From Marsupella aquatica (Eukaryota; Plantae; Marchantiophyta): a stretch of DNA of 64,000 nt. A program made the position numbers and the translations under genes. How positions within the stretch are numbered: position 1 is the first letter of the stretch; the number at the start of each line of letters is the position of its first letter. The stretch covers positions 24,117,899-24,181,898 of the forward strand of contig OZ316891.1 in the NCBI GenBank assembly GCA_973895155.1, written 5' to 3'. The notes beneath the pieces are model-generated. The model did no database searches, was not told the DNA's origin, and was given only the letters and a program-made list of their open reading frames with translations. Positions 1 to 64,000 of this stretch are shown here, in pieces.

Positions 1-28
1 ATTATAATACATGTTTAAATGATGATAT

Positions 29-219
29 TGTTGTAATGTATGGATAATCCTTAAAGGAGACCTTAAAGAATATGATTAGAGAATCCAAAGGGTATGCTTA
101 GGAATAACTACCCTAACCATATTGTATAGAAGAGACTCCTCCATTTTGAGTCATCTTCTACTTATTCGATTGATCAAAGAAGGATGATCATAATTTCATA
201 GTATTTTTGAGTTATAACA
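29..219 (+). repeat. 5' LTR of Copia element (191 bp)
   Basis: Direct repeat of 5688-5878 with two substitutions seen; termini TGTTGT...ATAACA. Confidence 0.97.
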
Positions 220-232
220 CGTTATCAGCACC
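220..232 (+). promoter_or_regulatory. Primer binding site CGTTATCAGCAC (half-molecule tRNA-Met type)
   Basis: Immediately follows the 5' LTR; it is not the canonical TGGTATCAGAGC and resembles the PBS of Bianca-type Copia elements. Confidence 0.7.
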
Positions 233-479
233 TTCGCCTCCATTCCTGAGCAAATGCAAACTCCCTTCTCGATTGTGGGAGTATAATTTTTTCATGGGGA
301 TTTTGATTTCAACACGATCCTAATATCAGAGAGACACGGAGACAGTAGTTGACATTTTTTTTGCCAAATTCTTGACTAAAACGCGCAAGGATCAACGACA
401 ATGCCGCAATACAGCCACAAAGCTCGAAGAAAGATACAGAGCATACAGTACTTCCAAGTATTCCACACAATTTACTGCC

Positions 480-3400
480 ATGGAAAAATTACAATTCCCT
501 GTCCTCAAAATCGACGGGTCTAACTACCTCTCTTGGTCACAGAATGCCGAAATTGTGCTAAATGCTAAGGGAATTGGAGACACAATTCTCGCTGATCACC
601 ATGGCAATCTACAGACAAAAGCTCAAGCAATATTTATCCTCCGGCACCATTTGGACTCCGATCTACAAACTCAGTACCTGGACGAATATAACCCTCGAGC
701 TCTATGGGACGCATTAAACAGACGCTATGACCATTTAAGATTGATCTCTCTCCTATCTGCACGCAATGATTGGATACATTTACGTGTACTTGACCATCCG
801 ACTATTGCTAGTTATAATAGTGCGTTATTCCGCATCACCTCTCAATTGAAGGTATGCGGACACCCAATATCTGAATCCGATCAAATAGAGAAAACGTTGT
901 CTACTTTCCCTGCAGCAAGCATGACACTATCTCAGCAATATAGACAAATGCACTTCACCGAGTACGCTGATCTAATCGCAGTCATGCTACTGGCGGAAAA
1001 GAATGATTTATTACTCATCAGCAACACAAAGTTGAGACCACCAGGCACAATCCCTAGAGCAGAGTCTCAATACATGGCTACGCCTTCGCAGGCGCAACAC
1101 AAATACAAGGGCAAGAGCCGGTTTACTGGAAACCAGGGTAATCGACTACAAAGATTCAGAAACACCCAATTTACAAAACGACGCCAAAATAATTATACGA
1201 GGCCTTCATACCAACCTCGTAAGAATTCGTGGACTCGAGCCTCCCGGACTTCCACTACTAAATGTTTTCGATGTGGAGGCACAGGCCACATTGAAAGAGA
1301 CTGTCGGGTACAAAACCATCTGGTCAAATTATACCAAGCAAGCCTAGCAACAGCAAATACCACGATGGTCAATAACTACTTGGAAATTGATGAAGATCTT
1401 TCCAAATATACGAATATCACACCATTAATAGAGGCCAACCTGGTCATAGATACACACTCTGAACCTTCTCTCACAGACTATAATATGTGCATACTGGATA
1501 GCGGCACATCTCATACCATATTGAAGGACAAACGATATTTCCAACAGATATTTCCCTCCAGCCGCCCAATCACCACTATCACAGGCATCAATGCATTAGA
1601 AGAAGGCCACGGCCCTGCAAAGTTACTCCTCCCTAACAACACTATAATCGAAATAAAATCTGCTATTTATGCCCCAGGGGCCACAAGAAACCTATTAAGT
1701 TTTCATGTTATCAGGAAAAATGGCTACCATATTCGATCTGCACCAGGCAATGAAGATAACTCCTTACATATCTTCATAGAAGACGGAAATAACTCCCGCA
1801 TCCATGAGATTCTACCTTATCACCCACCTGGACTATATGCTGCACCAATACAGAGTTTCCAAACAAATATTCTAAACACAACAATCACAGAGTTGTGGCA
1901 TTGTCGCCTGGGCCACCCAGGCACCTCAATGTATCAACGCATCCTACAGGATACCAGAGGTATTCCTCCAACAGTCCGCCCAAATTCCATGAAATCGCCC
2001 TGCCTCGCATGTGCACAAGGCAAACTACAAATCAGACCGTCAGTACCCAAGACTGTGAATCAAATCCCGGCTTTTCTGGAACAACTAAATGTGGACATAT
2101 GTGGACCTATCGAACCACCAAGTGGTCCCTTCCGCTTTTTCCTAGTCATGATTTGTTCCTCAACCAAATGGTCCCAAGTATCCTTGATATCTACCCGCAA
2201 TCTGGTGATTGCCCGCCTTCTTACACAAATATTTAGACTACGGACACAATTCCCTAATTCGCCTATCAAAAGGATTCGAATTGATAATGCAGGCGAATTC
2301 ACATCACCCATTTTTAATGACCTATGCACTACACTTGGAATAACAGTACAATATTCAGTGGCTTATGTTCACTTCCAAAACGGAACGGCAGAGTCCTTCA
2401 TAAAAAATATCCAGATGATATCACGCCCATTATTAATGAATACCCAACTTCTGCTAACTGCCTGGGGACATGCTGTCCTACACAGTGCTGCTCTATTAAA
2501 ATACAGGCCATCCGCCTTCAACAAATATACACCACATCATTTGGCTTACGGTAACATTCCTGACGTATCACACCTCAAAATCTTTGGCTGCTTAGTCATG
2601 GTACCCATATTGGGACCCAAGAGGACCAAGATGGGACCTCAAAGACACAGAGGTATATACATTGGTTTTGACTCTCCTTCTATAATTAGATATCTAGAAC
2701 CAACAACTGCAGACACCTTTAGAGCTCGCTACAATGATTGTCAATTCCGAGAAGATATATTTCCTACCCTTAGCACAGTGAACCTCCCAGTTACGCCTAA
2801 GCCAACTCAACTACAATGGCAAACACAAAATCCCTTCTGGAATGATCCAAGAACACCATTAGCAAACGATGAGGTCAAAAGGATACTACACCTTCACCAA
2901 ATTATGGAAAAACTGCCAGATGCGTTCAATGACGCTGCACAGATGACGAAATCACATATTGAAGCAGCCAACGTCCCTGCACGTATAACCATTGATGAAC
3001 AATTAGCTAATCATGTACCACCCAAAACAAAGAGAGGACGTCCTCCTGGTTCTAAGAACAAACCAGCAAGCAATAAACGTCCTCCTACCACACTACTTAC
3101 CATGACATCAAACATACCACAGCAGAATGAATATGAAGAAATCTCCCTCAACTATGCAGTCACCGGAAATATATGGAATCGACAGGATACAAAAACGAAT
3201 GACTGTTTTGCACTGATGATATCACAGACCATCTCTTCAGAGTTAGCCGATCCTCGCACAGTTCATGAAGCTCAACAACGCGAGGACTGGCCCTTATGGA
3301 ATAAAGCAATAAATTCAGAGCTCGATTCCTTGATTTCTCGCCAAGTATTTGGTCAAATTAGTCACCCAACATCTGCTCAACAACTAACAGGATATAGAAT

Positions 3401-5408
3401 TATCCTGGTCACAAAAAGGAATGCTCAAGGAGAAATCATCCGACATAAGGCACGTTTAGTTGCCAAGGGATATACACAGATATGGGGACAGGACTATGAT
3501 CTAACATATTCTCCAGTCATGGACACCATTACCTATCGTTACTTAATTGCTTTCTCTTTGGTTCACAGACTAACTTTACATCTCTTGGATGTCGTGACAG
3601 CATATCTTTATGGCACCTTAGACACAGATATATACATGCAGACTCCACCTGAACTCATTCAGAGAGTTCATTTCCATATTCAGGGGGAGAGAACTTTGCC
3701 ACTATCTCCCGATCTAAAAGCGGGCATTACACAGATAGTGCCCACAGCTCTGCAATTAACATTGATGAATCAAGCATTAGAACTTGAATCAGATCGAACT
3801 GGCCATATAAGCACAACAACCCAAGCTGTTTCTATGAAACAAACAGAGCTACATGCTATATCAGTGCACAGACAGATCAGCAGAAAGAAACCTCAAAGTA
3901 AACTTGCTGTACAAGTCCTCCGCTCGATATACGGCCTTAAACAGAGCGGACGGATATGGTACCAACGCTTTAAAGCGGAAATGCTAGCACTTGGGTTTGT
4001 TAACAATGAAATCTCGGGGGGGTCACTATATGGAGGGTCATACATCGCGTGCGACGTTTTAGGGTTTGACCCCCCTAACTTTAAAGTGAAAAATATTTTT
4101 TTGCAAAGCCCTTTCTTTCTTAAAATTTTGTCATTTTTTATTAAAAAACCCCTAAAAACTTTATAGAAAGTATTTTTTGCAATTAAATAGGTCTATGTGT
4201 TCTTTAAAGTTGACCAATCAATAAAACATGCCCTATGTGTTCTTCCACCAAACTTTGGAAGTCTTCCGCCACACCCATTTAAATGGGCCTATACTTCGTC
4301 GCACGTGATGTGTCACTTCCGTGGAAGTGACCCCCCCGAGAATGAAATAGCTCCTTGCTTATTTATTAAGCATATCGAACAAGAATTTGTCATCCTGGCG
4401 ATTTACGTTGATGACATCAGTATATTCGGAACTCCAAAGATTACTTCGAATACGATCTCATCTCTCAAGAATATATTTCAGATGAAAGATATCGGTGAAC
4501 CTTCTTACTGTCTGGGTATACAGATATAAATTTTACCTGGTGGGATCTTCATTCATCAATCTACATACGCTCGCAAAGTGTTAAAACAATTTAACATGGA
4601 TAAATCTTACCCAGTGACCACACCGATGGACCTTCGCTCTATTGATCCTACAAAAGACATCTTTCATAAGAAAATGGATTCAGAAGTAATGCTCGGACCA
4701 GAGAAAACATACCTCTCTGCAATTGGGGCCCTCATGTATCTTGCTAATCAGACGTGACCAGATATAGCTTTCGCAATCAGTATGCTCGCTCGACACAGCT
4801 CTCAGCCAACCATTCGCCATTGGAATGGCATAAAGCGAATTTTCAGGTATTTACAAGGCACAATCGATATGGGACTATACTACTCTAACACAAGCGCTAA
4901 TGAACTTGTTGGTTATGCTGATGCAGGCTACTTATCCGACCCTGATGATTCCAAATCTCAAACCGGATACGTGTTTCTGCAAGGAGGGACGGCAATCTCC
5001 TGGAAGAGCACTAAGCAGACACTTACCACAACTTCTTCAAATCACGCTGAAGTCATTGCCCTATACGAAGCTTGTCGCGAATGCATCTGGCTTCGCCAAT
5101 TACTTGACCACATTCATACATCAGCCGGATCCCCCCCACTAACAGCACCAACAACAATTTACGAAGACAACCGACCCTGCGTGAATCAAATCAGCATGGG
5201 ATTCATCAAGGGTGACCGCATTAAACACATCGCCCCGAAATTCTTTTACACCGCCGAGCAACATGGCGATCAAGTAAACGTCGTCTGGATCCCTTCGAAC
5301 GAAAACCATGCCGACATATTCACAAAGCCGCTACCCCGACACTTACATAACGCACATTGTGAAGGAATAGGTCTACGTCGACTTTCCACACTCAAAGATC
5401 CGCCCTAA
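480..5408 (+). pseudogene. Copia gag-pol polyprotein, interrupted by a MITE and two nonsense codons
   Basis: Zinc knuckle CFRCGGTGHIERDC; protease ILDSGTSHT; GAG-pre-integrase WHCRLGH; integrase D-D-E (VDICGP, RIDNAGEF, AESFIK); RT YGLKQSG and YVDD; RNase H ADIFTK. Removing 4013-4348 restores NNEI|APCLF. Stops at 4527 and about 4755. Confidence 0.95.
4013..4340. mobile_element. Non-autonomous DNA transposon (MITE), 328 bp
   Basis: Perfect 15-bp TIRs CTCGGGGGGGTCACT / AGTGACCCCCCCGAG; 8-bp TSD AATGAAAT at 4005-4012 and 4341-4348; inserted in the RT coding region. Confidence 0.96.
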
Positions 5409-5687
5409 ACATGAAGAAACCAACCAGTATTCCATTCGAGACATACACTTAGACATCCTATCGTATTAGGATTTCCATACATTAGGTCACAAATACACTT
5501 ACAATTAACCTGATAACTTTTGATCTATACATGTAAGTGGTAACACTCTTTTCCCGAGAAGAAAGCAGCGGGTTTTTAATGAGGTTACACCTGATGATCA
5601 AATGCTACAAAGAGGTTAATATAGGATTCCCCCAATATTACTCATTAAGATTGCAAACAATTATCAATTTTAGCAATCTAGGGGGAG

Positions 5688-5878
5688 TGTTGTAATATAT
5701 GGATAATCCTTAAAGGAGACCTTAAAGGATATGATTAGAGAATCCAAAGGGTATGCTTAGGAATAACTACCCTAACCATATTGTATAGAAGAGACTCCTC
5801 CATTTTGAGTCATCTTCTACTTATTCGATTGATCAAAGAAGGATGATCATAATTTCATAGTATTTTTGAGTTATAACA
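5688..5878 (+). repeat. 3' LTR of Copia element
   Basis: Preceded by PPT AGGGGGAG (5680-5687) and followed by TSD GATAT. Confidence 0.97.
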
Positions 5879-6097
5879 GATATGATCAACTTTTGAAGCT
5901 ACGTGAGCTTCCAGTTTATTAATATGAATTTCACCTTTTGTATGGTGATCGATGTCTTGGAAGATTGTACGAATACTATGAATAGTCCCGGCGCTAGTAT
6001 TGTATTATACTAAAAAAACTGCACTTTAACAACTCACACTTCTGCCCGTTAGAAAAGACAAACTACAATTCTAGCTGTTCAACGATAAAGCAACAGT

Positions 6098-7243
6098 CTA
6101 AATTCTCGTTCCCAACTGCCTATCAAGTATGTAACGGACTTCTCCCAACGTTAGAATTGGCTGGCTACATAATGTCAAATTGTGCACATCCAGTTTGAAC
6201 ACATTCTTGAACACCCAATACCATTTTGCAAGGCATGTAAGACTTCCGATAAGTATGCCGACGATAGAAATCCTCGCAAGAGCAACATGGGAAACAACAT
6301 ATCTGAACCCAATAAGAGGCGACTGATCTCTCATGTTCATGGGTCCGGATACAAAACTGTTTCCCCGACGCATTTCCACTCGTGATCTCTCTCTCTCCAA
6401 TGACGCTCATGACTTCTTTTTCAGAGGCTTCAATTCTCTTCAAATGGGTTTGGGTAAGATGTGCCACTCTTTGCAAGCATTTCTTCCTATTCCTTGAAGC
6501 GCACCTCACAAATGGGTCAGTTAGGTTGAGCCTCTATGGGAAAAGATTGACATCAATCCGTAACGCAGATGGCAATGGTGCTTCGATTTCATCCCCACGG
6601 CCTTCGGAGAGAATAAGTCCTTGTTCTTTCAAAAATTGAATCTCTGCTCCAGAAAGATTGGTCCCTCTAGCAATTGGGACATGTGAAGGAACATTGGGAA
6701 TGTTTGAGACTCCTCTCCTTGTTGTGCTTTGGTGACAGTGGTTGTTGGGGCAAAACCATATCTGATCGTTATAAGGTTGCCCCTTGAACATTCTGCATCC
6801 CCTCACGGAAATTGCAACAACACCATCTGGATTCGGAAGGCCTACCTTCTTTACTTGATTTTGACATTCATCACGACTCCCTCCCCGTCTAAGGGTTCCG
6901 TTACACACTAGACCCGCACCCCGTTTTGAGGTCTGACGCAACTACCAGGCACCGGGAGGTACTTCACTTTCCATTGGGGAAACTGAATGACAATATGCAG
7001 TCTCGACAGTTCTTGCAGGGGTCACTGGTGGGATAGAGGATCTCGTTGCTCGACGCGAAGGTGGGTCAATGACTACAACTTCCTCAGAAGCATCGCTTTC
7101 GGACAAATTATGGACCCCATTAATTCCACCGGTTGAAGGCGTAGAAGGCATTTTCTCGAAATCAGTGGAATGCAGGTTTCTCCTTTTCAAACCTTTTGTA
7201 TTTGGTGAAGTAACAAGGATGGTATCATGCCTGTGCGAGTCTT
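6098..7243 (-). pseudogene. 3' part of Mutator-like (MULE) transposase with Cys-rich domain and C-terminal SWIM finger (copy 1)
   Basis: Fragments DSHRHDT..., LRQTSKRGAGLVCNG...DECQNQVKK...WFCPNNHC and YWVQICCFPCCSCEDFYRRH...PCK; collinear with 20057-21550 and 26082-27089; cut at 7244 by an LTR. Confidence 0.85.
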
Positions 7244-10200
7244 TGTCACGTCGTTAGCCTAGGCCTTAACCCGAGTTTTGGCTTAGACAGGCACATCCTT
7301 TGTCAAAATGAGGGTTCGGGCAGGGAGGGATGCACGGAATGCACCTAACTCACGTAAACTAGCGCTAAGTACGCCTATGGTCATATACGGACACCTCCTA
7401 GGTATGGTTTGTGTTCCGCCACTGGAACGTACCTTAATCAATAACAGGATCGACCCCAGCTTACGGGCTTCTAAGCCTTCGTGTTGTCCGCCTTTGATCC
7501 AGATTCGATGATAAGGGTACTCAACCCGGGCTCGCAACCAGTACCCGCAAGCTGCACCCCGTGCCCGACTTGGGTAGTGCGTTTGGCCAAGCGTTGGCAC
7601 CTATACACGAGATTCACACATACATACACGCGCAAGCATACAATCTCGATTTACACGAAGGAAATAATGGGGAAGGATTTTACTCCATAGGAGACATATG
7701 CATACACTTAGTTGACCCAAAAGCTCGGGAATGAACAGGTCCAAGGCCGAGGGTGTACACTACAATAGAGCCTGTCTCCACGCTCGCCCAGCGAGCTTAG
7801 TCCCACACCCTCCCCTCGGTACTCTTTCACTTCCAGAGGTCGGGACTCCCCGCACATACTGCGGATGTCCAACACTGAGACTAAACCCCCCCCCCCTTGC
7901 CTCTACCGAGGGGTGCACTAAATACTAAGGGCCGAGGAGCGGAGTGCCCTCGCGCCCAAAGATTCGCTAACTAAGGTCCTAACTAAGCTGGCTGTTAGGC
8001 CAAAAAACGGCTTGTTTTATTAGAAGATCTTAATCTATGCAGGTTGTGCAGCATGGCAATGCTGTGCTAACTAGGGCAGGTGCTTTCCCTATAGCCTAAT
8101 TGAGCTATTCCTATCTCTACTCTAATCCTACTCTGCCGCTAATGCCTGGCACGCTTGCCAGAGCCGCCTGAGTGGGAATGGCTATCCCGGTGCCTTCTGA
8201 GCCTGTCGGCATCCTGTTTGAGTAGCTGGACCTGGTCCAACAAAGATTTGTTTTCCCGCTTTGCCGCGTTTGCCTCTTCCGCGGCCTCCTGGCATGCCTC
8301 CTCCAGTTGCTGGGTGTCGCTCGTCAGTTTGTCCACCAACTGGGCCTGTGTCGTGGCTTCTCCTTGAAGCTGTGCCACCTCTGCCTTCAGGGCATCAATC
8401 TCGGCTGTGTCCCGCTGAGACCTGGAGTCAGCTTCCTCCAGATCCCTCTACCAACTGACGGCTTGCCCCTGCAAACCGTCAATCTTGGTTCGGAGCCGCG
8501 CAATCTTGGCGTCCTTTTCGAGCCCGGCCTGTACTGCCAACGCTGCTTGGGCTCTAGCCTCGGCGACCTGGTCTTCCGTGGCCGTTACCTGAGGCCGTAG
8601 TTGCTGGAGTTCAGCCTCCAGGGTTGCCACTTCGTCCTTCAGATAGGCAGACTCAACCCAATATTGCTCTATTCTCTACGCGGTCTCTGCCTGCGCATGT
8701 CCTGCCCTTACTGCTGCAACCACCTCCTGGTTGAAGAAGTAGGCCACCCTCCGGGCCATGTATTCCCCGGTGTCCCAAGAGATGTGTTGCAAGAAATCTC
8801 CCAACAACCCGTTCAGAAATGTGCCTGGCGCAAAGAGTTCTGGATGGTCTAGACTATGTCCTTCGGGATTCGGGCACGGGCAGACTCCAACCCGTGCGGG
8901 AGTGGAAGTGGACACATCCAGCCCTTGAGGTAAGTCGGTCAAAGGGGCTAGTTCCACTGGAGGTGGGTGGTTCTCCTGCACAACGGCGGGGGGTGGAGGA
9001 ATCTCCCCGGCTACCATGGCATCTGCTTTGGGTACGGCTTCATCCGGCCCGGCTTCGATGGCATTGTCCCGATTGATCATGTCTAAGGTCGCGATAACGT
9101 CAACGGGTATGCCTGGCAGGGCGGTAGCGGCGGGTTGCGGGGCCGGGGTAGCAAGACTTGCAACTGCCAGACTTTGGGCCTCGGGCTGCGGTTGCCTTAC
9201 CTGGGCTGGGAACACCCATTTTGGCGGGGTCAGCTCGGGCTCATTGAGATGTGGGAGGCTCCGGCGGTCAAAATGAGCGTACCACTCGAGGTGATTTTGA
9301 CGTGGCTAGCAAAGTACGCCCTCCCACCAAGGTACAAAGTCTTCCTTCTTTGCTCCATCTCCTCATGGAACTTCTTGACATAGAAGGATGCCCACTTCCT
9401 GGGCCAATAGTTCTCCACCTGAATGACATGAGCGGCCGATATTTCTCCTCTAGGTTCCACCATGTGGAGGGCATACCGCTTGAACTCTAGGCGTTCTGCT
9501 ACCCCCGGGATGAGCCCATGACTCTACCCGGTTTATGCCCTCGAGTAAGCCAAAAATCATCTTCAGACGTGCCTCATCGAGACACATCACTCTCCCGTGC
9601 GCTTGGGATTGTTGACGGGCCTTGTCAAAGTTCTGAATGAACTCCGTCATATCCTGCCCGTAATACCTACTCCCGTTCCAAGGGAGAGAGGCGAGGTGCT
9701 CAAACCCCTAAGTCTTCAGATAGCATGCATGCTTGGGGTGGAGAATGTTCTTGTGAACGTTGTCCCCCATGCAATGCATGGTCAGCTTGGCTACCGCAAC
9801 CGTGGCCAAAGGCAACCCGGATACGGCTGCGGGCTCCTTCCTCTTCCTACTCCAAGACTGATTCCCGGGGTGACTAGAAGAAGGGGACATCTCTCCATCC
9901 TCTCGATCAGGTGGTGGTAGCGCGACTGCTGTGAGTATTGGTGCTAGGGCCGCTAGTGTTACCGTGTTGTCCCCTCGGGCTTGCTGGGGTGGTGTGGGGT
10001 TGTTCATACCCCACGGTCGTCGATTCAGAGGAGGGTGAGCCTCCTCGTCTTCGGAGCTGATATGTACCGCATTCACCACGGATTGTACTCGGAGAGGTGG
10101 TGGAACCGGTGGCGGGGACCGGCTTGGCTGAGGCCGAGGAGGTGTAGGTGCGGGTACGGGCACGGGTTGGCCGGCACTGGTTGTTGATGGTAGAGTTGCC

Positions 10201-11118
10201 ATGAAGTTCTACAAGTGCCGGTGGAGGTTTTCCGACGCAAGTGAAGATGGTCCTATCGACCGGGTAGTGTTGAACTCGCCGTTGATGATAGCCCGGACCC
10301 AAGCGGGGATGTGGTCAAAGTGGTGCCGCTGTAAGTCGATCGTGCCCAGAATATTGAAGACCTTGTCCGGAAGCCGAAGCAGTGCCTCCCAGAAGCCGAT
10401 GTATTTGCCTCCGTCGAAGAAGTACCCTGATACCTCTTCGGGTCGGTAAAGCTCGCTTTGGGACGGGTACTCAAAGTTAAGGAGATAGTGGTGGCGGCCT
10501 GCTAGGCGGATGGCTCTCTTGTATTCGCGTTTGATCTCATATTGGCGCGGATTGGCGTGTTTCAATGAGTCGGCCAAGTGCCCTCCAATAGACAGGAACT
10601 GAGTCCAAAATTGTATGGTCAAACTGGAAAGGATCGTGTGCAACATTCAGAGATAGCAGGTGACTAAGGAAAAGCGAGAGAGCTGGGATCAAAGCTGGCG
10701 CGTGGACTGGAGAGCTTGGTGCATTGCAAAGGATTGGCCCCCTTTTTATACCCTGAGAGCTCGTTGATTGCCCAATGCCTCCTCGTCGCTTATAGGTCAA
10801 GCCTTTCACGCTCACAGTGTACCGGCCCCTTCTCCAGTTTGGGTCAGCTCGTGTCAGTGGCCGCCTCCCGAAGTTCGTTATACGGACCCAAGGGAGGGAG
10901 GAAAAGGGCCCATTATACGCTCGCAACCCATGCGTGCAAATGGAAACCCGCCGCCAGCCCGACCATGGATTCCCCTTATTGACTAATGATTTCCTATTCA
11001 TAATGGCTACCTAAGTACTGTCGTTATACTAATAATAACGGCCTAAGATACCCCTAACGCGCGTGCTAAGCATGGTTAGACCAAATTACTCATTACCCGC
11101 CGTACCGGCAGCGTCACA
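7244..11118 (-). mobile_element. 3.9-kb 3' LTR of an Athila/Tat-like Gypsy element (family A), containing a degenerate coding region
   Basis: On the minus strand it follows the integrase end and PPT (AAGCAGGGAGCTA|TGTGACGC) and ends CGTGACA at 7244. Its last 640 bp match 61839-62480, which is followed by a PBS and gag. Confidence 0.88.
8139..10646 (-). pseudogene. LTR-encoded accessory protein: Pro-rich linker, Transposase_32/PMD-like domain and coiled coil; broken by stops and frameshifts
   Basis: Successive minus-strand ORFs 10646-10209, 10202-9708, 9650-9450, 9463-9230, 9215-8676, 8630-8448 and 8378-8139. Segment GFEHLASLPW...MTEFIQNFD...HGRVMCLDEARLKMIFGL resembles the 1216-aa ORF. TATA-like TATAAAAAGG upstream at 10741-10750. 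Confidence 0.7.
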
Positions 11119-11958
11119 TAGCTCCCTGCTTAATTGTGAAGCGTCCTCGCAAACATCACTCTTGGCATTGTTGTCTTGATGGTGGTACTTCTTCACACAA
11201 TCGTAACTGACTCGCGTGGGTAGTAAATCGTTGGCATACGTTGTGAGTTCCAAAGATCCGTTAGGGTAGATCTGATTGACTAGGAAAGGCCCTAACCAAC
11301 GGGTATGAAGCTTCCCCGGAAACTGCATGTACCTACTATCGTACAACAAAACTAGATCGCCTGTCACGACGTTGACCTTCCGTAGTCCTTTGTCATGCTA
11401 CTTCTTGGAAGCTACCTGCTGCTTGACGATGTGTCGAGCTGCCAGTAGCCGTGCTTCTTCTAATGCTTCAATCTGATAAGCTTTGTCCGACAAACTTTCA
11501 GCTCTAGGTAAGCGATCCCGAAAGCTTACCCGGGGAGTGTGGACTTCAAACTCAACGGGCACCAACAAATGTTGGCCGAACACGAGAAAGTACGGGCTGT
11601 GACTCGTAGTAGTCTTGTAAGCCAGATTATATGAATACACCATTGTGTACAACTTGTCATCCCAATCCATTTTGTGCACGGCTATTGTCTTGTTGAGGAT
11701 CTTCCCGATGATACCATTGGCTCTTTCTGTCAGCCCGTTGGCTTTAGGATGATACGGGGTAGTCTTGCGGTGCTTGACTAGGTAACGCTCCGTAAGCTAG
11801 GCTACGTACGGTATCATTGAGGAAGTGTGTTCCACGGTCGCTTACTAACTCCAAGGGCGGCCCGAATCGGGTGAAGATCTGCTCGTATAAGAACCTGGCG
11901 GTGGTTGTAGCGTCGTCCTTTACCGTAGCCCATGCTTTGACCCACTTGGTGGAGTAAT
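11086..11958 (-). pseudogene. Gypsy integrase C-terminal remnant (family A)
   Basis: DYSTKWVKAW...RFGPPLELVSDRGTHFLN, WDDKLY, and GPF motif KLHTRWLGPF; highly similar to the integrase in 35093-41161. Confidence 0.92.
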
Positions 11959-12320
11959 CTAACATGGGGAACCCGCACCACAACGTGCTTCTTGCATGAT
12001 GCAACGTTTCTTGTGGTGTTGTACCGATATGGCAAATGATTGACAATGATCCTAAACGTGCGCAGAGGTCGTTCTAATGATCAAGGAAGACACTATCGCA
12101 AAAAGATCTTATCTAATATACCCTGTGGCAGACCGACATGTATCACAAGTACACATCAAAAAGCACGAGCATCCAAAAGCAGACCTACTAAAGGTTGACA
12201 CTTGTCACATTTTAACTAGTTTATATTTATCCAGGAATTTGTTCTAAATTGTAACGATAAATGGTCAAAGTTACCGTTTAAAAAGACCGTTTATGTCAGT
12301 ATTCTACTTCGATATAATAT

Positions 12321-12920
12321 TAGCGCCTGGCGCTATTATTATGCTAGACTAAAATATATCTTAAAATGAAGGATTTTAATAATAGCGCCTGGCGCTAGTA
12401 ACATTGTACTAAAAATTCATGCGAATGATTGGACTGAAGCGAGAAAGATTTTGTAATAAATGGCTTCTATTTCTATAATGTTTTTGAAAGTGCCAGGCGC
12501 TATTTTTCTTTTAGTCTCAAATAGGGCTCAAATGTGTAGATTTCAATAATAGCGCCCGACGCTAGTAACGAGACACCTCAAAATGGTAGATGTTTGGACA
12601 CAAAATGTGTAAGTTTCTATAAATAATGTACGAGTACATCTTGACATTTTTATGAATTTTATGATAGCGCTTGGCGCTAATATTATGATATCTTCTACTC
12701 GATCTCAAATGGATCGATTTTAATATTAGCAGAGGGTAATATTGTCGTCTAACATAAATAAGGGGCTATTCCCAAGGAAACCCGATATATTTCCAAGGAA
12801 ACCCGAAACCTGTCGTAGGATGTTAACCTGTGTCAGTAACCAAAATGGCCGATGATCTTTGCTTTTGTTGTTCATTTTTTGGGCTCTTTTAGATGTAGAA
12901 AACGCTAGCGCCTGGCGCTA
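12321..12920. repeat. Cluster of palindromic motifs TAGCGCCTGGCGCTA
   Basis: Copies at 12321, 12383, about 12489, 12550, 12665 and 12906; further copies at 19846, 21626 and 21797. Confidence 0.85.
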
Positions 12921-15027
12921 CTATATTACCCCTTTGGTTACAACGTCAAAACCATTAATTCAACAGTAACTATCCGCCGAATTGATGGTTTTGTCGTTTC
13001 TTGAACGGTAAGAAAATCCGTACCCAACGGATCCTATAACCGCTCGATGGCTCTTTCCGTTTGAGACTTGGATTTAGAAGAAACCCTCAACTATACAAAC
13101 TAGCTTCATTTTACCATGTATCATTATTTTATGTAGTCGGTTATCTTTGGGGAGTTAGAATGTCTCGCATTATTGGAATAACGTGTCCAAATACAGGTGA
13201 CGTTGTGACAATCCCTGTGTCGATTTCCGAAACCAAGAAATGTGTTAGTGATAATTACCTGTGTGGAAGATTTGGGGTGACGAGAAAACATATTTTGAGT
13301 ATCAGAACTTTGAACGATGGGCCCGCTCATTTTGATACTGAAGTGGAGGACGTTGTTTGGAATCTCGAATATGGCGCGGAGTACTTGATTTTCATTCAAG
13401 TAAGGGACATCGTTCATGTCAAGGTGGAGACGCATCAGGTTGCTCACGATGTGATTGACCTTACGTCCGATGCTGAATGCTCTGAGGGTTCTCCACCAAT
13501 CTCAAAGGGCGGTGAGGTCAATAAGGAGGGCGGAAGTACCAGTTTGTTGACGCCCCAGGTACCCCCCGTCTTCATTGCGTTGGAGGAGTCTGATGATGGA
13601 GACACTCTAACTCGTCCTGTTCTACTTGTGTACAGAAGAAGCGCACTTGATGCCTTGTTGAAGTCAACTGGACAAAGTGAGTTATCGCGCTTTGTTAGGT
13701 CCGAGGCATTCATTCACAAACAGGTTGAATGCTTACCTATAGAGTACAATGGGAATACCATATTTGAGCTTCCACCTGTTGAAGGTGTTGGCTCGAAAGG
13801 GGATCGTCTGCAAAACATGGATCGATGCAAGGACTGCTACCTCTGGACTAGAATCCTTCCTACTTTTGCTAATGTTGTTCCGAAGAAGATGTGGGAATTT
13901 GGGAAAGTAAGCTGTAGTGGTTCTCTCGAATGCCGAAATAGAGCATGTGAGTTTACGCCAGGACTTAAGTCAGAAATTGTAATGGATGGGATGGGACCCC
14001 CAAGCTCTCTGGTCAACATTGTCCTGGGAGGTTTATCAATGCTGGAGGAATTGTTTGTTGCTATTGCCTTCAAGTTCCATTTTGCGTTGAGTCTTGTCCA
14101 GCAAAAATGTTTTATATGTACCTGCAAGTTTTGATCAAAAATGACACTGCAAAACACATGTCACGACTTGCAATCCATATGGGAGTGCATAACCATCCAT
14201 GTCGGAAGGTCTGGTCTAGAAGTGCTGAGAAAATAGCAATAGAAGAAATACGGAGACAACATGAGAAGTCTCCTTCTACACCGTGCGTTTTGAAGAATGA
14301 GATCACTGGATCTTTAATGGATGCTGTAGGTGAGTCTGTGGATGACATTTCAAAGCTAGAAGAATCAGAAATCTGGAAATCACTTATGCTCGTTTCAACG
14401 CCTCAGAAGTTTTTTGCGTTATTTAAGAGCGTTCGCAAAGATCAGGTTGGTCGAGGTGATTTGGAATATCTAGTTCGCATGCAAAAGAATGTTACGTTTC
14501 CTTTCCTCCAAAGATATCTTCTTCTTGGGCAGGGCTGTAAAGGTGATAGAGCGCATATTTTCAAAATGACTATCAAAGGTCATGGATCGGGAGTAGATTT
14601 ACTGCGTCAGATGAAGAAAGGGGGGCCTCTAGAAGGAGCATGGGTGAGCTTTGACGTGATGAAAAGGATGTTGAAAGAATGGAGTACTTTTAGTGCACAT
14701 GTGTATGACCATAACTATCAAGCTTTGTGCACAATATTTACTTGTGAACTCAAAGCAGAGGACACTGCATCGCTTGAGAAAGCTTGGAGGTTGATGATCG
14801 AAGTCGTTTTGGAGAATGGTTTAAACGGTGTGGAAATCCATGGTTTCATGGTGGATAATGCTCAGGCAGGATGGATAGCGGTTAGGAATGTCTTCTTTGA
14901 CGGCCATCCAAACCCGGAGAGAGAGCGATCGGATGCATTCCACTTCTATCAGTCTTTGCATCAGCACTCTATCGAAGGAGTACTTGAAGAAAAACGTGTT
15001 GAACATTGAATCCTTTGCGGAATGCCG

Positions 15028-18000
15028 TGTGATGCCTAGACAGGAATCACTCGGCCGGTTAAGTGGGTAAAGCAGGAAGGCACCCTAGGAACACCTTAGT
15101 ATAGTGACAAAACAAGGAAAATATAAACAATTAGGGGCAACCATGGAACCCGGGCAGAGGCCGGAGGTAAGGCTGAGGGTGAAAACCCGATTAGGGTTAG
15201 GGCGCGTTAAGCGTCGGCGGCTAGGAAGGATCAACGGGAAGAAGGACCGGCAGAGGAGAGGGGTAAGGAGCGCTTGCAGGAGATGGTGGCTCATTTGCGA
15301 GCACGAACTAGGCAGACGACTACGGGAGGCCAACTACTGTCAGCTGCTTAGGCAAGCACTCGGGGAGAGAGTAGATACCGACGATCAACCTAAGGAGGGT
15401 ATGAGCAACGTCAATCAAGCGGCACATTTCTGGGGATGCCTGTTCGAACGGGCAACTGAGTACATCAAGACTTACGAGGACGAGGAGTCAGAAAGGGCAG
15501 CTCGAGAACGGCAGGAGCTCGCTCGATTGTGGGAGCTGCAGAAGACGGCTTTCTTAGGAGGCGAACTCATCAAGGACGAGTTCCTGTGGACGCCTACTTC
15601 CAATCAACTCGACGATCTTCTGTTTTGCAAAGACAGCGTCGTCGGCATCCGAGAGGCCATCAAGAACTGCAACGACATACACTGGGAATTAAAGGGTAGC
15701 ACGGAAAGGTGGACCCAGGCAACGGTGCTAGGAGAAACCTCCACGGCAGCAGAGATGAAGAGGAAGGGAGCCGTCAACGATGAAGCCACCCCGGCAAAAA
15801 GAACGAGGTCGGCGGCACCAAAGAAGCCAGCCGAGCAGCAGAGCAGGAGGCAGGGAGAAGCCGAAGAGGAGGAGGTTGATCCCATCAAGGCCATTCCAAC
15901 CAGGGATGACACCTGGAAGGGCTGGGCGGCAACCCTACCGGTGGAGGTGCAACTACATTTTGCACGGGAGGAGGATGCATGCTTTACGGCCATGCAGACC
16001 AAGAAGTACCAAGGCTTCATGGCCGGATCCGGCTTGGAGGCCTTTGTAAGATTACCATGGCTGAAGCCGGAGGTACCGGAGTCAGACCTATTAGAATTCG
16101 TGGGGTCATGGGAACCCGAGACCAATTGCACGAGGATATATGGGAAGGATTTCTATCTTACTCCCAAGGTGATTGCCGAAGTGTTTGGCTTGCCGATGGG
16201 CAATAAGACCAAAGTTGATACCAGGAAGACCTTGCCTGACAAGGAGTTCCGGTCGTTCCCCGGGCCATCAACGAAGAATGGCTTCTTCCGGAACACCTGC
16301 ACCAACCCGCACATAGGAGAGATGATCGACTTCTTGCGGGTGACCATGCATTGTAACTTGCCGAGGGCAGAGATCGGCAAGGCACAGGTCTATCTGGCAG
16401 AAAGGCCAGACCCAAGCCGGGACTACAACGGGTACCTCCTCAACCAATTGAAGAAGATCTTAAAGGAGGAGCAGCAGGTAATCGGCATGGGGAGCGTGTC
16501 GCGGCTTGGCTATCACATGCCGCTGTTGTGCCGGTATGCCAGAGGTCAGACTTTTGCCCCAGTACTTCCCCTGCAGGTAAGGGCACCCGAGGAAGCTCCA
16601 ACGCCGAGGCCGTTGGCTGAGAAGCCTCAACCACCTGTTAGTCCTACGATCGAGCAGGTGTTTAGGCCCAGGAAGGAAGACTTGCCGATGCAGCAACCAG
16701 GCATGCAGAGTCTGCTGAAACTACAGGAGAAAGAAAAGAAATCGGCATCGGCAACGACAACGGCAACGGCAACAATGCAGGACACTACTACAGCGGTAGG
16801 CCTACACCGGCTCACAAGAGAAAACCCCTTTGCTGGAGACAAGGAGAGAATCAGGCCGGAATCCAAGCCAGGTGTTCGAATGTACGTGGGAACCTCAAGC
16901 TCCGAATCTGAGGCAGAATTGCCTGAAGCTCCTACCGAGGAAGAGGAGAGGGAGAAGCCGGAAATCCAAGAGGTAGAGGAGGCAGTGGAGGACTGCAGCC
17001 ATGATAATTCCGGCTATGGGTCGGACCATCACGTTCCAGGAGTAAGGACCTGTGGCCGGTTTGTCCCCACACTTCCAAGGGTAGTGCGAGGGGACCCCAA
17101 CCAGCAGAGTAGCCCTGAGTCTCCCCCACCAGATGTTGCTCCCCCGAGCTTCGACGGCATAAAACAGACGGTGCAGGAATTTCAGGAGCGAATCAAGCAG
17201 GAGGAAGAGGCCGCCCTGGCTAAGGAAAAGGATTTACCAGGAGGAGATTGGCTGGAGGACATCAGGCGGCTAGCCGAAAAAGGAAGCAAACCTCTAGCCA
17301 CGATTGAAGAGATCCGCAGGACGGCTTGGGAGCAGAGGCCACGATGGGCGATGCCGATCACTTCTACTTACTCCACCTACGCTAAGAATAGAGCCATGGA
17401 GTATGGTGAGATGTGTGGGGAACTTGCGCTCAGCATCTTTGGAGAGGAGTTGGAGGTAGGACCCTTTTTCCATAGGGAGCAGTTGGAGAAGCACCAATTA
17501 GAAGAAGCGGTGGCTTTAGAGAGAAGCAAGAAGGACGAGGTCATTCGGCGGCTTAGGAGGATGGGAGCCGAGATTGAAGATCTAAGGGCGGCCAAGAAAG
17601 CCCAAGATGAACTGCGGATTAAACGACATGAGCTGAACATCATGCAGGGGCAGTTGGACGCCGCGCAGGCTGATAATCAGAATATCAAGGATAAACTGAC
17701 TCAGACGCAGGAAGAGTTGGCCGACACGATCAAAGAAAGGGAAAAATGGAAGCAAGAGCTGAAGAATACAGAGGAGGCCCACATAACAGCCAACAGCCGG
17801 GCCATGGCGGAGACCCAAAGAAAGGAATGGGCGTTGAAAGGGGAGCTCGAGAAAATCCGCGGAGCCCTTGAGCAGAAGGAAGTCGAGTTAGGGAAATCCT
17901 ATCAAGGGATTATGGCGCTGCAGCAGGAGCTTGCGTCCCTGACGGCCAGCTTCAAGGCCGACCTAAGGGAGAAGGACGAGATGCTCGAACAGACTTACGC

Positions 18001-19675
18001 CAAGATGAACCAGATGGAGTCTGTCATCATTGCAGAGCTCGACAAGGAGCTAAGAGCAACCCAGGAGGAGAAGGCTACCTTGAAGAAGGAATTGGAGGAA
18101 GCCCACAGGGAGCAGGAGGAGGCCAAAAACGAGCTGGAGGGGGCACGTAAGGACCTGGATGAAACCCAAGAGGAGTTGGAGGAAATCACGAGGAAGATGG
18201 AGAACCTACAGCGGCGGGCCGACAACCAAACAGAGCGGCTGAAGAAACAAGCCGCAGTATTTAAATGCTTAGCTATAGCAGGTCCATCTCCTGTTGGGAC
18301 AAACCAGTTACCAGGGGTGGTAATTGCCGAAGGACAAGCCGCCCCACCTGCACCAGTGCCGGAGGTAAGTGGGAAGGGGAAGGGACCAGCTGCCGAGCCA
18401 CCAACGAAGAAGAAGCGGAAACCTTCAGGGTCAAGGAGTAATACGACTTCACAGGCCGTGGTGATCAAGGAGGTAGACCCAGCACCGACCCCAGACAGGG
18501 TCACGGCTAAGGATCCAACTACCCTAGGGGAAGGGGAAGCCGAAGCCGTGGGGTTGGCTGAGGCCGAAGCCGTGGGGGTGGCTGAAGCCGAAGCCGTGGG
18601 AGTTGTCGAGGCTGAAGCCGAAGGTGGACCCAGTCAGGCCGATGGAGAGTTGACTCGGTCAAGGGCAGGTAATCTGTCAGTAGGCGGGCCAACGGCAGTG
18701 GCTGAGGAGGAAGTGTTGGGGGCGTCCATTGAGGATCCACCACCGGTGTCGTGACGGTGCAAGGGCGCCGTTCCTTTTAGGGAGGGCGGACGTGGAGGGA
18801 GGAGGCGTGAGTGGGCAGGGCGGGCACGGATCTCCACGTTTAGGATTAGGATCAGAACCAGGAGCGGCCCTGACACTTAGCTTAGTGGGATTGCGGTCCC
18901 ACTGGTAGGAGCAACACTTGTGCTCCTGCCTTGCTGTACATAGGTAGATTCGGGCAAGTAGATTACTGTTAAGTAGATTAGGCTTACGATGCAAAGAATG
19001 GCGGATCCACTACCAGGATAAGTACCTGGGCAGCGGGGAGCTCAGGGCCTCTTCTTTAGCAAGTTTTTAGTTTGCACCAGCCGGGCTGGGATCAAGTAGT
19101 ACGAGAAGCTCTCGGTTAGTCATACAGTGACCCTTGTGTATATTCATGTTTCCTCATGCCTAAGAGCTGAATAGAGTTGGCCTCACGGCTTAGTTCGCAG
19201 AACTTGTGTATGAGATGTACTGTTTGTATGGCAAGTGCATGGTATGACTCAGTCAGAATGAGTCATTTTGCTATTTGTGTGTCGCATTAACTTGTGTGAA
19301 GAGTGCCCACATCAACAGAAGGAAGGAAAGTAAGCAGGGGAGTGAGAGTTGGATGTGTCGAGCTGAGAGAGGTCTTAGCGGCTTAACCAAGCCTATTGGG
19401 GATCATTCCGGCGGCGGAATCCAAACATACCTAACAAGACGGAGGGGAAGACAGGGGAAGACAGGGGAAGGCCTATATTAGGCCGGCTACGTATCTCATG
19501 ACCCGATGAAGGATCTGTCCAGTATATGTGTGTAAAATGTTAATAGTAGTAGTAGAAGGTTAGCAGCGTCCCATGCCGCTAAGCCGCGGAAACGGCCTCA
19601 CCAAGCACGAAACCTGCGGGAATCGGCTTGAGCTGGGGGGTTTCTTGGGTTTAGGGAGCCATGGGACGCACCACA
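15028..19675 (+). mobile_element. 4,648-bp solo LTR-like element (Gypsy family B) encoding a long ORF
   Basis: Termini TGTGATGC...GCACCACA; 5-bp TSD TGCCG at 15023-15027 and 19676-19680; no gag or pol and no internal LTR pair; shares TTCCGGCGGCGGAA...CAAAC (about 19406) with family A LTR ends (about 25805). Confidence 0.88.
15104..18754 (+). CDS. 1216-aa LTR-encoded protein: basic N-terminus, Transposase_32/PMD-like domain, acidic/Pro linker, long coiled coil, NLS-like KKKRK
   Basis: Uninterrupted ORF (first ATG at 15143); GLEAFVRLPW...LLEFVGSW...IYGKDFYLTPKVIAEVFGLPMG; heptad-rich region about aa 790-1050; C-terminal (AEAEAVGV)n 24-bp repeats at about 18530-18625. The domain name is inferred from motif resemblance. 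Confidence 0.85.
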   Translation: MTKQGKYKQLGATMEPGQRPEVRLRVKTRLGLGRVKRRRLGRINGKKDRQRRGVRSACRRWWLICEHELGRRLREANYCQLLRQALGERVDTDDQPKEGMSNVNQAAHFWGCLFERATEYIKTYEDEESERAARERQELARLWELQKTAFLGGELIKDEFLWTPTSNQLDDLLFCKDSVVGIREAIKNCNDIHWELKGSTERWTQATVLGETSTAAEMKRKGAVNDEATPAKRTRSAAPKKPAEQQSRRQGEAEEEEVDPIKAIPTRDDTWKGWAATLPVEVQLHFAREEDACFTAMQTKKYQGFMAGSGLEAFVRLPWLKPEVPESDLLEFVGSWEPETNCTRIYGKDFYLTPKVIAEVFGLPMGNKTKVDTRKTLPDKEFRSFPGPSTKNGFFRNTCTNPHIGEMIDFLRVTMHCNLPRAEIGKAQVYLAERPDPSRDYNGYLLNQLKKILKEEQQVIGMGSVSRLGYHMPLLCRYARGQTFAPVLPLQVRAPEEAPTPRPLAEKPQPPVSPTIEQVFRPRKEDLPMQQPGMQSLLKLQEKEKKSASATTTATATMQDTTTAVGLHRLTRENPFAGDKERIRPESKPGVRMYVGTSSSESEAELPEAPTEEEEREKPEIQEVEEAVEDCSHDNSGYGSDHHVPGVRTCGRFVPTLPRVVRGDPNQQSSPESPPPDVAPPSFDGIKQTVQEFQERIKQEEEAALAKEKDLPGGDWLEDIRRLAEKGSKPLATIEEIRRTAWEQRPRWAMPITSTYSTYAKNRAMEYGEMCGELALSIFGEELEVGPFFHREQLEKHQLEEAVALERSKKDEVIRRLRRMGAEIEDLRAAKKAQDELRIKRHELNIMQGQLDAAQADNQNIKDKLTQTQEELADTIKEREKWKQELKNTEEAHITANSRAMAETQRKEWALKGELEKIRGALEQKEVELGKSYQGIMALQQELASLTASFKADLREKDEMLEQTYAKMNQMESVIIAELDKELRATQEEKATLKKELEEAHREQEEAKNELEGARKDLDETQEELEEITRKMENLQRRADNQTERLKKQAAVFKCLAIAGPSPVGTNQLPGVVIAEGQAAPPAPVPEVSGKGKGPAAEPPTKKKRKPSGSRSNTTSQAVVIKEVDPAPTPDRVTAKDPTTLGEGEAEAVGLAEAEAVGVAEAEAVGVVEAEAEGGPSQADGELTRSRAGNLSVGGPTAVAEEEVLGASIEDPPPVS

Positions 19676-22179
19676 TGCCGCTTCATTTGTGGAAGCCTAC
19701 AGGGTATCACGAGAGATTGATTCATGGTGGAGATCTGGAAATTGTATTCCTGGGAAACTTAGAATGTTGCAAGGATGGATCGCTTGGTGGGTTGTGAGGT
19801 GGCGTCAGTGGGGAAATTTCATATGTTTGGTGAGTCAATGTATACTAGCGCCTGGCGCTAGTATTAATATCCCTTTTCTAATTGTGATCTTTACTCATGC
19901 TTTTTGCCAACGCCGGGCGCTAACGTACGAATAGCTTGATAGCTTCTTCAATCTTTGCAATCATCATGAAAACATTCATACCTTTTGTCCGCCCATTTTG
20001 AAGTTCCGCTTTTTTATTCGATATATTGTACTGAATTTGACAAAACTCTTTTTCAGAGCAAAAGTGCACTTGAAGGGGGGATGATTCCCAATTGCACTGG
20101 TTCTGAAGCTGTTCACGGAATCATGAAAGCATGGCAAGGAAAGAAAACAGTTGGTTTGTTCGAAGGATGTAAGACCGATCACAACAGAGCAATCTCACAA
20201 ATAGCAGCCTATACAGCATATCGTGAAGGGCTCCATTGGGGTACCGGTCCAACAGTGTTTGAATTGGCTTTTCGTTCGGCTGACCAAGCAGGGTCCCCAA
20301 AACTCTTTGAAGAAGCCTCTAATATGTTACTCGCAAATGCAGCAGAATTTGATTTGGAGAGGGATTCTTCGTTGAATGGGGATTTTGTGACGAAGTCTAT
20401 GAAAAGAAAAGGTCCGGCGACCGGGAATGTCTCTCCACAAGACTCCCATCGACATGACACGGTTCTCATAACTATGCCAAACACCCGAGGTTGCAAGAGG
20501 AGAAATTTGACCTCAGCCGAGTTTGAGCACATTCCGATACTTAAAACTCCTCCTTCGAATCCAGTTATCGATTTGTCTGAAAGTGGCTCTCCAGTTTCCC
20601 ATCATGTCACTCAATCTTCCAAAGTTCCAGAAAGTGTTCTGAACACCACTCCATTCATTCCTGTAGACACTTTGCTTTTTGAAGTGGACGTTGTACCCGG
20701 GTCGTGGCATTTGCGGAGAGTTTCCAGACATGGTGCTGGACCACAGTGTAATGGGACGTTGTCTGGAAGTTGTGATCGAGATGAGTGTTGTAATCAAATT
20801 AAGAAGGTCGGATATCCTTCAAATGCAGGGGTTGTCGGAATAGTCATCAAAGGTTACCGCTTATTCAGAGGTGAACACCATCCAGAGCTTGTCTGGTTCT
20901 GCCCCACTCGTGATTGCTGGAAGAGCCGCCCTCGTCAAGGTATTGTGAACCTCCCTACTTGCCCATACTTTTTGCCAGTACAGAAAGGCACTTATCTTTC
21001 AAGTCTAGAGTTGAATTTCCTTCACAAGCAGGGCATTGAAGTCTCGAGAGGAGGTGCTATTTCACGTTGTCCTTCTCCATTCGAACTGAGAATCAACATT
21101 GATGTTTTCCTTGAAAAGATTGATCTTGCACAAGTCAACATCCATTTTTGAACGAGAAACGGGCGTGCGATGAGCTCCAGATCAAATCTCACTCAGGAAT
21201 ATCATAAAAGGATTGAATCAGCAACGAAAGAAACAATGACTTTGATCAAAACTATGGAAGTTTCATCGGGAAATTCATACGGAAACCGATTCTAGATACG
21301 CACACATGCACATTTACGAACTGCAAATACTTACTGGGTGCAGATTTGCATTTTCCCTTGTTGCTCTTGTGAAGATTTCTTTTGTCGACATTCTTGAGGG
21401 AAACCTTTCATGCCATGTAAACACTTGTACTGGGTTTACAAAGTTATCTGCAAGCTTGATCCTATGGACAATATCCTCCCAAGCCAACCAATTCTTACCA
21501 TTGCGGAACTGCGTTATATTCTAGCAAGGCAGAATGCTTATGGATTATAGGAAGGCTTAGTATTCTAGTTTACGTTCAACGGGTATGTAGGACTTGTCGT
21601 TTCGTAACGGTAACTTTGTTTTGGTTAGCGCCCGACGCTAGTAAACAACATTTGGTTTCTTTTCAACATGGCTCAATGTTTTGTGGGTTGCACAAAAAAC
21701 TTAATTTGTTTTTACAATTTTACGGATGTGTAAATTTCATTGTACGAGTAACGGAGATTTCTTTGTATTCAATCGTCACTTGGACTTCAGTTTTGTTAGC
21801 GCCCGGCGCTAGACTTCATTTCCTTACTTGGTTTTAGTTTGTAGTTTCCAGGTCTGAACGTGTGGATTTCTTTCGCATGCATTCTCGAGGATGACCTTTT
21901 CTTGCCTTAGAAACTGTTGTCCTTTGATCATTTCGGTAGATGGTGAGCGGATATTTTGTTAATGATATTTTGTAACGGTATCAAACGCTTGGTTAGGACT
22001 AAGCGCTAGTAAAGGCATCTTCCGATAATTGTCGTTTTCCCCATCTTTTTGAGTTGATGTTGAATTTGACCTCTTTGGTTTGGTCCAAAATTAAGCCATT
22101 TTTTGTCAATGATAGTACCAATTCTCCTGTTTTGTTCAACTATCTTTCCTATTATGATCATCACTGTTTCCTGTTTCCT

Positions 22180-22708
22180 GTCACGGAGGTCGGGCCCATG
22201 GAATAGAAGAACTCAAGACAAAGATTGGTACGAAGGTGGTAGTGAGCTCAAGAGTTGTAAGGCTTTCTTTTCTTCTCTCAAATGCTCCCCCAAATTCTCT
22301 AGGTCAACCCCAAGATCATTGAATTGATCGATATGATCTTGAATTCTTGACTCCATCAGCCATTTTGAATTGCATGAGCTTCAAGCTTGCATACATTTGG
22401 TTTGACATCTCCTTCTTGTAGTACTTGTTGCGCAATGCTTGAAATAAGTCCGTCACTGTTTGTGTTACTTTTTCCTCGAACTGCTTCTTCACATTGTTTT
22501 TCAGGTACATGCCAACAATACTTACTGCTTGATCCTGGAGATCATGCCAATCATCATCTTCCATCTCCTTGGGTTGAGATCTTAGTACCTTGCCTAGGCC
22601 CATCGCCCTAAGTGCATCCCTCACGTTACGTTCCCACATTGTATAGTCCATCCGACCATCAAATTTTTCCACCTCAAACCTTTGACCTCCAATCCTAGTA
22701 GTCGCCAT
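22180..22708 (-). pseudogene. Copia gag N-terminal fragment
   Basis: EKFDGRMDYTMW and LLSSLPPSY motifs; frameshift near 22345; truncated. Confidence 0.88.
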
Positions 22709-24201
22709 CGCTGGAATGCCAAATGTAGTATGGAGCCGCCATCCGGGAAGAAATAAATGTCGAATGCTCAGATGTGGGGTGTGAAAATAAGGCCAAAAAT
22801 GAAAGCTGGTGAATTTTGAAACTGATCACTCCTATGTGTAGCCCACAAGGTAATGCTCCAAATTCTGAAAACGGTTTGTCAAATGGACTCTCGAGTGCCG
22901 AGAATTTTTACTCCGACCGAAGGGGGGTAAAAGATGAAATTTTTACCCCTCGAGGGAATCTCTTATGCCAAAGATTCCACTAGTATGCTTTTTCAAAATG
23001 GAACGCACCAATACTTGCCTAGCTTCCCCAAGTACGCCTCTCCAAAAGTTGAAGTTGATCCGATTTTGTTTGCCGCTTGGAATCTTTGACCTTCGATAAA
23101 AATTTAAGCCTCTGGAAAAGAATCTTTTTGGGAAATTCTGTCCGCCCTTGTACAGCCCCTGTGGGGGACTCCACAGGGGCACTTCCCCCTTCCCGAGCCC
23201 TGTCAAGCCCTAAAAGGCCTCCTCGAAGTTTTTGACCTCCTCGCGCATCTGCGGAAGTCACGACTACTCGCGGCAGAAAGTACCCCTCGGCGGATTCACT
23301 CAAATTCCCGTCTCAGTTTTTGACAAAATCCAATTCTGATTTTAGATTCAGAAACTAGACTTTGAGGGCATCAAGATTGATATACAGAACTTGCAAAAAG
23401 GTGGAGTAATGAGGGAGAAAAAATTTGGTGAAAGTTACTGATATTAAGTTATCCGCCATAGCCAAAATTTTGAGCTCAAAAAATGAGAATTGAAATTAAG
23501 ATTGCTTCTCAACCGTTTGATGGAATTTAACGATGTTGATATTGAAACGTCTAGAAAGACAAGGCGCTCAAGCATATCTCAGTTTCAAGTCCCGATAGAA
23601 CAATCAAAAAGACTGATCTGAGAAGTTGACCTTATCTCTTGCCCGGTAAAGTAAATTGAAAACCGTCACTTACAATTGTTTCCGTTTCTGACCTCAGGCC
23701 TTCATTGCTTCACTGAAATGAGCCCCTGATTGTGTGCTCCACACTTGTGACAAGATTGAGTCCAATCTTCTTTCAATAGCTCCGCTTCGAAGAGGAAATC
23801 ATCCGTTATTCGCTTTGCTTGAAGCAAGTTCTATGGAGTTCCTAATCGACTGAAAAAACCTGGGCTCTGATACCAATTGTGGGGAGAAATCAGATTATGA
23901 AAAACATTCCAAACATACACATGCTCAATAGTTATGTGGTTTGCCTCAAGGTTGGCTACGTCCACGGGAAGACCAAGCTTTATTAATGGTTATGTGTCTA
24001 CTCAAGCATCACTATAGCTCTCATCTCTTCAAGCTCTCATCTCTTGCTATATCACTGTGTTCTCTCTTGAGAACTTTCTTGTGTGTTCTCACACCACATA
24101 CAAGTTGAAGAGATAAGGACCAATCTCTTCAACTAGGATTTACTCTAACCCTAGTTAATATACTAACCATAGTTCAACCCAAGACTGAGTTAACCTCTAC
24201 A
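22180..24201 (-). mobile_element. 5' remnant of a Copia element (Tnt1/Tork-like): LTR, PBS, leader, truncated gag
   Basis: LTR 23878-24201 (TGTAGAGG...CCCCACA on minus); PBS TGGTATCAGAGCCC at 23862-23875; gag MATTRIGGQRFEVEKFDG...W and ALQLLSSLPPSY. Confidence 0.9.
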
Positions 24202-24206
24202 ATCTA

Positions 24207-25987
24207 ATGTCGGTATCATCTATGGCCTCGAGGCACCTTTTACTCTCCGGTCTCTATCATTGAAGAATTTATCCCATAATTTATCCCTCGGCTCAACGAG
24301 CCCGAACTAACCCCATCACGGTGGGTATTCCCGGCCCATGAGAGGCGACCCCAGCTCAAGGCCAAAAGTCCGGCGGCCATGAGACCCATGACTACCCCGG
24401 CCCCACAACCAGCCGCTGCCGCCCCTCCGTCCGTATCCGACGATGTGGTTATCGCAACCCTAGACTCGATCAACCAGGTCAGCGCGATCAAAGCCGGGTT
24501 GGCAGAGGCCGGGCCCGAGCCCGAGACTGTGGTTACAGAGGACACCCCGCTACCCTCCACAACTGTCCAGGAGAACCGCCCATCCCGTGGAACCCAACCC
24601 CCTCTACCGTCATGCTTCAAGGGCTGGATGTCACCACTCCAACTCCCGCGCGAGTTGAGGTCTGTCCTTGCCCAAACCCGGATGGGCATAGTGTGGAGTA
24701 CCCGGAACTCTTTGCATCGGGCATGTTTTTGAATGGGTTGCTGGGAGACTTCTCCCAACAAATTGCGCGGGATACCGGGGAGTACATGGCACGAAAGGTG
24801 GCCTACTTCTTCAACCAGGAATTGGTTGCAGCTGTGCAAGCAGGGCATGTGCAGGCTGAGGCTACGCAGAGGATAGAGTGGTATCGGGTTGAGTCTGCCC
24901 ACCTGAAAGACAAAGTTTATGCTCGGGAGACCAAACTCCAACTGCTTTGACCTCAAGTAGCGGCCACTAAAGATCAGGTGGCCAAAGCTAGGGCCCGGGC
25001 AGCCTTGGCAGAACAGGCCGAAGCCGGAAAGGATGCCAAGATTGCACGGCTCCGAACCCAGATTGATGGTATGAAGGGACAAGCCGTCATCTGGCAAAAG
25101 GATGTGGAGGAGGCCGACGCTCGGGCCCAACAAAACATAGCCAAGATAGACGCCCTGAAGGCGGAAGTGGCACGGCTTCAAGGAGAAGCCACAAAGCAGG
25201 CCCAGTTGGTGGACAAGCTGACAAGCGACGCCCAGCAACTGGAAGAGGCATATCTTAGATAGCATAGATTCGAGCACGTGGTCATTCCAAACCCCGGCTC
25301 TTAGTATTTAGTGCACCCCCCGGTAGAGGCAGGGGGATTTTAGTTTCAAAACTGGGTATCCGCAGGATGTACGGGGAGTCCCGGCCTTTGTGAGTGAAAG
25401 AATACCAAGGAGGGAGGGTACGACTAAGCTCGCTGGGCGAGTGCGGAGCCGGGTTCCGTTGTAGTGTACGACGCTTTGCCGTTGGGCCTGTTTACTCAAG
25501 AGATGTTGAGTCAACCGAGTATATGTGTATGACGGATTCTGAAGTAAAGTCTTTTCCCACCATTTCCTTCATGCAAACCAAGATTGTATGTGTGTGAGTT
25601 CAGTTGCATGTATGAATCTCGTATATGGGTAGAGAATGCTTGGCCAAACGCATTATCTGAGCCGTGCATGGGGTGTAGGCTGCGGATAGTGGTTGCAAGC
25701 CTGGGTTGGATACCCGTATCATCAGATCCGGATAGGAGGCGGACAGCACGAAGGCTTAGAAGCCCTTAAGCCGGGGTCAATCCAGCTATCGACTTAAGGT
25801 ACGTTCCGGCGGCGGAACACAAACTATACCCATGACATTTTTGTAAGTAGGACTAGGCACACTTAGCGCTAGATTATGGGAGTAAGGTTCAGTTTGCACA
25901 TCCCTCCTTGCCCAAACCCTCAAAAGTAATGAAGATTATGCCCGTCTAAGCCAAAATCCGTGTAAGGACGAAGCTTACAGCGTGACA
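24207..25987 (+). mobile_element. 3' part of a family A-related Gypsy LTR with a fragment of the LTR-encoded ORF
   Basis: ORFs 24612-24950 and 24978-25262 match 8676-9215 and 8139-8630 (CPCPNPDGHS, DTGEYMARKVAYFFNQE); ends CGTGACA at 25987; internal deletion near 25255. Confidence 0.88.
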
Positions 25988-27089
25988 CAATGTTTCAAAG
26001 ACTTCTGGGGATCCAGAAATAGCAAGGAACACAACTTCTGGGATTCCTGTTGGAGTTTGCTCTCCTCCAGTTATCCATATTTTGGATGACAATGGTGATG
26101 ATGCAAGTCATAATGTCCATGACATCAACCAAACAAGGACTCAACCTTCACATGATGTTGGGGACGACCATCGGGATGCCCCCCAAAGGATCCCTTCCAT
26201 CCAAGAGGTTGATGTTCCTTATGGGACCTGGCATCTCAGGCAAAGCGGGAGAGGTGCTGGATCTGTTTGCAACGGGTCGGTTGACCGAAGCATTTTTGGA
26301 AGAGATGAATGTCTAAATCTCATCAAGGAGACTGGATGTAAGTTGGCACAAGGGGAAATTGTTGGAGTCGCCATTCACGGGTTGCGATTATCGTCTCCAC
26401 ACTACCAGTTGTTGTACTTTTTTCCTAACAATAAGTGTCACAAGAGCCAAGGACGCAGAACTCTAGCTCAACTACCCCCACCACCCGAGTCTCTCAAGGT
26501 TCAACATGGGACTTCCCTCTCCCGTCCCGAGATAGATTTCCTACTCAGATTAGGATTCCAGATCAGTGGACTGTCCTATGTTGATGCAAAAGAAGTTGGG
26601 GAGTTCTCCTCCCCCAACCGGGTCGACCTACGAATTGATGTTAAGTCATTCCCGGAATGAATCGATCTAACTAATGTGGACCGTCGGTTGAAAACCCAAA
26701 ATGGTAAGGGTGCACAACAACGTTTCAGCAATACTCCAGAGTTGCTCAAGTGCATCATTTTTGCTACACAAGAGTACATAGAGTTATCCAAAATGAGAAG
26801 GGTAAGCACCGGAAATGGATGGGGTTGGCGATACTTGATCGCCACTCACGAGACTGATTCACAAGTTCCGCACACATATTGGGTGCAAATCTGTTGTTTC
26901 CCTTCGTGTTCCTGTGAAGACTTTTATAAAAGGCATACACAAGGGAAACCATACATGTCTTGTAAACATCTGTTGTGGGTGTATTTAAACAAGTTTTCAC
27001 TCAATCTAGAGAGGGACGACCTTGTCAAACAGCCGATTCTCACTGTTGGGGAAGTGAGGAGTTTAATTCCGTTACACATAGGGGACTAG
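25988..27089 (+). pseudogene. 3' part of MULE transposase with SWIM finger (copy 3)
   Basis: WHLRQSGRGAGSVCNG...DECLNLIK and YWVQICCFPSCSCEDFYKRH...CKHLLWVY; one in-frame stop at 26658-26660. Confidence 0.87.
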
Positions 27090-27283
27090 TCATTTATTGA
27101 AGTTGCTAATTTTAGATTGGTGGGAGAGGATTCCTCAAGGTAGTGGTTTCACAAATACCAATCTGTTTTCAACTTTAAGAAATAAATTATTTGAATCGTA
27201 TGGCCAAACTCATGTTCTAGTTCAACTGGTTTCTTCTTTTGTAATGCTTTACAACCCAAGTGAATCTCCCTAATGTTAGCGAG

Positions 27284-27767
27284 GGGTAGCAAGGATCATC
27301 AGTTATCAGCCACTGATAATTGATATCAGCCGCTGATATAAGTTATCAGTTTTTCCGCTAAAAACATTTTCAGCTGAGATGATGATTTTGCACTTCTATG
27401 CATCTCAGCTATGCAGTTGAGATTGAGTCAATCTCAACTGACCTCGCCGAGATCGGCGTGTGGACCAAAAAACGGGAAAAAAAATTTAAATTATTTTCTC
27501 AAAAAATTCAAAACGAAAAAAAAATTTGAAAAAATTATATGTCCGTATAGTACGGACACCTGACCATCTCAGTTGGCCCGCCGAGAAGTGGTGTCTGTAT
27601 GATACGGACACCCATAGTGAAAAAAAATTCAAAATTTTTTTTCTTCATCAAATTTTGAGAAAAAAAATGACTTTTTTTTCGCATTTTTTTGGTGCCACAT
27701 CTTGGTGGCCTCTTTGAGATGATGTGGCAACTGGAAACGACTGATAACTGATGATGTAACTTTACTC
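27284..27767. mobile_element. MITE (Mutator-like), about 484 bp
   Basis: Inverted repeat ATCATCAGTTATCAG (27295-27309) / CTGATAACTGATGAT (27741-27755); flanking direct repeat ATGTTAGCGAG at 27273-27283 and 27768-27778. TSD length of 8-11 bp is ambiguous. Confidence 0.75.
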
Positions 27768-28690
27768 ATGTTAGCGAGGTTTTATCACTAATAGTTTATA
27801 GAGTTTCATGTTCTGTGTTTTAGGCTAGCGATCTCGCTAGTCTTCGAAAGCCTCCAAATTGGATACAACGCTCAAATTTGAAAGAAGAATAGGTTTGTTA
27901 TAGGGGCTCTAGTCCTCCTCTGTTGACTACATGTTCTACACTTAAACCAAAAATAGCTTAAACTAGGCGACTAGGATCTGCATGGTTGAAGCTGGAATGA
28001 TCGAAATGATGTCAGTATTATGCTAGCGATCTCGCTAGTCGGAGACACTCTCCAAATAGGATACAATATTAGCTAAAGCATGGATTAGATTCAAAGTAGT
28101 GTGCATACTAGCTATAGCATATGCGAAATATTTTGGCTGAGTTGCATGTTATTCAATAAAGAGTGCAATCTGCTGTCCTAGAGAACATGTTTTGGCTACG
28201 AGTGGTGGCAGTGTGCAAGTTTTGAGCCTTCTTTTGCTACTGTTTTGCAACTGATGGCTTATAAATTTTTTCGACATTGCTAATCCTTGGCCAAATTATA
28301 AACTTTAATACTTTCAAAAGGGGAAATATGTTCAGCATCCAGAAGATTTTTATTTATTTTTACTAATGGGATGTGGAAACCATTCTTATCACATTTTTGG
28401 GAGAAATGTCTATTGCAAAACCTCATTAAAAACTTAATTTGTCTAAAAAAAATTTGACAGAGAAAATCGTAATTGTGGGTTGCCATTTAGCATTGTCAGA
28501 AAAATAGCAATGTCGGAACAATGTCTAATACCTGTTCTCCTATTTTTGTTACTTTTCCATTTCAAAAATAATGCATACATTGCAAAGTCAGTGTTTATAT
28601 CAGAATGTTCACAACATTCTTAAATTTGCATCACAAAATCATTTTGATGTTCATAAGCACCCTGAAATGTTTTGTTAGTCAGGTATAAAA

Positions 28691-29012
28691 TGTTAAGGAT
28701 TGCTCTTAGTCTTGTGACTCATAGGTTACGACACTTAGGCTAACCACAGTTAGGGTCTTAGCTCAGGTTAGGTTAGTCATGTGTAACCTTGTATATACCA
28801 GGGCTAGTGTAAGCCGCTAGTGCATGGTGCTTACTCATTGTAACAGAGCAACTTGAGGAAGAGCAAGAGCATGTGTGTTCGTCTACTCTTGAAGTAAAGC
28901 TTGAGTGTTCGTGCGGACGTAGCCTTGGAGAAGAGGTGAACCACGTAGAGATTGTGTCGACTACAACAAGAAGCCTTAAAGGATGGGTCTAAGGCCTTAA
29001 TTCCTTTTTCCA
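28691..29012 (+). mobile_element. Copia-type solo LTR (about 322 bp)
   Basis: Starts TGTTAAG and ends TTCCA; TATATA box; GACGTAGCC...AACCAC motif shared with the LTR at 23878-24201; near-TSD TAAAA/AAAAA. Confidence 0.65.
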
Positions 29013-29285
29013 AAAAAATATGATTTTTAGAAATGTAGTCCTAAAACAAGCAATAAAATCAGCATATTTGTTTGACATTCACCCTTTGCATTTTAAACTA
29101 GACTTTACATCAATGTTTGAGACAAAACATATTCGAAACTTGATTTTCATAGAATTGACCTGTCAAAAACAATCATTTATATCATAGTCTAGGCTCCAAG
29201 GCCATTGACATCTCAAAACTTGCAAGTAAAGTCTACTTCTATGCAACTAAAACAACCCTAAAAAGTCTTACAGAAATATCCTCAG

Positions 29286-31888
29286 CTAATCATCTCTTGT
29301 TTCCTCAACACTTCCAACAACTCCTGAAGAGTCAAGTCCTATGATTTCCTCCTCTCCAACTCCTATCTCTGGTATTGGTAGAATGGTCTCTTGAACATCA
29401 ACATCTAAATCCACCATGCCTTTGCCATCATCTTCCTCAATATTGTCCACCAGGTTTAGAATTCTCCCTTTCAAGACACTACTCTAGCGCTCATCAATTT
29501 CTACAGCAACACAATGTCTTCCTTGTGCCAAAGAGGAAGACAATCCTGTGCCTGACCGTAAACAAATATCTAGCACCCAGTCTCCAACCTGGCTAAAGTG
29601 GGTAACTTCCCAATCCAATAACACTCTTGGCTTCTGGTAAAAGTTCACCATCTTATTGTCCCCGTTGTGTTTCAACTTATTGGTCACAGCTGGACACACA
29701 ACCACATTATTTCGAGACTCATTAGTCTCAAAATTGAAATGCTCCAAAGACCGTTTCCCATCCTGACTATGAAAGCCAATGGTGAAACACTCAAAATTGT
29801 TGTTAAGCCTTAATTGCACCTCCTGCATTCTTAACATTGTCTTTCACCCTGCAAAAACCAAACTTGCATTATGGATTTGTTTCAAAATCAAACATCATGA
29901 AATCATGAACACCAAAAAAATTTATTCACCTTTTGAAATGTTTCTTACCAAATACAATTCTGGAAACCACCATTACACTCAGCTTTCAAGACAGTCTTGA
30001 CAGCATCATACTGGTCAATACTATGATGAATGATAATTCGCCAAAGATTTGCCTTGGTGACAACCTTGAAGGACTGAACCATCTTGGTCACCTCTTCCAC
30101 ACCCCATCCAACATTGTCTTCGTGAAGACAAGCAATCATTCCAAACCCATACGGAATATCTGCCAAAGCCAATGTGTAAGCTCGTGATGGGATTACCTCG
30201 TGCAACCGCTGAGCATCGTGTGTAAAGAGATCATAGTACACATCCCCAAACTGTGGATGCTCAAAAGCATTAGGATGAAGTTCACTTCCGTGGGTCTCTT
30301 GGCAAGATTTCTTCATTGCCAACCAGTTCTGTGCTTGTGCAATATGTGCATTGAACTTATCTGGGAAGGACTTCAACTCTTTGCTTTCTTCATTCTCTCC
30401 CTTCTTTTTTCGGGAGCTGCTGTCTTTCTGAGAAAACAAAATTGGGTACATGAGATTCCTACATACTTAAGAATAAAACTGTAAAACAAATGCTCAGTCA
30501 ATCTCAAATAAACTTACCCAAGTCTGGAAGACAGGAACAAAATTCTTCAGCACATTATCAGTGCAGTGTTTTGGGTACTTGGTTTTGCAATTCTTCCAAC
30601 TCTCTTCGTCACAAAGACAGGTAAGAAATGCTTTTTGAACTTGCATTTGGAATTTGTGTCGTTGAAATTCCTGTCCCATCTCTTGAAGAGATAATTCCTT
30701 TGCCAAAACTCTTTGTAGCACTGGACAGATCATGTCCGTATCTTTCAATGCCTGCATGTGTCTCCACTCAGTCAACTTCATATCCTCACATAGCATTTTA
30801 GCATCTCCAGACTTGGACATCTTTTTCTTGGTCTTATCTCCTTTCTGTCCTTTTATCTCACAATTCTCCCATCTGTCAAAGATCTGCCGTATGAAAGACC
30901 AAACAAGATCCTTACAAAATGCCAACTGAAATAAATTATCATTGGCATTCAAAACCTCAGAATCTTTACGTACACCCCAGTCCTTTAGATTGATTTTAGT
31001 GGCACACTCCTTGAAATCAACATTTGATGATGATCCATTCTCTACAAATCGCATGTGAATGTAATTCCCTCTTTGGATGGTGCTCATTTGTTGACGAAAT
31101 TCAGAGTATATTATGACACCAAGCTAAGTTCCTTGCTTCCTGGATAGACAGACCTGCAAAGATCCAAGATTGCACTCTCCTGTACGACTTGTTGTTGGGA
31201 AATTGTAATGCTAGGTTGCCTTTGCACAAGCAGAATGATTTCCCCCAATCATGTAATAGTGGTAATCATTCTTTTTTGAGAAATCAAAATCAGCTCGAGT
31301 TGGGCACTCCTTGGGATCAACCAAGAGAACAAAAGGTGCTGCCAATGGACTAGCTCCAGTTGCTTTCATCCTTGTTGTCAACTGTGTAAGAAAGTAGGGT
31401 TGGATATGCCTTACTTGGTACACTGGCAACTCCAAAGATTTCTCCCGGACAGGTGGGTGAAGTTGTGCAATGTCAATTGTGATTGTCTCCTCTTGAACTC
31501 CACACCTCATCAAAATCCCTTCCTGGTACACCACCCGAGCATCCATAGACATAGATTGAGCCTTCTGCTCCAGATGAGTGGGGACTTTTTCCAACGTCTG
31601 CTTCTTGGATTTTGGTGGACTTGATCTTGCACCTTGAGAACCCTCTGGTCCACGTTTCTTTGATGAAGTCCGAGTACCGGTAGTGCCCTGTGCTGATCCT
31701 CCAGTCACAGTTGTCCCCTCTTGTGATCTTGCAATTTGTGAACCAGCACCAGATATTGGAGATGTAACAACCATCTTTCTTGCTGGGACAGAACTCGGAC
31801 AAGATCCGAAAGGAGCAGAAGAAGGACCAGACTTTGGTGGATGGGCACTGGCACTCTTCTCTGCTGCTTTTTGAAGAATCTCCCTAGA
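29286..31888 (-). pseudogene. 3' part of spliced gene: ParB/Srx-like domain plus beta-class N6-adenine/N4-cytosine DNA methyltransferase
   Basis: ParB-like IDIAQL...QVR...YYMIGGNHSACAK...WIFAGLSIQEARNLAWCHN; motif IV LALADIPYG (30149-30160); CIWVK; FYQKPRVLLDWEVTHFSQVGDWVLDICLRSGTGLSSSLAQGRHCVAVEID (motif X-I-II); GT-AG introns 30428-30517 and 29849-29948; several frameshifts and one TAG. Confidence 0.88.
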
Positions 31889-34800
31889 TGTCAAACACTT
31901 GCCAAGGAGCTTAAGCGGCTTTTCTCCCCAAAAGACTACCTAATACCTGCTCCATGTCATACCAGGGTCACAAAGGATTGACAAAACTTCTGAAGTGTGC
32001 TTACAATGTCCAATCACTCCATACATAAGTAGTTTCAACTCTCCACTTCTAGAGAGGTAGTCCCCTTGACTACTTTTGTACTCACCCCTTCCCCTCTCCT
32101 CTACTCCAAGGATCAGCAAGGGGGATCTCCGCTCCAAGCTGTCACCTTAGAGTAGATTCTCACACAAACACCCAAGAACCCAAAGTACTTTCCTCTTCAA
32201 GCTTAAGTCTCCTCAAGACCCTCAAAGTAGTGTTACCCCTCAACCTTGCCCCCCTGGCCTTGGTTTGGGTCCACACATCCCCTTTGAGCCCTAGAGAAGG
32301 CTCCTCTATCTAAGGACTCTTCCTCTTGTTCTTACTTCTTGTTAACACCACACACCAAGCAAAGTACTTTCCACCCTCAAGCTATAATCCTCTCTAAGTC
32401 TCAAAGTAATGCTATACCTTAACCTTGCCTCCTTGGCCTTGGTTTTGTACTAGCACATCCCCTTCAAGCTTAGACCAAGATTATACCATAGCATGGACTC
32501 TTCTCTTGCTCTCATATACTTCAAATGCACTCACACTTAATGGTCACAATGAAGATTGGTAAGTCTCCTTTTATTGCATCACCTTTACAACAAAAGTTCA
32601 CTACACATTCTCCACACTAAGCATGGACCACCTCTCCTTTCTCAAGCTTAGCCCTACCTTGGCAAGGTAGAGATTTCACTTAAGAGATGAGACTCCCGGT
32701 CCCTAACAAATGAAAACTTCCTCCTTATATACTATCTCCTTCCACATCACACCAAGCTTGACCTGGGGTCCAACTATACCTCCCCCAAGTCCTCCTAACA
32801 CACAAAGTCCAACTCTATAGTTCATAGCCCACCCTACTACTTGCTATTTTGCCTCCTTCCAAGCCCTGGAATATGCCACACATGAGTGGTATGCTTTGAC
32901 TTCCAAACCTACTCCCACTTATGGTCCTCCTCACCAGCTTACCAACCCACTTGAAAGCTCGCAAAAAGAGTGAGTGAGTCTCAAGTTGTGCCTAGTCAAA
33001 GTTGGCCTTATTTTACTTGTAACCCCTTTACTACCCTAAGTAAACTACCCCCTATATTTACTTTTCTTAACTTGATGGCCTTACACCTTTGGCCAAAGGT
33101 AAGTACCCTTCTCTAGAGCCTAACTCAAGTGGTATGGGTGCAAGAAAGGTCAGCCCCTAAATCTGGTATTCATTCCCCTATGCCGACTTTGGTTTGCAAG
33201 TTGTCGGGACTCCCTCGTGGCCTCGGTTAAAAATATATTTGAGTGATTACTTTTCTGGGGTTCCACCTTCACCAGGGGGTGCCTTATCTTCCCCTAACTC
33301 AGCACAAAAAAATTTGGGCCCCAACGGATACCTCTAGCCAAAGTTATGCCCATTCTCCCAAGGCCTGTTTTTGGTGTAAAGCGGGTGTAAGCGGCGGCCC
33401 GATTACACTTACCTTACATGCCCCTTATGGGGATTCCACGTGTCATGAGGGGAGAGCACTCTCATTATACTCATGTTTCTTATGAAGAATTTGTAAGGAC
33501 AGCAATGTTTGCAGCCATTTCTCTCTCGTGAATTCAATCTAAAACCACAGCATTCTCTATTGGATTCTTTCTTGTGCAGCAGTCCAGCTGATCAGCCGCC
33601 AGCCCCTCAATTTCACAGCCACCATAGCTCACAGCCAGCCTAGTCAATTTCGCAGCTAGCCCACCTCTTCAATTTTGCCGCTAGCAACACAGTCAATTTC
33701 GCAGCTAGCAGCACAGTCACATCAGCGCATTTACAGCACAACAACAGCAGATTTGAAGCACAGCAGCAGCAACCATAGCTTGATTCCTTCTCAGTCAAGC
33801 AGGTCTCTCTTCTCAATTTCGTAGCTGCCCACCTTTGCAATTTCGCAGCTAGCAGCAGCATCATTCAATTCAGCAGCATCAAGGCAGCAGCCAGCCAATT
33901 CTCATGAGCATCTCGTGCCTGATTAGTAGGAGCACCTCTAATCTAGTGTGCAGCTGTCATAGCAGCAAGCAGCCTTCCCAATTCAAAGCCAGCAGCGATC
34001 CTAATTTGCAGCCATAGCTCTTTTCCTTCTCAGCAGCCATAGCTTCTTCAATCAGCAACAGCCCTTGCTTCTTCAATCAGCAGCAGCCATTTCAATTCAG
34101 CCGCCCTTCCTTCAATTCAGCCGCCCTTGTGCTCAATTGATTCCTCAAGTAATCATGCAGCACCTTTGGACAGCCTCCCGGTGCTTGACGTCCTCACCAG
34201 CCTCGTGCTTGCTCCTCCTTGCCTCGTGCTCGCTCCTCCTTGCCTCGTGCTCGCCGCGTGATCGTCGCCCACGCGGTTTACACTTAGAAAAAAATACATT
34301 TTTTTTTTGGAAAAACAGCATTTTGGGGCGATTTTGGACCCCCCTCCAAAACTCACACATAAGTCCAAAAGGACTTCTGAGTAGCTCCACTGATTCTATG
34401 GACATAGGACTATGTCCGGGTTTACTAAGATATAAACAAAACCCTATAACAACTTTTCTAAAATTAGGCAAAGAGGGTCAAGTCTTTATGTCTTCCAAAA
34501 TTCTTCTCAACTTTGAGATGCTCCCAAAAAGTAACCAAGTGTGACAAAGTTGTCCCACAAGTTTCTAGGGATAGAGGGGACCATACTTAACCCACTTCCA
34601 AACTTGGAACCCCTACATTTACCCATCAGCTATTTTTCCCGGGACCCGCTATTTGGTAACTTTGATTTTTGCCAAAATACTTATAACTCCTAGGTTAAGA
34701 CCCCACTTGACTTCATACTTTTTCAGGGTTCCCTAGGGACCTCCCAGCACCCATGGGGGAAATATCAGCCAAAAATAAGATGTCCGGTGTCGGGTCATTT

Positions 34801-35052
34801 TTCGGTCCCGACTTAGTCGCCTATTATAACTAAGGACGGACTAGTTTCCTGCCCCTCCTATAGTAACTTGCTTACCCCTAGATAACTTTGCATAACTAAA
34901 TTCCCTCTTACCTCTACTAAGCTTCCCTTCTTACTTAAGTGCCCTAAACCTAGCTACTCTGATAGCACTAAAACTTTTTCCCTAACTATTTCCTCTTCTA
35001 AACGAAAGAATGTCATGTTTCTCTACACTAGCTGACACTGAGCCATCCCACA
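31889..35052 (-). repeat. 3' LTR (3,164 bp)
   Basis: Direct repeat of 41216-44379 at an offset of 9327; the ORF tracks are identical in both copies. Confidence 0.98.
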
Positions 35053-35064
35053 TAGCCCCCTACT
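35053..35064 (-). promoter_or_regulatory. Polypurine tract AGTAGGGGGCTA
   Basis: Directly upstream of the 3' LTR on the minus strand. Confidence 0.85.
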
Positions 35065-35092
35065 TAAGTGTGCAGCGTCCCCGCAAACACAC

Positions 35093-38000
35093 TTATTCCT
35101 GATTAAAGTACCTTTTCAACCTATCATGATGCACTCTAGTAGGGAACACCTCTCCTTCAAGAGTAGCAAGCTGAATTGACCCATTAGCATAAACCTGGTG
35201 AACAACATAAGGACCCAACCACCGAGTATGCAACTTGCCTGGAAAATGAGCATACCTACTGTCATAGAGTAATACCAGTTGTCCAGCAAGTAAAGAAGTT
35301 GGCTTCTTCAACTTCTTGTCATGATGTTGCTTCACTTGAGCTTGCTTCTTCTTCACTTGCTTGCTTGCCTCTTCCCGGATTTCCTCCAACTCCTCCAGCT
35401 GGTAAGCTCTCTCCATTAAACTCTGGTCAGCCTCCATTCTCTCCTCCACACTTACCCTCAAAGTAGGCACTTCAAACTCAACAGGTACAAGGGAGTGTTG
35501 TCCAAATACTAGGTAGAAAGGACTATGGCCGGTTGTGGTCTTGAAAGCAAGGTTGTAGGAGTACACAGCTGAGTATAATTTGTCATCCCAATCAGTCTTG
35601 TGTGCCGCCACGGTTTTGTTCAAGATCTTGCCAATGATGCCATTAGCTCTCTCCGTTAATCCATTGGCCTTGGGGTGATAGGGGGTGGTCTTCCTATGCT
35701 TAATCAAGTAATGGTTAGTGAGCTCCTCCACAACTTCATTCAAGAAGTGAGTCCCCCTATCACTAACCAGCTCTAGAGGTGGCCCAAATCTGGTAAAAAT
35801 CTGTTGATACATGAACCTTGCTACTGTGAGAGCATTATCCTTGCTGGTTGGTCTTGCCTCTACCCACTTAGTAGCATAATCAGTTGCAAGAAGGATGTAT
35901 CGATTCCTTCTAGACCTGGTCACAGGAGTGATGGGACCTATGAAATCTATACCCCACTTCTCAAAAGGTGCAAGAGGTAAGATGGTGGTAAGAGGGTGAT
36001 GCCTTGAGTGAGCTGGCTTACCTGTCCTTTGGCAAGGGTCACATCCCCTCACAAAAAGACTTACATCCTTATGAAGTGTTGGCCACCAATACCCTGCATC
36101 AAGAATTTTCCTTGCTGTTGTTGCACTTGCATAATGGCCACCAGCCTCCTCCTCATGCATAGCTCTCATCACAATGGAGATTTCCTTCTTCTCCAAACAC
36201 CTCCTTAGTCTCCCATCAACTCCTTCCTTGTGAAGGACACCCTTCACCAATAAGTAAGGTCTGATTTTTCTCAGGAAAACAGCAGCCTCCTCTTGGTTCA
36301 AATCTCTTGGTAGCCGGGTTGTGAGAAGAAATTGGATGATATCCAAATACCATGTATCTCCTCCACTTCCCACATGAAAGAGGTCTTCATCTGGAAACTG
36401 ATCATCCACCTCCTTCAAGTCCTCTTCTCCTTCAATCCTTGAGAAGAAGTCTGCATTCCCATGCTTCTTACCAGGCCTGACCCTCACCTCATAATCAAAC
36501 TCTTGGAGCAACAAGATCCACCTTGCCACTCTACCAGTTACATCAGGTTTATTCACCATATACTTGAGAGCATTGTGATCAGTATGAAAGACCACCTTAT
36601 AGCCCAACAAGTAGTGCCTAAACTTCTTACAAGAGTAGATGATTCCTAGAGCTTCTCTATCGGTTGGTGAGTAATTCTTTTCAGCTGGTGCCAATAGTCT
36701 ACTTGCAAAGTAGATAGGGTGATCCCTATTCTGGTCATCAAGTTGACTAAGCACCACACCAATACAAAAGCCAGACACATCCACATACACATGAAATTCT
36801 CTACTCCAATCTGGTGCTATCAAGATAGGGGCTTCAACCAACCTGTTCTTCAACTCCTGAAAACTTGCTAGCCTCTCAACTGAGGGTTCAACCTCAGCCC
36901 CCTTCTTAAGCATGCTGGTTAGGGGTAAAGCTACTTTAGCAAAGTCCTTAATGAACCTTCTATAGTAGTTTAAACATCCCAAGAATCCCCTCAACTCTGT
37001 CACTGAAGTTGGAAACTTGACAGCCATCCAAACAGCAACCTTCTCTTGGTCCACTTCTATGCCCTTCTTGGATACCTTGTGGCCAAGTAGTATCCCTTCT
37101 TCCACACCAAAGAAGCACTTCCCTGGGTGAAGCTTCAAACCAACTTCCCTACATCTTTGGAAGGTCATCCTCAAATGTTCAACATGGTCCTTCCCCCTTC
37201 CAAAAACAGCAAAGTCATCTATGAATACTTCCAAGAACTTTCTCAAGTAGTCATGAAAGATATTCATCATCAACCTTTGGAACATACCAGGGGCATTACA
37301 AAGACCAAAAGGCATCCTCCGAAAGGCATAAATCCCCCACTCAGTAGTAAAGGCTGTCTTCAACTGGTCCTCCTTCCTTATCCAAATCTGGTTGTAACCT
37401 GAGTACCCATCTAGGAAGCTATACACTTCCCAACCAGCTACTAAATCAAGTACCATATCAGTAAATGGAATGGGATAGTGGTCCTTCTTAGTGGCCTCAT
37501 TGAGTTTCCTAAAGTCTTGGCAAACTCGGATCTTAGGCTTACCATCCAAGCCTGGTTTCTTTGGTACTATGACAATTGGAGAAACCCACTCACTATTCAA
37601 CACAGGATAGATGAAACCTGCTTCCAGCAATTTGTCTATCTCTTCCTTCACCATCAAGGAGTACTTGGGATTCATCCGATATTGCCTTTGTCTCACAGGT
37701 GAAGCTCCTAGCATCAAGTCGATTCTATGCTCACCAAGTTCAGGGTTTACACCAGTAAGATCCAAGTGACTCCAAGCAAACACATCCACATATTCACCTA
37801 GCAAATCTTGGATAGTTTTCTCTTCACCTGATCCCAGGGCATTTCCCAAGTTGAAGGTCTTGTCTTGCTGGACAGAGATGGTTCTGTACTGCTCAGCTCG
37901 AATCACCTCCATCTTGTTCCTCATTGTGGAGTCAAAAGTGCCCTCAAGTTGTGCCAACCTCATGCCTCCATAGACGGGTGCATTTTCAGCACTTAACTCC

Positions 38001-41000
38001 TCCTTCTCCTTGCTTGAATGCTGGTCTTCCTGAGTCTCATCCTCCTCTGAGTTTGCAGCCTTCAATTGGTCCTCTAGCTCCTTTATCTTGAGCTTTAACA
38101 AGGCTAAGTGCTTAGCCTTTAACCTCTGGTCATTACTCCTTGTCTTGATCTCAACTTGGGCAGCACCCTTGCTGGTCTGATCAACCTCCTGAGCCATTGT
38201 GATAGTGTCTTCTTGGTTGCTCTCCTTGGCTGAGGTCTCAGCCTGCTTCACCTCCTCGAGACTGGTCACTTCACTGAGACTGGGCAGAGGTGAATGGCTG
38301 GTAAGAGCCTCCTGCTCTTGCTCCTCTCCAAACACTTCTTCTTCAGTCCATTGGCTCACCATGTTCAACATGTATACCTCATCCTCATCAGATTCAGATT
38401 TGGTACTCAACTCATCGGAAAGTTCAGAATCATATTCATCCAACTCATCAGTAGTCTCTCCTTGATGCTTGTCATGACCCCATGAAACTGAAGTGGCTGG
38501 TTTGCCAAACCTAAACTCCTTCTTGCCCCAATCAGACACTACTTTGGCTCCATATAGCCAAGGCCTCCCAATCAAGATTGGGTAAGTAGATGGCCTTGCT
38601 GGTCTCATCACCAAGTAATTCAACAAGAACTCCTGCCCCCCAATGAGAGTAGGTACTTGAGTAAGTGTCCCCACCGGTAGCACTCTTGCTCCATTTGCTA
38701 GCCTCATTGTCCTTGCTGTTGGCTGAAGTTTCTTGAAACCTAGTTGTTGGGCAGTAGCCTCAATCATGATATTCACACCTGAGCCTCCATCAACTGGTAC
38801 ATACGAGAGTACACACCCATTTACTTGAACATCAATCTCAGGTGCTCCAAGGTCTTCACAAACCATCATCACATCAGCTGGGGTACCAACCTTTGGAAGC
38901 TTCCTTCTTCTCCTTCCTACCAACATCTCCTTCAGTTGCCTCCTATACAAAGGGTTGTCTTTGATCAGCTGCCCCACTGTAGCAGTAACCAAACAATCTT
39001 TCACATCCTTCTTGATGTCATAAGAGGGTACCTTGCTGGTCTCTTTCTTCTCTTCCACCTCAGCTTTTTCCTTCAAAGCTTTAGCAACCTTCAGGTCTTT
39101 GTTGATGGCCTCTTGATGCTCCTTAGCCTCCATCTCCTCTAGTTGCCTCTTGACTTCCTCATTCACCTTGGGATAGAAGAGCTTCGGATGGTCTCTCTTG
39201 TAGTCACTATCTTCAGCTGGTGGGACTTGAACTTCTGCTCCAACTTCAACTTCGATTGGTGACTCCGTTGAGTGCTCCTTTCTCTCCTTCCTCTTCTTCC
39301 TCTCTTCCACTCTTTCCTTCTTTCTTGTGGACCTGGTAGACACCTTGTAACACACAGCTTCCTCCTCAGGTGTCTCCATTCCTGGTAGATCTGGCTGGTT
39401 CTCCCCACCAGCAACTTGTGTCACTCCATCTTTGGCCTCCTCTTGCCACTCCATACTCAAGAAGTTCACTGTGGCTTCACCGGGAGCCTTGGCAACCGCT
39501 GGTGGTGGTGCTTCTATCCTTCCTATCATCATCTTGGCAGCAGATCCAATAGGACAGTTGGCTGTGGTATGACCCTCCCTTTTGCACACAGCACAAAGAG
39601 GATAGGGAGCTCCTTGTCCCTGCCTCCTTGGTTCGGGGCAACTGTTGGAATAGTGCCCTGGTTTTTGACAGTTCCAGCAGATCACCACGGTAGTTCTTGC
39701 CACTCCCCCAGGTCCTTGAGGTCCCATTTGATCCACCATCCTTGGTTGAAGACCAGGCATCAGTTGAGGTGCCATGGGTGGAGCTGGTCTTCCTTGCAAA
39801 GTTCTTGGGCCTCCTGAAATCTGGTACACCATCTCCGGGGCTTCTTCATAGAAGTAGTCCACCACTTCACTTGCTTGATAAACATCGTTGGACTCTTCAT
39901 TGACATACTGAACTTGATTCCTCCAACCTTGACACTCTTGAGGTGTATGGCCAAAACTCTTGCACTTGACACACCATACATGGGCTCTATTCACCGGCAC
40001 TTTTCTCCTATCAGGTTGCACACCAGCAAAGTGAACTGATAGGGCCTTGAGTTGGTTGGTGATCTCACTCATCTTGTTATCCATCACCTTCTTCTCCTTG
40101 GTTGCTGGTGTAGAACCTTCCACCAAGTTGAAGGTTGCAGATTTGTGGTGCTTACCACCTGGCTTCTTCTTGCTGGCTCTCCTCTTCTGGTCGCTTTTTC
40201 TCTTTGCCTTCTTCTTCTTCTTCTTCTTCTTCTTCTCGGAGTCCTCCTCAGAATCAGATTCTGAATCAGAACTGGAACTACTCTCCTCAGATTCCGACTC
40301 AGAAGTATCCTCAACTGAACTACTTGATTCACTTGAGCTAGAAGAAGAATCACTATAAGCAAATCGCTTCTTCTTTCTCCTACTCTTGGAACTAGAGATC
40401 TCAGCACTCCTATAAGACTGAGCCGCCTCAATGGCCTCATCCAACGTATTAGGGTGAGATTGCCTTACTGAGACACCCATCTTCTTGGGTAGGCTTGCCA
40501 CAAACCAAGCCAACAACATGGAGTCTACTGGTCTGGGGTCAAGCTTGGTAGCTAACCTTTGAAACCTTTGCAGAAACCTCCTTACTGACTCCTTGGATCC
40601 CATTCTGATCTCTCCCATCTTGATCAGAGCTTCCGATTCTTCTCCCACCTTCCTAAACTCCTGCAAGAATGCTAGCTTGAAGGCATCCCAATCATTCTTG
40701 ATGGCATTTGATAGGCTATTGAACCAAGGTCTTGCTTCTCCTCTCAAGACCCCCGCCAAAGTGGTCAACTTAATATCAAACTCTCCATTGGCTTGGGCTG
40801 TCCCAATGAAGTCCTCCAACCAAGCATCAGGATCCTCCTTGGGCTTGCCATGGAATGTCTTGTACTGAAATCTTGCTCTTTGAGTCACCACCATGGCTGC
40901 TTCTTGATCTTCACTTGTGTTGGTAGTGGAAGAAGATGTATCACTCCACCCTACACCAGGTTCCGCTTCAGCTTGCAAATGAATGTCCACCCAATCTGGT

Positions 41001-41071
41001 TGCTCCAACTGGTCACCAAAGTTGAAACTAAGAGAGGCTTCTTTTAGTGCTTGACTCCTTGTAGTGGGCAT
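35093..41071 (-). CDS. Gypsy gag-pol polyprotein (gag, three CCHC knuckles, PR, RT, RNase H, INT)
   Basis: Likely start MPTTRSQ at 41071; CVKCKSFGHTPQEC, CWNCQKPGHYSNSC, CAVCKREGHTTANC; VDGGSG; MPFGLCNAP; FIDD; WGIDF...SDRG...ER; GPY motif; no chromodomain. Confidence 0.97.
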   Translation of the reverse strand: MPTTRSQALKEASLSFNFGDQLEQPDWVDIHLQAEAEPGVGWSDTSSSTTNTSEDQEAAMVVTQRARFQYKTFHGKPKEDPDAWLEDFIGTAQANGEFDIKLTTLAGVLRGEARPWFNSLSNAIKNDWDAFKLAFLQEFRKVGEESEALIKMGEIRMGSKESVRRFLQRFQRLATKLDPRPVDSMLLAWFVASLPKKMGVSVRQSHPNTLDEAIEAAQSYRSAEISSSKSRRKKKRFAYSDSSSSSSESSSSVEDTSESESEESSSSSDSESDSEEDSEKKKKKKKKKAKRKSDQKRRASKKKPGGKHHKSATFNLVEGSTPATKEKKVMDNKMSEITNQLKALSVHFAGVQPDRRKVPVNRAHVWCVKCKSFGHTPQECQGWRNQVQYVNEESNDVYQASEVVDYFYEEAPEMVYQISGGPRTLQGRPAPPMAPQLMPGLQPRMVDQMGPQGPGGVARTTVVICWNCQKPGHYSNSCPEPRRQGQGAPYPLCAVCKREGHTTANCPIGSAAKMMIGRIEAPPPAVAKAPGEATVNFLSMEWQEEAKDGVTQVAGGENQPDLPGMETPEEEAVCYKVSTRSTRKKERVEERKKRKERKEHSTESPIEVEVGAEVQVPPAEDSDYKRDHPKLFYPKVNEEVKRQLEEMEAKEHQEAINKDLKVAKALKEKAEVEEKKETSKVPSYDIKKDVKDCLVTATVGQLIKDNPLYRRQLKEMLVGRRRRKLPKVGTPADVMMVCEDLGAPEIDVQVNGCVLSYVPVDGGSGVNIMIEATAQQLGFKKLQPTARTMRLANGARVLPVGTLTQVPTLIGGQEFLLNYLVMRPARPSTYPILIGRPWLYGAKVVSDWGKKEFRFGKPATSVSWGHDKHQGETTDELDEYDSELSDELSTKSESDEDEVYMLNMVSQWTEEEVFGEEQEQEALTSHSPLPSLSEVTSLEEVKQAETSAKESNQEDTITMAQEVDQTSKGAAQVEIKTRSNDQRLKAKHLALLKLKIKELEDQLKAANSEEDETQEDQHSSKEKEELSAENAPVYGGMRLAQLEGTFDSTMRNKMEVIRAEQYRTISVQQDKTFNLGNALGSGEEKTIQDLLGEYVDVFAWSHLDLTGVNPELGEHRIDLMLGASPVRQRQYRMNPKYSLMVKEEIDKLLEAGFIYPVLNSEWVSPIVIVPKKPGLDGKPKIRVCQDFRKLNEATKKDHYPIPFTDMVLDLVAGWEVYSFLDGYSGYNQIWIRKEDQLKTAFTTEWGIYAFRRMPFGLCNAPGMFQRLMMNIFHDYLRKFLEVFIDDFAVFGRGKDHVEHLRMTFQRCREVGLKLHPGKCFFGVEEGILLGHKVSKKGIEVDQEKVAVWMAVKFPTSVTELRGFLGCLNYYRRFIKDFAKVALPLTSMLKKGAEVEPSVERLASFQELKNRLVEAPILIAPDWSREFHVYVDVSGFCIGVVLSQLDDQNRDHPIYFASRLLAPAEKNYSPTDREALGIIYSCKKFRHYLLGYKVVFHTDHNALKYMVNKPDVTGRVARWILLLQEFDYEVRVRPGKKHGNADFFSRIEGEEDLKEVDDQFPDEDLFHVGSGGDTWYLDIIQFLLTTRLPRDLNQEEAAVFLRKIRPYLLVKGVLHKEGVDGRLRRCLEKKEISIVMRAMHEEEAGGHYASATTARKILDAGYWWPTLHKDVSLFVRGCDPCQRTGKPAHSRHHPLTTILPLAPFEKWGIDFIGPITPVTRSRRNRYILLATDYATKWVEARPTSKDNALTVARFMYQQIFTRFGPPLELVSDRGTHFLNEVVEELTNHYLIKHRKTTPYHPKANGLTERANGIIGKILNKTVAAHKTDWDDKLYSAVYSYNLAFKTTTGHSPFYLVFGQHSLVPVEFEVPTLRVSVEERMEADQSLMERAYQLEELEEIREEASKQVKKKQAQVKQHHDKKLKKPTSLLAGQLVLLYDSRYAHFPGKLHTRWLGPYVVHQVYANGSIQLATLEGEVFPTRVHHDRLKRYFNQE

Positions 41072-41176
41072 GCCACTCACAATCACCTTCTTATCTCCCT
41101 TCTTCTCTTGAACAGCAAACCTGCAAACACACCTCCAAGTCTTGTGGCTCCACTCCAACAAAAACTGTAAAGAGTT

Positions 41177-41195
41177 GTCCCCGGCAGCGGCGCCA
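41177..41195 (-). promoter_or_regulatory. PBS TGGCGCCGCTGCCGGGGAC (Athila-like, tRNA-Asp type)
   Basis: 20 nt downstream of the 5' LTR end on the minus strand. Confidence 0.8.
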
Positions 41196-41215
41196 AAAAC
41201 AAGGGTGGGACTCTA

Positions 41216-44200
41216 TGTCAAACACTTGCCAAGGAGCTTAAGCGGCTTTTCTCCCCAAAAGACTACCTAATACCTGCTCCATGTCATACCAGGGTCACAA
41301 AGGATTGACAAAACTTCTGAAGTGTGCTTACAATGTCCAATCACTCCATACATAAGTAGTTTCAACTCTCCACTTCTAGAGAGGTAGTCCCCTTGACTAC
41401 TTTTGTACTCACCCCTTCCCCTCTCCTCTACTCCAAGGATCAGCAAGGGGGATCTCCGCTCCAAGCTGTCACCTTAGAGTAGATTCTCACACAAACACCC
41501 AAGAACCCAAAGTACTTTCCTCTTCAAGCTTAAGTCTCCTCAAGACCCTCAAAGTAGTGTTACCCCTCAACCTTGCCCCCCTGGCCTTGGTTTGGGTCCA
41601 CACATCCCCTTTGAGCCCTAGAGAAGGCTCCTCTATCTAAGGACTCTTCCTCTTGTTCTTACTTCTTGTTAACACCACACACCAAGCAAAGTACTTTCCA
41701 CCCTCAAGCTATAATCCTCTCTAAGTCTCAAAGTAATGCTATACCTTAACCTTGCCTCCTTGGCCTTGGTTTTGTACTAGCACATCCCCTTCAAGCTTAG
41801 ACCAAGATTATACCATAGCATGGACTCTTCTCTTGCTCTCATATACTTCAAATGCACTCACACTTAATGGTCACAATGAAGATTGGTAAGTCTCCTTTTA
41901 TTGCATCACCTTTACAACAAAAGTTCACTACACATTCTCCACACTAAGCATGGACCACCTCTCCTTTCTCAAGCTTAGCCCTACCTTGGCAAGGTAGAGA
42001 TTTCACTTAAGAGATGAGACTCCCGGTCCCTAACAAATGAAAACTTCCTCCTTATATACTATCTCCTTCCACATCACACCAAGCTTGACCTGGGGTCCAA
42101 CTATACCTCCCCCAAGTCCTCCTAACACACAAAGTCCAACTCTATAGTTCATAGCCCACCCTACTACTTGCTATTTTGCCTCCTTCCAAGCCCTGGAATA
42201 TGCCACACATGAGTGGTATGCTTTGACTTCCAAACCTACTCCCACTTATGGTCCTCCTCACCAGCTTACCAACCCACTTGAAAGCTCGCAAAAAGAGTGA
42301 GTGAGTCTCAAGTTGTGCCTAGTCAAAGTTGGCCTTATTTTACTTGTAACCCCTTTACTACCCTAAGTAAACTACCCCCTATATTTACTTTTCTTAACTT
42401 GATGGCCTTACACCTTTGGCCAAAGGTAAGTACCCTTCTCTAGAGCCTAACTCAAGTGGTATGGGTGCAAGAAAGGTCAGCCCCTAAATCTGGTATTCAT
42501 TCCCCTATGCCGACTTTGGTTTGCAAGTTGTCGGGACTCCCTCGTGGCCTCGGTTAAAAATATATTTGAGTGATTACTTTTCTGGGGTTCCACCTTCACC
42601 AGGGGGTGCCTTATCTTCCCCTAACTCAGCACAAAAAAATTTGGGCCCCAACGGATACCTCTAGCCAAAGTTATGCCCATTCTCCCAAGGCCTGTTTTTG
42701 GTGTAAAGCGGGTGTAAGCGGCGGCCCGATTACACTTACCTTACATGCCCCTTATGGGGATTCCACGTGTCATGAGGGGAGAGCACTCTCATTATACTCA
42801 TGTTTCTTATGAAGAATTTGTAAGGACAGCAATGTTTGCAGCCATTTCTCTCTCGTGAATTCAATCTAAAACCACAGCATTCTCTATTGGATTCTTTCTT
42901 GTGCAGCAGTCCAGCTGATCAGCCGCCAGCCCCTCAATTTCACAGCCACCATAGCTCACAGCCAGCCTAGTCAATTTCGCAGCTAGCCCACCTCTTCAAT
43001 TTTGCCGCTAGCAACACAGTCAATTTCGCAGCTAGCAGCACAGTCACATCAGCGCATTTACAGCACAACAACAGCAGATTTGAAGCACAGCAGCAGCAAC
43101 CATAGCTTGATTCCTTCTCAGTCAAGCAGGTCTCTCTTCTCAATTTCGTAGCTGCCCACCTTTGCAATTTCGCAGCTAGCAGCAGCATCATTCAATTCAG
43201 CAGCATCAAGGCAGCAGCCAGCCAATTCTCATGAGCATCTCGTGCCTGATTAGTAGGAGCACCTCTAATCTAGTGTGCAGCTGTCATAGCAGCAAGCAGC
43301 CTTCCCAATTCAAAGCCAGCAGCGATCCTAATTTGCAGCCATAGCTCTTTTCCTTCTCAGCAGCCATAGCTTCTTCAATCAGCAACAGCCCTTGCTTCTT
43401 CAATCAGCAGCAGCCATTTCAATTCAGCCGCCCTTCCTTCAATTCAGCCGCCCTTGTGCTCAATTGATTCCTCAAGTAATCATGCAGCACCTTTGGACAG
43501 CCTCCCGGTGCTTGACGTCCTCACCAGCCTCGTGCTTGCTCCTCCTTGCCTCGTGCTCGCTCCTCCTTGCCTCGTGCTCGCCGCGTGATCGTCGCCCACG
43601 CGGTTTACACTTAGAAAAAAATACATTTTTTTTTTGGAAAAACAGCATTTTGGGGCGATTTTGGACCCCCCTCCAAAACTCACACATAAGTCCAAAAGGA
43701 CTTCTGAGTAGCTCCACTGATTCTATGGACATAGGACTATGTCCGGGTTTACTAAGATATAAACAAAACCCTATAACAACTTTTCTAAAATTAGGCAAAG
43801 AGGGTCAAGTCTTTATGTCTTCCAAAATTCTTCTCAACTTTGAGATGCTCCCAAAAAGTAACCAAGTGTGACAAAGTTGTCCCACAAGTTTCTAGGGATA
43901 GAGGGGACCATACTTAACCCACTTCCAAACTTGGAACCCCTACATTTACCCATCAGCTATTTTTCCCGGGACCCGCTATTTGGTAACTTTGATTTTTGCC
44001 AAAATACTTATAACTCCTAGGTTAAGACCCCACTTGACTTCATACTTTTTCAGGGTTCCCTAGGGACCTCCCAGCACCCATGGGGGAAATATCAGCCAAA
44101 AATAAGATGTCCGGTGTCGGGTCATTTTTCGGTCCCGACTTAGTCGCCTATTATAACTAAGGACGGACTAGTTTCCTGCCCCTCCTATAGTAACTTGCTT

Positions 44201-44379
44201 ACCCCTAGATAACTTTGCATAACTAAATTCCCTCTTACCTCTACTAAGCTTCCCTTCTTACTTAAGTGCCCTAAACCTAGCTACTCTGATAGCACTAAAA
44301 CTTTTTCCCTAACTATTTCCTCTTCTAAACGAAAGAATGTCATGTTTCTCTACACTAGCTGACACTGAGCCATCCCACA
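41216..44379 (-). repeat. 5' LTR (3,164 bp)
   Basis: TG...CA termini; duplicate of 31889-35052. Confidence 0.98.
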
Positions 44380-45050
44380 CTAGACTTTCAAATTGCACTC
44401 TTCAATGTGCTGGCATGATGTTCAAACACAAAACCAGCAATGAGCTCTGCAATCTCATCGTAGCTTTCTTCTGCAGACATATTCTTCACCTTCTCAATAA
44501 TCATCTCAATGTCATCAGGCAAGTAACATGCACAACTCTTCCAGAAAATCTCTCACTGTCAACTGCAATCAGTGTAGATGTCTCCTTTGTTGTGATAAGC
44601 ATATTGAGGACATCAGCCCCTCGTCGAAAGACATCAATCCGGCCATAATTCACCCAACCAAGACCTCCAGAAGGCAAGGTCTCATAGATGCACAACATCA
44701 AAAAAGGCTTCTTCCACGATTCTGTACCCAATGATATTGTCCAGGAAGAGTTTCCAAAATCTGTCAATGCATGCTCAACAAAAATAGTGTCTAACACCTT
44801 CTCCTGTGATTTTGGTTCAACCATTCTGACTTCCTGAAATCAAGTCCAACAATGCAAAGTCAACTTTGTTTGTTTTTCAAGTTCAGTTGCAGAATTCAGG
44901 TTCATGATTTCATGAAGCAAGGTTCTTACCTTGACAGTGTGAGTCGGAAGTTGAATTTGCAGCGCTTGAGCCTAGACGGTTGTTCCCGCTTAGAAGAGCG
45001 TCACTGGTATTTTTCTCCTTGATTTTGGCTTAGCTTATGTCCTTCACCTC
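44380..45050 (-). pseudogene. 5' part of the ParB-methyltransferase gene
   Basis: Frame ...FEHHASTLKSAI*KS|REILQKAAEK joins across the Gypsy TSD to ORF 31211-31894; GT-AG intron 44834-44929; true start not identifiable. Confidence 0.72.
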
Positions 45051-45139
45051 CCTGGCAGATGCCCGAGCTGATCGACCCCTCCCCACTTAATGTCGTTTGC
45101 AATGTCCTCCCCGATTTGGACCTTGTCTCTTCGGCGATG

Positions 45140-45470
45140 GACCTCCCCTGGCCCTTCGACAGTTTCTCCTCCCCCGGCCTTCGCCAATTTCTTCCTCCCC
45201 TGGCGCTTCAACTATTTCCCCTCCCCCAACCTTTGATGCTTCAGCCCCGTGCCTCGACACTTTTTCCTCCCCCCGCGCCTCGACACTATTTCCTCTCCCA
45301 GGCCTTTGCCAAGTTTGCCTCCCCGAGGCTGGCGCTTCTTCCCCGCGCCCCCGGCTGCACCTCGACAATTTTTCGTCCCTCCCCTGGCCTTCAAGAATTT
45401 CTCCCCCCTCCCCCAAATTTTGCCAATTTCCTCTCCCCAGGCCTTCGACAATCCCCTTCTCGAGCGCAAA
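45140..45470. repeat. Degenerate C-rich minisatellite (TTCCTCCCCC...CCTTCGACAA-like units)
   Basis: Roughly 10 imperfect units of about 25-35 bp; produces several overlapping low-complexity ORFs. Confidence 0.7.
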
Positions 45471-45809
45471 CTTGCACGACAGCTTTTGATCTTGCTGCCT
45501 CCTAACCAAATTTCTTCCAATCCCTTCCATGATTAATCCTCTGTTCCACAACCGATCTGCGCCTCAACAGTCAGGAAATTACAGAGCTGCACCAGATGGT
45601 GGTCCGCCCCCAATTTTCAGTTCCAGTTTAGGGATTCAACCCAACTCCTATTCAGACCACACCAATCACTGAGGGAAGAACACCAAGCATCAGCCCACCA
45701 TAGCTCTTCACCAAGCTTCCTTTCCGTTCGCCCTTTGCAGATGCATGCCCACACTCCAAGCACCTGACAGTCCAATTTGTCTCAAACTTAGCATTTTCTA
45801 ATTTTTGGG

Positions 45810-45885
45810 TTCATGAATTCATGAAGCTTTCGCCACCTTCACTTCAGGAATCCAGGAAGGTCGTAACCCTTCATGAATTCATGAA
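45810..45885. promoter_or_regulatory. Two perfect TTCATGAATTCATGAA palindromes in the divergent intergenic region
   Basis: Exact copies at 45810-45825 and 45870-45885; their function is inferred. Confidence 0.6.
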
Positions 45886-46453
45886 AGGGAATCAAGTATC
45901 ATTTTGAAAGAATCTAGTAAAAAGTCAAAATTTGGGCCCAAAATAACCAATACCATGGGTAAAAGAAATACAAGAAAAACCAAGAAAACCTCTAAAAACA
46001 GAGGTCATAGAAGACATTTTTGGTTGCAATTGAATAGTCTCCAAAAACATGAAAGAAAACATGGGGTAAAAATGACCAATGCATTACTGATACACTATCT
46101 TAAGAGTTTGGCATGAAAACACATGCTTTCAGTAAAAAATAAAATTATGAGAAGACTCACAATATTTTAGGAGAAGACTTCACAGGAATGAATTAACCAA
46201 GTCTCCAAGAACTCTAATGAGTATTAGAAACCTGAAAACATAAGTAAACCTGTGAGATTTGGATAAATAATAAACTATTTTCTCATGAAAGATTTCTTTC
46301 CTTGTCACTAATTACTAATGAAGGGCGTGGCCCTTTTTCTTATTTTATTGCTAATTAAGTTTTTGAGTTATTTCCAAAATCTATAAAAGGGGCTTTGTAT
46401 TCATGACTCTATCTCATTTTGATTTTTCAGTTTGAGTTCATTTGGTGTTCTAG

Positions 46454-49400
46454 GTGTTCCCTTGTGAGTTTTGTGCAATTTTTGAAATGGCAGCCTGTTA
46501 TGAGTCAGACGATTATTCGGATGGTATTTCGGATGATGTTTCCTTCCCGGATTGTCCTTGTCCTGTTACTTCTCCAGATGCTCCTAGTAAAACCACTATT
46601 TTGGAGATGCTTCCCCCAACTCCAATGAGTAAGTTGAAAGGAAAGGCTCTAAGTGTACCAAATATTAAGCAAAAAGTATTTGGTCCTTGTCTGAGTGAGC
46701 ACTCTGAGTCTTCGGACTCATCTGAGAGTACAAGTCCCCCTGGCCGTCAAGTATTATCGAATCCTTCTGAAAGGGGGATTAAATTGGGTGTGCGTTCTGT
46801 AGGCCCTCAACATAGTGGAGATGTGAAAAAGAGGACTCATGAATTCATGAAGGCCAGATCTGGAGATGTGTCAAAAATGCCCAGTGAAAGCCCAAAAGTG
46901 GATTTTTGTGCACTCCGGGAAAGTCGTGGTGTGCAACATGCACCAATGAAAGAGAGTGAGTATTCTCGTCCTACATCTTTCAGATTTCAAGAAGGAGTGA
47001 GAGCGGAAACAAGGAGGCCTCTTGGAACTGAGACTAATTCAAACAAGGAGAGGATCAATTTGAGAAGATCTCCAGGGAGCTTCGATTGTTTGGCTGAGGT
47101 TGGAAGCGGATCTAAGTTGGCATACAACAAGGGCAAGAAGAAGGTCTTTGAGGAGATTCCAAACAAGAGGCCAAGAGAGTCAACCGAAGGTGGTTTCTTT
47201 GGGGATTCAGATGGAAATCGATCAAACTCACTCCTTTTGAGAATGAAGGAGGAGCCGTTGAGTCCTTGAGGGACGCTCGAGGCCGGGTGAGGAGGGGTTT
47301 GTCTGCATACCAACTCGATAAACTTGTGGAGATATCTTCTTCAATCGAAGAATCTTCTTTTGAGAGTGATGGAGAGCCTGCAGAGAGAGTTATGATGGCT
47401 AATAAATGACCGTCAAATCTCAGCTTGTGTGAAACAAAGATGACAGACGAGGATATCAAGAAGACAAATCGTAAGTACTGTTGTCAACGTCATTGTCTCC
47501 TGAGTCTTTCACCAAAACAAATTCGTGAAGCACGCTCAAAGTTTTTGAGGCAAAAATCTCAGGATCGATCTTTATCTTTGCAGTGGCTCGTCAAGCAAGA
47601 CGGAAATGAAGAGGGGAGGTCCAATGTCACATACATGATTGGACAAAGAGATGTGTGTCGGAAAGCTTTCAAGATGGTCTTTTGTGTAGGAAATGAGAGA
47701 TTGAATAGGATCAAGAAGCTAGGCAATCAAGATCTTGCTTATCCTAGATCGGCTGGTCGACCTCCATCTGTGAGAACATTGGTATTGAGCTCTTGGTTGA
47801 AGTCTTTTTTTGAGACTCGTGTGGAGACTCTACCAAATAAAGATGTTTCACATTTGCCTGATAATTATTCCAAACTAGAAGTTTGGAAATTATATGATTC
47901 AAGCTATGTGATCACTGATGAGTCATCCAAAATATCATATCGACAATTTTTGAAAGTATGGTCACAAGACTTTGGGCATGTGAAGATTCCTCCTGTGAAT
48001 TGTTTTAGTGCTTGTGCGGACTGTGAGGAATTCAAAACAATTCGAGACAAAGGAGTCTCTGAAACTGAAAAACGTAAGTCATTTTCATTTTTGTTGTTTT
48101 GAACATGTCTTTGTATTAGATTTGTCAGGAAATCAATTGAGTAATGGGTAAACATTATGAATGAATTTCAAGTTAACAACGTTGCTCTACCATTTTTGGA
48201 TTCATTGCAGGGAGAGGAGAAATAATGTTACAAAAACATCGAGAACAACAATCGAAAGAGCGGGAAAAACTAGCAAAGCATCGAAAGAAATTTTTCACAA
48301 ACCCAGAAAAATATTTGGGAGTTGTGATTGATGGAATGGATCAAAAAAAGACTAGATTACCCCATTGGCCACGTCCTCCAAAATCCGTTGATGAGGCCTG
48401 TTTAATCCAAATGCATGTGGTTGGTTGTCTTCTTTTCCACGGAGCACTATTTTCTAGGGTGTTCCTTAATTATCCAGTTCTCCATAATGATGGAAATCTT
48501 ACCATTACTATTTTACAAAGAGTATTCCTAGAATACCAAGAGAAGTATGGGGGCCTTCCACCAGTTTTTTACCTTCAGCTTGACAATACAAGTAGGGAAA
48601 ACAAAAACAATTTACTTTTCACATATCTTCACATGCTGGTACAAAAAAAGGTATTTCAAAAAATCAAACTTGGATTCCTCTTAGTTGGACACACCCATGA
48701 TCAAATAGATCAGATGTTTAGTAGGTTCTAAAAAGGCTTGGAAAATTTAAGGCCTTTACCTATGATAGTTTATGTAAGATTATTCAAGAATCTTACCAAC
48801 CCCAACCTGAAATTACCCTTTTAAATGAGACATATGATTTTCGAAAATTTGCTTTCTCAGAGCCTGCTTTGATCAGAGAAAGGATACAAAATGTTACTTT
48901 TCATCACCAATATAAAATTTCTTTTGCTTGTGAAGATGATCAAGTTCCAACACAATGGGGGAAGAAATTTTCCGCCGACACGGTTTGGAAACCAGAAGGA
49001 GGTGTTAAATTGTTGAAAGAAGACATGCCACCAAAGGTGATTGGGTGCTCTGATGGGATGCCACTTATCAAGAAAGGAGACAAGAAACGAGATGACGGAA
49101 GGGCGGGAAATCAAGCTCATGTATCATCTTCAGGAAAAATGACCCTGTCCGAAATGGATGATTGTTTGAATGAAATTCAAAAAGGTATATTTGCAGCTCA
49201 GATATTATTCTCGAAAGAAGAAGTTGTTTGGTGGACTTCTTTTTTTGAGGAACAAAGAGAATTCAATCGATCTCTCTTGCTTGAAGAAAGACCTTTGATC
49301 TCTCCATTTGAATGGCCCAAGGCACAAGGGGATACAAATGTTGAAGCTGATCTTGGAGCTGAACTGCTTACAACTATATTGAATGAGGAAGAAATTGAAG

Positions 49401-49957
49401 AGAGAGTGTACGGTCCAACTAGAGAAATTTATGTTGGTCCATATCGAAATCAAGAAAAGATAGATGCAGAGAAGGAGAATATGGAAGGTGATTTTTCGGA
49501 TTTGGAAATCAACACATTTATTTCTGTGTCCGGAGAGAAGTCTGAATCATTTTGGGTGGCTAAAGTAGAAAAAATTGTTCTTCGCGATGAGGCTCACATC
49601 CCAAAGATTATCTCAGTTCTGTGGCATGCAGCAAAGAAAGGATCCGACCCTTGGAAAGGAAAATATCTGCCAGAAGTGTTGAGTTACGAGAAGAAGAAAA
49701 GTGGACAAGGCAAGGGAACCTTGAAACCAGTTTGGTTTCGTCAAGACCTTGATCTGTCTTCAACTACGGTCTTTGCATATAATTTTATGCTAACAAGGTC
49801 TGATACTCTTTACAAGAAAACAATAGATCGTATTAAAATACGACTCTCGGAATTTCTCAAGGAGGAGAAAGACCAAGAAGGTGAAGGTAGCATAGTTAGA
49901 AATTATCAACAAGAAACTTCAATGGAAGTTCCTCTAGAAATGAATGGTAGGAATTGA
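46454..49957 (+). pseudogene. Sola-like DDD transposase (DGMDQ / QLDN..ENKN / GHTH..IDQ family)
   Basis: CCQRHCL, VCRKAF and FSACADC zinc ligands; IDGMDQK (48330), LQLDNTSRENKN, FLLVGHTHDQIDQMFS; in-phase intron 48074-48210; 1-nt frameshift near 48728; stops near 47267-47410. Confidence 0.85.
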
Positions 49958-51784
49958 GATTTACCAATCTTAGCAATTTTGTCCAACAAGAGTATTTGCA
50001 ATTTATTATTGTTTGAGTTGGTGGCAAACCATAAATGTTGTGAATGATGAATTCATGAATTCATGAATGATATTGAAAGAAGTTTGACATTTTGAGAATG
50101 TCCATCGTGTGGGCACTCTTGTTTGAGAAATTCAGAAAACAAAATATCAACTAAAAGAGGTACCTTCTAGAATCTCATATATATTTGGAAGCTTTTGATA
50201 TACTCGTCATTCCCTTTGTGTGAATGATGGTTTTTCTTGGTAAATGAACCCTAGGATCCTACAAACTGCAAAATAATTTGGAAATCTTGACCCTCTTTTA
50301 AAAACTTTACATATTTGGGATGTCAATGAACTTTAGGGTGGTATTTCAAGGGTGAATGTGTTATTGAGCCGATTGAATGTGTGCAAGTAGTAAATTGCAA
50401 CATTGAAATATGTGATATTTGCTTATTAAATGTTTCCCACAACCAGTTTTGTGATTTGAGTAGTCAAAATGATGCCCTATTTTGTGTTTTTTTGCAAGTT
50501 TTGAGTTCTTGCCAAAAAAAGAGCTTGTTTTTAGATGCATTTTTTGCCTTTTTCCATATTTTCAAGGTTTTTTATCATTAGTTCTTATACATTGGGCTTA
50601 TTACCCATCCTTTAAGGCTTTGTGTTCTACGTGTGCATGGAATGAGTAATGATTGGATTGTCATGAAGGAAGACGTCATAGTTCAACATAAAATATGATT
50701 TATTATAATTCAAAAAATAAGTGAATTGGTTACAAGTCAGATTGAGGTTTAAGTTTTGCCCTTACTCTTCATTATTTGACATGTTATTTTTTAGTTTTCT
50801 CAAGTTTTTACCATTCCTGGGTTTAATCATTTTTTTGGGTGTTGCAACGTACACAAACGGCCATTAATTGTTGCCATAAACGTCATCATTTGTGCTTGTG
50901 ACAAAAACTGCTGAAATGGTGCAACCGTAGGCCAGGAATTTTGGAATGGACTTATCATGGGGGTCCGTAAAGCTAATTAGCTCAAATACCAGTGCTTACA
51001 AAGAGAAATTTGAAGGGCTCCCTGCACCCACCTGGATTCCTCTTCATGTCTCTACTCACAAGCATAGTCTAAATATCAACCAAAAAATGACATGCGGTTC
51101 ACTTGCCTGAGTAGGTCATGACCGGTAGACTTTGATCGCAAATTATACTATAGATAGAAAATTAACACCAAGTGATAGAAAATGAACACCAAGTTTTGAT
51201 GCATAGTCTTCTCCACTATGACTGCTCTGATCTGTTTGGCATCTCAGAATATCTTTGGAAGGATAGGCCTGAAATAGGAATGGAACATAGCTACTTTCCA
51301 TTGACTGAAATGTTGAGCTACAAACTTTTTGCCAGAAAACAGTAAAATTCTGTTACATGTAACCGGGCATGTAACCCAAAGTGTTCACTCTCTCAGATTC
51401 AGGAAAGCCGTGTCTATTCATCACTATGAATGGTGCAGACACTGGAAGTGTAGCTTCCTTGTGCAAGGCACACACTTGCATGTGCAGACGAACAATGATG
51501 AAGCTATTGAGCTTTTATTTAAAAATGACTTTGAAATGAATGAAAACAATACAAGCACATAGAGCCCCCCGATCGCTATGTTCTCTCGAAGAACCTCGTT
51601 CTAGGAGGCAAAGCTAAACCTGCCCAGTGAGAGATTCTTCAGCAATTTTGGCCTGATCTCTAAGCTACGAGTTCAGTTCTATTTAGTGAATACTTTAGAT
51701 AGTAGACACTATTTAGCCAACACTTCCAACTAATCATGTCTTACAGGGGGTGGGGATCTACGCTAATGTAGAGTTTTATGGGCT

Positions 51785-52867
51785 TCAGAAATATTCGCCA
51801 TGGTACCAATCACCCAGGAGCTCCTTGAAGCGGTAGCGGCTTCCACCAAGGTGCCAGCTGATGTATCCCTGGTAATACTGCTGAATTTTTTTCTTCCATT
51901 CTAGAGAGCCACTCCTCTCAATGATGGCCAGGACGCGAATCCGTTGGTCCACCAAGTAGTCTGTTACATCCCTCAGGGCGTCCAGACGGGTCAGCTTTTT
52001 CACCTTGGCATTGATGAGAATAGCGATGGCGGTCTCCCCGTCCTGCACCTCCTTGTAGAACGACAGCACGTCGTTGATGAGGTTGAAGCCTTCGACCAGC
52101 TCCGGCACCAGCGGGTAGAGGTAGTTGTAGTAGAAACGATCGTCCGTCTTCTGCGAGGTATTGCTACCGCTGGTGTCCATGATGACGTAGCTCGCGTAGG
52201 CTTCCGAAATCCCCGACTTATAGCGGAGGAAGTTGCAGAAGAGGCGCATCTCTGGCATGTAGTTTATGGGGTTCTCGTGGTAGTGTACCTCCAACAGGTT
52301 GCCCTGCAGAAAGTCTAAGGTGGATTTCACCAGAATGCTCAGCGTGCGAGGATGTGCCGGGAAGAAGGGATTCTGCTCCGTCCGCAGGTAGTGCATGAGG
52401 TCCATAAGCACCGGGTGCAGATCTCCTCGACCAGGGTAGGCTGCGGCATACCCTTGCGGGTCACACATCTTCATCTGAAACAACGCAAGGTCCTTCACGA
52501 ACACATCCTTAGCTTCGCCGGTGAGGCTCTGCGACAAGTCGTCGATTGTTATGGTCAGAGCCGTGAGGTGCGCGAGAGTCACCTGCACGTCCACGGGGTG
52601 GAGCTTGATGACGAGCCCCGGAAAGCCGGAGCTAACTCTGATCACTTCAGGATCTATGTAGGACCCGCAAAGGGCGGTGACCGCGGCACCGACTTGGAGG
52701 CAGCTATCGGGGCTGCAGGCGTCTGCAGAGTTGTCGAAGCACATTCGGTCCAGGAAGTCCAGGTAGATGGAGCGCAGTTCATCAGTGAAGGGCCCTGCAT
52801 CCGGCTGGCTAACAAGAGAGTTGTGAGTTTCACTTTGAGGAGAAGCCATGGCTACGTACGCACTCAC
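51785..52867 (-). CDS. Microbial-type (fungal trichodiene-synthase-like) class I terpene synthase, MTPSL
   Basis: Intact, intronless 360-aa ORF with GC-rich codons; Asp-rich TIDDL; LRYKSGISEAY; NSE/DTE motif LINDVLSFYKE; terminal RY motif (SRYRF); TTTAAAA box about 115 bp upstream. Confidence 0.92.
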   Translation of the reverse strand: MSAYVAMASPQSETHNSLVSQPDAGPFTDELRSIYLDFLDRMCFDNSADACSPDSCLQVGAAVTALCGSYIDPEVIRVSSGFPGLVIKLHPVDVQVTLAHLTALTITIDDLSQSLTGEAKDVFVKDLALFQMKMCDPQGYAAAYPGRGDLHPVLMDLMHYLRTEQNPFFPAHPRTLSILVKSTLDFLQGNLLEVHYHENPINYMPEMRLFCNFLRYKSGISEAYASYVIMDTSGSNTSQKTDDRFYYNYLYPLVPELVEGFNLINDVLSFYKEVQDGETAIAILINAKVKKLTRLDALRDVTDYLVDQRIRVLAIIERSGSLEWKKKIQQYYQGYISWHLGGSRYRFKELLGDWYHGEYF

Positions 52868-53310
52868 AAGTGCTGGAATCTTGTTGCAAGCTCAAAAACC
52901 AACGAGGAGCCTGACAGGCTGGAGATCAAAACACAATGGAGAACTGGTTGCGAATGACTGGTGGCCGCAACCGAGGGCTTTTAAATCGAGGGACCTTACA
53001 GAACGAGAACAAAAGTTGTCAGGTCACTCATGTTTAGATCTTACTACACTCAGGACATATACCTAACCCACAAGTCCATTTAAAGTGTCTACTGACAAAA
53101 AAGTGGTCAGGTCATGAATATAATGAAGTTTAAATTTTGGCCAAACTACCGCATGTGCATTTTGTCCTTTCAAAACATCACCCCCAGAGATGAACTAAAC
53201 GTTGGCCAAAACTACCACGTAAGTATTTTGGGGACCCAACTTTGTCCAAAATGAACACAAGTATTTGGGGGAACCACACCAGCCCATGTAGGGTTAGGAG
53301 AAGTCCTGTG

Positions 53311-53400
53311 CACAAGTGATCTGATTGGGAGAAGTCCAGTACACAAGTGATCTCTCAATTTCATGTGGAGCCCACAAGTGATCTCTTAATTTCATGTAAA
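53311..53400. repeat. Short tandem repeats CACAAGTGATCT (31-bp period) upstream of the terpene synthase
   Basis: Copies at 53311, 53342 and 53373. Confidence 0.7.
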
Positions 53401-54124
53401 GCCAAGGTGTACTGGTCACTTTGATGTGATTGGGTGTTGGTTGTTGTGATGAAAGTGGACTGGCCACTTTGATAGGAATGGTTGTTATGATGAAAAATGC
53501 ACCTTGGTTTCTATCACTTGTGGTGCGTCTGCGCTCCCCTTCAGAAGTTTTGGGGCTCGATTGTCATCCAATTTGGTGGCCTACTCCGACAAGAAAAATC
53601 CCGCGCTTCCCGAGCATCAGTCATAATGACAGGCCTCAACAGAACGTTCAGGTACTGATGCGGATCTGGCGGTCCGGGCGAAGCAACCATTTTTCATCAC
53701 CAGCCTGCTCTTCAACCCATGCGGTTAGACCTATCACAGCAATTTCAGGCCACCAAACTAGAAGAGCCTTCTCAGCGGACATTCCCTCACCTCCAACAAT
53801 TGGAAGTGTTATTGGGGCATTAATACCGACGACTTGGGCAGGGAAAGGTTCATAATTTCAGTTCCTACCCGTGTGTTGATGTCTACCGTCTCACCAGTCC
53901 AGATCGATGTCAACTCTTTTACTTCTGAAGGGTTGGTGGCCTTAGTTGATATTGACAATCCGTTCTCAGCCAGTGGGTGGGTCCGAGGGTGAGTGCCGCT
54001 CAGCCTTTTTTAGTGGCGAAAATTTGCCAAATTACACCTCCCAAAAAAGCTTTACTCACTTTTGGCTAAAATTCAATAGTATTTTTCTGTCTCATTAGCC
54101 AGTGTCCCACCTAGTCACAGGCCC

Positions 54125-54248
54125 AATTAGCCAGAATCTAACGGGATCATCCTTAATCTAGGGAGATCTGAGAGGCCCCATTAGCCAAAATCTAAGGGTC
54201 ATCAGGGAGATCTGAGAGGCCCCATTAGCCAAAATGTAAGGGTCATCT
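54125..54248. repeat. Tandem duplication (AGGGAGATCTGAGAGGCCCCATTAGCCAAAAT...)
   Basis: Two to three imperfect copies of about 44 bp. Confidence 0.7.
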
Positions 54249-56609
54249 TGAAATGAGGGCCAAGAAAATAATCAGATAAGGAATTTTCTGAGCATCTTCT
54301 CCTTCACACACCGGACATTCGGGCAAAAAAGTAAAAACGCTGGTGCCGCTCGCTGTTGTCTTGATTAGCGGTAATTCGGCTTCCTGTCGTCTCCTATCTC
54401 CGTTCATGATTGTCTTCTTCTGCATGCACGCGGGAAGTGCATGGAACTACAGACAGTCTCTATTGGTGCTCTTTTCCCGCTCAATGGCGCTTCTACTTTC
54501 AATAGCTGTGAAAAGTGTGTTCAAGGGAGACTACGAGCTTATTGGGATGCCATTGGAGGAGGTGCTCTTTGCGAGAATTTGTCAAATCCAGCTCTGTCAG
54601 TGGAACGCGTAGCCTGCACCAGGCGGCTTCCGTGATCCCAGGAGGAATGGGATCGTTTGCTTACCAGAATTTGTGTTGGAAGAGTGGGATCGCGAGGTCT
54701 TTCTAGTCGGCTGGGACGTTCGATCCCTTGGCTCAACCCTGAATTCTCTATGGACCTTTATCCTGGTTCGAACGGTCTATTCAATATCTTCAACCTTGCC
54801 TCACTGCATGCTCCACTGATCTCTACGTCTTATCCAGTCTGTATATGACTGCACTCCATGGATTCGGTGCTTCGTAAATTATCAGAGACCGCGCAGCCTT
54901 CCTCGTTTACGTAGGAGTTCCACGTCGTCCAACAGCATCTCTGGAATTTGGAGGATGATGAGATTCACACTTTTACGGCCCAAGCTTGTATTGGGAACTT
55001 TATGAACGAAGGGTCTTATTTTGCAGATGCGAACCGGGATATTTATCGAAATGATCGACTCTGCTTTCAATTAAAGAAATTGAAAGGCTATGATCGATGA
55101 GACTGAGGAGTTTATTTAATTCGAAGGGCTGACTTCGGCTTTCAATCTTTGGCCGGATAATACCTGAGATTAAATGCTGGCATGATGCCTCGGACATGGA
55201 CAATTCATACCGAATTCTCTAGAAGGGTTTATTCTACAGCAAAAGACGAGTAAGGATTGACCTGGACCTATCTCTGTCCCAGCAAGTATGATTGCTTCCC
55301 CGTGCTTTGCAGTCATTGAGATACTAGCATTTAGAGGAGTAAAAAACGAAAAGAGACTGACTTATGCTTTCATTTGTTGGACGATCGGACTTCCATATGC
55401 TTAATTTAGATTCTTGCGCAAACCCCTAGAAATTATGTAGCCAAATCTTGACTAGTCTTACGTTAGCCTAGTGCTTATATTCCAGTTTACGACCGTGTCC
55501 ATGCGAGGTCTACTGATTTCTCAGATTTGGCTGGAAACTGGTGATTTGTCTTCAGACATAGTGGTTCCAATACGCTCCGCAATGCATTTAAGAAACTTGC
55601 ACGTACCGGAGTAGTGCTGTTCAAAAGCAAATGTTGTGCTGCGCGGAAGCGACATCGAAGCTTGATCAGCTACTTCACGTGGCGATGCCAGTGGATGGGT
55701 TTAAGACGAAAAACCCTTGGACGACACATTGGGATCCGAGGACGTCATTGTGTCAAACTCTTCAGGCCTTGTAGCTCAGCATATTATTTGCGAAATTGTT
55801 TTCGTCGTGTACTGAATTTAGGCTCTAATTTCTCTTCCGTCTTAAACGAACATGCAGTTTTACGTAATTCATCGACACAGTAATGCCTCAGAGTTTCGCT
55901 ATTGGCTACCTAGCTCAATGATACCGATTCTATTACAAAACTTAATGGGCTACAAACCCTTGGGATTCAAACTGTTCTGTACTGCACTCCATTTGCTTTT
56001 GCCCGCAGGCAGGAGGGTGCAGTTACCCTGAATTCGAGCCACTGTTGTGCTCTTAGAATCAGTCAGGCTGTAAAACGTGAACATCACAGCCACGTTGCGG
56101 AGCTCTAGTGATAATTCGAGTGAGAAATCGGCGTCTGAAACAGAGAATTCCCTGCTGAAAAACCAACTTTCTCCCACAAATTGACGCTCAGAAATACACG
56201 ACATGTCAATGATTTTGAAGTTACTAAGATACGTGCCAAATTCTTCCAACGAGTTTACAATGTACTTTTGTGGCAACTCATGAGACTCTGCAACAACAGT
56301 TAGCCAGCATCACACAGAAACAGGAAGAATGTCAATTTTCCGTCCTTGAAAACCCTTCCCTGGGTTAATTGAAGTCTCAGATCTCTCGAGGCCAGTCTCA
56401 AAGTTTAATCTCCGTCCTCCGCAGTCATGCTACGAAGTGAGTCTGGGATAATTGTCATCCCAAAACCAAGATTTCGATGAAGAGAGCATCTGCAATTTAG
56501 AATTTCCAGGTGTCATGCCAGTGAATGCAGCAGGAGGATTACTGTCATTTATCAGCTCCGGTCGTATCCCTGTGCCTTCTCATAGATAGCAAGCTCCAGC
56601 TTTTGCTCA

Positions 56610-56840
56610 TCATTTAGTCTCTGGAACTAATATACTTTTAGCTTCCTTGTCTAGAGGGCCCGCACTCTGTATCTCTTTGTAAACCGAAATTGCTTCTATC
56701 ATCATACCACAGATGACGTAAGATCTTAGAAGCTCCCTCTTGATCCTCTGATCAGGCTGCAATCCGTCAGACTGCAACTCCTCAAAAATTCTCAGAGAAG
56801 CATTGATTTGTTTGCTCTTTCCAAAAGTCTGCACCATATA
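56610..56840 (-). pseudogene. PPR-motif gene fragment, possibly part of a larger decayed gene extending to about 54880
   Basis: FGKSKQINASLRIFEELQSDGLQPD...LLRSYVICGMMIEAISVYKEI fits two PPR-like repeats; downstream minus-strand fragments are broken by stops. Confidence 0.6.
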
Positions 56841-57005
56841 TAGTTTAATATATATAAGAGACATTGGGTTGCTTTCTTTGCGAACTTCGTTGAAGACTTG
56901 TACAGAATATACAAGGTGGGTATCAGATTCATTAAGACTTGGAGACTCGTAATATCAAGCACCTTTCTACAGATCGTGCAGCTAATGCATAGCGAAGAAC
57001 TCTTC

Positions 57006-59372
57006 CTAGCATGGACTCTTCTCTTGCTCTCAAACACTTCACATTTAGTCACACTTAGTGGTCACAATGAAGATTGGAACAATCCTTTTATTGTATACTC
57101 AATCTTTACATAAAAGGTCACTACACACTCTCCACACTAAGCATGGACCTCTTTCCCCTTCTCAATCTTAGCCCCAACTTGCAAGGTAGAGCTTACACTT
57201 AAGAATGAGACTTTTGGTCCTCAACAAATGAAATCTTCTACCTTATATACTATTCTCCTTTCACACCACACCAAGTTTGACCTGGGGTCCAACTATACCT
57301 CCCCCAAGTCCTCCTAACACACCAAGTCCAAACTATAGTTCATAGCTCACTCTACAACCTATTGCTTGACTCCTTCCAAGCCCTGGACTATGCCACACAT
57401 GAGTTGCATGCTTTGACCTCCAAACCTGCTCCCACTTATGGTCCTCTTCATCAGCTTTTCAACGCACTTGAAAGCTCGCAAAAAGAGTACTTGAGTCCAA
57501 AGTTATGCCTAGTCAAAGTTGGCCTTATTTGACTTGTACCCCTTATACTACCCTAAGCAAACTACCCTCTATACTCACTTCTATTAACTTGATGGCCTTG
57601 CACCTTCGACCAAAGGTAAGTACCCTTCCCTAGAGCCTTACTAAAGTGGTATGGGTACCCAAAGTGTTTGGCCCTACATCTGGTATTCATTCCCCCTTGG
57701 CAGCTCCCGTTTGCAAGCTAGCGGGATCCCCCATGGCGACGGTTTAAAATATCTCTGGGTATTTCTTTTCCTGGGTTTCTACCTTCACTCAACGATGCTT
57801 TACCTTCCCTTGAATTGGCACAAAAAATATGGGCCCCAACGGATGCCCCTAGCTCAAGTTATGGCATTTTCCCTCTTTCAATCCCTTATGTGAAAAAGGG
57901 CTCTGAATTACACTGTCATAGGTCCCGGTTTACACTTATGTGTATACCAGGTGTCGACCTGAGAGAGTTCCTCATAAGGTCCAGTCTTTCCAAAAGCTAT
58001 AGAGCTTAGCATCGTGTCTGATTATGCAGCTGATTTGAGGATGATTCCTTGACTAATTGCTTGACTGATTTTTGCAGTAGCTTCTCCTCTGATTTATGAC
58101 TGAGTCCCTTCTAATTGTTGGGCTGGATTGTGATTGATTTGCTCAGGAGTAGCCATAGTTCACAACTGCTGTAAATTGCAGCAGCTAGTCAATTCTCAGC
58201 ACATGGATTCTCAATTGCCAGCCATTCTCTTTTGAATTTACTCAGCACAAGCTTACCTACCCGCAGATTGAATCAGCCAGCACATTGAATCAGCCAATAG
58301 AGTGAATCAGCCAGCAACATCCACGTTTTCCTTGGCAGCAAGCTCTATAGCCTATGTAGTGCCTGCCCTTTCTCAATTTGTCAGCATCCAGGCAGAGATC
58401 ACGTTTACTAGACAGCTGCTGCATCAATTTCACATTGCCTAAGTTAGTCAATCTCGTGCTGGAGCAACAATAGCCCACCATAGATTTTCCACCATGTGAT
58501 TTTATAGTCTAATCACTCAACTCGCAGCCACCCTTGTGCTTAGACTCCTTCCTGCCTCGTGCTAGCCTCGTCGCAGCCGCGTCGTTGCGTTTCCACACTT
58601 AGAAAAAATTTGGTTCTCTTGCGGGAGAAAACTTTGTACTATCCCTTTTTAAAGCCATGCCAAAAATCACCCATAGGTCTAAAGAACTTCTGAGCATAGT
58701 TATGGGATCCTTGGACATAGGACTCCCTCCTGAATTTGTCAAACGCACTAAATACCCCGCAATGACTTTTCTAAAAATATCTAAGTTTGCCCATATCTAT
58801 AGGTTGCAGTACTTTTCCCAATCTTTGAGGTGCTCCCAAAAACTAACCAAAGTTGATAAACTACTTCTTAGACTTTCAAGGGATATTATGGGCTATACTA
58901 TACCCAATTTTAACCTCGAACCAAAAATATCTACCCTTTGGCTAATTTCTCCGGGACCCGCTAGATGGTTATTTTAAGTTCAGCCAAAATACTCACAATT
59001 CCTAGGTTGAGACCCTACTTCACTTCATAATTTTTCAGGGTTCCCTAGGGACCTCCCCGCACCCATGGGAGAAATATTAGCCAAAAAATGAGATGTCAGG
59101 TGTTGGGTCATTTTCCGGTCCCGACTTAGTCGTCTATCCTAACTAAGGAAAGAATATTTGCTGCCCTACCATAAAGACCTCACTTATCCCTTTACATCTT
59201 CTTAGAACAACATATTTTTCCCTTCCATGATTCCCTACTATCCTTCCTTAGTGACTTAGGGTTGCAAACCCTAAGTACTTTACTAATGCTAAAATGTATT
59301 TCTTACTATCCTTGTACAAAAAGCAAAAAAAATGATGAGTTTCTTACATACCCTATTTTGAGCTAGTCCACA
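57006..59372 (-). mobile_element. Truncated, diverged LTR related to the intact Gypsy element
   Basis: Collinear with about 32490-35052 (TAGCATGGACTCTTCTCTTGCTCTCA..., CAGGGTTCCCTAGGGACCTCCC...); ends GAGCTAGTCCACA; the middle part is divergent. Confidence 0.88.
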
Positions 59373-59504
59373 GTGAGCTTGAGAAGCGATTGAAGGAGTT
59401 GCTCCACGGCTCAGTCTTGCCAGTAATCCAACAATCGGTTCATACTCTCTCCACTGCTGCAACTGGAATGGCACTCTCTGTTAGACACTCTTCAACTTGC
59501 TGCA

Positions 59505-60098
59505 TTGACGTCTGAAGGATGGAAAAATGATACTAAGAACCTGACAAAAATTGCTTCGGCAATTACCAATCAGAAGAATTTGTTGGACAGGAAGTATGAG
59601 ACGATTCTGAGATTGATTGGAGATTTGCAAAAGTATACTGAAAATCATTTGGAATTCTGTTCAGCCTTTACACCTGACCAGAGAACTCCAGCCGACCTAC
59701 CACAAGGAGTACCTCATGGCTCGAAGGAGGACAAATCAACTGCCATTGCTCCCTGTGAGAAGGATGCTGATAAAAAATTGAGTGTGGGTCCAACCCTAAT
59801 CATGACATCAGAGGATCTTGCTTCCCACACAATTTCTACTGATCAGCGCCAGGCAATTTCTGCAATTGAGGTCGCTTGTCTTCTAGTTCCTACCCCTAAA
59901 CAACAGTCACCAATTTCTAATGTCTATGACAATTTTTCCAACACTGCCCTATTACGATCCATGATTGCTCCCACTACAGATCTAGCAGCACAGGCTGATT
60001 TACAGGTGGAAATTGACGTAGTTGAATCAGACACTGAGTCTGAAGCAGTGACTCAAACCCGACTTCCAAAGAAGAAGAAACTGAAGCGCAAGCACTAG
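59505..60098 (+). other. Unassigned 197-codon ORF fragment ending in a basic NLS-like tail
   Basis: Open frame next to the LTR end; ends PKKKKLKRKH; no family recognised. Confidence 0.3.
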
Positions 60099-60844
60099 GA
60101 GGCAACTTTTGAGTTTTCAGCGCAATTAGTGGAAGTATGAGCATTTTCCTTGGATGTAATGATCTTCTCGGATGGTGATGAGAAAGATCTCATTTTGATT
60201 TTCTCTAAAGCGAATGTCTCCCAACATATCACTACTTTGTACATTGGTGATGGTTTATTTGCATTTCATTCTCTTTGCCACCAATTCCACATATTTCTTT
60301 CCCTTGTATTTTTCACCTTGAATTTATTCAACTTGATCCAACTTGCTGAACTACACCTCCCAGTTCATTTTTCACACACCACCCCAAGCTCAGAACCGGA
60401 CCTGCAGTCCTCAAATTCCATTGACCCACTCCTTGTTTCTTTCAGTAAGAAATGATGTCCTCTTTACCAATTTCACTTGCCATCTTTTTATTGAAGACTG
60501 TTGGTTGACGACCTCCTGTTTGCGAGGTCGCTTCACATTTGAGGAGGGGATTATGTGGAAAGCCTTTTTTGAGGAAGTATTCTAAGGAGTATTAAATCTA
60601 CATTTTTCAAAACTTTTGAAGCATTTTAAGTGACAAAGTGAAGTCACTTAGAGAAGATGAAGGAGTTAAAGCTCTAAAACTGCTTTCACATTGAAGGATC
60701 CTTCTTAATCAACAATTGCTTTTACATCGGAAGAATCGTTCAGGCGTTTTTAGTTGGATTTTGATTCAACTTTTCTTAAACCATTTTCTCTCTCTTTTCC
60801 TAAATTGAGCTCATTAGATAGAATGTAGCTTAGCTAAATTAGTT

Positions 60845-61141
60845 CTCGGGGGTCTCACTATATGGGGACCTCCCCATCGCCTGCGACGTTTTTAGGCCTC
60901 GAACCCCCTAAAATGTAAGAATTTTTTTTAATTTTTTAACCCCTATAAAGTTAGAATATTCTTGGAATATTCTAAAAATTGGATTAAAAAGACCCTAATG
61001 TTCTTATAAGTCTCAAAATTGAATTTAAAAGACCCTATTGTTCTTCTACAAAAATTCTTAAGTCTTCCCTTAGAACCAATAAAATGACCCTATCCTTCGT
61101 CGCACGTGATATGCCATTTTTGTGGAAGTGAGACCCTCGAG
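60845..61141. mobile_element. MITE of the same family as 4013-4340, 297 bp
   Basis: TIRs CTCGGGGGTCTCACT / AGTGAGACCCTCGAG; 8-bp TSD AATTAGTT at 60837-60844 and 61142-61149; shares subterminal ATCGC(G/C)TGCGACG and CGTCGCACGTGAT. Confidence 0.94.
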
Positions 61142-61838
61142 AATTAGTTTAGCCATCATTAGGAATCTTAGCTTAGGAAAGTAGTTAGAACTACTCACCT
61201 CTTTAGATCTTCAATCAATAGTTAGTTTTTAGGTAGTTAAGTAACCTTTTCAGATCTCTTTGATCTGTGAGGGAGTATTACAATTGAACTCCCAGGCAAA
61301 ATTGCCTTGTCATTTTCTCTGGAAACGATTTGTGACCAGTATGGGTCTTTTCCTCATGCTAGGTTGGGCTTAGGAGGAAGAATTGCATAAATGAGAAAAT
61401 GCACCACCCAAATTCCACTGTTATTCATGATTCCCTCATGCATTTCTTGCAAACCTTGGAATGAATGAATACATTTTAAGAAAACATTTCTTTGGTTTTG
61501 TATGGAAAAATATGAGTAAAGTTCTGAAATCTAGAGTTTAGAGAATTGTAGTGATCCCTAATGTAAAGCCGATCTCTGTTGAGTATAAGGAATTTAGGAA
61601 TGGAACGAAAATCAAACTTCTATTGAGAAAGAGCGATAGTCTGAGAGTTTCCATATTAAAACGATTGATCATAAATATTTTGAGTGATACATAGTAGTTG
61701 TGTAAGGAAAGAGACTCCTAAAGATCTCAAAGACCTTAATACCATCATAAGTTGATTTCCTTTATTCCTTACGGGAATGAATTCGAGTTTCTAAGATACG
61801 TTTTATAAAAGTTTAATCTAAAACACTTACCACAGTTT

Positions 61839-64000
61839 TTTAGTCTCAGTGTTGCACATCCGCGGTATGTGCGGGGAGTCCCGACCTCTGGAAGAGAAAG
61901 AGTACCAAGGGGAGGGTGTGGGACTAAGCTCGTTGGGCGAGCGTGGAGCCAGGCTCCATTGTAGTGTACACCCTCGGCCTTGGACCTGTTCATTCCTGAG
62001 CTTTTGGGTCAACCAAGTGTACGCATATGTCTCCTATGTAGTAAAATCCTTCCCCATTATTTCCTTCGTGTAAATCGAGATTGTATGCTTGCGCGTGTAT
62101 GTATGTGTGAATCTCGTGTATAGGTGCCAACGCTTGGCTAAACGCACTACCCAAGTCGGGTACGGGGTGCAGCTTGCGAGTAGTGGTTGCGAACCCGGGT
62201 TGAGTATCCATATCATCGAATCCGGATCGAACGCGGACAATACGAAGGCTTAGAAGCCCGTAAGCCGGGGTCGATCCTGTTATCGATTAAGGTACATTCT
62301 AGCGGCGGAACACAAACCATACCTAGGAGGTGTTCGTATATGACCATAGGCACACTTAACGCTAGTTTACGTGAGTTAGGTGCATTCCGTGCATCCCTCC
62401 CTGCCCGAACCCTCATTTTGACGAAGGATGTGCCTGTCTAAGCCATAACCCGGGTTAAGGCCTAGGCTAACAACGTGACGTAGCCTTTGTTTTTGGCGCT
62501 AGATGGAGGGGGCACTCTACGTGTAGTAGAGGGAAGACATGTGCGGGTGCACTTAGGCAAAATACACCAGGCCCTTGTGAGTTACTAACTATTGCATTTA
62601 TACGAGTAAATGCCCGTCACTCGTTCTCAAGCAGCTTACTTGAGGAGATTGACCATCGAACAAGAGAGTGCAACCCCAACAAGCTCCGACTCTTCAAGCT
62701 CGGAGGATTCGCAATTGCCTTGACAAATGAACATACCACTGGGACCTTTGGGGTCCGGTCCAGCCGGTCCTACTCCGGTCCCTGCTGCACCACCACCACC
62801 GCCACCGCCACCAGTACCTATGGCAGCCGCCCCACCGATGGCCCGCGCTGCCCAAGCTCCCCCACAAATATCACAGCGGTCGTGGTTCCATTATCAACCT
62901 TTCAAAGGACATCATGGGGATGATCCAGATGAATGGCTGGATGAGTTTGAAGCCAATGCTAAGGCCAATGGGGAAGATGCCATTAAGCTAACCGTCTTCC
63001 CCGGGGTGATGCGGGGAGAAGCTCGTCCATGGTACAACTCGCTGCAACCCGGGATTACATGGGCACAATTCCAAGCTGCGTTGCTACAAGAGTTTTGTGC
63101 CATTGGATCAGAGCAGCATTCTTTATTAAAGATCAACCAGCTTTGCATGGGAAAGGAGTCCCTGCGAAAGTTCATTTAGAAGTTTCAGAAACTTGCTACC
63201 AAAATCCGACCTAGGCCGGGTGATGCTCTCCAGCTTACATGGTTCCTCCATGGTTTGCCCACAAATATGCAATTCTAGGTGCGCCAGAATAACCCAATTT
63301 CAATGCAAGCAGCTATAGCGTGCGCCAAAACCTACCACGAGTCCACCTATAACTCCCGGCAAAGCCAACGGGCACGCCACAGGAAGGGCAAATACAAGAC
63401 CTTCAGTGACAGTGACTCTGAATCGGACGACAAGAAGAAGAAAAATGCGAGAAGAAGAAGAAACATCGTTTGACCTTGTCCAGTTTGGAGACAAAATCTA
63501 GTTTGGATTCGACTTCGACCAGCAAAGCCTCCACTTCTAGCTCATCAGGAAGTGATTCGGAGAGCAAGAGCTGAGGCAAAACGAAGAAGAGGCGGGTTAA
63601 GAAGGAGGGAAAAATCAAGCCCCGTGTTCGAAGAACGATACCCGATCCAAAGGCTGCCAAAACAGACAAGCTTAATGAGATCACAGATCGTCTCAAAGCA
63701 CTGTCGGTACATCTTGCGAAAAAGCCTGTGGAGAAGAAGAAGCCACCTGAGACCCGAGCACATGCGTGGTGTTCAAAGTGCTTCCAATCCAGGCATGTCG
63801 TGCAGGAATGCCCAAGATGGAAGAACCAAGTCCACCATGTGGAATTAGATGATGTTGACAACCCAGGACCTGATTCGGAGTCCACGGAGTATTTCTTCAA
63901 AGATCCCCCTGACTCGGTGTATCAGATTTCAACGGTGGATCCGCGTAACTTAGCAGGTAGAACTACGTACCCCTACCCAAACAACGGCAGGAGTTTCCAA
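61839..64000 (+). mobile_element. Family A Gypsy element: truncated 5' LTR (to 62480), PBS and degenerate gag; runs off the window
   Basis: Reverse complement of about 7244-7885; PBS TGGCGCTAGATGGAGGGG at 62494. Confidence 0.92.
62610..64000 (+). pseudogene. Gypsy gag, with stops and frameshifts
   Basis: MPVTRSQA; FKGHHGDDPDEWLDEF...MRGEARPWYNSL; knuckle WCSKCFQSRHVVQEC; homologous to the gag starting at 41071. Confidence 0.9.

Follow-up and report, generated by a model that had tools for sequence, protein, structure and literature searches.

A probable solo LTR with an intact accessory gene inside it in the liverwort Marsupella aquatica

A 4,648-bp unit in the window, i.e., the whole 64,000-nucleotide stretch of Marsupella aquatica DNA that was analyzed, is most probably the solo LTR of a multi-copy Athila/Tat-like Ty3/gypsy element and contains a 1,203-codon accessory gene. 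On the same reading, the product is a predicted nuclear coiled-coil protein of the PMD/VANC/Transposase_32 type, which would likely bind DNA and keep the element transcribed. The unit and its insertion site comprise the following features.

15028..19675 (+): probable solo LTR, 4,648 bp, TG...CA, with a 7-of-8 terminal inverted repeat; both ends are boundaries common to other copies
15023..15027 (no strand): left target-site duplication (TSD), TGCCG
19676..19680 (no strand): right TSD, TGCCG
13160-15027 and 19681-21151 (+): decayed multi-copy host gene split by the element, without a Pfam family

The TG...CA ends, the short inverted termini and the perfect 5-bp TSD described in the earlier note were all confirmed. 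The first letters are TGTGATGC at 15028 and the last letters GCACCACA at 19675, the termini of the 4.65-kb unit match as an inverted repeat at 7/8 positions, and the probability of such a TSD arising by chance is about 1e-3. Self-BLAST and a sensitive repeat scan of the unit detected neither an internal pair of shorter LTRs nor a long TIR, which the same note had named as signs of another class of element. The reading as a TIR-bearing DNA transposon was rejected for want of a long TIR, and a TRIM reading was also rejected. The unit further contains no gag or pol domain detectable with Pfam, as had been claimed, the single result being a sub-threshold coiled-coil match. The frame of the flanking gene is regained once the element and one TSD are taken out, and in one sequencing-run contig 15017 is joined to 19680, representing the empty site in a paralog of this host gene. 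Since the gene is broken by its own stop at 15007-15009 plus further stops, its description as decayed holds; its label as a MULE, which comes from motif likeness only, was not confirmed by Pfam or PDB sequences.

Evidence from other copies was obtained by aligning contigs from 4 of 16 sequencing runs (X1, X2, X3 and X6) to the locus. These contigs tile the unit at high identity; their summed depth, which is not a measure of copy number, is roughly 100-fold higher than in the flanks in X1 and X2, without such a contrast in X3 and X6. Past the 3' end of the unit, contigs of all four runs continue into a T-run and then TGGCGCTAGATGGAGGGGG, a PBS-like motif, and further contigs at this end enter unrelated flanks (18, 40, 4 and 3 in the four runs). 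The motif also occurs in the window at 62494-62512, where it separates an LTR end from a gag ORF, and is presumably complementary to plant tRNA-Asn, a match for which the literature searched gave no confirmation. Because the PBS-like motif follows there, the 3' end of the unit corresponds to the end of the 5' LTR in other copies. The integrated unit begins at 15028, and neither of its ends recurs within it, which makes a solo LTR the most economical interpretation. Upstream of the unit's 5' end, no PPT is visible in these contigs. Internal joints in run contigs were considered as a sign of splicing or deletions and rejected, as many lie at GATC/GANTC-type sites, as expected from Hi-C ligation chimeras. 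Scans of viral contigs and metagenomes yielded no homologs with genomic context.

Within the unit, the following features were annotated.

15143..18754 (+): intact ORF, 1,203 aa from the first ATG; alternative start Met87 at 15401, giving 1,117 aa
15122..15127 (+): TATAAA, candidate promoter box for the ORF, from the motif only
15401..15760 (+): N-terminal conserved region, about aa 87-206, without known family; matches P0005, P0007 and P0009, none in Pfam
15758..15808 (+): bipartite NLS-like motif, aa 206-222, predicted from its pattern
15905..16582 (+): conserved globular domain of ~225 aa, aa 255-480, likely of the Transposase_32/Athila-ORF/PMD/VANC type
17495..18274 (+): long predicted coiled coil, about aa 785-1045, from a heptad scan and sub-threshold coiled-coil Pfam matches
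18407..18421 (+): KKKRK, monopartite NLS-like motif, aa 1089-1093, from its pattern
18539..18620 (+): 24-bp in-frame tandem repeat, 3.4 copies
18755..19675 (+): non-coding 3' part of the LTR, 921 bp, likely holding conventional LTR signals; 898 bp at the equivalent place in family B (see below), i.e., ~0.9 kb in both families

From stop to stop, the ORF extends over 1,221 codons without interruption; in 200 base-shuffles of the element, the longest ORF reached 377 codons (mean 184). Its reported intactness thus stands, and its reported size needs correction: the 1,216 aa count from an in-frame GTG at 15104, the ATG gives 1,203, and the share of the 4,648 bp is 78% instead of ~79%. Conservation begins at Met87, and the homolog P0007 starts at the equivalent position. 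Between Met1 and Met87 lies a short out-of-frame ATG ORF of about 22 codons (15283-15351, +), a possible uORF if transcription starts past the TATAAA at 15122. An env-like reading of the long ORF was rejected, as a transmembrane helix is absent (maximum 19-residue hydropathy 1.07).

In a full HMMER protein search, the domain of the focal protein was found conserved across 23 clusters, among which P0016 is treated as spurious. A profile, A1, was built from 19 homologs, without the focal sequence and omitting P0016 (bacterial Ig repeats) and three N-terminal-only matches. The word-index protein search returned zero matches with aa 80-520, likewise zero among longer proteins, and 2 matches with profile A1. 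The Pfam profiles Transposase_32 (PF20167), ATHILA (PF03078), PMD (PF10536) and DUF1985 gave nothing above the cut-off for the domain or its homologs. Two leads hint at a remote kinship: language-model features place the extra ORF nearest to the Transposase_32/ATHILA clusters, and VANC21 is the top structural match to the predicted structure, over most of the domain. Foldseek against PDB and viral structures gave zero matches at E <= 0.001, a VIA re-examination of Foldseek's 78 chains produced no match, and PDB sequence searches with the domain found nothing. Of the kinship suggested earlier between aa about 290-480 and Transposase_32/PMD/Athila proteins, a remote similarity remains at the level of a lead, without a Pfam profile match. 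The focal protein likely belongs with transposon DNA-binding and anti-silencing proteins. A competing reading, to which we give a minor but real chance, keeps the same solo-LTR architecture and takes the protein as a non-chromatin accessory factor (RNA-export, particle or oligomeric scaffold), in which case the VANC match would be a chance helical arrangement.

Relatives in the window, a second family (B) and a complete element (G), help to interpret the architecture.

7244..11118 (-): family B 3' LTR, 3,875 bp, TG...CA, with a decayed homologous ORF at 10646-8142 and its domain at 9785-9284
11119..11959 (-): end of the family B integrase with the PPT, immediately before the 3' LTR; homologous to the PPT region of paired element G
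61839..62512 (+): family B 5' LTR end, then the PBS-like motif at 62494-62512; gag from 62727
24284..25987 (+): B-like LTR, truncated, containing the ORF's coiled-coil part; one of the two sequences in the dN/dS comparison
31889-44379 (-): element G, complete Ty3/gypsy, with identical ~3.16-kb LTRs, TSD CTAGA and an intact 1,992-aa gag-pol

The broken ORF of family B comprises about 835 codons and is matched by profile A1 across the frameshift (E 3.4e-18 and 2.2e-12); besides this ORF and the focal one, the window contains no significant match to the profile. The integrase end of family B shows 64-74% protein identity to that of element G, and its PPT region can be aligned to that of G, an element in which the paired repeats define where the LTR begins. 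In family B, the PPT and the TG lie 30-40 bp behind pol, and the ORF comes next, inside the LTR; the 3' end of this LTR (7245-7885) recurs at 61839-62479 with 94.5% identity. Judging from a TATA-like box at nt 369 (104 nt before the ORF), the ORF at nt 473-2977 and an AATAAA at nt 3098, the family B LTR looks like it holds a full transcription unit. In element G, the PBS lies about 20 nt from the LTR, and the LTR has no long ORF; a TATA-like box and an AATAAA lie 840 and 690 nt before its end. A diverged, partial LTR related to element G (57007-59166) shows 74-83% identity.

The proposal of a solo LTR with a whole gene inside is thus supported by the PBS junction in all four runs and by the homologous ORF inside the 3' LTR of family B. 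We regard it as improbable that the unit is instead what deletions left of a shorter-LTR element with an internal ORF, or one end of a non-autonomous, LARD-like element. All published extra ORFs are internal (PMC7264820), the run contigs, too short to span a pair, show no paired 4.65-kb copy, and those of the focal family show just 30 letters past the PBS. However, one deletion should leave an internal LTR start or an LTR end with PBS, and none is present; moreover, contigs cover the whole unit at high identity, and family B has PPT-TG-ORF-CA directly behind the integrase.

Three unrelated features were also observed in the window. A Ty1/copia element at 29-5892 (+) has 206-bp LTRs that are 96.6% identical and an interrupted pol; an ORF set at 46487-49957 (+) with DUF7869 (E 1.6e-37) is probably a DNA transposon; and an intronless microbial-type terpene synthase lies at 51785-52849 (-; Pfam TRI5, E 3.5e-15). 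Microbial-type terpene synthases are known from non-seed plants, in keeping with the liverwort origin of the DNA.

The family B homolog of the gene is under purifying selection. Between the truncated B-like LTR (24284-25987) and the ORF of the family B 3' LTR, there are 60, 51 and 120 differences at first, second and third codon positions, and the dN/dS comparison of copies suggested in the earlier note, run here on the two B-type LTRs, gives 0.22 over 313 codons. Of the 23 coding variants listed for the focal family (among 40 of 578 variant rows), 12 are synonymous where 7.0 would be expected (P 0.022), and all 12 listed indels, out of 25 rows, fall outside the ORF. That the focal ORF is a passenger without current selection, intact merely through youth of the insertion, is very unlikely: young LTRs occur nearby (element G, 100% identical), the family B copies in the window are broken and the focal synonymous excess over nonsynonymous changes is modest, but the dN/dS in family B, the conservation of the domain across 23 clusters and the position of the indels speak against it.

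If the unit is a solo LTR, the full element would have the structure LTR(ORF)-PBS-gag-pol-PPT-LTR(ORF) and carry the gene twice, and LTR-LTR recombination would have left the focal copy. The gene would have its own promoter near the 5' end of the LTR, which is probable because of the TATAAA at 15122 and the TATA-like box before the ORF in family B. Athila reportedly has an internal PPT behind pol; the LTR may have been enlarged once plus-strand priming shifted to a PPT directly behind pol, a shift that would turn the Athila-type ORF region between pol and LTR into U3. The TATA-like box and AATAAA of the ORF-less element G, at 840 and 690 nt from the end of its LTR, would fit conventional LTR signals within the final 0.9 kb and an ORF in U3; the order TATA-ORF-AATAAA in family B would also fit an ORF in a long R. 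The position in U3 versus long R/U5 is among the least certain points of this explanation. As to function, we favor a nuclear, oligomeric DNA-binding factor that would counter the silencing of its own family, and this predicted anti-silencing role is likewise among the least certain points. The ORF-bearing families have a CpG o/e of 0.67-0.97, compared with 0.12-0.35 in element G and its relative; G, with its 100% identical LTRs, is very young, yet strongly CpG-depleted (gag-pol o/e 0.12). CpG retention was rejected as proof of anti-silencing, as unrelated elements are equally CpG-rich: the contrast is compatible with it and not probative, because the Copia and the flanking DNA element stand at 0.67-0.75. 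A k-mer scan detected no target motif array. In its boldest form, which is speculative and rather unlikely to hold in full, the proposal is that a liverwort Ty3/gypsy lineage has incorporated into its LTR an anti-silencing gene that is VANC-like and sequence-specific, with two copies per full element, each solo LTR being a self-contained cassette that would shield all members of the family from methylation in trans.

Among known plant lineages, TSD length, PBS type and the pol layout of the neighbors would, from sequence, fit Athila or aRH-less Tat, and not Phygy or Selgy. The PBS motifs here are presumably tRNA-Asn- and tRNA-Asp-like, and the neighbors in the window have a single GAG-PROT-RT-RH-INT ORF in which a chromodomain and an extra RNase H were not detected. 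The lineage features compared are those outlined in PMC6317226 and PMC10508981. In the lineage descriptions of PMC6317226, 95% of Athila elements have a 5-bp TSD, as the focal unit does, tRNA-Asn and tRNA-Asp are the two main Athila PBS types, LTRs of non-chromoviruses reach about 5 kb, and Phygy and Selgy have a 4-bp TSD and appear without an extra ORF. Membership in Phygy or Selgy was rejected, since the unit has a 5-bp TSD and a long ORF. Resemblance to Athila extends, as a lead, to the Transposase_32/ATHILA clusters nearest to the focal ORF. The extra ORFs of Athila, Ogre and Retand lie in the internal region (PMC7264820), where PMC11963269 also places plant extra ORFs. The arrangement here departs from that of Athila, whose extra ORF stands behind pol and before the 3' LTR: the family B ORF is inside the LTR, and the PPT of the relatives lies 30-40 bp behind pol. 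The focal protein, without a transmembrane helix, also measures 1,203 aa versus 487 aa for the sunflower Athila 14 ORF(+).

VANC21 of VANDAL21, a MULE, is the top structural match to the focal domain, and VANC has a coiled-coil oligomerization region, as the focal protein has a predicted coiled coil; PMD proteins (MAIN/MAIL1, Gypsy PMD-A) offer a parallel in that the PMD-A clades are Gypsy-encoded. However, no sequence similarity of the focal protein to VANC or PMD was detected in Pfam and PDB sequence searches, and VANC is described as dicot-specific and borne by DNA transposons. As a precedent, MMTV sag is a whole gene in the U3 of a retroviral LTR, present at both element ends and kept in solo LTRs. 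The likeness is that of a whole protein gene inside an LTR; sag belongs to an animal retrovirus and encodes a much shorter membrane superantigen, and homology is not suggested. Searches of open-access literature, which covers few subscription papers, turned up no plant retrotransposon whose LTR contains a protein gene.

When hosts purge elements by recombination, a solo LTR is what is usually left, and this process is treated as the way for genomes to strip retrotransposons of coding capacity; here, a complete gene remains, so that even a repeat left on its own would retain the whole accessory gene. What distinguishes this case is the size of the ORF, its presence in two families in one window, the selection on it and a testable fold lead. 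It is multi-copy and intronless, forms a single cassette and comes with a fold lead towards VANC, and would allow the anti-silencing idea for Athila/Transposase_32/PMD-A extra ORFs to be tested directly in a liverwort model. If a VANC-like gene does reside in the LTR, counter-silencing of the VANC/PMD type would date from early land plants and extend to retrotransposons.

Follow-up and report, generated by a model that had tools for sequence, protein, structure and literature searches.

The closest described system to the locus considered here is the transposon Sola1-1_Ec32 of the brown alga Ectocarpus (PMC12477816), a Sola1 element with a 4-bp target-site duplication (TSD) and the termini AAC...GTT, in which a second gene on the opposite strand codes for a ParB-like plus N4C/N6A methyltransferase protein. 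Self-modification has already been proposed for this element, while the accessible part of the account names no target site of the ParB-methylase and describes no target palindrome. Another related case is that of the Plavaka accessory genes PAG2 and PAG3 of Bostrychia (10.1101/2025.02.11.637652), where a PF01555 methylase is also borne on a transposon and where a ParB-like protein, PAG3, lies beside inverted repeats and is proposed to bind its own element. For land plants, it has been stated that they hold few N6A methyltransferases (PMC4738411).

The locus analysed here lies in a 64,000-nucleotide stretch of DNA from the land plant Marsupella aquatica (the window, from whose first letter positions are counted), and it has the same architecture, with a ParB-like plus N4/N6 methylase gene opposite the transposase gene inside a Sola1-type element. 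We propose that this two-gene transposon encodes a ParB-methylase that binds the element's own palindromic dyad, TCATG-N4-CATGA, and writes N6-methyladenine on the element, a reading that we favour tentatively and hold at a little short of an even chance. The first-pass annotation, which was made from the sequence, overrated the novelty of this gene combination, since the Ectocarpus element has already been published with this architecture and with the proposal of self-modification (PMC12477816, in its accessible part). What is new here is the occurrence of the known architecture in land plants together with a defined candidate target site; in the literature covered, which took in subscription papers and Repbase thinly, no account was found of such cargo in land plants or of such a dyad.

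The element and its insertion site

The Marsupella aquatica unit is a 9,166-bp Sola1-type DNA transposon that runs from 28965 to 50626 when a Gypsy insertion is subtracted, and that without the Gypsy element contains exactly two genes, placed head-to-head, the methylase gene on the minus strand and the transposase gene on the plus strand. Its main features and those of its flanks are as follows.

28691 to 28964, unstranded: left part of a solo LTR, high-copy, with a TG start preceded by the 5-bp TSD TAAAA at 28686-28690; read depth very high, with a loose end at 28691
28965 to 28988, unstranded: left terminal inverted repeat (TIR), 24 bp, beginning AAC, identical to the right TIR at 22 of 24 positions
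31889 to 44379, minus strand: Gypsy LTR retrotransposon sitting in methylase exon 2, with identical 3,165-bp LTRs, TG...CA ends and the 5-bp TSD CTAGA
45142 to 45445, unstranded: C-rich degenerate tandem repeat of 26 bp in the intergenic region
46487 to 49957, plus strand: DUF7869 (Sola1-type) transposase gene, with an intron at 48074-48210, frameshifts and stops, and a dyad at 46837-46850 in exon 1
50603 to 50626, unstranded: right TIR, terminating in GTT and followed by the TSD CTAC at 50627-50630
50631 to 50688, unstranded: right part of the solo LTR, with a CA end and then TAAAA

The element is flanked on each side by the 4-bp duplication CTAC (left copy at 28961-28964), as for Sola1, and its 24-bp TIRs with the ends AAC...GTT match the AACCG-CGGTT of Sola1-1_Ec32, whereas the TSD of Sola2 is given as the AT-rich AWWT (PMC3627910), from which CTAC differs. 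The target of the insertion was a solo LTR having its own TAAAA duplication. The empty site is seen in 25 contigs of sequencing run X3, which exit the window at 28964 into the right flank with 28 of 30 positions matching and which are other copies of the LTR. Contigs of run X1 that share about 99% identity with the methylase gene reach a depth of 163-187, compared with 19.8 for a unique flank, a depth that is no measure of copy number, and contigs about 86% identical to the gene are present too; the read coverage spans 27500-32500, on the methylase side of the element. The contigs of about 99% identity indicate that the family is repeated and was recently active. The alternative of a single-copy host gene is ruled out by the TIRs, the TSD and the repetition in the sequencing runs. 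It is also noted that the element is CpG-depleted, with an observed/expected ratio of 0.40 versus 0.57 across the window.

The transposase gene matches DUF7869 (E 2e-37), a family that we provisionally equate with the Sola1 transposase. The gene has three conserved Asp motifs, IDGMD (48327), LDNT (48579) and HDQID (48696), which presumably hold the catalytic residues, judging from the motifs of Sola transposases. Relatives of the transposase (123 of 214 candidates) occur in Riccia, Adiantum, Ceratopteris, Chara, Branchiostoma and Ptychodera.

Much of what the first-pass annotation had claimed of the element is thus borne out. The Gypsy insertion is confirmed by its identical LTRs, TG...CA ends and CTAGA duplication, and its gag-pol ORF is intact (35093-41212); the head-to-head placement with a transposase holds, given the DUF7869 gene on the plus strand; and the view of the methylase as transposon cargo is upheld by the presence of both genes within one TIR/TSD pair, by the empty site and by neighbouring locus tags in Riccia. 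The span that it gave, 29286-49957, contains both genes and misses the ends of the element. As a separate observation, the window also encodes a TRI5-like terpene synthase, which, taken with the nearest named relatives, would fit a non-seed plant and probably a liverwort.

The ParB-like methylase and its family

The methylase gene of this copy is read on the minus strand as follows.

44834 to 44929, minus strand: candidate intron 1, 96 bp, GT-AG, placed by splice consensus; dyad at 44902-44915
44385 to 44833, minus strand: 5' part of exon 2, N-terminal region, with a candidate start Met at 44824, a frameshift and a premature stop at 44390-44388
30518 to 31888, minus strand: 3' part of exon 2, with the ParB/Srx-like core and helical region, box I QVR at 31420-31409, GGNH at 31246-31235 and two frameshifts
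30428 to 30517, minus strand: intron 2, 90 bp, GT-AG, with the same donor position in the related loci L001 and L004
29949 to 30427, minus strand: exon 3, with the catalytic motif IV DIPY at 30160-30149
29849 to 29948, minus strand: intron 3, 100 bp, GT-AG; dyad at 29895-29908
29286 to 29848, minus strand: exon 4, with motifs X (QKP, 29636-29628), I (29570-29544) and II, one frameshift and a premature stop at 29486-29484

Introns 2 and 3 are validated by the Calypogeia fissa protein P0001, whose residues 7-277 align in one frame across both junctions, and the position of intron 3 is common to L001, L002 and L004. Removal of the Gypsy element and of three GT-AG introns had been said to yield a single minus-strand gene, which holds for introns 2 and 3, while intron 1 is a candidate placed by splice consensus and, to judge from the first in-frame Met at 44824, may lie within the 5' UTR; the 5' part of exon 2 resembles the N-termini of the homologues P0007 and P0140. 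GGNH, DIPY, QKP and motif I all lie where they had been placed. The gene is a pseudogene, as had been noted, with four frame changes, two premature stops and the Gypsy insertion, and the transposase gene is broken too.

The folds are read from an AF2 model of the homologue P0151 (pLDDT 82, from a 103-row alignment). The C-terminal part of P0151 matches the solved structures of CcrM (Z 23.6, rmsd 2.7, 220 residues aligned), M.BceJIV (Z 23.0) and MboIIA, with the 4mC enzymes PvuII (Z 20.0) and N4CMT (Z 19.8) close. Its residues 100-240 match the ParB domain of PadC (Z 9.4, rmsd 3.1, 98 aligned), SerK (8.1) and sulfiredoxin (7.6); the alignments with KorB (Z 8.9), a Pnob8-like ParB and Spo0J reach into the helical region with higher rmsd. 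ParB-named phage models in BFVD align over both domains. The beta-class methyltransferase and ParB/Srx folds that had been read from the motifs are supported by the profile and structure searches, with motif IV ahead of X and I as in the beta class. In profile terms, Pfam N6_N4_Mtase on the last exon of this copy gives E 4.7e-5 and 23.9 bits, under the cut-off of 26.7 that homologues exceed. The ParB half matches a PHROG ParB-like profile at E 3e-4 in 1 of 20 proteins and ParB_N in Atlas with high confidence, and neither Pfam ParB (45 family proteins) nor NCBIfam gives a match; the Atlas search had initially returned DUF3723 with very high confidence, a lead and nothing further.

The position of the P-motif (box II) is equated by us from the ParB and Srx motifs. 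At that position, after GGxH, no arginine is found in any of 48 rows, whereas 33 of 34 rows retain the arginine of box I. The P-motif arginine is required for NTP binding (PMC12704722). Its absence with box I retained suggests a ParB-like domain that is no canonical CTPase.

The methylase gene is under strong purifying selection, pS being 0.52-0.93 versus a pN of 0.11-0.30 over 15 pairs, with synonymous sites near saturation. In L001, L002 and L004 the exons are open, and DIPY and the other motifs are intact. A methylase domain that is a non-catalytic or dispensable scaffold, in a protein that is a DNA-binding accessory factor only, would agree with the loss of the aromatic residue of motif IV in animal members (DMP-/DVP-) and in some others, including plant-clade ones (DLPR, DFPC, DIPH, DIPS); MTase domains borne on DIRS elements have also been judged inactive (PMC4738411). 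By contrast, the clade of the window's copy has retained DIPY, QKP and the SAM-binding motif at saturated synonymous distance, and of motif IV the D is found in 54 of 59 rows and the Y in 43 of 58, which makes a scaffold role quite improbable.

For an active enzyme, m6A is the favoured product, as suggested by the DxPY motif, which is never SPPY, and by the closest solved relatives. Of 60 family rows, 42 have D-x-P-aromatic as motif IV and none has a motif IV that begins with S or T. In profile comparison, m6A enzymes reach E values of 1e-14 to 3e-20, whereas N4CMT and PvuII, which are 4mC enzymes, reach 2e-6 and 3e-5, so that the top m6A enzymes score better by at least eight orders of magnitude. 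It had been suggested that such elements could be a source of the 4mC enzymes of Marchantia sperm, and N4-methylcytosine as the product would agree with the shared fold class, with the structural closeness of the 4mC enzymes and with the occurrence of the family in liverworts including Riccia; amino-MTase domains have moreover switched repeatedly between 6mA and 4mC (PMC8885841). However, MpDN4MT1 has TSPPY (10.1101/2021.02.12.428880) and, as described in the accessible text, no extra domains (PMC8885841), and with the motif and profile results above we consider this alternative very unlikely; the Marchantia link, judged here by motif and description rather than by alignment, is not sustained.

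Searched with a profile over both halves of the protein, 1.84 billion proteins give 1,825 matches at E 1e-3, 309 at 1e-10 and 64 at 1e-30. Of 20 clusters looked up from 150 listed, 12 are named, from Chara (4), Riccia (3), Adiantum (2), Ginkgo, Ptychodera and Holothuria (1 each), the last two being marine invertebrates; the plant hosts include liverworts, a fern and Ginkgo. P0001 of Calypogeia fissa is the sole match among 95 candidates, at 61% identity, and the Calypogeia homologues are spread over five different large contigs. In a tree of 51 of 103 rows (those with at least 150 aa in the methylase domain; the labels P0249 and P0286 are mis-picked motifs), Calypogeia, Ginkgo and Adiantum form a group of 24 rows with support 97/93, with Chara and the animals apart; the tree has no prokaryotic rows and is thus silent on origin. 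Relatives were found in none of 467 candidate stretches of viral contigs and none of 76 of prokaryote contigs, and the best phage matches among those listed have 24-28% identity. With a family that spans charophytes, land plants and animals, these results lend no support to a recent prokaryotic origin.

As to linkage with the transposase, the Riccia genes R1sor_010796 (ParB-like plus N6_N4) and R1sor_010795 (DUF7869) bear consecutive locus tags on contigs of equal length, the adjacency being by tag number, and a neighbouring transposase tag is found for at least one of the nine plant homologues that bear tags (Riccia 3, Chara 4, Adiantum 2) among the transposases listed. In L001 an opposite-strand ORF matches the window's transposase at 13 of 20 N-terminal residues (BLAST E 1.4). 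The DUF7869 core was reached in none of six metagenome loci, and no transposase was found in the 9.5 kb of L003. The linkage across relatives thus appears thin.

The dyad and its proposed role

The first-pass account of the element overlooked a palindromic dyad, TCATGA-WW-TCATGA, of which there are six perfect copies in the 9.2-kb element and none in the other 54.8 kb of the window (0.02 by chance). They lie in intron 3, in intron 1, twice in the promoter region, in transposase exon 1 and in the 3' region, where there is a seventh copy with one mismatch. Those outside the genes are the following.

45811 to 45884, unstranded: two perfect 16-bp dyads, at 45811 and 45871, with the core TCATGAATTCATGA, in the bidirectional promoter region
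50045 to 50066, unstranded: two overlapping dyads 3' of the transposase gene, one perfect and one with one mismatch

In all three close loci (L001, L002, L004), TCATG-N4-CATGA is present within intron 3 at a shifted offset, with four upstream copies in L001 and two in L002; the spacer is ATAT in L001 and L004 and CTAG in all three copies of L002. Compared with shuffles, CATG-N4-CATG occurs 6 times versus 0.23 in the element, 6 versus 0.09 in L001, 3 versus 0.08 in L002, 1 versus 0.07 in L004, 1 versus 0.18 in L003, and not at all in L005 and L006; the family dyad was not found in the distant loci L003, L005 and L006. The persistence of the dyad in an intron, at distances where synonymous changes have approached saturation, speaks for a site that is bound, and its restriction to the element together with its presence in the same intron of distant relatives suggests that the enzyme is likely to recognise and mark its own element. 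Outside the dyads neither CATG nor GATC is enriched; GAWWTC shows a mild excess in the element and in L001, not in L002. No CpG or CHG retention was found near the dyads (o/e 0.34 vs 0.42). A scan of viral contigs for the 16-bp dyad showed a single site at each locus among the 80 listed of 120, which is uninformative.

Sites of ParB proteins are palindromic and of 14-16 bp, as is the dyad. In the mechanism that we propose, the ParB-like and helical half would dock on the dyad as a dimer, in the manner of ParB on parS, probably without a canonical CTP switch, as the missing P-motif arginine suggests. The methylase would then mark adenines at or near the dyads in the promoter, the introns and the 3' end, most simply those of the invariant CATG half-sites, and the mark or the bound protein would leave the element open to transcription or transposition in spite of 5mC silencing by the host, in the way that VANC acts for VANDAL elements. 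The 4-bp spacer, differing by family, would give each family its own address.

An alternative is that the dyads bind the transposase or a host factor and that the substrate of the ParB-methylase is RNA or some other DNA. A second transposon-like unit in the window, having no methylase match, carries ten copies of a 15-bp dyad of its own (clustered at 12321-12920 and 19846-21811), the transposase promoter and 3' end are also flanked by dyads in the present element, distant methylase loci lack the dyad, and many eukaryotic N6A-MTases have moved to RNA (PMC4738411). However, the dyad of the second unit clusters toward the unit ends, whereas the present one lies in methylase introns and its copies nearest the TIRs are about 560 and 930 bp away; these differences, the ParB-like length and symmetry of the site and the pairing of ParB with inverted repeats in the Plavaka elements (10.1101/2025.02.11.637652) leave this alternative unlikely.

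It is also conceivable that self-methylation acts as a brake, the marked promoter and ends lowering transposase expression or end binding and so protecting the host. This would be consistent with the two dyads in the bidirectional promoter region and the one in transposase exon 1, with the strong purifying selection, and with the finding that in bacteria a transposase can be kept from binding by methylation of the ends of the transposon (PMC3627910). By contrast, the family is repeated and recently active, as judged from the contigs, and the spread of dyads over introns, intergenic and terminal non-coding DNA is the pattern of VANC anti-silencing (PMC5735166), so that we regard a brake as rather improbable.

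Returning to self-recognition with an anti-silencing role, a wider statement can be made, which we put forward as possible but doubtful: Sola1 transposons of charophytes and land plants may carry a private read-write system, in which a ParB-derived reader acts on family-specific parS-like palindromes in the introns and promoter of the element and the enzyme fused to it writes m6A at these sites, a non-5mC mark belonging to the transposon that counters plant silencing, and which would be a hidden source of 6mA in the genomes of liverworts, ferns and gymnosperms.

Comparison with known systems

Sola1-1_Ec32, to which the present element is likened by architecture and not by protein sequence, differs in its host, a brown alga rather than a land plant, and in its dimensions, being 21.5 kb long where the present element has 9.2 kb, with imperfect TIRs of 282 bp where those here have 24 bp, and coding for a protein of 1104 aa (PMC12477816). 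In the Plavaka elements, unlike here, two separate genes are involved, one joining ParB to a 2OG oxygenase and the other joining the methylase to a SET domain, the repeats are tandem arrays, and the transposase belongs to another superfamily (10.1101/2025.02.11.637652).

The phage ParB plus N6_N4 fusions (PMC12704722) share domain order and folds with the present family, with 12-25% identity in structural matches (BFVD), while the present family has a long helical insert, is spliced and lacks the P-motif arginine. With the beta-class m6A enzymes CcrM, M.BceJIV, M1.HpyAVI, M.RsrI and M.MboIIA it shares the motif order IV-X-I and the fold (Z 19.8-23.6), and it differs from them in sequence (about 20% identity), in having DIPY rather than DPPY and in its ParB-like half. 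MpDN4MT1a/b of Marchantia and N4CMT of bdelloid rotifers are likewise eukaryotic beta-class amino-methyltransferases of prokaryotic type; they are, however, host genes with (T)SPPY that make 4mC, and in their accessible descriptions no ParB domain is reported and no transposon cargo described.

The comparison with VANC of VANDAL (PMC5735166) is one of function, homology not being expected: it too is an accessory protein encoded by the element, paired with short motifs that are specific to the family and lie in introns and in non-coding DNA between the genes and at the ends, but these motifs are not palindromes and have been amplified through tandem repeats. The present element offers a candidate site of 14-16 bp with a spacer that varies by family, together with relatives whose catalytic motifs are intact. 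If active, it would represent a DNA-adenine mark of land plants that is encoded by a transposon, a means of anti-silencing or self-control different from that of VANC, and possibly a tool for sequence-addressed methylation.

A second transposon-like unit and its surroundings

It is noted that, besides the Sola1-type element with its transposase and methylase genes, the window contains a second transposon-like unit, at 12321-21811. This unit and the other genes and repeats are as follows.

Other genes and repeats in the window
324-4166, plus strand: Copia-type gag-pol ORF, 1,280 aa
13040-15009 and 19970-21151: ORFs of the second transposon-like unit
51785-52891, minus strand: ORF for a terpene synthase of the TRI5/microbial type (Pfam match, E 4e-15)
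about 57000-59160: LTR kin to the Gypsy LTRs, diverged (77-95%)
7238-8947, 24598-25922 and 61839-62486: another dispersed repeat, three copies, one inverted, 76-94% alike

The second unit is split by a minus-strand coiled-coil ORF of 1,221 aa, and it carries ten copies of the dyad TAGCGCCNGGCGCTA, which are grouped near its ends (chance 0.04). Its two ORFs gave no Pfam or NCBIfam matches, and the one at 19970-21151 is a paralogue of a further ORF at 25986-26660 (37%, E 1e-26). Note also that the terpene synthase ORF, a gene type known from non-seed plants, sits just beyond the right end of the Sola1-type element.

Variants of the ParB-methylase family

In the metagenome locus L002, which carries a ParB-methylase gene, both upstream dyads (307-380) are centred in longer perfect palindromes, 32 bp each. 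In the animal clade (Holothuria, Ptychodera; homologues P0249/P0293, P0275 and P0276) the ParB-like half is retained, as is the SAM-binding motif, but the motif IV aromatic is lost, and this clade is likely a non-catalytic branch. The Chara model CBR_g41648 (protein P0143) holds two ParB-methylase units in tandem, and in the protein P0229 a SAM (sterile alpha motif) domain is fused to the middle region of the family.

Likeness to fungal DUF3723

The ParB-like half of the homologue P0005 (residues 95-460) resembles, in language-model features (0.97), the fungal family DUF3723, a conserved cargo of Starships. As a lead only, this likeness suggests a possible ParB-like nature for DUF3723 as a protein of mobile elements.
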